32,000 nucleotides of DNA from Candidatus Saccharimonas aalborgensis. Its GTDB lineage: Bacteria > Patescibacteriota > Saccharimonadia > Saccharimonadales > Saccharimonadaceae. This document shows, one piece after another, positions 1 through 32,000 of this stretch. The position numbers and the translations under genes are program-made. Each line of letters starts with the position of its first letter. Within the stretch, counting starts at the first letter, position 1. The notes under the pieces were generated by a model, which was not told where the DNA came from, did not search any database, and saw only the letters and a program-made list of their open reading frames with translations. The DNA lies in contig NC_021219.1 of NCBI RefSeq assembly GCF_000392435.1, forward strand, positions 180,001 to 212,000. The letters are read 5' to 3'.

Positions 1-231
1 CGCAGTCAGCGTGATGAGCACTGGCCAGCGCCGCGTCCATACATTGTGTACGGTCACAAGGTAAAACCCAAAGGCCAGCAGCACAAACCCATTGAGATAG
101 ACCACATGTTCGCTCACCTGAGAGTTGTAGATAGGGAGCGTCACGATCTCGGACAAAAAGAGTGCCGACAGAACAGGTCCGGCAAATCGGCCAACCTTTT
201 TTGATGCGGTGATCTCGACGCGTGTGGTCAT
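1..231 (-). CDS. hypothetical integral membrane protein, N-terminal part (gene runs off the window start)
   Basis: Own translation from ATG 231..229: MTTRVEITASKKVGRFAGPVLSALFLSEIVTLPIYNSQVSEHVVYLNGFVLLAFGFYLVTVHNVWTRRWPVLITLTA, open to position 1. It has hydrophobic stretches. It is absent from the ORF track because there is no stop in the window. Confidence 0.5.
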   Translation of the reverse strand, partial: MTTRVEITASKKVGRFAGPVLSALFLSEIVTLPIYNSQVSEHVVYLNGFVLLAFGFYLVTVHNVWTRRWPVLITLTA

Positions 232-237
232 GCAGAC

Positions 238-246
238 ATCTTAACA
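238..246 (-). promoter_or_regulatory. extended -10 element, leaderless configuration
   Basis: Reverse complement of 229..246 reads TGTTAAGATgtctgcATG: TGn + TAAGAT, a 6-nt spacer, then the start codon. Confidence 0.4.
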
Positions 247-354
247 AATTTTGTCAAACAATCCCACTAAAACTGAAACTAAATAAGAAACCGGCGTAGG
301 TATATAAACCTTTTGCTACACACTAAAGAGATTCTTGTATTACACTATACATAT

Positions 355-876
355 ATGTCACGACAACAAAAAAATGACCCTAGGTCAAAGGAATCCGAAA
401 AACAGCTTCAGGCTGATTATTTACGAGAGAGAATCTATAGTGGCATTACCCTTCTTGGCGTTAGCGCAGGCCTCCTCGCAAATACTGCATACATCTCTGC
501 CAGTTACGCGCTCACGACAATAGTATCCGCCGCACTTGGTATAGGACTGGCAAGCATTTTTGCAGAACTTGTGTCATATCGCGTTATTCACGACAGAGCT
601 ATTCCTCGACGTGAATTCTTGCATCACCTAAGAACACACCGAGCTTTTCTGGTCGCTGCAGCCCCATCACTTATATTTATTCCTGCTGCGGCCCTCAGCA
701 TCATGACACTGCGAACTGCGCTCGTAATAGACATCGTTCTCGGGGTATTTAGCTTATTTGTTATCCTCATCCGTTCAGCAGTCACGCCAAAGAATACGTT
801 GGCATCAATCACCGTATCGATTGGAATACAGGCGATTATCGCAGCTCTTGTGATTGGTCTAAAGATAGTAAAATAA
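355..876 (+). CDS. hypothetical multi-pass membrane protein
   Basis: ORF track 313..876. Position 313 is TTG; the first ATG is at 355 (MSRQQKND...). Several long hydrophobic segments. No family recognised. Confidence 0.55.
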   Translation: MSRQQKNDPRSKESEKQLQADYLRERIYSGITLLGVSAGLLANTAYISASYALTTIVSAALGIGLASIFAELVSYRVIHDRAIPRREFLHHLRTHRAFLVAAAPSLIFIPAAALSIMTLRTALVIDIVLGVFSLFVILIRSAVTPKNTLASITVSIGIQAIIAALVIGLKIVK

Positions 877-899
877 CCTAGCACTTCATAGTCATAGTT

Positions 900-1301
900 T
901 TATTGACAGGCACTACCAAACAGCTCACCATAGGTAACTTTACCTATTTGGTCTTTTTTCTGATCAGCAACGCGAGCGCGACACTCGACTGCCTTGAGGT
1001 CTAGCTCACGCTGAGCAGCTTGCCTCTGTTGCTCTACTGCTTGAGCTCGCTTAGCTGATTCGTTCTGCAGATACATATACCCCATCGACCCTATAAGGCC
1101 CAAAATGAGGATGATTGCTGCAGTGATATATTGTTTACGACTAAACTGTATCTTTGGAAGTTTTTTAGTCTTTTTCACAGAGTGGACGCCCACTTCTGCC
1201 TTTGCTTCAATAGACGACATCATGCGTGCAGACGTTATAGCTTTACGCCCGATTTTGCGACGATATAAACCCTCTCCCCGTCTCGCATGTTGTGGTTTCA
1301 T
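900..1301 (-). CDS. hypothetical single-pass membrane protein with a Gln/Ala-rich C-terminal region
   Basis: ORF track 900..1313. One TM (ITAAIILILGLIGSMGYMYL). The track start ATG 1313 lies inside the -10 box, so ATG 1304 or 1301 is the more likely start. Confidence 0.5.
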   Translation of the reverse strand: MKPQHARRGEGLYRRKIGRKAITSARMMSSIEAKAEVGVHSVKKTKKLPKIQFSRKQYITAAIILILGLIGSMGYMYLQNESAKRAQAVEQQRQAAQRELDLKAVECRARVADQKKDQIGKVTYGELFGSACQ

Positions 1302-1308
1302 CATTCCT

Positions 1309-1317
1309 ATCATAGCA
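1309..1317 (-). promoter_or_regulatory. extended -10 element TGCTATGAT, leaderless configuration
   Basis: Reverse complement of 1299..1317 reads TGCTATGATaggaATGATG. Confidence 0.45.
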
Positions 1318-1394
1318 AATCCAGGGTCCGTTTGCTAGCGACATATCCTCGACCTTGATAAAAATAGCCACCTCTTGTAGAATGGATGTTGTGT

Positions 1395-1470
1395 GGCTCT
1401 TTAGCTCAGTTGGTAGAGCAGAGGCCTGAAGAGCCTTGTGTCACTAGTTCGAGTCTAGTAGGAGCCACCA
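1395..1470 (+). tRNA. tRNA-Phe (anticodon GAA), CCA encoded
   Basis: Hand fold, 76 nt: acceptor GGCTCTT/AGGAGCC, D arm GCTC-AGTTGGTA-GAGC, anticodon arm GAGGC-CTGAAGA-GCCTT, T arm ACTAG-TTCGAGT-CTAGT, A73, CCA. Confidence 0.9.
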
Positions 1471-1479
1471 TACGAAAGC

Positions 1480-1506
1480 ATCCCTCGTGATATGAGGGAT
1501 TTTTTC
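1480..1506 (+). terminator. rho-independent terminator after tRNA-Phe
   Basis: ATCCCTC-gtgatat-GAGGGAT followed by TTTTTT. Confidence 0.75.
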
Positions 1507-1511
1507 GTGAG

Positions 1512-1534
1512 GTGACACAAGGCTCTTCAGGCCT
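1512..1534 (-). repeat. inverted 23-nt copy of the tRNA-Phe anticodon arm and variable region
   Basis: 1512..1534 (GTGACACAAGGCTCTTCAGGCCT) is the exact reverse complement of 1422..1444. Confidence 0.9.
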
Positions 1535-1564
1535 TGGCCCTTCGAGCGGTTAATTGAAGCTGAG

Positions 1565-1601
1565 GGCTCTGTCACTAGTTCGAGTCTAGTAGGAGCCACC
1601 A
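1565..1601 (+). pseudogene. tRNA-Phe-derived remnant with acceptor and T arm only (minihelix-like); D and anticodon arms deleted
   Basis: GGCTCT (tRNA positions 1-6) is joined directly to GTC-ACTAG-TTCGAGT-CTAGT-AGGAGCC-A-CCA. 1570..1610 is identical to 1439..1479. Confidence 0.6.
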
Positions 1602-1610
1602 TACGAAAGT

Positions 1611-1638
1611 ATCCCCCCATATCTAGGAGGGATTTTTT
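1611..1638 (+). terminator. rho-independent terminator (diverged duplicate of 1480..1506)
   Basis: ATCCCCCC-atatcta-GGAGGGAT (one mismatch) followed by TTTTTT. Confidence 0.65.
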
Positions 1639-1650
1639 CGTAAGATTGCA

Positions 1651-1659
1651 TGCTATAAT
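1651..1659 (+). promoter_or_regulatory. extended -10 element TGCTATAAT for tRNA-Gly(CCC)
   Basis: TGCTATAAT ends 10 nt before the first tRNA base, so the predicted TSS is 3-4 nt upstream of the mature 5' end. Confidence 0.55.
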
Positions 1660-1669
1660 ACCCGTTAGC

Positions 1670-1744
1670 GCGGGTATCGTATAACGGCTATTATATGACC
1701 TTCCCAAGGTTGAGACGGGAGTTCGACTCTCCCTACCCGCACCA
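1670..1744 (+). tRNA. tRNA-Gly (anticodon CCC), CCA encoded
   Basis: Hand fold, 75 nt: GCGGGTA/TACCCGC acceptor, D arm GTAT-AACGGCTA-TTAT, anticodon arm TGACC-TTCCCAA-GGTTG, T arm GGGAG-TTCGACT-CTCCC. It closely parallels my recollection of the E. coli glyT layout. Confidence 0.85.
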
Positions 1745-1753
1745 TTTCCAGTT

Positions 1754-2527
1754 ATGACTAGAGTTGATTTTTCACCAAGAGCACAACGAGTCGTCGACAT
1801 TACCTTGAGCGAGGTAGCGCATCGCTATGGCGACGGGATAAACCCCGGATCAATCGCTTCATGTCCCTATCACGATCTTGAACATTCGACTGCCGTCATG
1901 GAAAGTGCTGTCCTATTGGCTTCACGGTTGCATCTTAGTAGAGCCGCCCTCGAATTGGCCGCTCTGAGCGGCGCAGCTCACGACGTCATTCGCGAACACG
2001 CTGAGGATATGACACCGGAGGAAGCAAGTGCTGCATGGCTTCGCCGCGTCATGCTTAACAATGGATACACAATTGACGATACTACTGTAACTACCCGGGC
2101 AATTCTTGCCACAACTGCCCAAATGCTTGAATCGGGTATCGTTGTCCAGCAAACGGCTGGTCTTAATGCCGATTCAGAAGCTAACGCGGTAGCACTCTGT
2201 GTAGCGAGCGCAGATCTCCGGGCCCTCTATATGCCGACCGGACCGCGTGCAGCTCATGATTACTTTCGTGAACTGCGAGGACTATCGGGCGAGGAGGCTC
2301 CGGCAGATTTAGAGGGATTGCGAAAGTACCAACTTGGAGAAGTAGCACTTACTAGTGGATACCGCTATCCACTCGATGTAGCTGAGGCGCTCTTTGCACG
2401 CGATCGTGACGATATCGTTGCCCACCACAAACGACTGATTGATCTCCTTGATAGAGGACTTATTTCTTCCTGGGATGATGTCGTACAGCTAGACCTCGAG
2501 TATTACGAGGCTCATACCCAAAGATAA
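1754..2527 (+). CDS. HD-superfamily phosphohydrolase-like protein (hypothetical)
   Basis: ORF track. PYHDLEHS and AAHDVIRE resemble the H..HD metal-binding motifs. ATG is 9 nt after the tRNA-Gly 3' end, with no SD. Confidence 0.5.
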   Translation: MTRVDFSPRAQRVVDITLSEVAHRYGDGINPGSIASCPYHDLEHSTAVMESAVLLASRLHLSRAALELAALSGAAHDVIREHAEDMTPEEASAAWLRRVMLNNGYTIDDTTVTTRAILATTAQMLESGIVVQQTAGLNADSEANAVALCVASADLRALYMPTGPRAAHDYFRELRGLSGEEAPADLEGLRKYQLGEVALTSGYRYPLDVAEALFARDRDDIVAHHKRLIDLLDRGLISSWDDVVQLDLEYYEAHTQR

Positions 2528-3289
2528 CTATTTAACTTCTTTGGCCATAAAATCTTTGACACTCTGCACTGTGTCCATAAATTGACTGGGGAAAATAATC
2601 GTTGAGTTCTTTTCAACCGCAATCTCAGTCAAGACCTGCAAATTTCGAAGCTGTAATGCAATCGGGTGTGCAGAGATGATATCAGCCGCTTCACCTAACT
2701 TTTGGGCACTCATTTGCTCACCCTCGGCAGCGATGATCTTTGCCCGGCGCTCGCGCTCTGCCTCGGCCTGTTTGGCCATGGCACGTTTCATATCCTGAGG
2801 TAATTCGATATTTTGGACTTTGACACTGTCGATGTTGATGCCCCATTTTTCGGTTTCGCCGTCGACGATATCTTTGATCTGCTGGCTCACCTCATCTCGT
2901 TTACCGAGCAACGAATCGAGTTCAACATTACCAGTGACGTCGCGAAGTGCAGCCTGCGCAAACTGGCTTGTCGCATAAATATAATTTGCCACCTCTAGAA
3001 CAGCTTTATCGGCATTGACGACGTTGAAATAAACAACTGCATCGACATTGATGGTGACATTGTCTTTTGTGATAACTTCTTGCTTAGGAATATCGATGGT
3101 ATTAGTGCGAATATCGACTTTTATCATTCGCTGGAACACTGGTACTACAATGCGCAGTCCTGGCTCACGTATACCGCTAAACTTACCGAGAGTAAGTACA
3201 ACCCCTCGCTCATACTGATCGATAATCTTTATGCCACTTGCAATAATTGCCCCGACAAACAAAATGATTGTGATTACTGCACCTTCCAC
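2528..3289 (-). CDS. SPFH/band-7 (stomatin/prohibitin-like) membrane protein
   Basis: N-terminal TM followed by an SPFH core (GVVLTLGKFSGIREPGLRIVVPVFQ, DAVVYF) and a charged AEAERERRAKIIAAEGE region. I moved the start to GTG 3289 because GAGGAGG lies 5 nt upstream; the track start is 3337. Confidence 0.85.
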   Translation of the reverse strand: MEGAVITIILFVGAIIASGIKIIDQYERGVVLTLGKFSGIREPGLRIVVPVFQRMIKVDIRTNTIDIPKQEVITKDNVTINVDAVVYFNVVNADKAVLEVANYIYATSQFAQAALRDVTGNVELDSLLGKRDEVSQQIKDIVDGETEKWGINIDSVKVQNIELPQDMKRAMAKQAEAERERRAKIIAAEGEQMSAQKLGEAADIISAHPIALQLRNLQVLTEIAVEKNSTIIFPSQFMDTVQSVKDFMAKEVK

Positions 3290-3362
3290 TGTATCCTCCT
3301 CGACATTACATAGATACCAGTAGTATAGGATGTTCAAAAAATATTAGCAACGTCTGCCCTAC

Positions 3363-3391
3363 TTGTCGCGAGAACTAGGCCGTGATAGCAT
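3363..3391 (+). promoter_or_regulatory. promoter for tRNA-Gly(UCC): -35 TTGTCG, 17-nt spacer, extended -10 TGaTAGCAT
   Basis: TTGTCG at 3363..3368, TG at 3383..3384, TAGCAT at 3386..3391. The predicted TSS is about 4 nt before the tRNA 5' end. Confidence 0.4.
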
Positions 3392-3401
3392 GGACTGACA
3401 T

Positions 3402-3476
3402 GCGGGTGTAGTTTACCGTCAAAACGCTGGCCTTCCAGGCGAGAAACTCCTGGTTCAACTCCGGACACCCGCACCA
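3402..3476 (+). tRNA. tRNA-Gly (anticodon TCC), non-canonical D loop and stems, CCA encoded
   Basis: Hand fold, 75 nt: perfect acceptor GCGGGTG/CACCCGC; D arm GTTT-ACCGTCA-AAAC (no GG); anticodon arm CTGGC-CTTCCAG-GCGAG (central G/G mismatch); T arm CCTGG-TTCAACT-CCGGA (C/A at 49:65, U:G at 51:63); A73, CCA. Confidence 0.7.
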
Positions 3477-3562
3477 CAATCACAGTACATCCCTCGACGA
3501 GCTTCGCAGATGCGTGGCTCGTTTTCAAACGAGCGACTCTGGGGGTATAATGATAGAGGAAG

Positions 3563-4840
3563 ATGAAATTGATACATACAGCAAAAAAAGCCCTCTACAT
3601 TTCGGTAGCGAAGTATTTTCGTTACTGGTCAAACAAGAGCCTGCGGCGCTGGAATCCGCGAGTTATTGTCGTAACGGGGTCGGTTGGCAAGACAACCATG
3701 CTCAATCTCATCGAAACGCAGCTCGGACCGGCGGCTCACTATTCACACAATGCCAATAGTGCCTTTGGGATTGCCTTCGATATCGTGGGGATGCGTGGTA
3801 TTACCAGCAGCAAGCTGAAATGGCTGTATCTGTTCATCGCCGTCCCCCTCCGATCACTTTTTTTTACCAGACATGAAAAATATTATGTTGCCGAGATTGA
3901 CGGAGAACGCCCCCGCGAAGCCTCACTGCTTGCCGAATGGCTACGTCCCGAAGTAACTGTCTGGGTGAGCCTGGGCAGAAGCCACGCGGTGTTTTACGAT
4001 GCAGTGGTCGCAAGCGGTCGCTATGGGTCAGTCGATGAAGCTATCGCCGATGAATTCGCTTCACTTGCCCGAAACACCTCAAAGCTCGTAATCGTAGATG
4101 GCGGCAACCCGGCCATGACCACACAGATCAAAGATATTAGCGGCAAGATAGTTGCCATAACTGACGCAGCATTGCACAAATACCACGTCTCGCCTACCAG
4201 TGCATCATTTGTAATGAGTAGTGGCACATTTTCTTTTTCAGATCCAATGCCAAAAGAGACGTACGTCCAATTGGCGATGCTTGAGCAGCTCATGAACTAT
4301 CTCGCTTTGCCGATTACCCACGATGTATCGTCATTTTCGTCACCACCAGGCAGAAGTCGTCATTTTGCAGGCATCAAAGACACACACCTGATAGACAGCA
4401 GCTACAACGCACACCTCATCAGCATGCGTTCAATGATTGCGATGATGCAGGCTATGCCCGCGACGCACAAGTGGGCGGTCATCGGCGATATGGTGGAGCA
4501 AGGCAAGAGCGAGTCCGAAGAACACCGATTGCTTGGCGAGCTCCTCTCAACCACAGATTTCGAGCAAATTATTCTGGTGGGGCGACGAGTTTCTCTACAT
4601 ACTCACCCCGCTATCAGTTCATCCAACCCGCAAAGACACGTAGAATCATTTGCAAACGCACGCGATGCACTGCAATATATCGTCGATCATTTGCAGGGAA
4701 ATGAAGTCCTGCTCTTTAAGGGTAGCCAGTACCTCGAATGGATAGTCGAGAAGTTACTTCTCAACCCACAGGATGTAAGTAAATTAGCTCGCCAGGATAT
4801 TGCATCAGTTAAGCGCCGAGCATCTTGGGGGTTATCATGA
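3563..4840 (+). CDS. Mur ligase family protein, MurF-like, lacking the N-terminal UDP-binding domain
   Basis: P-loop VVTGSVGKTT at residues 36-45. DSSYNAH and GDMVEQGKSESEEH match the MurF-type motifs DDSYNAN and GDMLELG. 425 aa. Confidence 0.8.
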   Translation: MKLIHTAKKALYISVAKYFRYWSNKSLRRWNPRVIVVTGSVGKTTMLNLIETQLGPAAHYSHNANSAFGIAFDIVGMRGITSSKLKWLYLFIAVPLRSLFFTRHEKYYVAEIDGERPREASLLAEWLRPEVTVWVSLGRSHAVFYDAVVASGRYGSVDEAIADEFASLARNTSKLVIVDGGNPAMTTQIKDISGKIVAITDAALHKYHVSPTSASFVMSSGTFSFSDPMPKETYVQLAMLEQLMNYLALPITHDVSSFSSPPGRSRHFAGIKDTHLIDSSYNAHLISMRSMIAMMQAMPATHKWAVIGDMVEQGKSESEEHRLLGELLSTTDFEQIILVGRRVSLHTHPAISSSNPQRHVESFANARDALQYIVDHLQGNEVLLFKGSQYLEWIVEKLLLNPQDVSKLARQDIASVKRRASWGLS

Positions 4841-5532
4841 CAGCGCCTCTCGTCATCATCCACGGCTGGACCTACACAATTAAGCCATGGGACAAAACTG
4901 TTGCCATTCTCAAGGAGATGGGAGTGGAAGTACATCAACTCCGTGTGCCAGGACTGACACAGCCGTCTGACGCCGTGTGGACAATCGATGCGTACGTCGC
5001 CTGGCTCGATCAGGAACTACAAGCAATCCCCAATCCAATCGTCCTAGGGCATTCAAATGGTGGTCGTATTGCCATGCATTATCTAGCACAACACCCCAAT
5101 CGTTTCAAAAAGCTTATTTTGCTGAATAGTGCCGGCGTCGCTATCTCGTCAACGAGCCAGTCGCTGAAAAAAACTGCAGTGAAAGCATCAGCAAAGATAC
5201 TCAAACCGCTCAAATATATCCCTGGTGTTCGACGTGTAGTGTACCGCGCGCTAGGAAGCGACTACGGCAGAGCACCAAAAAACATGCAGGCCACACTCAA
5301 CAATATGCTAGCAGCCGATAAAGACTTCTCTCCGCGTATGATCGCTACCCCAACGATCATGCTGTGGGGGGAGTCGGATAACGTTACGTCGCTCGCAATT
5401 GGCAAAAAAATTGCCGATGAACTCCCCACGGCAACGCTCCATACCTTTCCGGGCTGGGGACATGCGCCGTACCTCACTCACCCAGAACAAGTGGCTGACG
5501 CAATTATGGCTGCCATGCAGGAGAGCGCGTGA
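4837..5532 (+). CDS. alpha/beta hydrolase
   Basis: Nucleophile elbow GHSNG, later WGESD and GWGHAPY. ATG 4837 overlaps the upstream stop (ATGA); the track start is 4825. Confidence 0.8.
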   Translation: MTAPLVIIHGWTYTIKPWDKTVAILKEMGVEVHQLRVPGLTQPSDAVWTIDAYVAWLDQELQAIPNPIVLGHSNGGRIAMHYLAQHPNRFKKLILLNSAGVAISSTSQSLKKTAVKASAKILKPLKYIPGVRRVVYRALGSDYGRAPKNMQATLNNMLAADKDFSPRMIATPTIMLWGESDNVTSLAIGKKIADELPTATLHTFPGWGHAPYLTHPEQVADAIMAAMQESA

Positions 5533-6695
5533 TTTTTCAGTCAATCGGCTCACAGTTTCGGGCCCCAGATATGTGGCGGCATCTGACTGCTCATGCTTCG
5601 CGTGATTCGTCTACGAAACTCACCCACACACTTGAGGCAACATTTGGCGGAAAGGCCTTTTTGTACCAAAATGGCAGAAGTGCGCTCGCGGCAGCCTTAA
5701 CCCAAATCGCGTTAGATCATCCAGGCGCATCGGTCGCGGTGAACGGCTATAGCTGCTTCGTCGTACAAGAAGCGGTGCATGCGGCTGGTTTGACACCAGT
5801 ATTTCTTGATATCGATCCAAACGCTCTCCATTTTTCGGGTGATACCCTAGCGAAAGCGCTCACAGAAAACACCGATATCAAAGCAGTGGTCGTTCAAAAT
5901 ACCTTAGGCATTCCGTGTGATATAGAGACGATTGAGCGAATCACTACAAAACGAAATATTTGTCTTATCGAGGACCTGGCTCATTCTGCTGGCTTACGCT
6001 ATGGCGACGGTCGTGCGGCAGGATCTGTTGGGGCCTTTGTCATCCTATCATTTGGCCGCGATAAACTACTCGATACGGTGAGTGGCGGTGCACTCATTGT
6101 GCGTCAATCAACAGATACAAGCAAATTGCCTCAGCATGAGCTACTTGCACCGCTGGGAACTCGCCTGAGAGATCGTTTGTATCCATTTTTTACCTGGATA
6201 GCACGCATGTTGTATCCGATAAAAGTTGGCGGCGTGTTACTACGGGGGCTCCTGTGGACAAAGCTCATTTCACGCTCGGCGAGCGGTAGTATCAACCCGT
6301 CCTACACGATGCCTGCTTGGCAAGCCGAATGTGCGCTCTATCGGCTGAAGGAGCTAGATCATGATATTGGTCGGCGAAAGGCGCTCCAGGAAATCTACCA
6401 AGAAAGACTACCCTCACTCATCGTAGCCGATACACCCGTGCGTGTCTCGATCATGGTAAAAGATCGTGCTGCGGTGCTGCGCGCCCTCCGTGCCCACCAC
6501 TATTATCTTGATGATATTTGGTATGATAGTCCCATCGGCCCGCGCCGGCTTTATCCCTCTGTAGCCTTTCCTGAATCACGCTGTCCTCACGCTGTCTATG
6601 CAGCAGAACACATCATCAATCTCCCGACTCATGTGTCTGTCGACAAAACAACTGCTCGACATATTGCTCAGATCATCGCCGAGGAAGAAGCATGA
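5529..6695 (+). CDS. DegT/DnrJ/EryC1/StrS-type PLP-dependent aminotransferase
   Basis: NGRSAL, LIEDLAHSAG, SFGRDK (candidate PLP lysine), GGALIV. GTG 5529 overlaps the upstream stop (GTGA). Confidence 0.75.
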   Translation: MIFQSIGSQFRAPDMWRHLTAHASRDSSTKLTHTLEATFGGKAFLYQNGRSALAAALTQIALDHPGASVAVNGYSCFVVQEAVHAAGLTPVFLDIDPNALHFSGDTLAKALTENTDIKAVVVQNTLGIPCDIETIERITTKRNICLIEDLAHSAGLRYGDGRAAGSVGAFVILSFGRDKLLDTVSGGALIVRQSTDTSKLPQHELLAPLGTRLRDRLYPFFTWIARMLYPIKVGGVLLRGLLWTKLISRSASGSINPSYTMPAWQAECALYRLKELDHDIGRRKALQEIYQERLPSLIVADTPVRVSIMVKDRAAVLRALRAHHYYLDDIWYDSPIGPRRLYPSVAFPESRCPHAVYAAEHIINLPTHVSVDKTTARHIAQIIAEEEA

Positions 6696-7693
6696 ACCAA
6701 TTCAGGATGTGTAGCGATAAGGCCACGTGGGATCGCTATCTCGCAGATTATCCTGAAGCAAATTTTTTGCAGTCATGGCAGTGGGCAGAAACATATGCTC
6801 GGCGTGGCAATACCATACTGAGGCATACGCTCACCGATGATGGTGTAGTAAAAGCAGTAGTCGCTGGCGTCACACATACTGCCCGGCGAGGAAAATATTT
6901 AGAAATCGCTGGCGGACCTTTGGTTGACTGGTCTGACACTCGCCTCGTTACTCTCCTCATGAATCATATTGCGACATTTGCCAGAGAGCAGCGGTGCGTA
7001 TTTGTGCGTATCCGACCACAAGCACAGACCGTTTCATTGACACAGTTTGGTCTCCGTCCTGCACGTATGCATCTTCATGCAGAACATACCAGCATACTAG
7101 ACATTGGCCGTGACACCGAGGTATTGCTCGCCGCCATGCGCCAACAAACGCGCTACGAGATACGACGCGCACCAAAACGCGGCATTAGCATCTCCTCAAA
7201 TAGAGCGTCGGTTGAAATTGATGAGTTCATTGAAATGCAGTACCAAACTGCCCATCGCCAGGGATTCACTCCCTCTTCGCCCGATTTCCTCCGTGAAGTT
7301 TGCCGCCAATTTGGTGACGATGCGCGTCTCTACCGCGCACAAAAAAATGGTCAGACGCTCAATCTTGCGCTTATCTTACATTTCGGTAAGGAGACGGATT
7401 ATTATGAAGCGGCCTCGATACCAGCAGCACGCAACGAACCCGGCGCTTACGCTATTTTGTGGCAGGTTATCAATGACGCCAAGCAGCGACAGATGTCGCG
7501 TGTGAACCTGTGGGGAATTGCACCGTCCAATTCCGGGCCAGCTCATCGCTACGCTCGTGTGACGACATTCAAACGTGGTTTTGGTGGCGACGACACTACC
7601 TATACACATGCTCATGATCTCGTCCTCAGGCCCATTGCCTACACAAAAAACTGGCTTGTTGAATCCATACGAAAAAAAAGGAGAAACGTATAA
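6692..7693 (+). CDS. FemAB-family (FemX-like) aminoacyl-tRNA-dependent peptidyltransferase, copy 1
   Basis: EANFLQSWQWAE, RRGKYLEIAGGP, VFVRIRPQ, NLWGI, FKRGFGG. 333 aa with no coiled-coil insert. ATG overlaps the upstream stop (ATGA). Confidence 0.8.
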   Translation: MNQFRMCSDKATWDRYLADYPEANFLQSWQWAETYARRGNTILRHTLTDDGVVKAVVAGVTHTARRGKYLEIAGGPLVDWSDTRLVTLLMNHIATFAREQRCVFVRIRPQAQTVSLTQFGLRPARMHLHAEHTSILDIGRDTEVLLAAMRQQTRYEIRRAPKRGISISSNRASVEIDEFIEMQYQTAHRQGFTPSSPDFLREVCRQFGDDARLYRAQKNGQTLNLALILHFGKETDYYEAASIPAARNEPGAYAILWQVINDAKQRQMSRVNLWGIAPSNSGPAHRYARVTTFKRGFGGDDTTYTHAHDLVLRPIAYTKNWLVESIRKKRRNV

Positions 7694-8716
7694 ATGGCAT
7701 ACGAAGTGAAAACGGTTGAATCAAAAGAGCAATGGGATTCGTTCGTCACATCACACCCCGAGGCCAACTTCCTGCAATCATGGCAGTGGGGAGAGTTTCA
7801 TACATCGCGTAGCAAAACGATCGTCCGTCGCGGTATCTACGATGACAACAAGCTTGTCGCCGTCTACACCGGACATGTCGAGCCAGCGCGTCGTGGGATT
7901 CATTTGGAAATTGCAGGTGGCCCTATCGTAGACTGGCAAAATCAGTCTCTCGTAGAGAAAGTATTTGCAGACATTGCAGATATGGCAAAAAGACTTGGCT
8001 GTGTCTATGTGCGAATCCGGCCTCAACTCCTCGATAGTCCAACCGCTCGGCATCAATTTGGCAATCTTGGTCTCAAAAAAGCGCCAATGTATCTGAGTGT
8101 GGAGCTAGCAGGTGTGATCGACCTCACAAAAACCGACCAGGAAATACTGCAGGGGATGCGCCAGCGTCTCCGACGGGCCCTCCGAAAAGCAGAAAAGAAT
8201 ACTATCACCGTCGAAAAAAGTACTGATCCTGCGGCGATAAAAGAGTTCTATAAGATTCAGCTTCAAACTGCAGGACGACATCAATTTGTAGCATTCTCGG
8301 AAGACTTCCTCACCAAGCAATTTGCAGCATTTGCAAAAGATAATTCGGCAGTCCTCTATACCGCAAAGTACCAGGGAGAGATACTTGCTCAAAACTTTAT
8401 GATATTTTATGGCAATGAAGCCTCCTACCATTATGGGGTTAGCACCGAACTCGGCACGACACTCTCTGGTGCACCACTGCTACATCTCCAGGCAATGCGC
8501 GATGCTCGCGAGCGAGGTATAACTCGTTATAACTTCTGGGGTATTGTTGACGAGACCGATACTAACCATCGATTTTACGGTGTGAGTGTCTTTAAACGCG
8601 GCTTTGGAGTTGAAGAGCTACGATACCTACCAGCCCATGATCTGATCATCAACCGCACCGCTTACCTAAAGACAAAGCTTATCGAGACGACCCGTCGAAA
8701 GATCCGACGTGTCTAA
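7694..8716 (+). CDS. FemAB-family (FemX-like) aminoacyl-tRNA-dependent peptidyltransferase, copy 2
   Basis: EANFLQSWQWGE, RRGIHLEIAGGP, VYVRIRPQ, NFWGI, FKRGFG. 340 aa. ATG immediately follows the upstream TAA. Confidence 0.8.
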   Translation: MAYEVKTVESKEQWDSFVTSHPEANFLQSWQWGEFHTSRSKTIVRRGIYDDNKLVAVYTGHVEPARRGIHLEIAGGPIVDWQNQSLVEKVFADIADMAKRLGCVYVRIRPQLLDSPTARHQFGNLGLKKAPMYLSVELAGVIDLTKTDQEILQGMRQRLRRALRKAEKNTITVEKSTDPAAIKEFYKIQLQTAGRHQFVAFSEDFLTKQFAAFAKDNSAVLYTAKYQGEILAQNFMIFYGNEASYHYGVSTELGTTLSGAPLLHLQAMRDARERGITRYNFWGIVDETDTNHRFYGVSVFKRGFGVEELRYLPAHDLIINRTAYLKTKLIETTRRKIRRV

Positions 8717-8736
8717 ACGCTGCTACTTACTGCTCA

Positions 8737-8745
8737 TGCTATAAT
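8737..8745 (+). promoter_or_regulatory. extended -10 element TGCTATAAT, 8 nt upstream of GTG 8754
   Basis: Read directly: TGCTATAATgatctctaGTG. Confidence 0.45.
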
Positions 8746-8753
8746 GATCTCTA

Positions 8754-9890
8754 GTGAAACATATCTATGAGATACCGGTGGCACCCTGGCTCGCTACATT
8801 GAGTACAAAAATTGGTATGCCGATCACGCTCGCAACTATTCCAGAGGATGTTGTCGAGCAGATAGTCTCTTATCACATGGATACGGTATGGCTGATGGGG
8901 GTATGGCAACGCAGTGAAGTAGCGGCCGAGATTAGTCGAGCTGATGAGCAACTCTGGCACGAGGTTGTCGGAATCCTCCCCGACGCCACCAAAGACGATA
9001 TCATAGGATCGGCCTATGCAGTAAAAGCCTATCGTGTTGACCAACGATTCGGCGGCGAAGATGGTTTGGCGATTTTTCGAGAGCAGTTGCGTGCCCGCGG
9101 TGTCAAGCTTCTGCTCGATTTTGTCCCCAATCACACGTCATTTGATGCACCATGGCTAAAGACAGACCCCGAGTATTACATTGCCGCTCGCCGAGATGAT
9201 GCCAACGAACACCCTGAGCGCTACTACCAAACGGAGCAAGTCTGTATTGCCAAAGGTGCCGACCCAAACCTGCCACCATGGCCTGACGTCGCTCAGGTAA
9301 ACGCCTTTTCGTCAGCATACCGCCTTGAGAGCAGTCTGACTCTGCAATATATCGCCAGTCTCTGTGATGGTGTACGCTGTGATATGGCGATGCTTCTCCT
9401 GAACGACGTCGTCGAACATACTTGGGCCGAAAAAGCGGGTCAACGACCCACTGAAGAATACTGGTCAGAGGTTATTGGCTCGGTAAAGGCGCTTTATCCA
9501 TCATTTATTTTTATTGCTGAGTGCTACTGGGACACGGAACGCACTCTCCTAGAGCTGGGCTTTGATTACTGTTATGACAAACGTCTTTACGATGCTATGG
9601 TTGCTCGCGATGAGAGCGCTATCGATAATCGTCTCAGTGTACTGTCGGATGTCGCACCCCATCTGGTGTACTTCCTCGAGAATCATGATGAAGCGCGAGC
9701 AGCGACCGTCTTTAGTCCAGATGAGCAGACGCGGTATGCCCGAAAAATTATTACATCGCCAGGAGTTTGCTTATGGTATGATGGCCAATTTGTCGGCAAT
9801 CAGGCGAAGCTTCCTACCCATATTGGACGTGCACCGATCGAAAAGCCAAACGACGAAATTTGCGATATTTACAGAGAGTTACTCGTCTAA
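8754..9890 (+). CDS. GH13 alpha-amylase-family glycoside hydrolase (catalytic domain only)
   Basis: GH13 regions I-IV: DFVPNH, GVRCDMA, IAECYW, FLENHDE. GTG start. Confidence 0.8.
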   Translation: MKHIYEIPVAPWLATLSTKIGMPITLATIPEDVVEQIVSYHMDTVWLMGVWQRSEVAAEISRADEQLWHEVVGILPDATKDDIIGSAYAVKAYRVDQRFGGEDGLAIFREQLRARGVKLLLDFVPNHTSFDAPWLKTDPEYYIAARRDDANEHPERYYQTEQVCIAKGADPNLPPWPDVAQVNAFSSAYRLESSLTLQYIASLCDGVRCDMAMLLLNDVVEHTWAEKAGQRPTEEYWSEVIGSVKALYPSFIFIAECYWDTERTLLELGFDYCYDKRLYDAMVARDESAIDNRLSVLSDVAPHLVYFLENHDEARAATVFSPDEQTRYARKIITSPGVCLWYDGQFVGNQAKLPTHIGRAPIEKPNDEICDIYRELLV

Positions 9891-11537
9891 ATCTTTTTTC
9901 AGCGGGTGCTCACTACACTCGACAATGACACCCTCGAACGGGCGCAACATGATTGTGCCGTCTTCGGCAATTTCCGGATAATCAACCGGATGCGTACAAC
10001 ACAGAATACGTCCTTTATGTGGAAGTTTCACCGTATTATCAAGTCGTCCGAAATTGAGAGCAACGTAGATATGCTGATCACCCAACCAGCGAGCATACGA
10101 GAATACATCGGCCTCAAGCTCGCCAATCGCCTCATAGGTACCAGTCCGCAAAATCTCATAACGGCTTCTCATGCGCAGGAGTCGACGATATAGTGACAAA
10201 AAAGAGTCGGCTTCGTGTTGTTGTGTTTCAACATTGTGATGTCGTACAGACTCCCCTAATGGTAACCAGGGTTTTGCCTTACTAAATCCTGCATATTGAC
10301 CCGTCTGCCACTGCATTGGTGTCCGCTCTGGATCACGCGTCGAATCGATATCTCCTGATGTAAACGCTCGTAGGTCTTGGATATCCTCCTGTTTAACTGG
10401 GGTATTGGGCATACCCAATTCGTCACCATAGTACACCGTCGGCAAACCGGGTAGTGACAGAAGGAGGAGTGCCATCAAACGGGCCTGCTCATCACCGCCC
10501 ATTCTTGAGACTAACCGTGATTGGTCGTGATTACCAAAGCAGTACACGGGTGTATGCTCATCGGGATCAAGCATTCCCTGAAACTCAGTGATAAATGTGC
10601 GGAACGCATCGGCATAAAAGTCGGTCCACACGCCCTCGAAGTTAAATGGCATCGCTACTTTAGGATTGACACCATAAAAGCCAAGGTATTGCTCTTTTGT
10701 GCTGTAATTGGCGTCAGGATAGTCTTCGAATATCATGATACGATTATCGTATTCGGCAACAACATCAGTAAGCTCACGAAGATAGGGGAAAAGATTTTTC
10801 CAGAAACGACTATATTTATGAATGTAGTGGTTGTACTCACCCTCTGTCCCGTCCATCGCCTTTCTGACAATTTCTGTCAAAGGATCGTTTCGGAACTTCG
10901 GGTCTTTACTTAGCCAGCGTACCGCGTCCGCGCGAATACCATCGATACCGAGATCGAGCCAAAAGCGTACCACGCGTTTCATTTCATCGCGTACCATAGG
11001 GTTGTCCCAATTAAGATCGGGTTGCGCCGCCAGAAAGGTGTGGAGATAGTATTGGTTACGACCATCATCATACTCCCAGGCAGAGCCCCCAAAAATACTC
11101 AGCCAATTGTTTGGTGGACCACCTCCAGGAGCGGGATCTCGCCATGTGTAATACTCTGCGTAAGGTCCCTTTCTTGATTTACGTGATTCCTTAAACCATT
11201 CATGCTGGTCACTGGTGTGATTTGGCACAAAATCGATCATGACGTTTATATTTCGTGCATGCGCTTTCTCGATGAGCTCCTTAAAATCATCTAGCGTCCC
11301 AAATAGTGGATCAATATCACAGTAGTCGCTCACGTCATAGCCCATATCTGCCATCGGTGAAGGAAATATCGGTGAAAACCATATTGCATCAATATCCAGC
11401 GAATCTTTTTGGCCTTTTATGTAGTCCAGACGGTCGATAACACCCCGAATGTCACCTACACCGTCGTTATTCGCATCCATGAAACTACGTGGGTATATCT
11501 GATATATTGCGTTCACATCTCGCCAAGAAAGACTCAT
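9879..11537 (-). CDS. GH13 alpha-glucosidase (oligo-1,6-glucosidase / trehalose-6-phosphate hydrolase subfamily)
   Basis: YQIYPRSF, NNDGVGDIRG, DFVPNHTSDQHEWF, GIRADAV, FGNHDQSR. 552 aa. Confidence 0.9.
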   Translation of the reverse strand: MSLSWRDVNAIYQIYPRSFMDANNDGVGDIRGVIDRLDYIKGQKDSLDIDAIWFSPIFPSPMADMGYDVSDYCDIDPLFGTLDDFKELIEKAHARNINVMIDFVPNHTSDQHEWFKESRKSRKGPYAEYYTWRDPAPGGGPPNNWLSIFGGSAWEYDDGRNQYYLHTFLAAQPDLNWDNPMVRDEMKRVVRFWLDLGIDGIRADAVRWLSKDPKFRNDPLTEIVRKAMDGTEGEYNHYIHKYSRFWKNLFPYLRELTDVVAEYDNRIMIFEDYPDANYSTKEQYLGFYGVNPKVAMPFNFEGVWTDFYADAFRTFITEFQGMLDPDEHTPVYCFGNHDQSRLVSRMGGDEQARLMALLLLSLPGLPTVYYGDELGMPNTPVKQEDIQDLRAFTSGDIDSTRDPERTPMQWQTGQYAGFSKAKPWLPLGESVRHHNVETQQHEADSFLSLYRRLLRMRSRYEILRTGTYEAIGELEADVFSYARWLGDQHIYVALNFGRLDNTVKLPHKGRILCCTHPVDYPEIAEDGTIMLRPFEGVIVECSEHPLKKDLDE

Positions 11538-13144
11538 TGCTTTTCTCCTTCATCATCCAACGCTGCATAGACGCCGTTTGTCCAGCCAAAGCCATCCTGA
11601 ACCTCATACTCTCCGCCACCACCCAGTTCTCCGGGATGAACGACGTTGTATTTTTCAATCATTTTTTGATACTTTGCATACACTAAGTCGTTTGCGAGTA
11701 GCCAACGGCGTCGAATTTCATTGGCAAGTTCATGATACCCATATTCCCTCAGGCCGTGGATTGCCACCCACTGAAGAGGCGCCCAGCCATTTGGTGCATC
11801 CCACTGCTGTCCGCTTGTAACAAGGGTTGTTACAAGTCCACCGGGCTTCAGAAAGTCGGTTTCAATTCGCTTCGCTAAAAAGGCTGCTTGCTCCTTCGTA
11901 GCAATTTTTGTATAGAGAGGAAACAATCCTGCCAAGGTTACTCGTCCGCTTGAATTATATGTCGACGTGTCATAATCACAAAAAAACCGTTCCGATTCAT
12001 CCCAGCAATATCGCCGAATAGTCTCTGCTCGCCGCTCAGCAGCTTTTCGAAACGACGTAGCCAGGAGGGGCTGCTTGATAAGTGTGTAGGCTTCTGCGAT
12101 GGTGGATTCAAGCGTATAAAGCATACTGTTGAGGTCAATTGCCGCCATGTTTGTGGTCTGAATTGATTGAATTTCATCCGCCACGCGAAACCAGCGTGAG
12201 CTAAAATCCCAACCACTCTCAGCGCCTGCCCGTAAGTTAAGATAGAGCTGTTCTTTAGCGTTCTCGTCACTGATATTCTGAGCTGTTTGTCGGTCCTCAC
12301 GGCTCATCTCGGGACGTGGTGTGTGCCTATCATCAAAGTATCGCCCAAGCAGCGCACCGTTTGGCATCCGTACTAATCGATTGTGGAGCGTTGGGGTGCT
12401 CTGCTTCATCGCCTCCCGTCGTCCGTGCGTCCAAAAACGGTATTCGATAAGCAAATATGGAAGGAACTCAGCGTATGTCCGCGTGCGCCCCCTACGCTTC
12501 GCTAGCAATATTATCATTTGAGCAAAAAACGGCGGCTGGGAGCGACTAAGGAAATAGCTGCGGCTAGCATTGGGGATCCTCCCATACTTTCGTAGCATAT
12601 AGGCATGGTTTCGTACCATACCAAGAAGTATGTCCCACTTATCGTCAGCAGCAAGACCGAGCATGATAAAGTAACTATCCCAATAAAACTGTTCGTCAAA
12701 CCTTCCCCCCGGCACGACATACGTATAGGGGAGTGCGAGTAACGAACCGTGTTGTTTTCTATTGGTACGTTCTAGGTAGGGCCATAGTTGCCGTATATGT
12801 TCACGCGCAGTCGCCGCAGTAGCAGGCAAACTCCCTGACTTCTTGTTTAGGATAGGCTGTGCCTCAAAGTTAGTATCTACGAAGTCCTTGAGGGAAAAAC
12901 CAGCCTGTTGCCGCTGCACTTCATATTGTTTTTTTATTTTTTTGCCCTTTGGAACCATATCAACAAATCGTTTTCCATCGCCCAAAACTTGAGTAACTTG
13001 AACATCTTTAAGAAGATCACCATAGCTATCCTCGGGACTCTGAGGCGTTCGGCCCAGGGTACCCGCCACTGCAACATATGTCGATTTCACTTTTTCGACA
13101 TGACGGCGAGATGTTTGTTTTTTTCGCAAAATGCGCCTAAACAT
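11534..13144 (-). CDS. trehalase (GH37)
   Basis: Both trehalase signatures are present: PGGRFDEQFYWDSYF and QWDAPNGWAPLQW. Its stop overlaps the downstream start (ATGA). Confidence 0.9.
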   Translation of the reverse strand: MFRRILRKKQTSRRHVEKVKSTYVAVAGTLGRTPQSPEDSYGDLLKDVQVTQVLGDGKRFVDMVPKGKKIKKQYEVQRQQAGFSLKDFVDTNFEAQPILNKKSGSLPATAATAREHIRQLWPYLERTNRKQHGSLLALPYTYVVPGGRFDEQFYWDSYFIMLGLAADDKWDILLGMVRNHAYMLRKYGRIPNASRSYFLSRSQPPFFAQMIILLAKRRGRTRTYAEFLPYLLIEYRFWTHGRREAMKQSTPTLHNRLVRMPNGALLGRYFDDRHTPRPEMSREDRQTAQNISDENAKEQLYLNLRAGAESGWDFSSRWFRVADEIQSIQTTNMAAIDLNSMLYTLESTIAEAYTLIKQPLLATSFRKAAERRAETIRRYCWDESERFFCDYDTSTYNSSGRVTLAGLFPLYTKIATKEQAAFLAKRIETDFLKPGGLVTTLVTSGQQWDAPNGWAPLQWVAIHGLREYGYHELANEIRRRWLLANDLVYAKYQKMIEKYNVVHPGELGGGGEYEVQDGFGWTNGVYAALDDEGEKQ

Positions 13145-13152
13145 ATCTTACT

Positions 13153-13182
13153 ATTATAGAGGTTACGGCTAGATTCTGGCAA
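13153..13182 (-). promoter_or_regulatory. promoter of the trehalase operon: -35 TTGCCA, 18-nt spacer, -10 TATAAT, 8 nt to the ATG
   Basis: Reverse complement reads TTGCCAgaatctagccgtaacctcTATAATagtaagatATG. Confidence 0.5.
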
Positions 13183-13371
13183 GGTATTTATGAAATGCAA
13201 TGTTATCAACATAAATGCTTGTGTTTTTTGCTACCTCACTGTATATTAGCGACATACACGGTGGTAAACAAAAAAAGGGGATGTCATGAAGACAAAAAAG
13301 AAAATCTACGTTCAATACATTGGCTAGGGCCGTCTTGTCTTAGTAATATGGCCTACGCTATGAAGGAGCTA

Positions 13372-15189
13372 CTATTTGTTAGCTCTTTTTCGTTCGTTTG
13401 GATCGAGTAATTTTTTGCGTAGCCGGAGGGATTTAGGAGTCACTTCGAGAAGCTCATCATTTTCGATAAAGTCGATACACTGTTCGAGACTCAATTCAGT
13501 AAAAGGCGTCAGTTGTACTGTGCCATCACTCGATTTACTGCGCATGTTTGTAAGATGCTTTGCCTTACAAACATTTATCTCTAGGTCTTCTTGGCGAGTA
13601 TAGAGGCCGACAATTTGTCCAGCATACACTTCGACGGCCGGTCCCAGAAATAACTCGCCGCGAGACTCTGCGTTCTCTAGCGCGTAAGGTGTCGTCGTGC
13701 CTGTCTCAAAGGCGATCAAAACTCCCGATCTTGTTTGTGGCAACTTTCCGCCAAGCGGTTGATAACCATGAGGTAAGGAATTCATGACCACCGTCCCCTT
13801 GGTATCAGTAAGCAAAAGATTTCGTAGCCCGATCATAGCCCGTGTCGGCAAATGATACGTAAGTCTCGTCGTACCACTACTGGTCTGTTCCTGCTTGCTC
13901 AGTGCTGCTCGACGCGTACCTAGTTCTTGACTAACTACCCCGACAAATTCAGCGCCGACCTCAATCTGCAATTCTTCAATTGGCTCCTTCTCGACTCCAT
14001 CTTCGGTGATTGTAACAACTTGGGGCCGCCCAACTTCAAACTCGTAGCCCTCACGCCGCATCGTCTCGATAAGCACAGACAGATGTAGCTCACCTCGCCC
14101 AGAAACGGTAAACCCAATTCCCTGCTCCTCAACACGCAGTGCAACATTCGTCTCTAGCTCTTTTTGTAGGCGATCGCCAATCTGACGACTGGTCGTGAAC
14201 TCACCTTCCCTTCCCTTAAAGGGGCTGGTATTGGGACCCAGAAACATACTCAATGTCGGCGCTTCTATCGAGATGGTTGGCAACGCCTCAGGCTCATCCT
14301 TGTCAGCAATCGTATCGCCGATATGTGCACCAGACGCGCCAGTTACAGCAACAATATCGCCCGCGACCGCTTCGTCGATCTCTTCACGCAGCAGCCCACG
14401 GTAGCTAAAGAGCACGTCAATCCGTGCCGGAGAAGCAACGTCATTTTTGATAATAACGACGCTTTGCCCCTTTCGTGCCTTACCGCGTGAGATTTTCCCG
14501 ATAGCATATTTCCCTAAGAAGGAATCGTATTGAAGCGCAGTGACGAGGAGTTGCAGCCCACCATCTTCACTCACGCGTGGTGCAGGAATATCATTTATAA
14601 TTGCTTGAAATATTGGCTCTAAGTCAGCATGCTCACTAGGATTCTCCGGTACTCCTACCCAGGCCTTTCCTTCTCTCCCGATTGCATAATACACAGGATA
14701 GTGAAGCTGAGAGTCATCTGTTGCTAATTCCAAAAAGAGATTAGCAAGTTCATCTTCTACTTCGGCAATACGTCGTGCCGGCTTATCAATTTTATTTATA
14801 ACAACAACAGGCTTGAGTCCCAACTCTAGTGCTTTGCTGAGCACAAATTTCGTCTGCGGCATGGGGCCTTCCTGCGAATCAACAATCAGTAGTACACCGT
14901 CGGCCATATTGAGGGTGCGCTCAACTTCACCGCTGAAATCGGCGTGACCAGGTGTATCGATAATGTTGATTTTGTACTCACCGTGATAAATTGACGTCTG
15001 TTTCGCCGTGATAGTGATACCGCGCTCATGTTCCTGATCGCCGCTGTCCATGATGAGTGTTTGGCTCATTTCTGCTTGATTATCACGAAATGTATTGCTC
15101 TGCTTGAGCAGGCCGTCAACAAGTGTTGTCTTACCATGGTCCACGTGGGCAATGATAGCAACGTTTCGAATCAATGAGGCATTTTTCAT
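13372..15189 (-). CDS. typA: translational GTPase TypA/BipA
   Basis: AIIAHVDHGKTTLVD, DTPGHADF, NKIDK. 605 aa with EF-G-like domain order. Confidence 0.95.
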   Translation of the reverse strand: MKNASLIRNVAIIAHVDHGKTTLVDGLLKQSNTFRDNQAEMSQTLIMDSGDQEHERGITITAKQTSIYHGEYKINIIDTPGHADFSGEVERTLNMADGVLLIVDSQEGPMPQTKFVLSKALELGLKPVVVINKIDKPARRIAEVEDELANLFLELATDDSQLHYPVYYAIGREGKAWVGVPENPSEHADLEPIFQAIINDIPAPRVSEDGGLQLLVTALQYDSFLGKYAIGKISRGKARKGQSVVIIKNDVASPARIDVLFSYRGLLREEIDEAVAGDIVAVTGASGAHIGDTIADKDEPEALPTISIEAPTLSMFLGPNTSPFKGREGEFTTSRQIGDRLQKELETNVALRVEEQGIGFTVSGRGELHLSVLIETMRREGYEFEVGRPQVVTITEDGVEKEPIEELQIEVGAEFVGVVSQELGTRRAALSKQEQTSSGTTRLTYHLPTRAMIGLRNLLLTDTKGTVVMNSLPHGYQPLGGKLPQTRSGVLIAFETGTTTPYALENAESRGELFLGPAVEVYAGQIVGLYTRQEDLEINVCKAKHLTNMRSKSSDGTVQLTPFTELSLEQCIDFIENDELLEVTPKSLRLRKKLLDPNERKRANK

Positions 15190-15225
15190 AAAAATATGGT
15201 CTGACTTCAGACCTTCCTAGTGTCC

Positions 15226-15234
15226 ATCATAGCA
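15226..15234 (-). promoter_or_regulatory. extended -10 element TGCTATGAT for typA (about 30-nt leader with a hairpin)
   Basis: Reverse complement of 15187..15234 reads TGCTATGATggacactaggaaGGTCTGAagTCAGACCatatttttATG. Confidence 0.45.
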
Positions 15235-15243
15235 TAAATACGG

Positions 15244-15249
15244 TATCAT
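15244..15249 (+). promoter_or_regulatory. -10-like TATCAT, 7 nt upstream of ATG 15257 (leaderless configuration)
   Basis: Read directly: TATCATagaaagcATG. Confidence 0.3.
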
Positions 15250-15256
15250 AGAAAGC

Positions 15257-17590
15257 ATGAACTCGAGTGAACTGATCGGAATCTTACGACGAAACATCCT
15301 CACGCCCGTAGTGCTTTCTATCTACGTACTAGCAGGTATTCTACTATTTCTCCACGAATACCGTGACGCGTGGTTTATGTCCTTTGTTATTACCCTCAAT
15401 ACGATTTTTGCTATTGTCCAGGAAATCAGAGCACGCCGAGCTCTGCATAAGCTTGAGCTAATGAACGCCCCCTTTGCTCGCATACCGCAACCAGACGGCA
15501 CGCTCAAGCAGGTTCCCTACACCGATCTAACTGTTGGTACAACGATTGAGCTGCTGCCGGGTGATGAAGTGCCGGCAGATGGAGAGGTGATAGAATCTCG
15601 CGGGCTTGAAGTAAATGAGAGCATCCTCACCGGAGAATCACGTTCAATTGAAAAACCAATGAAATCCACCGTCTTAGCGTCGAGTTCTGTTGTCGCTGGT
15701 ACTGCACTCGTCAGGGTCAGTGCTGTTGGCGTCGATACAAAAGCAGGTGTAATGACTTCACAACTTAAACAATACCGGCCAGAGCTCACGCCATTGCAGC
15801 AAATACTTGCTCGGCTCATCCTCTGGCTTACCTTTGGAGCAATGGCTGTGATCCTATTTATATGGCTTGCCTATTGGCTTGCGGGCTATTCTACAACTGT
15901 TATATTTAAGACAATCACTAGCGCAGGAATTACGATTATTCCCGAAGGTCTCATCCTCGCAAGCACATTGCTGCTCGCATTTGGTTCGCTCAAACTTGCT
16001 CGCGCTAATGTTCTTCCCCAAAAACTGTCTGCTATCGAGGCTATGGCTCTTCTTAAGGTCCTTTGCGTTGACAAGACAGGCACTCTCACGAGTGATGCAA
16101 TCGAGTTTGATCGAGTTGAGGCTTTCGAAGATGAGACAGACGCTCTCCAAAAAAAGGTTGGCGTAGCAGCAAGTCTCATTGGCGGAGGGAACGCGACAAG
16201 CGATGCCATCACAACCGCTTTGGCTACGGCGGCTCATGCAACTGCGCTTGACACGCTCGCGTTTTCGTCGGAGCGCAAATTAAGCGCCGTTCGCTATCGT
16301 CTCGACGGCCAAACGCACACGATAATGCTTGGTGCACCGGAGTTTGTTGCTGCCTATGCACCGATCAGCCACACCCAGAAACAGCTCATTGAACGCTATG
16401 CATCTGAGGGACTGAGGGTACTCCTCGTTGCGTCATTCGACGACAAAAAAACTCCCCTAAAAACGTTGCCACAGAAAAGTGGTCTGCCACTAGGCCTTAT
16501 CATTTTACGCAATCAATTGCGTGAAGGCGTCAAAACCACTGTTTCCTTCCTGCAAAAGCGAGGTGTCAGTATCCGCGTCATTAGTGGTGATAATCCTGAT
16601 ACCGTGCGCTACATCGCCAGGAGCGCTGGAATTATTAACACTGACGCAACCATTACCGGTGCGGACTTAGAGAAGTTATCAAAAAAACAGTGGGACAAAA
16701 CCATTCTTAACACGACGATTTTTGCTCGTGTACTCCCTGAACAAAAAGAAGCACTCATCGACACATTTAAACGACATGGCCTCTATACAGGCATGGTGGG
16801 CGATGGAGTCAATGATGCTCTGGCATTAAAGAAAGCCGATCTCGGCGTTGCTATGTTTGCAGGAGCGGCCGCAAGCCGACGTGTCGCCGATATTATCCTT
16901 CTCAATAATTCATTCAACTCACTTCCTATCGGTATGCGACTAGGAAATCGTATTATGCAAGCAATCGAACTCGTTTCACTGCTGTTTTTTCACAAGATTC
17001 TCTATGGACTCGTCGTGCTATTTCTCACGATTGCTCTCTCGCTACAATATCCCTTTGCACCCCGACACAATACCTTTATGAATATTTTTATGGTCAGTTT
17101 GCCGACACTCATGTGGACATTTTTCCCTCCTCAACCGCTTCACCGCGTCAATCCAAAACGTTTCTGGCAAGATACTTTTTGGCCTATTCTACCAATTTCG
17201 CTCATCTCGGGTATTGCCGTTACGGCTGGATATGCCTACGCTATGGATATCCTCAAGCTTGATTATATGACGTCGGGAACCATCGCAGTCATCATGGCAA
17301 CCGCCATTGCTATTAGTCTCGTATTTCAGTCAAGTCGTATGCTCGGAGTCAAGATAACTCGTCGCACAGCCAGTGCACGATTATTTTACGTTGTTTGGGC
17401 ATCACTGGTGGTATTCCTAGCATTCGGCTTCCAGTTCTCGCGCAGCTTCTTTGACTTCAACCATCCCGCTTCTAACCGACTCCACGAACTCTGGCCCATA
17501 CTCTTAGTGCTCACTATCACGCTACTAGTGCATTACTTGTTTGCACGCCTTGCGGGTACCCGCATACGAAAAGACAATACGGCAATGTAA
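15257..17590 (+). CDS. cation-translocating P-type ATPase (P2-type; PEGL motif)
   Basis: TGES, PEGL, CVDKTGTLT, GDGVNDALALKKAD. About 10 TM segments. 777 aa. Confidence 0.9.
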   Translation: MNSSELIGILRRNILTPVVLSIYVLAGILLFLHEYRDAWFMSFVITLNTIFAIVQEIRARRALHKLELMNAPFARIPQPDGTLKQVPYTDLTVGTTIELLPGDEVPADGEVIESRGLEVNESILTGESRSIEKPMKSTVLASSSVVAGTALVRVSAVGVDTKAGVMTSQLKQYRPELTPLQQILARLILWLTFGAMAVILFIWLAYWLAGYSTTVIFKTITSAGITIIPEGLILASTLLLAFGSLKLARANVLPQKLSAIEAMALLKVLCVDKTGTLTSDAIEFDRVEAFEDETDALQKKVGVAASLIGGGNATSDAITTALATAAHATALDTLAFSSERKLSAVRYRLDGQTHTIMLGAPEFVAAYAPISHTQKQLIERYASEGLRVLLVASFDDKKTPLKTLPQKSGLPLGLIILRNQLREGVKTTVSFLQKRGVSIRVISGDNPDTVRYIARSAGIINTDATITGADLEKLSKKQWDKTILNTTIFARVLPEQKEALIDTFKRHGLYTGMVGDGVNDALALKKADLGVAMFAGAAASRRVADIILLNNSFNSLPIGMRLGNRIMQAIELVSLLFFHKILYGLVVLFLTIALSLQYPFAPRHNTFMNIFMVSLPTLMWTFFPPQPLHRVNPKRFWQDTFWPILPISLISGIAVTAGYAYAMDILKLDYMTSGTIAVIMATAIAISLVFQSSRMLGVKITRRTASARLFYVVWASLVVFLAFGFQFSRSFFDFNHPASNRLHELWPILLVLTITLLVHYLFARLAGTRIRKDNTAM

Positions 17591-17602
17591 TTTCATTCTC
17601 TC

Positions 17603-17679
17603 TGGTGGAGCATATCGGATTCGAACCGATCGCCTCTTCCATGCCATGGAAGCGCTCTAGCCAAATGAGCTAATGCCCC
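17603..17679 (-). tRNA. tRNA-Ala (anticodon GGC), CCA encoded
   Basis: Hand fold of the reverse complement, 77 nt: GGGGCAT/ATGCTCC acceptor with G3:U70, D arm GCTC-ATTTGGCTA-GAGC, anticodon arm CTTCC-ATGGCAT-GGAAG, T arm ATCGG-TTCGAAT-CCGAT. Confidence 0.9.
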
Positions 17680-17951
17680 TTATCGGGAGGGTACTGCCCT
17701 CCACTTCGCTCTCGAAATTAATTCGAGATCTCGCTCCACCCGCTAAACCCAGTACTTCGTACTGGTGCTGCTAGCGTTGGACATTTTCTATCATAACAAA
17801 ACACCCCTCTTCCGAGAAGTGTTTTGTTGCTGCTACGCGCCCACCCGGGGCACGGTGTTGGTGAAGCTGTTTGTTTTTTCAATCGCAACGGGCACCCCGT
17901 ATGCGTACCAGCATCTTCATAGTATGCTACCGACCAGGAAAAAGCGCAAGC

Positions 17952-17960
17952 ATGATATAG
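17952..17960 (+). promoter_or_regulatory. extended -10 element TGATATAGT, 9 nt upstream of ATG 17970
   Basis: Read directly: TGATATAGTaaacagagATG. Confidence 0.4.
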
Positions 17961-17969
17961 TAAACAGAG

Positions 17970-18218
17970 ATGAAAAAAACTCGTAACTCTATTATCCTTG
18001 ATGCAATCGGCTGGGCTGGGACAGTGCTCGTCATTGGCGGCTATGGCGCCTACGCAATCGGGCTCATTTCTGACGTAGTTATCTATCATATTTTCAATCT
18101 GTTTGGATCAATCGGCGTACTGGTACTCTCGACATATCGCCGAATTTGGCAACCGGTTGTTATCAATGGCTGTTTTGCCCTATTTGCCTTAATTGCCATT
18201 ATTCGTCATTACCTCTAG
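17970..18218 (+). CDS. small 3-TM membrane protein of unknown function
   Basis: 82-aa ORF with three hydrophobic helices. No PQ motif, so it is not an obvious SemiSWEET. Confidence 0.55.
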   Translation: MKKTRNSIILDAIGWAGTVLVIGGYGAYAIGLISDVVIYHIFNLFGSIGVLVLSTYRRIWQPVVINGCFALFALIAIIRHYL

Positions 18219-18348
18219 CCAAATAACAACAAATGTGCTTAACTAGAGGTGTTCAGAACTATGTACACGTCATCAGTAAAGAGTCTTTTCTTTCTTGTAC
18301 CGGTACCTAGGGTCGATCTGACTCATTATTAACTACAAGAGAGAAGAA

Positions 18349-18669
18349 ATGGCAAAAGCAAATCTTTTCGTCGGCAGTCTTGCTTACGCAACCACTGACG
18401 ACAGCCTCAACGCTTTCTTTGCAACAGTTGGTCCTGTTGTTAGCGCTCGTGTTATCACTGACCGTGATAGCGGACGCAGCAAAGGCTTTGGCTTTGTCGA
18501 ATTCGAGAACGAAGACGACAACCAAAAAGCTATCGACCAGCTTAACGGCAAAGAGCTTGACGGCCGAACTATCGCTATCAGCGTTGCTCGTCCAAAGGAA
18601 GATCGCCCACGCGGCGGTAACTTTGGCGGCAACAACGACGGCAACTCATTCCGTCAGCGTAGCTGGTAA
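18349..18669 (+). CDS. RRM-type RNA-binding protein with a Gly/Arg-rich tail
   Basis: RNP-2 LFVGSL, RNP-1 KGFGFVEF, C-terminal RGGNFGGNNDGN. Confidence 0.9.
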   Translation: MAKANLFVGSLAYATTDDSLNAFFATVGPVVSARVITDRDSGRSKGFGFVEFENEDDNQKAIDQLNGKELDGRTIAISVARPKEDRPRGGNFGGNNDGNSFRQRSW

Positions 18670-18685
18670 ATGCAGTGAAATAAAA

Positions 18686-18720
18686 ACGATCGCTACCATT
18701 ATGGCGGCGATCGTTTTTTT
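18686..18720. terminator. bidirectional rho-independent terminator between the convergent RRM gene and ABC exporter
   Basis: AAAAACGATCGC-taccattatggcg-GCGATCGTTTTTTT: an 8-bp stem flanked by an A-run and a T-run. Confidence 0.8.
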
Positions 18721-18721
18721 G

Positions 18722-20521
18722 TTATCTCAGCTGATCTTTAAACATACGAAAGTATTCGCCCTTCAGCGCAACTAATTCCTGGTGCGTGCCCGATTCGGCA
18801 ATTCGCCCATCCTTCATCATATAGATAACGTCAGCTCGCTCGATAGTGCTAAGTCGATGGCTGATCATGATAAGCGTATGTTGTTTATCTTTAAATAGAT
18901 GCGAGAAAATCCGTGACTCTGCCAGTGCATCAATAGCACTGGTTGGTTCATCCAAAATAACAATCGGACTCTGACGATAGAAGTTACGTGCCAGAGCCAG
19001 TCGCTGCCATTGTCCTCCCGACAAATCAACACCAGGTGTGCCGTCATCGTGCTCGAGCCACTTATCGAGATTTGTGAGGTCACCCTTAGGTAGTTTCTCA
19101 ACGAACGAACGTGCCTCGGCTCGATCGAGGGCTTGTCGATAGCGCGCCTGGTTGAAATCACTGTCGATATCACCAAATCGTACATTGTCACGTGCATTTG
19201 TGTACCAATACTGGACAAAGTCTTGGTGTAGTACGCCGAGTTGTCGATGCCAGTCAGTCTTTTTTATCTCTCTTAGGTCGACACCATCTATTGTTATGGC
19301 TCCTCTCGACGGTTCATAGAGACCCAATAGGAGCTTAATCAACGTCGATTTACCAGCACCATTTTCACCGACAATCGCAATATGCTGATGACGTTTGATG
19401 GAAAGTGAAATGTCGTGCAGCACTTCTTGCTCGGCATTTGGGTACGCAAACCAAACATTTTCTACCGAAATGATTTTCGGGGAAACCGTGAGTGATGTCC
19501 GCCCCTGCTCTCCTGTCGGAATTGCCATAAACGCATCGTAGTCGAAAAGAGTGGCAAGATCTTCATCCATACTACTGTATTGGTTAATGAGAGAACCGAC
19601 ACTCGAAAGTGCTCGCGTCACCAGCGACTGCGCATACACAAATTGACCAATCGGCTGCCGTCTCGCAATAATCTCACCAACAATGTAGAGAAGGATACCA
19701 AGTTCGGCCGCCGCTTCAAAGAGCTGAGCGCCAAGCCGCTTAGTAATATACTTGCGTTCATAATCAATTTGTCCTTTTTTGTCGATATCACGCAAACGAG
19801 CATGCCATGCAATCAAGTGTGAAACAATGCCGTACATACGAAGTTCGGCAAAGTTTTTTGCCTGAAAAGAACTCCATCGAATCTGGCTCATCCGCCGCCT
19901 CGTCTCCACATTTTTCTTCCAGTGCGCTGATGATAGTCGAGACAATGCTAATTGCACCCACATACTGGGGATGACGGCAACGAGAATTACCGCACCCAAC
20001 CACACGTTGATGGTGGTCAGGGCAATCATAGCGATGATCGCCTGTATGATTGACGATATCATCTGAGCGATGGTATCGAAAAAACGCGAGAAAAAGTACG
20101 CAAAGTTTTGCGCTTTGTCAAATAAGTCTGCTGTCGACTTGTCATCATAGCGCCAAAACTCAATTCGTGAAAAATGCAGATGAAGTTGATCACTTACCGC
20201 CGCGTCAATTTGATAACGTGCCAATTCGGCGATATAACGTTCGATGCTACTCCATGCAACCTGTACCATACCGATAGCCGCAGTGATGATGACGTAGGTT
20301 GTTGCCATTTCCGCACTGCCCGCTTTGCCCGCAAATGCATCAGCCAGCGCCGTTGTCGACAGTGCCGCAAAATACGCAGTCACAATCGGCAAAATTGCAT
20401 CAATTAGTGCATTAAGTAATTTTACAAAGACGGCCAGTGGTGCAGCACGATATGTTGTCTTGGCAACACGCCACAATGCAACGAGCTTTTTTTGTACTGA
20501 TAGTTCAACCACCGCCGGCAC
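18722..20521 (-). CDS. ABC exporter, fused permease and ATPase (MsbA/ABCB-like half transporter)
   Basis: N-terminal TM domain plus an NBD with GENGAGKST, LSGGQWQRLALAR and ILDEPTSAID. GTG start 2 nt after the upstream stop, AAGGGG SD. Confidence 0.9.
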   Translation of the reverse strand: MPAVVELSVQKKLVALWRVAKTTYRAAPLAVFVKLLNALIDAILPIVTAYFAALSTTALADAFAGKAGSAEMATTYVIITAAIGMVQVAWSSIERYIAELARYQIDAAVSDQLHLHFSRIEFWRYDDKSTADLFDKAQNFAYFFSRFFDTIAQMISSIIQAIIAMIALTTINVWLGAVILVAVIPSMWVQLALSRLSSAHWKKNVETRRRMSQIRWSSFQAKNFAELRMYGIVSHLIAWHARLRDIDKKGQIDYERKYITKRLGAQLFEAAAELGILLYIVGEIIARRQPIGQFVYAQSLVTRALSSVGSLINQYSSMDEDLATLFDYDAFMAIPTGEQGRTSLTVSPKIISVENVWFAYPNAEQEVLHDISLSIKRHQHIAIVGENGAGKSTLIKLLLGLYEPSRGAITIDGVDLREIKKTDWHRQLGVLHQDFVQYWYTNARDNVRFGDIDSDFNQARYRQALDRAEARSFVEKLPKGDLTNLDKWLEHDDGTPGVDLSGGQWQRLALARNFYRQSPIVILDEPTSAIDALAESRIFSHLFKDKQHTLIMISHRLSTIERADVIYMMKDGRIAESGTHQELVALKGEYFRMFKDQLR

Positions 20522-20523
20522 TA

Positions 20524-21276
20524 CTAAGCCCCTTGCGTTTGGCTGGTTTTTTGTGAAGACGTACGTGTTGCAAGTTGTCTCTGTCGATAATATTCAGGCA
20601 GCACCACCCCGACCAGCGCAACAGCCAGCAGAACAGCAAAGCCGCACATAATCGATGGGATGCCCTTGATTGTGGCGGGGTCGACAATATTTACGGCCGT
20701 AGTAGGCACGATAAACACGAGATAGCCGGCTGCCAGACCTCTGAGCGCACGACTGATATGAGGAGCCGAGGCTTTCTTTGCGTGTGATAAACAATAGAAC
20801 GTTCCAGCCAATAGCCAGCCATAGTAGTAGAACGCGTACCAGCCAATCGCCATGGGAGCAGACTGGAAAATAACATAATTACCCAAGCATGCGCTTGAAG
20901 AAATGCCGTGTCCTGTCAAAGCAAAGAATCCAGCAAAGAGTGCGGCGGATCCATAGGCGGCCATCAGCATCGTACGATTACGACGTCCGGCAATGCGTGA
21001 CGCAAGATGAAAGCCGAGTGGTGGTAACAAAGTAATTGCAACATAGCCTATGCGTGCCCACGATAAGCTATCGACCCCAAAGCTTCCTTCACATATGTTG
21101 TACTCAGCAAGTTGAAATACGGCAAGGAAGAATAAGATCGCGATAGAAAGCTTTGAAACAGCATCAAGTGTGTAGCGCCACCCTACATACAGTGCGAGCC
21201 CTATCTCGATCATAAATGTTGCTAGCATCACTGGTGGCGAAAAGCATGACATTTGCAGTGGTTTGTAGTATCGCAT
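20524..21276 (-). CDS. hypothetical polytopic membrane protein (first gene of the operon with the ABC exporter)
   Basis: ORF track 20524..21339; about 7 hydrophobic segments. I moved the start to ATG 21276, which sits 6 nt after an extended -10. Confidence 0.6.
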   Translation of the reverse strand: MRYYKPLQMSCFSPPVMLATFMIEIGLALYVGWRYTLDAVSKLSIAILFFLAVFQLAEYNICEGSFGVDSLSWARIGYVAITLLPPLGFHLASRIAGRRNRTMLMAAYGSAALFAGFFALTGHGISSSACLGNYVIFQSAPMAIGWYAFYYYGWLLAGTFYCLSHAKKASAPHISRALRGLAAGYLVFIVPTTAVNIVDPATIKGIPSIMCGFAVLLAVALVGVVLPEYYRQRQLATRTSSQKTSQTQGA

Positions 21277-21282
21277 GTGCCT

Positions 21283-21291
21283 ATCATAGCA
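21283..21291 (-). promoter_or_regulatory. extended -10 element TGCTATGAT, leaderless configuration
   Basis: Reverse complement of 21274..21291 reads TGCTATGATaggcacATG. Confidence 0.5.
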
Positions 21292-21321
21292 AATCTCTCC
21301 TTTTACGCACAGCAATCGTAA

Positions 21322-21342
21322 TTGGTGTACTATTGACACTAA
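21322..21342. promoter_or_regulatory. candidate NrtR operator (imperfect) overlapping the nadE -35
   Basis: TTgGTGTA-ctatt-gACACTAA. Confidence 0.45.
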
Positions 21343-21361
21343 ATTTTCTGTCTCGTATATT
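21333..21361 (+). promoter_or_regulatory. nadE promoter: -35 TTGACA, 17-nt spacer, -10 TATATT
   Basis: TTGACA at 21333..21338 and TATATT at 21356..21361. Confidence 0.6.
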
Positions 21362-21381
21362 TAGTGTATAAAGTACACTAA
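21361..21381. promoter_or_regulatory. candidate NrtR operator (perfect palindrome) at the nadE -10/TSS
   Basis: TTAGTGTA-taaag-TACACTAA. The perfect inverted repeat extends to 21360..21382. Confidence 0.65.
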
Positions 21382-21397
21382 ATGAAAGCAGGTTATC

Positions 21398-22201
21398 ATG
21401 CGCGAACGACAACATGAAATTATCGAGAAGCTCGGTGTCAAACCAATAATAGATCCACGCGAAGAAGTAGAACAACGTACCCACCTCCTTGCCAGCTATT
21501 TGCGCGAGCATCACAGAGCCGGATACACACTAGGCATATCAGGTGGGCAGGATTCACTTCTCGTGGGGCTACTCGCGCAGCGGGCGGTCATGCTCAATCG
21601 AACCCTTGGCTATGACTCGACATTTTCGGCAATACTACTCCCCTATGGCACACAGGCCGATAGAGCTGATGCGCTGCTAGCAATTGATACGATCAAGCCT
21701 GATCATACTATCGATTTTAATATTGCCTCCGTTGTGGACGCGTTTGTATCCTCATATGATGCCGCAAGTGGGGAATCATTGACCGATTTTCACAAAGGAA
21801 ACGTCAAAGCGCGAACTCGGATGATGGCACAATATGCAGTTGCCGGCATGCATGATCAAGTCGTACTCAGTACAGACCATGCCGCTGAAGCCTTGGTTGG
21901 ATTCTTTACAAAATTTGGTGATGGTGCCGCCGATGTCGCTCCTATCGCCACGCTCAATAAACGTCAAGGTAGACAAGTGCTACGCTTCCTTGATGTACCC
22001 GAGGTATTTATTACAAAAGTGCCGACTGCTGACCTGCTCGATGCTACTCCTTCTCAGCCAGACGAAGTTGAACTAGGAATGACCTACGAAGATTTCGATG
22101 ATTATCTCGAAGGTTTTGAAGTTCCCGAAGAGAAAGCTATTGCTATTGAGCGCAGGCATGCTGCCATCTTGCACAAGCTCGAGCCAATTGTGAGGTTTTA
22201 G
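21398..22201 (+). CDS. nadE: NH3-dependent NAD+ synthetase
   Basis: PP-loop GISGGQDS; 267 aa, the typical length for single-domain NadE. Confidence 0.9.
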   Translation: MRERQHEIIEKLGVKPIIDPREEVEQRTHLLASYLREHHRAGYTLGISGGQDSLLVGLLAQRAVMLNRTLGYDSTFSAILLPYGTQADRADALLAIDTIKPDHTIDFNIASVVDAFVSSYDAASGESLTDFHKGNVKARTRMMAQYAVAGMHDQVVLSTDHAAEALVGFFTKFGDGAADVAPIATLNKRQGRQVLRFLDVPEVFITKVPTADLLDATPSQPDEVELGMTYEDFDDYLEGFEVPEEKAIAIERRHAAILHKLEPIVRF

Positions 22202-22250
22202 TCAATTATGTCGGATTGTTGAGTGCCTTTTCAAACGATCTATTGTATTG

Positions 22251-22256
22251 TAGACT
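22251..22256 (+). promoter_or_regulatory. -10-like TAGACT, 6 nt upstream of the nrtR ATG (leaderless configuration)
   Basis: Read directly: TTGTAGACTtagtgtATG. The same TAGACT hexamer serves as the -10 of the pnuC promoter. Confidence 0.4.
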
Positions 22257-22276
22257 TAGTGTATGAAGTACAGTAG
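22256..22276. promoter_or_regulatory. candidate NrtR operator covering the nrtR TSS and start codon (autoregulation)
   Basis: TTAGTGTA-tgaag-TACAgTAg. The ATG at 22263 lies inside the left arm. Confidence 0.5.
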
Positions 22277-22940
22277 CCCCTATGTCCCACCTACACTGAC
22301 CGTTGACGCTGTTATATTTCAACTTCACGGTGATAAACTAGAGGTTCTCCTCACCCAGCGTGAAAGCGATCCTTTCAAGGGGGAGTGGGCACTACCGGGT
22401 GGATACAATGCTGTCGGCAGCACTACCATTGAGGCACTTACTGAAATTGTTTTGCGCAAGACGGGCGTTGATCTCGACAACGATCTCGCTTATATCGAAC
22501 AGCTCTATACGTTTGACACGGTCGCTCGCGATCCGAGAGGACATGCCGTATCTGTTACCTATATGGGCTGTAGTCGAGCTATCACCCTCGGTACCGGCAG
22601 CCAGCATGCTGAGTTTTTTCCCGTCGATAGGCTTCCCAATCTCGCCTATGACCATGCGAGCATCATCACCTATGCCCAGGAACGTCTCGCAGCAAAGCTC
22701 ACCTATACCAATGCCGTGTCGGGGTTACTCGACAAGAAGTTTACGCTTTCCCAGCTGCAAACAGCATATGAGGCGGTGATGGGACGCTTGCTCGATAAAC
22801 GAAACTTCCGCAAAAAGTTTCTCACGCTCAATCTCATTCATGAGACGCCAGATACCTGGCGAGATGGTGCGCATCGCCCAGCAAAGTTATATGCATTCAA
22901 TTCGTCAAGCCTTGAGGTTCTTTCTCGAAGTTTCGACTAG
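22263..22940 (+). CDS. nrtR: NrtR-type transcriptional regulator (degenerate Nudix domain plus C-terminal winged helix)
   Basis: Nudix fold with a degenerate box (PGGYNAVGSTTIEALTEIVLRKTGV, which lacks the REx2EE signature). C-terminal FTLSQLQTAYEAVMGRLLDKRNFRKKF is typical of NrtR. Confidence 0.8.
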   Translation: MKYSSPYVPPTLTVDAVIFQLHGDKLEVLLTQRESDPFKGEWALPGGYNAVGSTTIEALTEIVLRKTGVDLDNDLAYIEQLYTFDTVARDPRGHAVSVTYMGCSRAITLGTGSQHAEFFPVDRLPNLAYDHASIITYAQERLAAKLTYTNAVSGLLDKKFTLSQLQTAYEAVMGRLLDKRNFRKKFLTLNLIHETPDTWRDGAHRPAKLYAFNSSSLEVLSRSFD

Positions 22941-23041
22941 CTAACACATAACATACACACCATCTCAATTCCCTATGCAAAACAGTGTGGCCAGAAAACA
23001 CACAATAGGGTAAATGGGTTCATATTCTGACAAATTGTTGA

Positions 23042-23062
23042 ATAGCGTTGACAATACACTAT
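23042..23062. promoter_or_regulatory. candidate NrtR operator (weak) overlapping the pnuC -35
   Basis: aTAGcGTt-gacaa-TACACTAt. Confidence 0.35.
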
Positions 23063-23076
23063 TCGCTTGGTAGACT
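23048..23076 (+). promoter_or_regulatory. pnuC promoter: -35 TTGACA, 17-nt spacer, -10 TAGACT
   Basis: TTGACA at 23048..23053 and TAGACT at 23071..23076. Confidence 0.55.
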
Positions 23077-23084
23077 GAAATTAG

Positions 23085-23105
23085 TTAGTGTAATATGTAC
23101 AATTA
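23085..23105. promoter_or_regulatory. candidate NrtR operator just downstream of the pnuC TSS
   Basis: TTAGTGTA-atatg-TACAaTtA. Confidence 0.5.
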
Positions 23106-23125
23106 GTACGGGAAGGAACACTCCA

Positions 23126-23845
23126 ATGAAAAAACTATTAACCACTAGTCGGGTCAGCAATACGCGAGATATCGCGGAAAGTGTATTTATAGGAGTTATC
23201 CTGACTACGCTTTCCTATGTCGTAGGTCTAAACGCCGGATGGGTTTCAAGTCTTAATCTGCTCGAGATTTTTGCCGTTTTTACCTCCTACTCAAGCACTT
23301 ATCTCTGCGTAAAAGAGCGACGCGCAAATTACCCGATCGGCGCTATCAGTACGGCCGCGTATATGCTACTGTTTCTGCAAAATGGGCTACTTGCCAGCGC
23401 CATTCTCAATGCTTATCTCACCCCCACGCTCATCTATGGGTGGATCAGGTGGCGCAAAGACAAGCAAACACGACCTGTCACCCACGTGCAACTTCAGTGG
23501 ATACCTGTCTATCTAGCCGTAGCTGGTGTCGGCTACGCTGGAGCAGCACTCATCAGTCAACAATTTGGCGGCACTATGGCATGGACGGATTCGATGATTT
23601 TGGCTGCTACCATTCTGGCTCAATTTTTGCTTGACAACAAAAAGCTAGAAAACTGGGTTGTATGGGCCGTTGTCAATGTGTTTGCTATCTATACCTACGC
23701 CACCACTGGACTACCACTTGTCGCCTTCCAATATGTGTTTTTCCTCCTCAACACAGTGTATGGATTTATGATGTGGCAACGGAGTAAAAAGATAACCGAC
23801 ACTCTACCGACTCACGCTGATACCGGCGTTCCCATGGAGGCATAG
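23126..23845 (+). CDS. pnuC: nicotinamide riboside transporter PnuC
   Basis: IYGWIRWRK and AQFLLDNKKLENWVVWAVVNV motifs; about 7 TM. ATG 23126 has a GGAAGGA SD; the track TTG start at 23048 lies inside the promoter. Confidence 0.85.
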   Translation: MKKLLTTSRVSNTRDIAESVFIGVILTTLSYVVGLNAGWVSSLNLLEIFAVFTSYSSTYLCVKERRANYPIGAISTAAYMLLFLQNGLLASAILNAYLTPTLIYGWIRWRKDKQTRPVTHVQLQWIPVYLAVAGVGYAGAALISQQFGGTMAWTDSMILAATILAQFLLDNKKLENWVVWAVVNVFAIYTYATTGLPLVAFQYVFFLLNTVYGFMMWQRSKKITDTLPTHADTGVPMEA

Positions 23846-23846
23846 C

Positions 23847-24386
23847 ATGAAACCATTTACCGTTACCATCATTGGCGCAGAGTCCACCGGCAAAACGAGT
23901 CTTTCTCGCCAGCTTGCCGATACAATGGATGGTGACTGGGTTCCTGAATTCGCCCGCCCCTACCTTGAAGTTACCGACGGCATCACAAATATCAGCTCGA
24001 TGCTCGCAATATGGCAAGGGCAACTAGCACTGCAACACGTTGCCACACAGTCGCCGCGACCGTACGTTATCCTCGACACCGATCTCTATGCAACTGTTGG
24101 TTACTGGAAGCTCCCGCAGAGCAAATCGTATCTTGGCGCATGTCCTGAAAAACTTATAGAAGACGCCGCATTATACCAATCAAACCTTTATCTCGTCACG
24201 CAAAGTAACATTCCCTTTGAGCCAGATGCGCTACGCTATGGCGGCGACAAACGAGAAAGCACAGATGAGTATTGGATACGACTCTGCAAAAGCTATCAAC
24301 TACCCTACCATGTTATATCGGCAGCTAACCGTGATGAGCGCTTAGCTGAAGCAATTGGCATCATAAACGAAAGGAGTGCACAATGA
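23847..24386 (+). CDS. stand-alone NadR-type ribosylnicotinamide-kinase-like P-loop protein (intact Walker A)
   Basis: IIGAESTGKTSL Walker A, ILDTD, and FEPDALRYGGDKRES (LID-like). It can be aligned to the C-terminal domain of NadR. Confidence 0.75.
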   Translation: MKPFTVTIIGAESTGKTSLSRQLADTMDGDWVPEFARPYLEVTDGITNISSMLAIWQGQLALQHVATQSPRPYVILDTDLYATVGYWKLPQSKSYLGACPEKLIEDAALYQSNLYLVTQSNIPFEPDALRYGGDKRESTDEYWIRLCKSYQLPYHVISAANRDERLAEAIGIINERSAQ

Positions 24387-25354
24387 AAGGTCTTGTTATC
24401 GGAAAGTTTTACCCACCTCACCTTGGGCACAACTACCTTATCGATACCGCCCTCAAGAACTGTGAGTCTGTCGACGTGCTCGTCGTTGATAACCCGGCAT
24501 ATCACATTGCTGCCGAGAAGCGACGCGAGTGGCTTCAGGCTCGCCACCCTACTGCCCACGTTACCATTATCCCTGATATCAATAATGACGATGACTCGGT
24601 GGCGTGGGCCGCACATACGATGCAGTTTCTCGGCTACAAACCTGATGTTGTCTATAGCTCCGAAGACTATGGTGACCCATGGGCGCGGTATATGGGTGCG
24701 CAAAGTATCGTTGTCGACAAAGCACGTACTGCCGTACCAATTTCAGGCACAAAAGTTCGTGAGGATATGCTTGCTTCCTGGCAGTATCTTTCGGACGAGA
24801 CAAAGGCCGGACTAGCACTTCGCATCGTCATCGTCGGTGCCGAGTCAACTGGTACAACGACTCTGTCGAGAGACCTAGCCGCCGCGCTCAACGCACCGTG
24901 GGCACCCGAGATTGGTAGATACTACACCGAATCGATTTTGACGACCGACAAAGCATGGTGCGACGATGACTTTTATCGAATCGGTAAATTACAACAAAAC
25001 TACGAGGCGGAAATGGCAAAACGCAGTGACGGCGTTGTCGTGTGTGATACCAATGCGGTCGCGACAGAACTCTGGCAACGCCGCTATATGGGGCGTACTA
25101 CGAAGGCCATGCACGCTATTGCCGCCCAGGATAAAGCTGATCTTTATATTATTACCGGCGATGAAATCCCGTTTGTACAAGATGGTATCCGCGACGGTGA
25201 GCACATCAGACATCGCATGCACCAATGGTTTATCGGCCATATCAAAAAAACAGGAATCCCTTACATCATTGTTTCTGGAACGCGAAGGCAACGTCTCCGC
25301 AAAGCCCATCAAGTCTCGAAAAAAATGATACGAGAGAAAAAAGTTATTTTTTAA
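24383..25354 (+). CDS. nadR: NadR-like NMN adenylyltransferase fused to an RNK-like domain with a degenerate Walker A; no HTH
   Basis: GKFYPPHLGH (HxGH) and ISGTKVR (ISSTxxR-like) mark the NMNAT domain. The second domain has VGAESTGTTTL, where the P-loop Lys is Thr. ATG overlaps the upstream stop (ATGA). Confidence 0.8.
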   Translation: MKGLVIGKFYPPHLGHNYLIDTALKNCESVDVLVVDNPAYHIAAEKRREWLQARHPTAHVTIIPDINNDDDSVAWAAHTMQFLGYKPDVVYSSEDYGDPWARYMGAQSIVVDKARTAVPISGTKVREDMLASWQYLSDETKAGLALRIVIVGAESTGTTTLSRDLAAALNAPWAPEIGRYYTESILTTDKAWCDDDFYRIGKLQQNYEAEMAKRSDGVVVCDTNAVATELWQRRYMGRTTKAMHAIAAQDKADLYIITGDEIPFVQDGIRDGEHIRHRMHQWFIGHIKKTGIPYIIVSGTRRQRLRKAHQVSKKMIREKKVIF

Positions 25355-25361
25355 TAAAAAA

Positions 25362-25382
25362 TTAGTGTTCAAATCACACTAA
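25362..25382. promoter_or_regulatory. candidate NrtR operator upstream of pncA
   Basis: TTAGTGTt-caaat-cACACTAA. The perfect 8-bp arms are ATTAGTGT/ACACTAAT, 18 nt upstream of ATG 25400. Confidence 0.65.
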
Positions 25383-25399
25383 TATATAAAGGAGTTGTT

Positions 25400-26125
25400 A
25401 TGAAAACAAGTAAAGAAACGAGCAGGATATATGGCGAAGTAGTCGCCATCAATGTTGACTTACAAAATGACTTTTGTCCGGGCGGAAGCCTCGCTGTTGA
25501 GGACGGAGATCGAGTGATCGAGCCGATAAATAGGCTCAGTGCTTGGGTGCGAGAACACGGCGGTATGGTCGTCGACACCGCCGATGAACATCCGAAAGTA
25601 ACAAATCATTTCGCTGAGTATGGGGGGACATGGCCGGTCCACTGTGTCGTAGATACCCCAGGTGCCGCCCTACACCGCAATCTGACCATCGAACCATCAG
25701 ATGCCCTAGCCCGAAAAGGTGTAGCGCCTAACGACGCGGGGTACTCAGGCTATGACGCTGTCTTAAAACCACGTGCTACCGTGCCCAACGATATCGTCAG
25801 TGATCTCCCAGAAGAGGAACAGACGGTCGGCAGATTCCTGGAAAGAGTGGTGCGAGTTAACCGTAGTCTTGGTTCAAGGACACTTATCCTCCTCACAGGA
25901 CTGGCTGGTGACTACTGCGTATCGGCAACGGGACGACCCATCCTTGAGAAGCTCCCATCAGAATGGACAGACCTCATCTGGGTGAGTGATGCGATTCGGA
26001 GCGTCAATCAAGAAAATGGTGAGATTGAAAAACAAGCCTCGATTGAAGCAGGTGCCTTGGTTATGACAACGGAAGAAATCTTAGCCGGAGGCATTGTCAT
26101 TGATCGTGGGCGCCTGGAGAACTAG
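25400..26125 (+). CDS. pncA: nicotinamidase (isochorismatase family)
   Basis: VDLQNDFCPGGSLAV and LTGLAGDYCVSAT (catalytic Cys). AAAGGAG SD. Confidence 0.85.
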   Translation: MKTSKETSRIYGEVVAINVDLQNDFCPGGSLAVEDGDRVIEPINRLSAWVREHGGMVVDTADEHPKVTNHFAEYGGTWPVHCVVDTPGAALHRNLTIEPSDALARKGVAPNDAGYSGYDAVLKPRATVPNDIVSDLPEEEQTVGRFLERVVRVNRSLGSRTLILLTGLAGDYCVSATGRPILEKLPSEWTDLIWVSDAIRSVNQENGEIEKQASIEAGALVMTTEEILAGGIVIDRGRLEN

Positions 26126-26127
26126 CC

Positions 26128-27360
26128 ATGGAACGTCTCCTCAACCTTCAAGACCAATATAAGTTCCCGATGGGACAGTTTATCTATGAACAAGAACCCG
26201 CTGCAGAAGTAACCTTCAAAATGGTGAATCGCAAGGCAAAAAGTGGTATGCGCATCGCAGATTATGTTTCGGTTCAAGAGCTACAAGAATATTACGATAG
26301 CCTGCGCAGCCTCCGTTATACGCCCGAGGAGCTGGCGATCATCGAACGACAGGAGGGCAAGGACTACACACCTGAATTCCTTGGGTACTTAGCCGCATTC
26401 CGTTTACCGGAAATTGAGGTCTCAATTGATCCAGCGACGAATGATTTGACCGCCGTCACAAGCGGAAAGTGGAATGACGTTTCACAAGCTGAGATTCCAA
26501 TCCTCAAAGCCATCCCCACACTCTACTACCCTCGTTATCTTGCCGATCACGGCATAAGTAAACGTGAGTGGTTTCGTGGCGGCGATGAGCGTGGCACAGA
26601 GTTTATCAACTATATAACGTCGAGTGGCGCAGCTACGGCCGAGTTCGGCACACGACGCGCAGCATCGAGTGAATGGCAGGATCACATGGTAGGACGTATG
26701 GTCGAGGAATGCCCTGGGCAATTTATCGGCACCTCAAATCCCTGGCTCGCAGCCAAATATGGGGTCAAAGAAGTGGGCACAAACGCCCACGAGCTAGGAT
26801 CGGTCTTTGGCGCACTTGAGGGTAGCCGCGGCGGAAATCCACTCGATGGCCAAGTACGCCTGTTTCGCGAATGGATGACGCGCTTCCCGATGATGCGGGC
26901 TGCGCTTATCGACACGTTTACAAGTGATGTCGCCCTTCATGACATGGACCGAACCCTATACGAGCAGACTGAGCTCTATCGTATAGACTCTGGGGTAGAA
27001 GAAAAAATTGGTCAAAAAGTTATTGCGATGCTCGAACGTGTCGGTATCGATCCAACGACACGCACCCTCATGTTTACCAATAGTTTGAGCGGTAAACGTG
27101 TCGCGGAACTACAGCACCTATTTGGCGGGCAAACGCGTGTTGCCTTTGGCGTTGGCGGTGGCTCAACTAACAATATGCCCTATACTCCCGGTCTCAATAT
27201 CGTCTGTAAGGCCGTCGAGGTAAATAGCATAGGCACAGTAAAGTTAAGTGACGATGATGGAAAACACATGGGCAATCCGGCCGATGTCGACCGTTACCTA
27301 ACTCTGTGTGCACAGCGACTCGCCGAACCTGCTGCATGGGACATGACGAGTGCGCTATGA
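26128..27360 (+). CDS. pncB: nicotinate phosphoribosyltransferase
   Basis: DQYKFPMGQ N-terminal motif, FGTRRA, and NAHELG-type region. 410 aa. Confidence 0.85.
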   Translation: MERLLNLQDQYKFPMGQFIYEQEPAAEVTFKMVNRKAKSGMRIADYVSVQELQEYYDSLRSLRYTPEELAIIERQEGKDYTPEFLGYLAAFRLPEIEVSIDPATNDLTAVTSGKWNDVSQAEIPILKAIPTLYYPRYLADHGISKREWFRGGDERGTEFINYITSSGAATAEFGTRRAASSEWQDHMVGRMVEECPGQFIGTSNPWLAAKYGVKEVGTNAHELGSVFGALEGSRGGNPLDGQVRLFREWMTRFPMMRAALIDTFTSDVALHDMDRTLYEQTELYRIDSGVEEKIGQKVIAMLERVGIDPTTRTLMFTNSLSGKRVAELQHLFGGQTRVAFGVGGGSTNNMPYTPGLNIVCKAVEVNSIGTVKLSDDDGKHMGNPADVDRYLTLCAQRLAEPAAWDMTSAL

Positions 27361-28856
27361 TAAAAGAGACTATGCCAAAACAGCCAATGTTCCCCACCGA
27401 CGAGGAAAAGAGTCGCTTTAGACAGCTCGGCTACGAGCTAGATTCGCACGGAAGACCGCTCCATCCATGGCGCGATCGTCTTCCGCACCTAGCGGAAGGA
27501 AAGGGCTTCTTCTACCATTGGGGACCAAACTATACTGTAGATCCGGTCGTTATTTCCCAGACAACAACACCCCGCCTCCTCCTCATCCAAAGGGGCGATA
27601 CGGGACGATGGGCGTTTCCTGGCGGATTTTTAGAGACAAATGAAGACATCCATACTGCAGGGCTGCGAGAACTCCAGGAAGAAACCGGCCTTGCACAGGT
27701 TGACTCATCGGGGAGAGTGGTCTATACGGGCGTCGTCAACGATCGACGCGCGACACTCCATGCCTGGCCCGAAACGTCGGCAATTTTATGGCGCACTCAT
27801 ACAGCCTATCCAGTACAGGCAGGAGATGATGCAGAGCACGCCGAGTGGGTTCCACTTTGCCACGCGCGAACACTGCTTGCCGATAGTTCGCATGGCGATA
27901 TCCTCGCCGAAGCAATAAAAACTCACGGTAGTCTTCATGAAAAAGTAGAGTATTACGCCGATCAAAGCATTATTCGTGATGCGCAGGGCGGTCATATGGC
28001 ATATAGCCGCGTAATCATCAGCCCGCCCGAAGGAGTGCCAATCTTTGTTAAGCATCACAACAAAAACACGATCACTGATGATATCCGGGCAGATCATTTA
28101 CGTCGATATCTCAAAAAGGAATATGCTGTTTATAAGCACCTTGAGACCCACGGTGTACCTGTACCAAACGACGTTATGCTGATCGACGACCATACGCTGC
28201 TAATGGAAGCGCTTGATCCCAATAGCGGCTGGTATTGGCGGGCACCGGGTGCACCTCATAAACGCGAAGCTTATATCGAAGATATTTTGCGCAGTCTCAC
28301 GACAGTAGCGTCGACTCCCCCTGTGGACACTGCGGATATCGCATCGAGCTACACCACCCTACACCAGGAGGGGTGGAACGTGTACCCCGACCATCAACAG
28401 ATGATTAGGGAGAAGTTAGCAGCATCACAAATCGACGGGAGCAATGAGCTCATAGCAGCACTCGATACTATCTACGCGCGATACTCAGCCCAGCATCCTC
28501 CAGAGCTTACCGCTTTTTGTCACCATGACTTTCGTCAATCTAACGTTGCCTGGCATCCAGCGCACGGTACCAAGATTGTTGACTGGAGTTGGGCTGATCG
28601 CGGGCCACGACTGGCCGATACAACCAGTTTTCTTATCGATCTCTACAAGTCCGGTCATGAGATTAGCCGCTATCAAGAATATGTTGATGAGTATCATGCA
28701 CTCGTGCTGATCGGTTTTTGGCTCGAACACAGCATATGGCCGCCAGCACCATCAAATCATCTGGTTCGTGAGCAACAACTCGCCTCGGCTATTGCTGCAT
28801 TTCGTCTGCTTGAAGAGATTCGACAAACTTCCGTACCTGAGAAAACGGCTTCATGA
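27357..28856 (+). CDS. fusion protein: NUDT9-like ADP-ribose pyrophosphatase (Nudix) plus an APH/choline-kinase-fold phosphotransferase
   Basis: N-terminal half: RPLHPW, WGPNYTVDPVV, canonical Nudix box GGFLETNEDIHTAGLRELQEETGL, NDRRATLHAWPET, QAGDDAEHAEWV. C-terminal half: FCHHDFRQSNV (HxDxxxxN) and KIVDWSWADRG. ATG 27357 overlaps the pncB stop (ATGA); the track start is 27306. Confidence 0.8.
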   Translation: MIKETMPKQPMFPTDEEKSRFRQLGYELDSHGRPLHPWRDRLPHLAEGKGFFYHWGPNYTVDPVVISQTTTPRLLLIQRGDTGRWAFPGGFLETNEDIHTAGLRELQEETGLAQVDSSGRVVYTGVVNDRRATLHAWPETSAILWRTHTAYPVQAGDDAEHAEWVPLCHARTLLADSSHGDILAEAIKTHGSLHEKVEYYADQSIIRDAQGGHMAYSRVIISPPEGVPIFVKHHNKNTITDDIRADHLRRYLKKEYAVYKHLETHGVPVPNDVMLIDDHTLLMEALDPNSGWYWRAPGAPHKREAYIEDILRSLTTVASTPPVDTADIASSYTTLHQEGWNVYPDHQQMIREKLAASQIDGSNELIAALDTIYARYSAQHPPELTAFCHHDFRQSNVAWHPAHGTKIVDWSWADRGPRLADTTSFLIDLYKSGHEISRYQEYVDEYHALVLIGFWLEHSIWPPAPSNHLVREQQLASAIAAFRLLEEIRQTSVPEKTAS

Positions 28857-29361
28857 GTTGTGCATATGTCCGCTCGTTTTCCTCTTGGCTCATCTCAGCA
28901 CGTGTAATATCATAGCCTTCGTTGATGAAAAATCTATCAAACCCAAATCCGTTGTCACCCCTAGGAGAGTCTGAGATTGTACCCGGGAGCTCACTGTCAA
29001 AGAACATCATATGCTCACCATCAAAGTAGCCAAATGTGCACCGAATTACTGCGCCACGATCTTCAAATCCATCAAGCATCCGACAACATGCTTCCTCACC
29101 TGCGTGTTCCACAAACCATTTTATGTATGGCCCCGGTAGGTCACCTAGTGCATTAAACGATAGACTTACATCCTCGACCAAGACAGGGCGCCTGACAAAC
29201 GCATAGGCTTGACGAAGTTTGTGCTCAACAATACTATGGAGGTCTGTCGACTGTAGTTCATCAAGATTTACTTTTTGATACTCGAGCGAAATGCCGAGCT
29301 GTCGAGATAAATAGTCCGCTTTATGCTGGTTTCCTGTGATGAATACTGGGAGCTTGCTCAT
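28789..29361 (-). CDS. rdgB: non-canonical purine NTP pyrophosphatase (RdgB/HAM1 family)
   Basis: FITGNQHKADY, VEDVSLSFNALGDLPGPYIKWF. ATG 29361 overlaps the permease stop (ATGA); the track start is 29430. Confidence 0.8.
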   Translation of the reverse strand: MSKLPVFITGNQHKADYLSRQLGISLEYQKVNLDELQSTDLHSIVEHKLRQAYAFVRRPVLVEDVSLSFNALGDLPGPYIKWFVEHAGEEACCRMLDGFEDRGAVIRCTFGYFDGEHMMFFDSELPGTISDSPRGDNGFGFDRFFINEGYDITRAEMSQEENERTYAQLMKPFSQVRKFVESLQADEMQQ

Positions 29362-30101
29362 TTTGTCTTTCTCTTTAGCGTCATGCCGGCCACCAGGAGT
29401 GCACAAACGATAAATGCGGCTACCGCCCATACATCACGCCACATTTCTGCCGATATATCGGTATTCTTCACTACTCCATTAAGGGCATCTACTGCATATG
29501 TTAGTGGCAAATAGTAGGCAATGGTTTCGAGTGTATCGGGTAGTTTATCGAGCGGGACAAAAAGTCCGCAGACAAGGATTTGAGGAAAAATAAGGGCCGG
29601 CATGAATTGCACCGCCTGAAACTCAGTTCGAGCAAATGCGCTCACAAATAGGCCAAGTGCTACACCCAGTAACGTATCAAGTAGCGCAACTACTACCACA
29701 AACCACTGAGGTCCAACCACATTGAGCCCAAGCCAGTATATCGCGACACTGCTCGTAATGAGCGACTGAATTGCACCAAACAACCCAAATGCTATGGCAT
29801 ATCCGATAATAATATCAAGCTTACCGGCCGGCATAGCCAGGAGACGTTCCATTGTGCCAGTGATACGCTCCCTCAGCGTCGTGATACTTGTTACAAGAAA
29901 CATAACCGTAAAAGGAAATATCCCTAGTAGTGCCGGACCAAAAAGATTAAACATTTTTGAATTATCGCTAAATATCCAATACAGCAGCGACATCAGGAGT
30001 GTTGGCGCCAAAAACATGAGAGCGATTGTTCGCTTGTCATGCCATAATTGCTCAATGATTCGCCATGCTGTTGCAAGAGTTACCCTCAAATGGTAGATCA
30101 T
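29358..30101 (-). CDS. ABC-2 type transporter permease
   Basis: Six hydrophobic segments, 247 aa. The start overlaps the ATPase stop (ATGA). Confidence 0.8.
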   Translation of the reverse strand: MIYHLRVTLATAWRIIEQLWHDKRTIALMFLAPTLLMSLLYWIFSDNSKMFNLFGPALLGIFPFTVMFLVTSITTLRERITGTMERLLAMPAGKLDIIIGYAIAFGLFGAIQSLITSSVAIYWLGLNVVGPQWFVVVVALLDTLLGVALGLFVSAFARTEFQAVQFMPALIFPQILVCGLFVPLDKLPDTLETIAYYLPLTYAVDALNGVVKNTDISAEMWRDVWAVAAFIVCALLVAGMTLKRKTK

Positions 30102-30802
30102 TTTTGCTCCTCAATCATTGCGACAAAGGCGTCGCCAACGGTCGATTTTTTTGTTCTGACGAGAAGTGCTTTTTTGCTATCGTTCCATAGCATTTCGCCT
30201 GCCCGCAATAAGACTAACTCATCGCAGCGTTCTGCCTCATCCATGACATGACTCGAAATGAGAAGTGTCTTTCCCTTTTTGGCGAGTTTATCAAACAACT
30301 GCCACAGATCGTTTCTTAAAATGGGGTCCAGGCCAACGGTTGGTTCATCAAGGACGAGAAGATCGGGATTACCGATCAATGCGACTGCTAAGTTTACACG
30401 AGCCCGCTGCCCACCTGACAAATTGTCGACAAGACGTTTGCGATAGCGTGTCATATCTACCTCTTTAAGCACACGCTCAACCTCATGCGCATGAGCACCA
30501 CTCACCCGCGCAAAATAGCGCAGGTTCTGTTCAACCGTGAGATCACCATATACTGCAGGGGCTTGCGTCGCATAGCCAATCCTTGATCGTAGTAACGCAT
30601 TCCCAGCAGGAATACCAAATACCATGAGAGATCCCCGATACCGCTGAACACCAACTATCACTCTCATCAGGGTTGTTTTGCCGCTGCCACTTGGTCCCAC
30701 AAGACCAATGAGTTTACCCGGGGGAATAGAGAAGGTTACATTATGAATAATTTTCTGATTATTTCGACTGACCAGCAGACCGCTAGCAACTATTGCATCC
30801 AT
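30098..30802 (-). CDS. ABC transporter ATP-binding protein (DrrA-like)
   Basis: GPSGSGKTT, LSGGQRARVNLAVAL, LLVLDEPTVGLD. Confidence 0.9.
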   Translation of the reverse strand: MDAIVASGLLVSRNNQKIIHNVTFSIPPGKLIGLVGPSGSGKTTLMRVIVGVQRYRGSLMVFGIPAGNALLRSRIGYATQAPAVYGDLTVEQNLRYFARVSGAHAHEVERVLKEVDMTRYRKRLVDNLSGGQRARVNLAVALIGNPDLLVLDEPTVGLDPILRNDLWQLFDKLAKKGKTLLISSHVMDEAERCDELVLLRAGEMLWNDSKKALLVRTKKSTVGDAFVAMIEEQK

Positions 30803-30808
30803 ATGACC

Positions 30809-30817
30809 ATTGTATCA
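30809..30817 (-). promoter_or_regulatory. extended -10 element TGATACAAT, leaderless configuration for the ABC-2 operon
   Basis: Reverse complement of 30800..30817 reads TGATACAATggtcatATG. Confidence 0.45.
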
Positions 30818-30824
30818 CTCAATA

Positions 30825-31472
30825 TCACCTCCTGCTTATCCGTATTGCTTCATCCAGAAACAGGAGTCCGGCATGTGTAGAGAGGGGTGAGTGGGGAGTT
30901 TTTGGAACAATAGAAATTGGTATGTTTCCCATACCTGCTGCATCGAGATTACTTCTTATTTCGGCAGGTGGAAAGAGTATGTCGTGCTCACCGCTCACAA
31001 TATGGATTGGAATGCCATCAAGAAACAACTCCTTGACCGGGTCCAAAATACGACATACTAGCCCGGCCTCATATTGTGCTCTTGCCTTGCTCGTGCCAGG
31101 TTTTATAGTGCGGATCAAAAAAGCATGGTTAAACAAAAGTCGAAGATCTGTAAAAAGTGACGTTATTTGATGAAGGAAGTTATGATTAACTCGACGCTGC
31201 AGCTCACTATACGGAGAAGGAGACCGTGTATATTCATGGGTATTCAGGCCCAAAGGTTGAAGCAGAATCAGCTGCTCCACGTTGTCGCGCATTTTTTGCA
31301 GATAAAGAGCCACTCCCCCGGCCGCCTGTGACTCGGCAATAATTGAAGCAGGCTGGCCGTATCGTCGCGTCAATTCGTCAACCATCGTCGCGGTATATCT
31401 CACAATAAAATCTGGAACGTCCGAACCATCCTTGTTTGCAAACCAATGCGGCGCGCCTGGTATCACCGCCAC
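30825..31472 (-). CDS. alpha/beta hydrolase, N-terminally short; the same frame continues upstream across a single TAG
   Basis: AESQAAG nucleophile-elbow-like motif, SGEHD, PKTPHSPL. GTG start at 31472. Upstream ORF 31500..31709 is in the same frame, separated only by the TAG at 31500..31502. Confidence 0.6.
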   Translation of the reverse strand: MAVIPGAPHWFANKDGSDVPDFIVRYTATMVDELTRRYGQPASIIAESQAAGGVALYLQKMRDNVEQLILLQPLGLNTHEYTRSPSPYSELQRRVNHNFLHQITSLFTDLRLLFNHAFLIRTIKPGTSKARAQYEAGLVCRILDPVKELFLDGIPIHIVSGEHDILFPPAEIRSNLDAAGMGNIPISIVPKTPHSPLSTHAGLLFLDEAIRISRR

Positions 31473-31656
31473 GCCCGGCGGGCAGCTTTTTGTAACCCAC
31501 TACGCCAGCCTGCCTACCTGCGCAGTCCCGAGGAACAACCAGGTGGTCACTGTGCTGGCACCAGCACTACAATATATCGTAACCGGAATTATCTGCTGGT
31601 GATAAGAAAAATCAACTTCGATTGTGGAATATTGTCGAGCAAGGTGACTTTTTTTA

Positions 31657-32000
31657 TTACTTATCAATGAGCGCGAGGAATGCCGTTTCATCAATAACCT
31701 TCGTACCATACGACTGAGCCTTTTTCAGTTTACTTGCACCAACCTTACCTCCGACAACCAGGTAATCTGTATCTTTACCGACTGTTGTCTGAAAGGTGCC
31801 GCCTAATGTCCGTATAAGATCAGCCGCCTCGTCACGTCCCATTGAAGTAAGCGTACCAGTCACAACAAATGACATATTTATCAACTTTCCTGATTTTTCT
31901 TCGTAGAAAGGAGTGACATCGTACTGCTCAAACTTAGAAAGTAGTAATTCGTTATCTTCATCAGCAAACCATGCGGCAACACTCTCGGCTACCACATCGC
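31657..32000 (-). CDS. ligA: NAD-dependent DNA ligase, C-terminal BRCT domain (gene continues past the window end)
   Basis: FVVTGTLTSMGRDEAADLIRTLGGTFQTTVGKDTDYLVVGGKVGASKLKKAQSYG is the LigA BRCT pattern. The frame is open to the window edge. Confidence 0.85.
   Translation of the reverse strand, partial: DVVAESVAAWFADEDNELLLSKFEQYDVTPFYEEKSGKLINMSFVVTGTLTSMGRDEAADLIRTLGGTFQTTVGKDTDYLVVGGKVGASKLKKAQSYGTKVIDETAFLALIDK

Follow-up and report, generated by a model that had tools for sequence, protein, structure and literature searches.

The window analysed here is a 32,000-nt stretch of Candidatus Saccharimonas aalborgensis DNA. On its forward strand lies a deviant tRNA-Gly(UCC) gene of 75 nt with an encoded CCA (3402-3476), followed by an operon with a Mur ligase and two FemX-like transferases, an arrangement already described in an initial annotation of the sequence. 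The operon starts about 86 nt from the end of the tRNA (87 nt in that annotation) at ATG 3563. Its first gene, Mur-ligase-like (3563-4840), has a Pfam Mur_ligase_C and a weak Mur_ligase_M domain, and the encoded protein is MurF-related and lacks the N-terminal domain; it scored 110 bits against TIGR01143 (cut-off 288), and its best PDB match, MurF, reached only 2.8e-8. The following genes on the same strand encode an alpha/beta hydrolase (4825-5532; Pfam Abhydrolase_1, 5.4e-19), a DegT/DnrJ/EryC1-type PLP aminotransferase (5529-6695; Pfam, 2.5e-33) and two FemAB-family aminoacyl-tRNA transferases, paralog 1 (6692-7693; Pfam FemAB, 1.4e-36) and paralog 2 (7694-8716; Pfam FemAB, 6.2e-39). The FemAB domains scored 126.6 and 134.4 bits against a Pfam cut-off of 24, and the PDB relatives of the paralogs are FemX, FemA and FmhB. 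The best solved relative of paralog 1 was Weissella FemX (2e-10), its nearest relative thus being an alanyl transferase, and that of paralog 2 was S. aureus FmhB, the lipid II:glycine glycyltransferase (6snr, 1.7e-17). Both paralogs reached 48-55 bits on the NCBIfam FemX(Ala) equivalog, whose cut-off is 500. Besides the two Fem paralogs, no other aminoacyl-tRNA-using gene was found nearby.

Structure of the tRNA

The 3402-3476 sequence is a real tRNA gene: it was called by ARAGORN and scored 48.5 bits against RF00005, where the Rfam gathering score is 29. This was the lowest Rfam score among the four tRNAs of the window. All glycine identity elements (G1-C72, C2-G71, G3-C70, C35 and C36) are present, and A73 (3473) is common to this tRNA and to the Gly-CCC and Gly-GCC tRNAs of the clade. 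Several features of a canonical elongator tRNA are missing, as U19 faces C56, C32 faces G38, and a pyrimidine is bulged after position 51. The D loop reads ACCGUCA (G18 at 3418, U19 at 3419, C20 at 3420) and, as had been noticed before, is without the GG that the Phe, Gly-CCC and Ala tRNAs of the window have; G18 is retained, and the loss affects G19 alone. In the anticodon loop, C32 (3432) and G38 (3438) are able to form a Watson-Crick pair, which would give a 6-bp anticodon stem and a 5-nt loop, and the stem was lengthened in this way in minimum-free-energy (MFE) folds.

Two further departures had been proposed for the stems. The G/G pair of the anticodon stem (G29 at 3429, G41 at 3441) was flagged as a mismatch by Infernal and was the same in 8 independent assemblies, which rules out a sequencing error; the mismatch is therefore real, and it is species-specific and lies outside the features of the tRNA class described below. 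The C49/A65 and U51/G63 mismatches of the T stem turned out to be a register error. The Infernal register has a 4-nt variable loop, U49-A65, C50-G64, Y51-R63, a bulged pyrimidine (U at 3451 in the window), G52-C62 and G53-C61, followed by the T loop TTCAACT (3454-3460). This register was 100% paired over four variants of the tRNA, with one compensatory pair, as compared with 70% for the earlier one. The cloverleaf T arm was not reproduced when single sequences were folded by MFE, and covariation was preferred. In the relative L205, a 39-aa gene called antisense to the tRNA is a pseudo-ORF that overlaps it.

Transcription signals

The promoter-like sequence reported upstream of the tRNA is present at 3363-3391. 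Read from the sequence, it consists of the -35-like hexamer TTGTCG (3363-3368), a 17-nt spacer and the extended -10-like element TGATAGCAT (3383-3391). TTGTCG was below the threshold of a consensus scan, and it is identical in the relative L001 despite 4 substitutions in the spacer. A TGnTAnnnT element with its end exactly 10 nt before G1 is shared by all three lineages that have the tRNA (TGATAGCAT in the window, TGATAATGT in L268 and TGGTAGTGT in L205), and this element may work as the promoter of the tRNA.

Between the tRNA and the operon, the hairpin GCTCGTTTTCAAACGAGC (3517-3534) has no U tract, exactly as first described, and one of its stem bases differs in L001. A scan of 3200-3700 found no terminator-like site, and the hairpin is probably not a terminator. 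In L205 and L268, another hairpin plus a T run takes its place. The operon has a promoter of its own, TTCAAA-16-TATAAT (3524-3551, forward strand; 10/12 consensus matches), and the GTATAAT -10 upstream of the Mur-ligase gene is conserved in relatives whether or not they have the tRNA. Read-through from the tRNA into the operon, which had been considered possible, is unneeded given the conserved operon -10 and the tRNA terminator in two lineages, and we downgraded co-transcription of the two. Judged from these signals, the tRNA is a transcription unit of its own, with a separate promoter and, in two of the lineages, also a terminator.

Conservation of the tRNA class

To the sequence of the window we aligned those of L001, L205 and L268, giving four variants from three lineages. 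G18-U19-C20, C32/G38, the bulged pyrimidine of the T stem, the T loop UUCAACU and A73 were invariant, and U19 in all four variants means that the D-loop departure is conserved in relatives. Paired cells amounted to 98.8%, and 7 stem pairs were altered on both sides, namely one in the acceptor stem (5:68), one in the D stem (11:24), one in the T stem (51:63) and all but one of the five in the anticodon stem. The odd features were still invariant at a divergence at which the Mur ligase of the window is only 62-67% identical to those of the other tRNA-bearing lineages. Shared odd features together with compensatory changes indicate that the oddities are not decay, and a pseudogene was rejected on this covariation. 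The alignment therefore argues for a functional structured RNA and for a conserved, distinct class of tRNA rather than a random deviant.

The class was compared with canonical tRNA-Gly(UCC). Among the matches listed in IMG/VR, 117 viral tRNA-Gly(UCC) with A73 and CCA served as background; within this set GG was kept in 117/117 and G38 occurred in 0/117. GG was also kept in all 51 canonical tRNA-Gly(UCC) recovered from metagenomes. The initial annotation left open whether such features are common in tRNAs of this lineage. Among 30 distinct Saccharibacteria tRNAs, C32/G38 occurred only in the four variants of the deviant tRNA and is specific to the class, whereas U19 was also found in the Gly-GCC of L201, where it is compensated by A56.

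The deviant tRNA is 59/75 identical between the window and the L205 lineage, as compared with 72/75 for the neighbouring Gly-CCC, and it has 3 differences from that of L001, where Phe and Gly-CCC have 0. By these counts its rate of evolution is about 5 times that of the neighbouring tRNA-Gly(CCC), and constraint on its sequence is relaxed.

Distribution of the tRNA upstream of the operon

Relatives of the Mur ligase were retrieved from 425 places, one genome per species, and the best 80 of the 425, nearly all titled Saccharibacteria, were examined. The Fem operon was present in 80/80 of these sampled species, and a tRNA-Gly(UCC) lay near it in 1/80 (L001) and was absent nearby in 79/80. With the window included, the hydrolase gene was found in 80/81 and the aminotransferase gene in 41/81 loci of this sample. 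In all three lineages bearing the deviant tRNA, it lies on the same strand as the Mur-ligase gene and precedes it by 68-87 nt. Conservation of the adjacency, on which the first interpretation relied, thus holds for three related lineages and fails in 79 of the best 80 species. Since the operon occurs in every sampled species and the nearby tRNA in one, the Fem enzymes do not need this tRNA, and an adjacency confined to a single clade may be merely an inherited position.

A cassette of ~145 nt with the tRNA is cleanly absent in L266, L204 and L201, with both flanks conserved. The Mur ligases of the tRNA-less L266 and the tRNA-bearing L205 share 89% identity. Such a clean loss in a sister lineage suggests that the tRNA is dispensable at this site and hence that it is probably not the only GGA decoder.

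Predicted EF-Tu affinity

Affinity for EF-Tu was predicted with the additive base-pair table of PMC3239215 from pairs 49:65, 50:64 and 51:63, a model that does not include the adjacent bulge. The predicted values were -10.0 kcal/mol for the window (UA/CG/CG) and -9.5 kcal/mol for L205 and L268 (UA/CG/UA), as compared with a bacterial Gly-UCC mean of -10.8 and with -9.5 kcal/mol for the staphylococcal non-proteogenic tRNA (PMC3239215). The Gly-GCC and Gly-CCC of the clade, computed from their sequences with the same table, gave -11.0 and -10.5 kcal/mol. The T stem thus predicts weaker EF-Tu binding than those of the other Gly tRNAs of the clade.

Proposed role and its alternatives

Our tentative reading is that the deviant tRNA is an accessory Gly-tRNA that would evade EF-Tu and the ribosome, feed the Fem-like transferases and have evolved independently of the staphylococcal ones. 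We infer that the tRNA is expressed and chargeable with glycine and that it forms an accessory, non-canonical class of a small Saccharimonas-like clade of Saccharibacteria. Loss of the G19-C56 elbow pair would make EF-Tu and the ribosome use it less, without affecting glycylation. The C32-G38 pair, which can close the anticodon loop, would act in the same direction, as would the nucleotide bulged out next to the T-stem pairs that contact EF-Tu, together with weak pairs at 49:65, 50:64 and 51:63. A second, normal UCC tRNA would presumably serve translation. The spared Gly-tRNA would stay available for the two FemAB-family transferases of the adjoining downstream operon, which may add its glycine onto a peptidoglycan or envelope precursor. 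The class would be derived independently from canonical tRNA-Gly(UCC) and be functionally analogous to the non-proteogenic tRNA-Gly(UCC) of staphylococci. The original proposal of a dedicated Fem donor is partly supported, by the conserved class, the glycine identity, the staphylococcal parallels, the constant place of the tRNA ahead of the operon in the three lineages, its clean loss from a sister lineage and the kinship of paralog 2 with FmhB. It is weakened by an adjacency found in only three lineages, by the separate transcription signals of tRNA and operon, by the corrected T-stem register, by the retained G18 and UUC T loop, and by the kinship of paralog 1 with an alanyl transferase.

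It is less likely that this is the ordinary single-copy translational tRNA-Gly(UCC) of the clade, lying beside the operon incidentally and encoded elsewhere in the tRNA-less relatives. With GGA at 22.5% of glycine codons, a decoder of GGA, which needs the UCC anticodon, is indispensable. The closed RAAC3 genome has 43 tRNAs (PMC3812714), and with such near-minimal sets in Saccharibacteria duplicate tRNA genes would be unusual. No second UCC tRNA was seen in the Saccharibacteria loci retrieved with 10 kb flanks, and no published tRNA complement of Ca. S. aalborgensis was found in literature or supplements. A metagenome scan, in which D loop, anticodon stem and T stem were unconstrained, found the 51 canonical tRNA-Gly(UCC) and one copy of the odd class (L241, identical to L001). 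These 51 appear archaeal or marine, since other tRNAs on L243 are without CCA, and the scan recovered no canonical Saccharibacteria UCC tRNA. The genes of the two other Gly isoacceptors are no more than a few kb away in this clade (CCC in the window, both GCC and CCC in L201), resembling a loose Gly-tRNA cluster, and the differing position of Gly-GCC among lineages shows that essential tRNAs do move. Sequence beyond one side of the window adds only a tRNA-Leu. A translational role would also agree with the well-maintained structure, the canonical T loop and G18, the promoter and terminator of its own, and the U19 in the Gly-GCC of L201, by which unusual elbows occur in presumably translational Gly tRNAs of the clade. 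However, evolution ~5 times faster than that of Gly-CCC is unexpected for an essential sole decoder, as is a G/G mismatch fixed in the anticodon stem. C32/G38, U19/C56 and the T-stem bulge have been conserved although all three should be detrimental to translation. In the lineage with the 89%-identical Mur ligase, moreover, the cassette could have been excised so precisely only after a duplication elsewhere.

Somewhat less likely again is a redundant, accessory copy of tRNA-Gly(UCC) with a role unrelated to the Fem enzymes. It might be a translational fine-tuner of altered decoding, a regulatory or stress tRNA, the substrate of another aminoacyl-tRNA-dependent enzyme or a slowly degenerating duplicate. 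The patchy presence and clean losses of the tRNA, its accelerated evolution with a stem mismatch fixed in one species, its independent transcription and the tRNA-less operon of nearly all Saccharibacteria sampled (best 80 of 425) are consistent with such a copy. The decoding preferences of tRNA-Gly(UCC) are also known to change with T-arm sequence (PMC10853795). Pure decay would leave neither 7 compensatory pairs nor odd features that stay invariant across deep divergence. The two Fem paralogs are the only aminoacyl-tRNA-using genes nearby, and the combination of features matches the one known class of cell-wall-dedicated tRNAs, both of which speak against a role apart from them.

A horizontally acquired mobile-element or phage remnant or attachment site is very improbable and was rejected: tRNA, promoter and terminator do form a discrete ~145-nt presence/absence cassette, and many phages carry tRNA-Gly(UCC) with A73 and CCA, but a search of IMG/VR gave no member of the odd class, the best viral tRNA was only 56/75 identical (among the matches listed), the cassette borders are without integrase or repeat, and one insertion point in three lineages with divergence tracking host genes points to vertical inheritance.

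Returning to the accessory glycine donor, we consider it possible that Saccharimonas-like bacteria of the candidate phyla radiation (CPR) independently evolved a non-proteinogenic tRNA-Gly supplying glycine to a phylum-wide Mur-ligase/Fem envelope module. Dedicated cell-wall tRNAs would then extend beyond staphylococci for the first time. Bulged T stem, missing G19-C56 and closed 32-38 pair would together be a new structural escape from EF-Tu and the ribosome, with the bulge as a new natural EF-Tu anti-determinant. Splitting of aminoacyl-tRNA pools between ribosome and cell wall would then be a recurrent solution, even in an ultra-small episymbiotic CPR bacterium. The envelopes of Saccharibacteria are central to host attachment, and the conserved, uncharacterised Mur-ligase/Fem module would be expected to give glycine-containing branches. 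If the tRNA is instead the sole GGA decoder, its U19/C56, C32-G38 and bulged T stem would make an unusual test case for tRNA tuning rules.

Comparison with known tRNAs

In staphylococci, the non-proteogenic tRNAs NP1-NP3 of S. aureus and Ia and Ib of S. epidermidis are the glycine donors for FmhB, FemA and FemB. The Saccharimonas tRNA shares with them the UCC anticodon, the glycine identity by which a single GlyRS would charge it, U in place of G at 19, a 32-38 combination permitting a 6-bp anticodon stem and a 5-nt loop, and the co-occurrence of FemAB-family transferases. U19, the 6-bp stem with 5-nt loop and a weak T stem have been described for the staphylococcal tRNAs, in which the determinants for Fem enzymes (FmhB) reside in the D and T arms (PMC7826273). 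Deviations are concentrated in the D and T arms here too, and the predicted EF-Tu affinities are alike (-9.5 kcal/mol there, -9.5 to -10.0 kcal/mol here). S. aureus and S. epidermidis are reported to be the only species in which dedicated non-proteinogenic tRNAs for peptidoglycan synthesis have been detected (PMC7826273).

The two differ in the T loop, which is UGY and thus lacks pseudouridine 55 in the staphylococcal tRNAs, whereas the Saccharimonas tRNA keeps G18 and U54-U55-C56. The bulged pyrimidine of the T stem is found in the Saccharimonas tRNA only and was not described for the staphylococcal ones. Unlike these, the Saccharimonas tRNA is encoded directly upstream of a Fem operon and is known from its sequence, and a separate proteinogenic UCC copy is putative. 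Its 5' half resembles the canonical GCGGGUGUAGUUUAGUGGUAAAAC-type tRNA-Gly(UCC), outside the staphylococcal non-proteogenic lineage. This canonical-type 5' half and the Saccharibacterium host suggest that the likeness is convergent.

With canonical tRNA-Gly(UCC), such as E. coli glyT and the 74-nt metagenomic tRNAs, the deviant tRNA shares the cloverleaf, the acceptor GCGGGUG, the D stem, the UCC anticodon, the 4-nt variable loop and a passing Rfam score. It differs by U for G19, C for U20, G38 for A38 or C38, the extra T-stem bulge (75 vs 74 nt), the T loop UUCAACU instead of UUCGAUU, predicted weaker EF-Tu pairs and faster evolution. A weak T stem has been proposed as a signature of extra-translational tRNAs (Schrader and Uhlenbeck 2011, Table 4), and like the outliers listed there the deviant tRNA has a T stem predicted to be weaker than the mean of its isoacceptor class. 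Those outliers stand out by base-pair identity alone and have a second normal copy, whereas the deviant tRNA of Saccharimonas also carries the bulge and changes in the elbow and the anticodon loop.

A conserved tRNA-Gly(UCC) class with a bulged T stem

ARAGORN called four tRNAs in the window, among them the tRNA-Gly(UCC) at 3402-3476 that the initial annotation had folded by hand. With 48.5 bits against the Rfam tRNA model (threshold 29), this odd tRNA was the lowest-scoring of the four, and Infernal marked a non-canonical 29:41 pair and an extra U inserted in the T stem. Relatives were gathered by anchoring on the adjacent Mur ligase, which yielded four distinct sequences from three lineages: the window species with the loci L001, its best genomic match (94.9% nucleotide identity over 14.4 kb), and L241; L268 (Mur ligase 67% identical to the window's); and L205, L206 and L207 (62%). 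The Mur-ligase homologues, together with the L001 match, assign the window to a Candidatus Saccharimonas aalborgensis-like Saccharibacterium. In the alignment of the four variants, all had the D loop A-N-N-G18-U19-C20-A21, in which G18 is kept and G19 lost, the anticodon loop CUUCCAG (C32, G38), the T loop UUCAACU, and A73 with an encoded CCA. Compensated stem changes were found at G5-C68 (to A-U), U11-A24 (to C-G) and C51-G63 (to U-A), and in 4 of the 5 anticodon-stem pairs.

In the Infernal register, 98.8% of pair cells were paired and 7 pairs had changed on both sides; sliding the partners as a control gave 26-54%. The T arm then consists of a 4-nt variable loop, U49-A65, C50-G64, Y51-R63, a bulged pyrimidine, G52-C62 and G53-C61. 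The C49/A65 and U51/G63 mismatches described initially came from mis-registration of this bulged stem, since that register leaves the T stem 70% paired and Infernal's pairs it fully. The anticodon-stem G/G, on the other hand, stands. G29/G41 of the window is the sole unpaired cell of the alignment (L001 has G29-C41), and this version was identical in 8 independent assemblies, indicating that it is real and fixed in the window species. Judged from the aligned sequences, the peculiarities represent a conserved class, not noise.

Two minor observations concern tRNA genes. L276 (1-16), a Logan contig of wastewater run SRR770574, stops within the T arm of the odd tRNA, which the ENA assembly of that run (L271) reads through; a repeat, strain variation or a coverage gap could cause the break. 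The last 32 nt of tRNA-Phe (1395-1470), with some 40 nt of the sequence behind it, occur a second time at a distance of 131-133 nt (1439-1511 and 1570-1644; 98% and 90% identity). L001 has this duplication too, and it looks like an attachment-site scar of integration or excision at tRNA-Phe, or a small tandem duplication.

Rarity of the deviant features

Among the matches listed, the 117 viral tRNA-Gly(UCC) with A73 and CCA all had a D-loop GG, and G38 occurred in none of them. A metagenome scan that left the D loop, anticodon stem, position 38 and T stem free returned 52 matches. In 51 of them the tRNA was canonical and 74 nt long, lacked a bulge, and had A38 or C38 and UUCGAU(U/C); its D loop read AGUGGUA, apart from three cases of AAUGGUA or AGUGGCA. 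The last match was the odd tRNA on L241, identical to that of L001. The canonical tRNAs (contigs L209-L260, mostly from marine and lake metagenomes) have the first 14 nt and A73-CCA in common with the odd tRNA. Other tRNAs on L243 lack an encoded CCA, so an archaeal origin of such contigs is more probable than a CPR one.

Among the 30 distinct tRNAs of all Saccharibacteria loci fetched, C32/G38 was confined to the odd class, and GG was otherwise missing just in the Gly-GCC of L201, a sister lineage without the odd tRNA. The odd features are therefore not general in tRNAs of this lineage. The L201 tRNA (474-550, minus strand) has the D loop AGUUGUUUA (U19) and the T loop UUAGAGU (A56), a compensated U19-A56 in place of the universal G19-C56 elbow pair. 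Gly-tRNA elbows seem labile in the clade.

Predicted EF-Tu binding and comparison with staphylococcal tRNA-Gly

EF-Tu affinity was computed with the additive T-stem table of Schrader and Uhlenbeck (PMC3239215), the bulge being outside the model. The predictions were -10.0 kcal/mol for the window's odd tRNA and -9.5 for those of L205 and L268; the bacterial Gly-UCC mean is -10.8 and the staphylococcal cell-wall tRNA -9.5 kcal/mol (PMC3239215). The clade's Gly-CCC (three G-C pairs) and Gly-GCC (G49-U65, A50-U64, G51-C63) were predicted at -10.5 and -11.0, and strong binding (-11.0) is still predicted for the L201 Gly-GCC. The bulge, directly 3' of position 51, would probably weaken binding further.

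Staphylococcal non-proteogenic tRNA-Gly(UCC) carries U/D at 19, a UGY instead of UUC T loop, an anticodon stem of 6 bp closing a 5-nt loop, and weak T-stem pairs (A49-U65, U50-A64, A51-U63); FmhB determinants are located in the D and T arms (Rietmeyer et al., PMC7826273). According to the same authors, S. aureus and S. epidermidis are the only species in which tRNAs of this kind had been detected. The odd tRNA has in common with the staphylococcal ones U19, a closable 32-38 and a predicted weak T stem, but it lacks the UGY T loop and has the additional bulge, and its origin is clearly independent. By analogy, it may be an accessory Gly-tRNA that would escape EF-Tu and the ribosome and supply the adjacent Fem-like transferases, a convergent counterpart of the staphylococcal tRNA. 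We favor this reading tentatively. The initial observation stands once the T stem is corrected and C32-G38 is included, and its interpretation as a cell-wall-dedicated tRNA is partly supported.

The odd tRNA and the Fem operon

The promoter-like TTGTCG (3363-3368) and TGATAGCAT (3383-3391) upstream of the odd tRNA, and the hairpin without U tract (3517-3534) in the 86-nt gap before the Mur-ligase ATG at 3563, were present as annotated. Each of the three lineages has a TGnTAnnnT element whose end lies exactly 10 nt upstream of G1; the window and L001 agree in both hexamers and differ at 4 spacer positions. Behind the odd tRNA of L205 and L268 come a hairpin and a T run, and a GTATAAT -10 precedes the Mur-ligase gene in every lineage, with or without the odd tRNA (window: TTCAAA-16-TATAAT, 3524-3551). 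These signals make the odd tRNA a separate unit; the operon need not depend on the suggested read-through, which is possible in the window species.

The operon encodes a Mur-ligase-like protein, an alpha/beta hydrolase, a DegT-type aminotransferase and two FemAB-family proteins. The first is a weak MurF match (TIGR01143, 110 bits vs 288) without the N-terminal domain, so its substrate may be other than UDP-MurNAc peptide. Fem paralog 1 (6692-7693) is nearest the Weissella alanyl transferase FemX (2e-10) and paralog 2 (7694-8716) the glycyltransferase FmhB (6snr, 1.7e-17); these sequence similarities are too distant for assigning specificity. The module spans 3563-8716 in the window, 8143-14990 in L201 and 1480-8478 in L205. 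In close relatives the module is preceded by a short minus-strand Ddl-like gene and followed by an M15 (VanY-like) peptidase; the window species lacks the ddl-like gene, and the odd tRNA fills the gap between the SPFH and Mur-ligase genes. An amylase-family gene, a second alpha-amylase-family (trehalose-synthase-like) gene and a trehalase (together 8754-13144) lie directly 3' of the Fem genes, a trio also found behind the operon in L201 and L205.

Distribution, loss and alternative readings

Among the best 80 of 425 Mur-ligase relatives, all GTDB Saccharibacteria loci from one genome per species, the core operon (Mur ligase, hydrolase, Fem1, Fem2) was present in 80/80; with the window counted, DegT occurred in 41/81. 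This uncharacterised module is phylum-wide. The proposed tRNA-to-Fem synteny holds in the three lineages but not elsewhere, as an odd tRNA within 10 kb of the Mur-ligase gene was found in 1 of these best 80 loci (L001). That the operon works without it in nearly all Saccharibacteria favors the main rival, in which the odd tRNA is the clade's only UCC tRNA, translational and idiosyncratic; tRNA sets are tiny in this group (43 in RAAC3), and Gly-CCC and Gly-GCC genes lie close by.

Against this stands the pattern of loss. In the Saccharimonas-like clade, carriers of the odd tRNA are interleaved with lineages that lack it. One of the latter is L266, although its Mur ligase and that of L205, a carrier, are 89% identical. 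Presence or absence is a clean indel of ~145 nt comprising promoter, tRNA and terminator, with conserved flanks (the start of the ddl-like gene and the Mur-ligase -10). The simplest history is an ancestral odd tRNA that was lost at least twice. With GGA accounting for 22.5% of glycine codons (14.4 per 1000 codons), a GGA decoder is indispensable; given the clean loss, we infer that the odd tRNA is probably not the sole UCC tRNA, and the sole-decoder reading is somewhat less likely than the one we favor. An accessory copy with some other role is slightly less probable again, and derivation from a mobile element is unlikely.

The odd tRNA was identical between the window and the L205/L206 lineage at 59/75 positions and the neighbouring tRNA-Gly(CCC) at 72/75; relative to L001 it has 3 changes, and tRNA-Phe and Gly-CCC none.

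Genes for NAD salvage and its regulation form a compact cluster at 21398-28856 of the window; they encode NadE, an NrtR-type Nudix regulator, a PnuC-type NMN transporter, two AAA_28 (NadR-kinase-like) proteins, an isochorismatase/PncA-like protein, NAPRTase and a Nudix-APH fusion, a set that fits an episymbiont living by scavenging.

Follow-up and report, generated by a model that had tools for sequence, protein, structure and literature searches.

Gene organization of the locus

The window analyzed here is a 32,000-nucleotide stretch of the Candidatus Saccharimonas aalborgensis genome, in which five genes on the same strand occupy positions 3563-8716. Direct reading of the sequence confirmed the chained layout given in a preliminary description of this DNA: all of the junctions overlap or abut, with ATGA at 4837, GTGA at 5529, ATGA at 6692 and TAAATG at 7691. 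The features are as follows.

3522..3551, + strand: promoter-like site located between tRNA-Gly and the start of the ligase gene (TTTTCA/TTCAAA, spacer, TATAAT)
3563-4840, + strand: A-type ligase, 425 aa; predicted MurF-derived ATP-dependent amide ligase
4837-5532, + strand: alpha/beta hydrolase, 231 aa from ATG; esterase-like
5529-6695, + strand: DegT-like PLP enzyme, 388 aa; divergent DegT/DnrJ/EryC1 family member
6692-7693, + strand: Fem1, 333 aa; FemABX family, predicted aminoacyl-tRNA-dependent transferase
7694-8716, + strand: Fem2, 340 aa; tandem paralog of Fem1

The promoter-like site, a consensus match only, agrees at 10 of 12 positions and is the sole + strand match within 3300-9000. 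The ligase ATG is preceded by a Shine-Dalgarno-like sequence, GAGGAAG, and no convincing terminator was found inside the operon. Because the junctions overlap or abut, a single promoter-like site lies upstream and no convincing internal terminator is present, the five genes are predicted to be one operon. The hydrolase has an alternative start at TTG 4825 (235 aa). Public gene calls start the DegT-like protein at ATG 5571 (374 aa); however, GGAG lies 6-11 nt upstream of GTG 5529 and the first residues encoded from there are conserved among orthologs, and the overlapping GTG start is therefore favored.

The encoded proteins

The ligase was detected by Pfam through Mur_ligase_C (46.8 bits), whereas Mur_ligase_M (21.4 bits) fell under its cut-off of 24. 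Its best HMM was MurF, at 110 bits compared with the TIGR01143 cut-off of 288.6. It carries the P-loop TGSVGKTT (38-45), DSSYNAH (278-284) and GDMVEQG (308-314) and shares with MurF the PGR, D-S-x-Y-N, GDMxE(L/Q)G and KGS motifs; E111, H141 and the D278-N282 motif align with the catalytic counterparts of E. coli MurF. An AF2 model (pLDDT 89.7) gave MurF structures as the best Foldseek matches (4qf5, 3zl8, 1gg4) and MurT structures as the second fold group. The MurF-type character previously proposed from the DSSYNAH and GDMVEQG motifs was thus borne out by HMM, motifs and fold, and the central and C-terminal domain architecture is that of MurF. These data identify the protein as a MurF-derived fifth Mur ligase that has retained its ATP site and C-terminal motifs of the MurF type, whereas its central domain has diverged.

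The absence of domain 1, also suspected from the start, was verified by HMM and alignment: residue 32 aligns with residue 100 of E. coli MurF, and MurF HMMs match only from about position 100. A single helix (2-30) stands in its place. However, this loss is neither a special feature nor a clue to the substrate, because the MurE (397-403 aa) and housekeeping MurF (399-428 aa) of Saccharibacteria and other CPR bacteria lack domain 1 as well. A Mur-ligase-fold subunit without domain 1 and with an obligate hydrolytic partner is also found in MurT/GatD (lipid II isoglutamine synthase), a co-transcribed pair that modifies a stem-peptide carboxylate. In contrast to that pair, the ligase is accompanied here by an esterase-like alpha/beta hydrolase with a Ser-His-Asp triad, not by a glutamine amidotransferase, and its own C-terminal domain is MurF-type instead of DUF1727. 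A separate MurT/GatD is present in at least one Saccharibacterium, Southlakia (PMC10633639).

The hydrolase matched Abhydrolase_1 (69 bits), and its triad motifs (nucleophile elbow GHSNGG, Asp in WGESD, His in GWGHAPY) were conserved in 80 orthologs. Its nearest solved relatives are small carboxylesterases, and this generic resemblance gives no clear role. The DegT-like protein matched DegT_DnrJ_EryC1 (116 bits); its PLP lysine, within LSFGRDK, and its EDLAH motif were conserved in 41 orthologs. It shares the PLP-binding large domain, the catalytic Lys and the Asp-containing EDxAH with the DegT/DnrJ/EryC1/StrS sugar aminotransferases (PseC, LegC, ArnB, WecE), but only this N-terminal large domain aligns with them, the C-terminal half being unaligned, and it reached about 80 bits where the equivalog cut-offs are 375-650. 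Enzymes of this family usually act on keto-sugars, not amino acids.

The two Fem proteins (FemAB Pfam, 127 and 134 bits) belong to the two-GNAT-domain fold family of Weissella viridescens FemX and S. aureus FemX/A/B (FemABX, PF02388) and share its FKRGFG C-terminal motif. They are 38% identical over their full length and lack the coiled coil of S. aureus FemX (about 67 residues), in agreement with their initial description as FemX-sized, diverged tandem paralogs. The best PDB match was Weissella FemX for Fem1 (E 2e-10) and S. aureus FemX 6snr, without the coiled-coil segment, for Fem2 (E 2e-17); Fem2 also weakly matched the "aminoacyl-tRNA-dependent peptide synthase" structures 9wqy and 9wqw. 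Among Saccharibacteria orthologs, identity was 40-52% for Fem1 and 55-75% for Fem2, the more conserved copy. Unlike the known FemABX proteins, they scored only 29-67 bits to any solved member and are co-operonic with a Mur-type ligase, an esterase and a PLP enzyme. The Fem scores were 42-45 bits for the EPS-associated TIGR03019 and 49-55 bits for Weissella FemX, the latter far below the FemX equivalog cut-off of 500. As with S. aureus FemX/A/B, the tandem paralogs may make successive additions. In Southlakia, both Fem genes are Tn-seq-essential and one abuts murE (PMC10633639).

Distribution, neighborhood and coexistence with MurF

By similarity to the ligase we collected 140 loci. The same gene order recurred in about 130 independent loci, with ligases 41-97% identical to that of the window, which is far beyond chance and indicates strong conservation of the operon composition. 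In the 114 loci where the downstream sequence spans 3.6 kb or more, the order was abh-degT-fem-fem in 35, abh-degT-fem in 32 and abh-fem-fem-B' in 35. Sequence comparison places the ligase in a Patescibacteria-wide paralog family, and the ancestral cassette comprises the A-type ligase, the hydrolase, DegT and usually one Fem; in Saccharibacteria the Fem gene has been duplicated, and DegT has disappeared from one subclade. The operon is therefore not a peculiarity of Saccharibacteria but the duplicated-Fem variant of a set of four genes that recurs across the ultra-small CPR bacteria. We found no description of the cassette in the literature.

The hydrolase gene lies directly downstream of the ligase gene in 130 of the 140 loci, and four proteins (P0268, P0269, P0281, P0391) are ligase::hydrolase fusions; of the two whose context was examined, P0268 is followed by DegT and Fem and P0391 by DegT. 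Such fusions join an enzyme of the same pathway to a Mur ligase, as in MurF::Alr (NF008897), MurC::Ddl (NF011171) and MurE::MurF (NF008896), although the partner here is an alpha/beta hydrolase. No Mur ligase::alpha/beta hydrolase fusion was found described, including in a survey of Mur chimeras (PMC10214165). The fusions, and the place of DegT in the ancestral cassette, support the assignment of both enzymes to the pathway of the ligase. DegT is fixed in the cassette except in one large host-associated Saccharibacteria subclade, which lost it and kept the rest, indicating that it is not strictly required.

The cassette often lies among murA, B, C, E, F, mraY and murI. Nine Saccharibacteria loci have a short murE directly upstream of the ligase, and in other CPR loci the cassette adjoins murC, murI or mraY. 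In 7 of the 140 loci, ddl takes the place of hydrolase-DegT-Fem, accompanied by alr where flanking DNA suffices (L089, L170); an unbootstrapped NJ tree lists these ligases side by side in its leaf order. In L168, a locus closely related to the window, a relic of the Ddl N terminus lies upstream of the ligase. In contrast, neither ddl nor alr was found within 10 kb in the 130 cassette loci, and neither is annotated in Southlakia. No glycosyltransferase, dehydratase (4,6-dehydratase included), other sugar-nucleotide gene, flippase or polymerase was linked in the roughly 130 loci. Of the two targets first suggested, peptidoglycan is supported by the recurrent mur linkage, whereas an amino-sugar polymer is not, given the lack of a glycosyltransferase or dehydratase partner.

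A Saccharibacteria contig (L049) carries A-type and B-type ligases 6 kb apart. One CPR mur cluster (L171) encodes a short MurE, GlmU::MurC, MurB, MurA, A-type ligase, hydrolase, DegT, Fem, a MurF-like ligase, MraY and MurI, with neither ddl nor alr; in it the A-type ligase scored 125 bits to TIGR01143, compared with 269 bits for the MurF adjoining mraY. In the Southlakia annotation, just four proteins (MurC, D, E, F) carry the C-terminal domain of Mur ligases, none of them A-type, and the B-type MurF is Tn-seq-essential (PMC10633639). The co-occurrence in L049 and L171 and the essential Southlakia B-type MurF show the A-type ligase to be an extra paralog, distinct from the housekeeping MurF and coexisting with it. 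A separate murF thus exists; the classical dcw location in which it had been sought does not hold in Saccharibacteria, where the B-type gene adjoins leuS.

Possible function of the cassette

From the gene content and context, our best reading is an accessory module that tailors the peptide of peptidoglycan precursors. The locus would, we consider fairly probable, be the Saccharibacteria form of a Patescibacteria-wide cassette acting on cytoplasmic precursors alongside the normal Mur pathway, and it probably endows the wall with a peptide modification not yet described. The two FemX-type enzymes would each transfer one residue from aminoacyl-tRNA onto the side-chain amine of the diamino acid in the stem peptide. 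Since both lack the coiled-coil arm, the acceptor is probably soluble UDP-MurNAc-peptide, on which Weissella FemX acts. The A-type ligase, complexed with the hydrolase, may attach an amino acid or dipeptide of the D-Ala type to a free precursor carboxylate at the expense of ATP, and the hydrolase and PLP enzyme may prepare the incoming unit, because they occupy the operon slot taken by ddl/alr in one subgroup of the ligase family. Against precursor tailoring, the need for a second MurF-type ligase in a cell with a normal MurF is unexplained, and the apparent slot replacement by ddl-alr could be mere operon shuffling among wall genes. Southlakia has an essential wall and two Fem proteins without the A-type ligase, hydrolase or cassette DegT, so that the trio is dispensable for basic wall synthesis and Fem is separable from it.

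The ligase could instead be the organism's MurF (UDP-MurNAc-tripeptide:D-Ala-D-Ala ligase) or an isozyme of the same reaction, in an ordinary murF-femX operon with two passengers. MurF is its top match in HMM, sequence and fold, the signature C-terminal motifs are kept, and it retains the conserved His and YN motif that the Saccharibacteria B-type MurF has lost; the linkage of such ligases in 7 loci to ddl, the classical source of MurF's substrate, with alr seen only in L089 and L170, also fits. This is nevertheless unlikely in view of the 110-bit score, the better MurF ortholog beside it in L171, the two types on one L049 contig and the essential B-type MurF of Southlakia, and the ligase::hydrolase fusions and fixed DegT argue against passengers. 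In another scheme, the C-terminal unit installed by the ligase would be supplied independently of Ddl and Alr, by hydrolase, DegT and Fem together: Fem would use aminoacyl-tRNA to make a peptide or ester intermediate, the stereochemistry or the amine would be fixed by the PLP enzyme, and the unit would be freed by the esterase. Among the 140 loci, the position following the ligase is taken by this trio or by ddl (plus alr where flanking DNA suffices), never by both; each set has one PLP enzyme and one bond-forming enzyme, and the C-terminal hydrolase fusion parallels MurF::Alr. The lack of ddl and alr within 10 kb in the cassette loci, even in the near-complete L171 precursor cluster with MurI, and in the Southlakia annotation, and the weak Fem2 match to 9wqy and 9wqw are also consistent with it. 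We consider it improbable, however, since tRNA-borne amino acids are L, not D, we know of no DegT-family racemase, and many Saccharibacteria have lost DegT. Moreover, neither this trio nor ddl/alr is present in Southlakia, although its MurF and two Fem genes are essential; Fem is thus able to work in the absence of the trio, and D-Ala must come from some other source.

Decoration of an amino-sugar wall polymer or exopolysaccharide, in which an amino sugar made by DegT would be aminoacylated by Fem and extended by the ligase, resembles the role proposed for FemAB proteins of PEP-CTERM/EPS loci. NDP-amino sugars are the usual DegT-family products, and the Fem score to TIGR03019 nearly equals that to Weissella FemX. 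We regard this as very improbable: the genes of such a pathway are not linked in the roughly 130 loci, the Southlakia Fem genes are essential, the cassette survives the loss of DegT, and its recurrent neighbors are the mur genes and mraY.

Operon layout in the window

Five plus-strand ORFs occupy 3563-8716 and encode an A-type ligase (the MurF-derived family considered here), an alpha/beta hydrolase, a DegT-like PLP enzyme and two Fem proteins, Fem1 and Fem2 (425, 231, 388, 333 and 340 aa, respectively); the hydrolase would be 235 aa if it started at an upstream TTG. Searches with Pfam and NCBIfam confirmed the five family names of the preliminary description, and the stop/start junctions on which it had based translational coupling (ATGA 4837, GTGA 5529, ATGA 6692 and TAAATG 7691) were all read directly. 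In public gene calls, the DegT gene begins at ATG 5571; the overlapping start at GTG 5529 is favoured, because a GGAG precedes it and orthologs conserve the residues that follow it. The region upstream of the operon carries the following features.

1670-1744: tRNA-Gly(CCC), 1.8 kb further 5' than the next tRNA
3402-3476, plus strand (that of the ligase): tRNA-Gly(UCC), ending 87 nt 5' of the ligase
3546-3551, plus strand: TATAAT of a promoter-like site just 5' of the ligase, followed by GAGGAAG and the ATG

No other plus-strand promoter-like site was found within 3300-9000, nor any convincing internal terminator in the operon. An Rfam scan returned tRNAs only, with no leader or riboswitch, and the window holds no further mur or dcw genes. 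The window ligase is 97% identical to that of a Candidatus Saccharimonas aalborgensis MAG. The tRNA-Gly(UCC) was considered as a dedicated Fem substrate and rejected, because this adjacency is shared with L002 alone, the closest relative, and is missing from 33 other loci.

Spread and composition of the cassette

An exhaustive HMMER search recovered 81 representative clusters of the ligase family (E<1e-30), which share the same short N-terminus. Named members come from Levybacteria, "Patescibacteria group" and Saccharimonadales, so that restriction of the family to Saccharibacteria proved wrong. Gene order was then compared around the ligase in 80 loci from GTDB species, 80 metagenomic loci and several individual contigs.

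Genes 3' of the A-type ligase
Next gene, 140 loci with at least 0.9 kb of sequence 3' of the ligase
alpha/beta hydrolase: 130/140
ddl: 7/140
nothing recognisable: 3/140
Gene order, 114 loci with at least 3.6 kb of sequence 3' of the ligase
hydrolase-DegT-Fem-Fem: 35/114
hydrolase-DegT-Fem: 32/114
hydrolase-Fem-Fem-B' (B', a reduced B-like ligase): 35/114
ddl-alr: 2/114
minor variants: 10/114

The counts among the 114 loci identify ligase-hydrolase-DegT-Fem as the ancestral unit, in which Fem was duplicated in Saccharibacteria. DegT was lost in a large subgroup of Saccharibacteria, which includes many MAGs from the guts of ruminants and other animals; there a DUF308 membrane gene is followed by a 320-aa reduced B-like ligase with a degenerate P-loop. 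The ligase and hydrolase are naturally fused in four proteins (P0268, P0269, P0281 and P0391). In the two fusions whose context was examined (P0268 and P0391), DegT comes next, and in P0268 it is followed by Fem.

Several variations were seen beside this core. At L001 14126-15744 and in 36 similar loci, fem2 is followed by DUF308 and the 320-aa MurF-like protein, which has the P-loop GSYGRKS and a shortened C-terminal domain and may be a non-catalytic or specialised paralog. Between fem1 and fem2, a TMEM43-family protein with two transmembrane segments is inserted on the plus strand in L008 (12964-13836), L016 and L045, and an unrelated, possibly secreted protein of ~280 aa whose N-terminal segment is hydrophobic, on the minus strand in L074 (8300-9121), L076 and L053. 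The hydrolase carries a low-complexity, Lys/Ala/Ser-rich C-terminal tail of 160-250 residues in L053 (6774-7964), L079 (11269-12726) and L081 (2635-3924).

The A-type ligase and its mur and ddl context

The ligase belongs to the Mur ligase superfamily, with PF02875 at 46.8 bits (cut-off 28.4) and PF08245 at 21.4 bits, just under its cut-off of 24. Its best HMM match is MurF (TIGR01143), at 110 bits and under the cut-off of 288.6; the MurF equivalogs PRK10773 and PRK14093 gave 48-54 bits against cut-offs of 544-551. The closest sequence match is E. coli MurF (1GG4). With the AF2 model (pLDDT 89.7), Foldseek returned MurF first (4qf5, 3zl8 and 1gg4; E 1e-20 to 1e-16), then MurT, MurC and MurE, the matches to the four enzymes spanning E 1e-20 to 1e-11 over ~410 columns. 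The P-loop with GKT 42-44, the catalytic E111 and H141, R264, D278, N282 and the motifs PGR, DSSYNAH and GDMVEQG align with E. coli MurF, and the ATP-site and MurF signature residues are invariant across the family; the second Asn of the MurF motif YNAN is His in the window ligase. The absence of domain 1, the N-terminal UDP-MurNAc-binding domain, was borne out: residue 32 aligns to residue 100 of E. coli MurF, and a single helix (2-30) precedes the P-loop strand in the model, so that the protein does not have the three domains of MurF.

This absence is not peculiar to the A-type ligase. In the locus L049, another short MurF-like ligase, of 428 aa, lies at a distance of 6 kb from the operon. 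It scores 163 bits to TIGR01143, is 23% identical to the window ligase and represents a separate family (B-type) that is widespread in Saccharibacteria, adjoins leuS and is named MurF by PGAP. In Southlakia epibionticum ML1, a saccharibacterium with Tn-seq data, the B-type protein SEML1_0599 (426 aa, its central domain starting at residue 29) lies near leuS and tRNA-Phe and is essential by Tn-seq, and the central domain of MurE (SEML1_0049, 403 aa) begins at residue 22 (PMC10633639 and its supplementary tables). The same annotation places the Mur ligase C-terminal domain in four proteins only (MurC, D, E and F) besides MurT/GatD, and it contains no A-type ligase (PMC10633639). The short B-type MurF of L049, Southlakia and other Saccharibacteria and the short MurE of Southlakia indicate that MurE and MurF without domain 1 are the norm in Saccharibacteria/CPR (Patescibacteria). 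Loss of the domain as a sign of a non-nucleotide substrate is therefore rejected, and these proteins should not be annotated as truncated or as pseudogenes. CPR MurE proteins of 397-403 aa lack domain 1 yet score above the MurE cut-off. Public names of the A-type family (see P0497, P0499 and P0460) are inconsistent ("hypothetical protein", "Mur ligase family protein", "MurF", "glutamate ligase domain-containing protein" and "cyanophycin synthetase"), and two distinct families now share the labels "MurF", "hypothetical" and even "cyanophycin synthetase".

The relation of the cassette to the mur genes is clearest in L171, a locus on a 1.08-Mb metagenomic contig, with the following gene order.

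1-4: short MurE (391 bits), GlmU::MurC, MurB, MurA
5-8: A-type ligase (125 bits to murF), hydrolase, DegT, Fem
9-11: MurF-like ligase (269 bits, B-type ortholog), MraY, Glu racemase

In L171, the A-type ligase had been taken for MurF by elimination; this was rejected, because NCBIfam typing makes the mraY-adjacent 399-aa ligase the MurF ortholog (269 bits) and types the 397-aa ligase as MurE. In L049 and L171, the A-type ligase is thus not the sole MurF-type gene and probably not the D-Ala-D-Ala-adding enzyme: a closer MurF coexists with it in both, and in L171 it is this MurF that adjoins mraY. The preliminary description had proposed a check for a separate, full-length murF in a dcw cluster; a separate gene exists in L049, but its B-type protein is itself short and B-type genes adjoin leuS. 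A short murE lies directly 5' of the ligase in nine Saccharibacteria loci, and in other CPR loci the cassette is bordered by murC, murI or mraY. Both Southlakia Fem genes are essential, and one abuts murE (PMC10633639). No sugar-dehydratase, glycosyltransferase or polymer-export genes were linked to the cassette in the examined loci. On the strength of the mur linkage, the Southlakia Fem essentiality and the lack of sugar-polymer genes, the cassette is assigned, from gene context, to cytoplasmic peptidoglycan precursor synthesis, and its ligase is a fifth Mur ligase, derived from MurF and distinct from the housekeeping enzyme.

Two further arrangements were noted in these regions. A third Fem paralog, which is more distant at 27-30% identity, is found ~3 kb 5' on the minus strand in L037, L041, L044, L065, L068 and L069, divergent from the short murE directly 5' of the ligase, which mirrors the Southlakia murE/fem pair. 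The MurE-MurC stretch of L171 (544-3746) encodes MurC as a 670-aa fusion with a uridyltransferase domain of GlmU type.

After seven ligases, ddl takes the place of hydrolase-DegT-Fem, accompanied by alr where the contig is long enough. The ddl-linked loci (L089-92, L094, L098, L099 and L170) have ligases that form adjacent leaves within the family in a neighbour-joining tree built without bootstrap. In L168, a close relative of the window, a divergent 263-aa ORF (3333-4124, minus strand) 5' of the ligase resembles a Ddl N-terminus and may be what remains of an earlier ddl-ligase linkage; the matching spot of the window holds only a tRNA. This ORF lies between an SPFH gene and the ligase, and the Ddl-like part is 32% identical over 128 aa, the remainder being unmatched. 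The window has neither ddl nor alr, and no cassette has either gene within 10 kb. The Southlakia annotation contains no Ddl, alanine racemase or glutamate racemase, though MurF is essential (PMC10633639, supplement files 1-2). Together, the ddl/alr linkage, the L168 ORF and the MurF-type C-terminal motifs suggest a D-Ala-type unit as the incoming substrate of the ligase, and the hydrolase and PLP enzyme may stand in for the usual suppliers of that unit.

Accessory enzymes and proposed function

The hydrolase has an alpha/beta hydrolase fold (PF00561/PF12697 at 69.3 and 56.9 bits), and 80 orthologs conserve its triad motifs GHSNGG, WG..D and W.H; a PDB sequence search returned generic esterases only. 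The pair differs from MurT/GatD in both subunits. In place of a class-I glutamine amidotransferase, the partner is an Abhydrolase_1/6 protein whose triad is Ser-Asp-His, and in place of the C-terminal DUF1727 of MurT, the A-type ligase has PF02875. The DegT-like protein matches PF01041 at 116.2 bits (cut-off 19.8) and retains the PLP lysine, with LSFG..K and EDLAH conserved in 41 orthologs. It scores at most 80 bits against the best sugar-aminotransferase equivalogs (cut-offs 375-650).

Fem1 and Fem2 match PF02388 at 126.6 and 134.4 bits (cut-off 24; three stretches each, taking in both GNAT-like halves) as well as Acetyltransf_6, and are 38% identical to each other. They are of FemX size and lack the coiled-coil insertion, residues 226/227 of Fem2 bridging S. 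aureus FemX residues 233-300 in the alignment. Weissella FemX is a UDP-MurNAc-pentapeptide:L-Ala transferase; against its equivalog NF047883 the two proteins score 48.7 and 55.1 bits (cut-off 500). From family membership and mur gene context, we infer that they acylate an amine of a peptidoglycan precursor from aminoacyl-tRNA.

We consider it probable that the cassette serves as an accessory module that tailors the peptides of peptidoglycan precursors. Fem1 and Fem2 would add tRNA-borne residues to the side-chain amine of the stem peptide, and the ligase-hydrolase pair would join a D-Ala-type unit, conditioned by DegT, to a precursor carboxylate in an ATP-driven step. The weaknesses of the tailoring module are that the hydrolase-DegT-ligase trio is absent from Southlakia, that DegT was lost in one subclade and that the hydrolase resembles a generic esterase. 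That the ligase is a plain MurF or a MurF isozyme would fit its alignment with E. coli MurF, but the closer MurF in L049 and L171 makes this unlikely. A Ddl/Alr-independent supply route using all three accessory enzymes, for which the lack of ddl and alr near the cassette might speak, seems to us no more probable, DegT being dispensed with in a large Saccharibacteria subgroup.

Decoration of an amino-sugar polymer would suit a DegT-like protein whose PDB sequence search returned sugar aminotransferases only; no dehydratase or oxidoreductase making an NDP-keto-sugar lay beside the cassette in ~130 neighbourhoods, and we regard this reading as very improbable. A broader proposal, which we hold to be rather doubtful, is that many Patescibacteria run a hitherto unrecognised, Ddl/Alr-independent precursor branch, in which a second MurF-type ligase in physical association with an esterase installs a DegT/Fem-assisted unit. 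If so, the stem peptide or its terminus would be unlike any textbook chemotype, and a DegT-family enzyme would have its first amino-acid or peptide role.

None of the four protein families is new, and both the tRNA-dependent synthesis of branches and ligation of the Mur type are textbook reactions. The cassette was not found in literature on Saccharibacteria/CPR searched with FemX, murF, ddl or alanine racemase. As far as these searches show, four elements are new: the cassette as a conserved unit; a fifth Mur ligase derived from MurF, whose esterase partner is obligate and in some proteins fused to it; the fixed presence of a DegT-fold enzyme among mur genes; and the alternative arrangement with ddl-alr. 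Patescibacteria account for a large part of bacterial diversity, and to our knowledge their wall chemistry has never been determined. A conserved four-gene unit in their mur clusters suggests that current pathway maps lack a wall modification or another route of precursor supply. Culturable Saccharibacteria with the cassette (relatives of L001-type loci) and without it (Southlakia) exist, so that muropeptides can be compared and the enzymes assayed.

Two other gene groups of the window were noted.

8754-13144: three glycoside-hydrolase genes 3' of the operon, namely GH13-like (8754-9890, plus strand, 378 aa), full GH13 alpha-amylase-family (minus strand) and trehalase (minus strand)
21398-28856: compact NAD salvage/regulation cluster with NAD synthase, NrtR-type Nudix regulator, PnuC-type NMN transporter, two AAA_28 proteins (NadR-like kinase), isochorismatase/nicotinamidase-like protein, NAPRTase and Nudix-APH fusion

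The GH13-like gene was rejected as a sixth operon member because it was found only in L002 and is absent elsewhere, and the three glycoside-hydrolase genes are not conserved beside the cassette in other genomes.

What the first reader, a model, noticed from the sequence alone, without database searches (positions are those of the whole stretch)
27357..28856. NUDT9-like ADP-ribose pyrophosphatase fused to an APH-fold kinase, coupled to pncA-pncB
Seen: this is one 500-aa ORF whose ATG overlaps the pncB stop (ATGA).

The N-terminal half has a canonical Nudix box (GGFLETNEDIHTAGLRELQEETGL). It also has flanking motifs that, from memory, match the NUDT9 ADP-ribose pyrophosphatase family:
- RPLHPW
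- WGPNYTVDPVV
- NDRRATLHAWPET
- QAGDDAEHAEWV

The C-terminal half has the catalytic loop HHDFRQSN and the metal-binding IVDWSWA. These are characteristic of the aminoglycoside/choline/methylthioribose-kinase fold.

Established: NrtR regulons commonly include ADPR pyrophosphatase and PRPP supply genes, and PncB needs PRPP.

Inference (two alternatives): the fusion could channel ADP-ribose into a phosphorylated ribose intermediate feeding PRPP/NaMN synthesis. Or the Nudix domain could act as an ADPR sensor for a kinase of unknown substrate. I do not recognise this domain combination as a characterised enzyme.
Basis: partly seen in the sequence, partly recalled or inferred. Interest (0 to 1): 0.7.

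Follow-up and report, generated by a model that had tools for sequence, protein, structure and literature searches.

The report
ADP-ribose hydrolase fused to unknown kinase
The last gene of a vitamin-B3 (NAD) recycling operon in a tiny-genome Saccharibacteria bacterium joins an enzyme that very probably splits the NAD breakdown product ADP-ribose to a kinase of a small, uncharacterised family whose target is unknown.

Summary
Window 27357..28856 (+) is one intact ORF of 499 aa; NCBI starts it at the second ATG, 27372, giving 494 aa. The N-terminal half is a NUDT9-like Nudix domain with an invariant catalytic Nudix box. The C-terminal half is an APH/choline-kinase-fold kinase with all catalytic residues invariant.

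It is not a frameshift artefact. More than 100 protein clusters, essentially all from Saccharibacteria, share the architecture. The two modules also occur as adjacent separate genes, fused in the reverse order, or singly.

When both modules are present they follow pncA-pncB. A 21-bp palindrome (candidate NrtR operator) lies upstream of pncA in 60 of 60 loci tested.

The ADP-ribose pyrophosphatase assignment is well supported. The kinase belongs to a small family: 200 representatives among 1.84 billion proteins. No characterised subfamily is close, so its substrate is unresolved.

My best guess (about 0.3) is that it phosphorylates the ribose-phosphate released from ADP-ribose to feed PncB with activated ribose. 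Against this, some Saccharibacteria keep pncA-pncB-Nudix with no kinase. A pyridine-riboside kinase is the main rival (about 0.2).

It is a new variant built from known enzyme folds, of moderate interest.

The parts
27357..28856 (+). Whole Nudix-kinase ORF (499 aa + stop). The alternative annotated start is ATG 27372 (494 aa).
27357..27941 (+). NUDT9-like Nudix (ADP-ribose pyrophosphatase) module, residues 1-195. Pfam NUDIX covers residues 65-179.
   Evidence: Pfam. NUDT9 1q33 E 1.2e-11. Foldseek 1qvj E 2.4e-11. Orthologous stand-alone Nudix genes align over this stretch.
27624..27692 (+). Nudix box G90-x5-E96-x7-R104-E105-L-Q-E108-E109-T-G-L, which is the catalytic metal-binding motif.
   Evidence: Read from the sequence. 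G89, G90, R104, E105, E108 and E109 are invariant in 50 homologues.
27954..28853 (+). APH/choline-kinase-fold kinase module, residues about 200-499. Pfam APH covers residues 244-446.
   Evidence: Pfam. Kinase-only AlphaFold model pLDDT 88.4. Foldseek hits to LicA, APH(3'), APH(4), MtnK and others at E about 1e-7 to 1e-8.
28521..28544 (+). Catalytic loop H389-H-D391-F-R-Q-S-N396 (Brenner motif HxDxxxxN).
   Evidence: H389, D391 and N396 are invariant.
28575..28595 (+). IVD409WSWA, the Mg-binding Asp equivalent to DFG.
26128..27360 (+). pncB, nicotinate phosphoribosyltransferase, immediately upstream. It is canonical (FGTRR and GTNAHE motifs).
25400..26125 (+). pncA, nicotinamidase, the first gene of the pncA-pncB-Nudix/kinase unit.
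25362..25382 (.). Candidate NrtR operator TTAGTGTTCAAATCACACTAA, 18 nt upstream of the pncA start.
   Evidence: Six sites in the window, all in NAD-cluster intergenic regions, against 0.89 expected. Present upstream of pncA in 60/60 related loci.
21322..21381 (.). Two candidate NrtR operators upstream of nadE (21322-21342 and 21361-21381).
22256..22276 (.). Candidate NrtR operator at the nrtR start.
23042..23105 (.). Two candidate NrtR operators upstream of pnuC (23042-23062 and 23085-23105).
22263..22940 (+). NrtR (Nudix-like sensor domain with a degenerate box, plus a winged-helix domain), the presumed ADPR-responsive repressor of the cluster.

Best explanation
The gene encodes a two-module enzyme that closes the ADP-ribose side of NAD recycling in Saccharibacteria. 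It is the last gene of an NrtR-controlled pncA-pncB operon.

Proposed steps:
1. When NAD is consumed, nicotinamide and ADP-ribose are released. ADP-ribose lifts NrtR repression. This is inferred from the NrtR family and from the operator-like palindromes.
2. PncA and PncB convert nicotinamide to nicotinate mononucleotide, a reaction that needs PRPP.
3. The N-terminal NUDT9-like Nudix module hydrolyses ADP-ribose to AMP and ribose-5-phosphate. This rests on homology, motif conservation and predicted fold.
4. The C-terminal kinase module uses ATP to phosphorylate that ribose-phosphate product, or the terminal ribose of ADP-ribose before cleavage. The likely site is the anomeric C1 hydroxyl, as the same fold does in 5-methylthioribose kinase. 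The product would be ribose-1,5-bisphosphate on the way to PRPP. The ribose of spent NAD would thus be handed back to PncB in a lineage reported to lack PRPP synthetase. This step is inference only.

How likely each part is: it is a real fused gene in the NAD operon, about 0.95. The Nudix half is an ADP-ribose pyrophosphatase, about 0.85. The kinase acts on the ribose-phosphate branch, about 0.3.
For: Reality of the fusion:
- More than 100 full-length homologues at 33-51% identity, essentially all Saccharibacteria.
- The AlphaFold model has pLDDT 94.3 and pTM 0.88, so the two domains pack in a defined way.

ADP-ribose pyrophosphatase assignment:
- NUDT9 is the best match both by sequence (E 1.2e-11) and by fold (E 2.4e-11). 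The shared motifs extend beyond the Nudix box: WGPN..DP, DxRxTxxAWxET and GDDA.
- The Nudix box is invariant.
- There is similarity to the NadM-Nudix ADPRases.

Kinase competence:
- K232, E255, H389, D391, N396 and D409 are invariant.

Functional coupling of the two modules:
- 39 loci have the Nudix-kinase fusion, 10 have split adjacent genes, 2 have the reverse-order fusion and 1 has a reverse-order split.
- All these kinases form one orthologous family, with the arrangements interleaved on the tree.

Coupling to PncB and NrtR:
- In 53 of the 69 kinase-seeded loci the kinase follows pncA-pncB, either directly or as part of the Nudix/kinase pair.
- Operator-like palindromes lie upstream of pncA in 60/60 loci.
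- An ADP-ribosylglycohydrolase and a histidine phosphatase belong to the same clusters, which gives an ADP-ribose theme.

PRPP logic:
- PncB keeps its PRPP and phospho-histidine motifs.
- NrtR regulons elsewhere carry a dedicated prs next to a phosphoribosyltransferase, and the authors propose ADPR to Rib-P to PRPP recycling (PMC2330246).
- A closed Saccharibacteria genome is reported to lack PRPP synthesis genes (PMC6031116).
- Methylthioribose kinase (MtnK), an APH-fold anomeric kinase of a 5-substituted ribose, is among the fold matches.
Against: - The kinase is dispensable for the operon. Six Saccharibacteria-type loci have pncA-pncB-Nudix with no kinase. Three of these are near-complete genomes on whose contigs no kinase hit was listed. 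Three further loci have neither module.
- Eight stand-alone kinases lie away from pncB and have no operator-like palindrome.
- A single phosphoryl transfer gives ribose-1,5-bisphosphate, not PRPP. No PhnN-like second kinase was found.
- The weak sequence affinities of the kinase are to thiamine and choline kinases, which act on cationic substrates. They are not to methylthioribose kinase.
- Absence of prs was not checked in the genomes that carry the fusion. It rests on one paper about one other genome.
- No structure with ligands and no biochemistry is available.
Confidence: 0.3

Rival explanations
1. The kinase is a pyridine-riboside kinase. It would convert nicotinate riboside or nicotinamide riboside to NaMN or NMN. 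This adds a PRPP-independent entry into NAD synthesis. The fused Nudix domain independently clears ADP-ribose, a non-sequential fusion like NadM-Nudix.
For: - The weak but recurrent best family match is thiamine kinase (20 of 32 members, best E 9e-7). Choline kinases and LicA also match by sequence and fold. These enzymes all phosphorylate a hydroxyl next to a cationic ring or amine, as in a pyridinium riboside.
- Many Trp residues are invariant or nearly so (W294, W340, W399, W410 and W412 invariant; W455 in at least 90% of sequences).
- A patchy, dispensable distribution suits an accessory salvage route.
- One stand-alone kinase lineage sits divergently next to a cytidylyltransferase-fold gene that I read as NadD (L047, L050).
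- ADPRase fusions to non-consecutive NAD enzymes are known (NadM-Nudix families).
- A CobC-like riboside-5'-phosphate phosphatase homologue is in the regulon.
Against: - It would be redundant with the NadR-type riboside-kinase domain, and with a second AAA_28 kinase encoded in the same cluster.
- Repeated fusion to the ADPRase in both orders suggests physical coupling to the ADPRase reaction.
- Scores to thiamine kinase are far below the family cut-off (17 bits against 299).
Confidence: 0.2
2. The pair is a damage-control module. Free ADP-ribose and ribose-5-phosphate glycate proteins. The Nudix domain would remove the glycating agent, or trim ADP-ribulosyl adducts. The kinase would act like fructosamine/ribulosamine-3-kinase to destabilise the adduct, with help from the neighbouring ADP-ribosylglycohydrolase and histidine phosphatase.
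For: - Fructosamine-3-kinase is an APH-fold enzyme and is among the fold matches (3f7w, 18% identity).
- ADP-ribosylglycohydrolase and a phosphatase are co-clustered and share operator-like sites.
- The module is dispensable, as repair functions often are.
- From my own knowledge, a Nudix-kinase fusion with a damage pre-emption role exists in thiamin metabolism (Tnr3).
Against: - There is no Pfam Fructosamin_kin hit, and the FN3K signature is not apparent by eye.
- The tight positional link is to pncB, not to the glycohydrolase.
- The idea is purely analogical.
Confidence: 0.08
3. The Nudix domain is a non-catalytic ADP-ribose sensor that switches the kinase on.
For: - NUDT9-H of vertebrate TRPM2, and NrtR, are ADP-ribose sensors built from the same fold.
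- The confident inter-domain packing (pTM 0.88) would allow allostery.
Against: - The Nudix box is complete and invariant across 50 homologues. Sensor versions, including the NrtR in this window, have degenerate boxes.
- Orthologous Nudix proteins exist alone after pncB, and kinases exist alone. Each module therefore works without the other.
Confidence: 0.05
4. The kinase has a function unrelated to NAD, such as antibiotic, choline or thiamine phosphorylation, and sits in the operon by chance.
For: - The Pfam family is the aminoglycoside phosphotransferase family. Fold matches include APH(3'), APH(4) and macrolide kinases.
- Stand-alone copies occur in unrelated contexts.
Against: - The same position after pncB is seen in more than 70 loci spanning 33-95% identity. 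There are fusions in two orientations and a conserved operator upstream.
- The family is confined to one reduced-genome lineage.
Confidence: 0.07

Closest known systems
NUDT9 (human mitochondrial ADP-ribose pyrophosphatase) and the NUDT9-H domain of the choanoflagellate TRPM2 chanzyme
   Same: It is the best sequence and fold match. It shares the Nudix box and the flanking WGPN..DP, DPRxTxNAWxET and GDDA motifs, and the catalytic Glu residues are intact.
   Different: Only about 55 residues precede the core, instead of the large NUDT9 N-terminal cap. It is fused to a kinase rather than free or attached to a channel. It is bacterial and sits in an operon with pncA-pncB. Activity is untested.
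NadM-Nudix bifunctional NMN adenylyltransferase/ADP-ribose pyrophosphatase (Synechocystis and Francisella type; PDB 2qjo, 2qjt)
   Same: An ADP-ribose pyrophosphatase domain is fused to another NAD-salvage enzyme. These families are typically NrtR-regulated. NCBIfam models of the family give the best hits for the Nudix half (8e-12).
   Different: The partner domain here is an APH-fold kinase, not a nucleotidyltransferase, and the Nudix domain is N-terminal. Scores are far below the equivalog cut-offs.
prs-nadV operons of NrtR regulons (Shewanella, Acinetobacter; Rodionov et al. 2008, PMC2330246)
   Same: A dedicated ribose-phosphate activating function is encoded next to a pyridine phosphoribosyltransferase under an ADPR-responsive repressor. 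The Nudix/kinase gene occupies the slot that prs occupies there.
   Different: There is no homology to PRPP synthetase. Any PRPP-supplying role of the kinase is hypothetical.
5-methylthioribose kinase MtnK and other anomeric sugar kinases of the APH fold (NahK)
   Same: They share the fold and catalytic motifs and appear among the fold matches. They provide the chemical precedent for C1 phosphorylation of a 5-substituted ribose.
   Different: Identity is only 12-14%, with TM-scores of 0.36-0.51. MtnK-specific features were not examined. They are no closer than choline or aminoglycoside kinases.
Thiamine kinase ThiK and choline kinases (LicA, ChoK)
   Same: They give the best, though weak, sequence-family and fold matches. 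They share a DW(S/E)(W/Y) motif after the Mg-binding Asp and an aromatic-rich C-lobe.
   Different: Scores are about 17 bits against a cut-off of 299. The family is therefore not a member, and the substrate cannot be transferred.
Phage NAD reconstitution pathway NARP1 (Adps + Namat), recalled from my own knowledge
   Same: ATP-dependent activation of ADP-ribose-derived ribose is coupled to a NAPRT/NAMPT-family enzyme to rebuild NAD.
   Different: Adps is a PRPP-synthetase homologue that pyrophosphorylates intact ADP-ribose. Here the Nudix box predicts cleavage of ADP-ribose, the kinase is a different fold, and PncB looks canonical. There are no PHROG or PADLOC links.

Membership tests
Nudix hydrolase superfamily | Nudix box GX5EX7REUXEEXGU, and a Pfam PF00293 score above the gathering cut-off | tested here: met
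   G90-FLETN-E96-DIHTAGL-R104-E105-L-Q-E108-E109-T-G-L. 50.8 bits against 21.1. G89, G90, R104, E105, E108 and E109 are invariant in 50 homologues; E96 is kept in the window and in the family consensus.
NUDT9-type ADP-ribose pyrophosphatase | Similarity to NUDT9 outside the Nudix box (substrate-binding motifs) | tested here: met
   1q33 E 1.2e-11 over residues 26-192, with WGPN..DP, DxRxTxxAWxET and GDDA shared. Foldseek 1qvj E 2.4e-11.
NUDT9-type ADP-ribose pyrophosphatase | Full N-terminal cap domain of NUDT9 | tested here: not met
   Only about 55 residues precede the core, and some orthologues have even fewer. TM-score normalised to NUDT9 is 0.44.
NUDT9-type ADP-ribose pyrophosphatase | Specific hydrolysis of ADP-ribose to AMP and ribose-5-phosphate | not testable with these tools
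   Needs an enzyme assay.
APH / choline-kinase-like phosphotransferase superfamily (PF01636) | Pfam score above the cut-off; beta3 Lys and alphaC Glu; catalytic loop HxDxxxxN; Mg-binding Asp; bilobal kinase fold | tested here: met
   51.7 bits against 23.2. K232, E255, H389, D391, N396 and D409 are invariant. The fold matches LicA, APH(3'), APH(4), MtnK and FN3K at E 3e-8 to 3e-7.
Thiamine kinase ThiK (TIGR02721) | Score at or above the curated equivalog cut-off | tested here: not met
   16-17 bits against 299.45.
Choline/ethanolamine kinase (PF01633) | Pfam gathering score | tested here: not met
   No hit for the window protein. 20.6 bits against 29 for a homologue. PDB choline kinases match at E about 0.03 with the family profile.
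5-methylthioribose kinase / anomeric sugar kinases | Specific sequence-family membership | tested here: not met
   No NCBIfam or Pfam hit. There is only generic fold similarity, TM 0.36-0.51 and 11-14% identity.
PRPP synthetase (Prs) / NARP1 Adps | Homology to the ribose-phosphate pyrophosphokinase fold | tested here: not met
   No such Pfam, NCBIfam, PHROG or PDB hit for any part of the protein.
NrtR regulon member | NrtR gene in the cluster and a conserved operator upstream of the transcription unit | tested here: met
   NrtR at 22263-22940. The palindrome TTAGTGT-N7-ACACTAA lies at 25362 upstream of pncA. The window has six sites against 0.89 expected. 60/60 related loci have a site. Binding itself was not tested.
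NadM-Nudix bifunctional enzyme | NMN adenylyltransferase domain fused to the Nudix domain | tested here: not met
   Only the Nudix part aligns (profile positions about 210-323). Scores are 45 bits against a cut-off of 449.

The most novel reading that the evidence does not exclude
The kinase is a new APH-fold ribose-5-phosphate (or ADP-ribose) 1-kinase. Together with the fused ADP-ribose pyrophosphatase, it would give Saccharibacteria a PRPP-synthetase-independent route from spent NAD to ribose-1,5-bisphosphate and on to PRPP. That would close a complete NAD recycling loop and explain how a lineage reported to lack prs can run PncB.
Probability: 0.2. Interest if true: 0.8.

Novelty: new variant of a known kind. 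Interest (0 to 1): 0.55.

Why it matters
Saccharibacteria and other CPR bacteria have about 1-Mb genomes with many unexplained metabolic gaps. How they keep cofactors such as NAD supplied is largely unknown.

This gene is a conserved, regulon-embedded, uncharacterised kinase family physically tied to ADP-ribose breakdown and to nicotinate phosphoribosyltransferase.

If it turns ADP-ribose-derived ribose phosphate into an activated donor, it would be a new way to make or bypass PRPP, and a new enzyme activity for the APH fold. If it is a pyridine-riboside kinase, it would be a third, unrelated family of such kinases.

Either way, it gives a concrete, clonable candidate from a closed genome (CP065017.1). 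Natural controls exist in the form of operons with Nudix only, kinase only, or neither.

Tried and rejected
Hypotheses rejected:
- Frameshift or missed stop. Rejected because the fusion recurs in more than 100 clusters. Where the modules are separate, the split recurs in about 10 independent MAGs with clean stop/start junctions.
- Anti-phage defence or phage NAD-reconstitution module. No relevant PADLOC or PHROG hits.
- PncB being a disguised Namat-like enzyme. It aligns end to end with solved NAPRTases and keeps FGTRR and GTNAHE.

Attempts to place the kinase in a characterised subfamily:
- A family profile against PDB sequences gave only E of about 0.03 or weaker.
- NCBIfam gave only sub-threshold ThiK, APH(3') and CotS hits.
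- Foldseek against PDB showed all APH-fold kinases equally distant.

Attempts to settle whether prs exists:
This is uninformative because only about 17 kb per genome is held.
- The literature gave one explicit statement of absence, for a different Saccharibacteria genome. Several other papers said nothing useful.
- The supplementary table of that paper is truncated and lists a hisG-like and a doubtful hpt-like gene.

Other checks:
- I looked for a PhnN-like second kinase. Only the AAA_28 (NadR riboside-kinase-like) gene at 23847-24386 was found, and it is not co-distributed with the fusion.
- Literature searches for a described Nudix-APH fusion found nothing.
- Model coordinates could not be inspected, so the relative position of the two active sites was not assessed.


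Full report

- Window 27357..28856 (+) is an uninterrupted ORF of 499 codons plus a stop.
- Its first ATG overlaps the pncB stop (ATGA at 27357-27360).
- The start is not certain. A second ATG at 27372 follows an AAAGAG. NCBI uses that ATG for the 100%-identical protein in the closed 936-kb genome CP065017.1, giving 494 aa and a start 12 nt after pncB. The window evidently comes from that genome or a near-identical one.
- Pfam places a NUDIX domain at residues 65-179 (E 2.2e-13) and an APH domain at residues 244-446 (E 1.3e-13). Both are well above their gathering scores.

**2. Context in the window**

The plus strand carries, in order:

| Gene | Coordinates |
|---|---|
| nadE | 21398-22201 |
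| nrtR | 22263-22940 |
| pnuC | about 23048-23845 |
| small AAA_28 (NadR riboside-kinase-like) gene | 23847-24386 |
| NadR-like adenylyltransferase + AAA_28 gene | 24383-25354 |
| pncA | 25400-26125 |
| pncB | 26128-27360 |
| Nudix/kinase gene | 27357-28856 |

- A Ham1/ITPase gene converges on the 3' end of the Nudix/kinase gene and overlaps it by 68 nt.
- A 21-bp palindrome, TTAGTGT-N7-ACACTAA, occurs six times in the 32-kb window, against 0.89 expected. Two sites lie upstream of nadE, one at nrtR, two upstream of pnuC and one 18 nt upstream of pncA.
- There is no such site between pncA, pncB and the Nudix/kinase gene, so these three form one unit.
- I interpret the palindrome as the NrtR operator. 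Binding was not tested.

**3. The Nudix half**

- Against all PDB sequences the best hit is human NUDT9 (1q33, E 1.2e-11, residues 26-192). The catalytically active NUDT9-H domain of the TRPM2 chanzyme comes next.
- The alignment shares WGPN..DP, PGG..D, RE..EE, DxRxTxNAWxET and GDDA..W.
- The AlphaFold model built on 50 homologues is confident (pLDDT 94.3, pTM 0.88). Its best fold match is NUDT9 with ribose-5-phosphate bound (1qvj, E 2.4e-11).
- NCBIfam models of NadM-Nudix ADP-ribose pyrophosphatases also match, but far below their cut-offs.
- In 50 homologues G89, G90, R104, E105, E108, E109, D129, R131 and W137 are invariant.
- By contrast, the NrtR in the same window has a degenerate box (…EALTEIVLRKTG…), as expected of a sensor.
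- The Nudix half is therefore most likely a working ADP-ribose pyrophosphatase. The 'sensor only' reading is disfavoured.
- It lacks most of the NUDT9 N-terminal cap.

**4. The kinase half**

- K232, E255, H389, D391, N396 and D409 are invariant, so it should be catalytically competent.
- A profile of the kinase domain was searched against 1.84 billion representative proteins. It finds only 200 sequences at E ≤ 1e-3 and 84 at E ≤ 1e-30. This is a small family.
- The sequences are either about 300 aa (stand-alone) or 440-560 aa (fusions).
- The distant tail is a paralogous Saccharibacteria 'phosphotransferase' group.
- No characterised subfamily is close:
  - The family profile hits PDB choline kinases only at E about 0.03.
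  - The most frequent NCBIfam match is thiamine kinase, at 16-17 bits against a cut-off of 299.
  - A kinase-only model (pLDDT 88.4) is about equally distant from LicA, APH(3'), APH(4), YtaA, MtnK, fructosamine-3-kinase, homoserine kinase and NahK. E values are 3e-8 to 1e-6, TM-scores 0.35-0.63 and identities 11-19%.
- The substrate therefore cannot be transferred by homology.

**5. Comparative genomics**

*Kinase-seeded scan.* A kinase-seeded scan of one genome per species returned 69 loci. All but a few generically labelled MAGs are Saccharibacteria, and one 'Acidobacteriota' bin is probably mis-binned. The loci classify as follows:

| Arrangement | Loci |
|---|---|
| Nudix-kinase fusion | 39 |
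| Adjacent separate Nudix and kinase genes with abutting stops and starts | 10 |
| Reverse-order kinase-Nudix fusion (e.g. L043 7989-9443, 484 aa) | 2 |
| Reverse-order split | 1 |
| Kinase only, directly after pncB (L037) | 1 |
| Kinase alone, no pncB within ±8 kb | 8 |
| Kinase at a contig start (context unknown) | 3 |
| Decayed remnant | 5 |

*Remnants.* The five remnants are a 61-aa 3' fragment lying next to gpmA.

*Position.* Wherever both modules are present they follow pncA-pncB, except in two loci where no pncB homologue was detected upstream (L046, where the contig starts just before the pair, and L058).

*Tree.* A neighbour-joining tree of 77 kinase domains shows one orthologous family. 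Stand-alone, split and permuted forms are interleaved with fused ones, which implies repeated fusion and fission.

*Operator.* The operator-like palindrome lies within 260 bp upstream of pncA in 60 of 60 loci that have pncA plus the kinase. It is rare in control loci, with 11 sites in 404 kb. No stand-alone kinase has one nearby.

*Accessory genes.* Related clusters often also carry, on the opposite strand and sharing the operator-bearing intergenic regions:
- a CobC-like histidine phosphatase (23 of 69 loci);
- an ADP-ribosylglycohydrolase (12 loci);
- a 523-aa protein with a methyltransferase domain (10 loci).

**6. The reciprocal test, seeded from PncB, changes the picture**

- Three near-complete Saccharibacteria genomes have pncA-pncB followed by an orthologous Nudix gene of 179-224 aa with an intact box and no kinase. 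They are CP064995.1 and two JGI contigs of 973 and 744 kb.
- None of the kinase homologues listed lies on contigs of those lengths.
- A metagenome scan seeded from PncB gave these Saccharibacteria-type operons, counted together with the three look-ups:

| Arrangement after pncB | Loci |
|---|---|
| Nudix-kinase fusion | 16 |
| Nudix only | 6 |
| Neither | 3 |

- In L091, pncB is followed directly by gpmA.
- 52 more distant PncB loci have neither module.
- The kinase is therefore common but not obligatory for the pncA-pncB-Nudix unit. The Nudix module is likewise not obligatory for the kinase.

**7. Mechanism**

What is shown:
- a real two-domain gene;
- catalytic motifs conserved in both halves;
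- specific NUDT9-type similarity;
- membership of a pncA-pncB transcription unit preceded by a conserved palindrome next to nrtR;
- repeated physical coupling of the two modules.

What follows from established knowledge:
- NrtR repressors are released by ADP-ribose.
- ADP-ribose arises only from NAD consumption.
- Nudix ADPRases give AMP and ribose-5-phosphate, which can be recycled through PRPP.
- Some NrtR regulons carry a dedicated prs next to nadV (PMC2330246).
- PncB here looks canonical and so should need PRPP.
- One closed Saccharibacteria genome was reported to lack PRPP synthesis genes (PMC6031116).

What is inferred:
- The kinase acts on the ribose-phosphate branch. It would phosphorylate C1 of ribose-5-phosphate or of the ADP-ribose terminal ribose, as MtnK does on 5-methylthioribose. 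This would produce ribose-1,5-bisphosphate en route to PRPP for PncB.
- I put this at about 0.3. The kinase is dispensable in some genomes, a second phosphorylation step is unaccounted for, and prs absence was not verified in the relevant genomes.

Rivals:
- The main rival (about 0.2) is a nicotinate/nicotinamide riboside kinase. This is suggested by the weak ThiK and choline-kinase affinity and the Trp-rich conserved surface. It is consistent with a patchy accessory distribution. It would, however, be redundant with the NadR-type kinases in the same cluster.
- Lesser rivals are a deglycation-type repair kinase, an allosteric sensor-kinase, and an unrelated hitch-hiking kinase.

**8. Novelty and value**

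- Both folds are well known, and ADPRase fusions to NAD enzymes have precedent (NadM-Nudix).
- This particular kinase family is small, confined to one lineage and uncharacterised.
- I found no description of it, or of a Nudix-APH fusion in NAD salvage, in the searchable literature.
- I rate it a new variant of a known kind, with interest about 0.55. It would be higher if the PRPP-bypass reading proves true.

Noticed in passing
window 21322-21381, 22256-22276, 23042-23105, 25362-25382: A 21-bp palindrome, TTAGTGT-N7-ACACTAA, marks every promoter region of the NAD cluster. Six sites are found against 0.89 expected. It is conserved upstream of pncA, often as a tandem pair about 43 bp apart, across Saccharibacteria. 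It is probably the NrtR operator of this lineage.
   Followed up: yes
window 23847-24386 and 24383-25354: The cluster has two riboside-kinase-like AAA_28 modules. One is a free-standing 179-aa gene between pnuC and the NadR-like gene. The other is the C-terminal domain of the NadR-like protein. The small gene is present in only some related loci. Why two are needed is unclear.
   Followed up: partly
L011 2348-5782 (-); L070 1910-3798 (-); L072 2643-4477 (-): Many related NAD clusters, though not this window, carry three further genes transcribed divergently from operator-bearing regions. These are a CobC-like histidine phosphatase (about 274 aa, 23 of 69 loci), an ADP-ribosylglycohydrolase (12 loci) and a 523-aa protein with a SAM-methyltransferase domain (10 loci). 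They are probably extra regulon members that process ADP-ribose derivatives.
   Followed up: partly
L063 8118-8303 (likewise L065-L067, L069); L091 6203-6858: There is reductive decay in some lineages. In five genomes only a 61-aa 3' fragment of the kinase survives next to gpmA, with pncA-pncB gone. In L091, pncA-pncB is kept but is followed directly by gpmA, a clean loss of the Nudix/kinase gene.
   Followed up: partly
P0178, P0190 (proteins): A paralogous kinase family of about 330 aa exists in Saccharibacteria, with motifs HSDVRSDN and VDWNW. One 90% cluster has 751 members. Its function and genomic context are unknown.
   Followed up: no
window 28789-28856: The 3' end of the Nudix/kinase gene overlaps the 3' end of the convergent Ham1/ITPase ORF (listed as 28789-29430, minus strand) by 68 nt. 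The order pnc operon, then Ham1, then NAD-dependent DNA ligase LigA is syntenic in several genomes. The C-terminal BRCT part of LigA lies at window 31657-31995 (-).
   Followed up: partly
window 3563-8716: A cell-wall gene run comprises a Mur-ligase-like gene, an alpha/beta hydrolase, a DegT-type aminotransferase and two tandem FemAB-family genes (6692-7693 and 7694-8716).
   Followed up: no
window 8754-13144: A sugar-utilisation set comprises two alpha-amylase-family genes on opposite strands and a trehalase (11534-13144, minus strand).
   Followed up: no
window 20524-21339 (-) and 30825-31472 (-): Two ORFs of 271 and 215 aa have no Pfam hit, and the first has no NCBIfam hit either. One lies directly upstream of the NAD cluster and the other directly downstream.
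   Followed up: no
L003 (JBLMYW010000023.1): A 7-kb contig labelled as an Acidobacteriota MAG carries a typical Saccharibacteria NadR, pncA, pncB, Nudix/kinase and Ham1 arrangement. It is probably a binning error.
   Followed up: no
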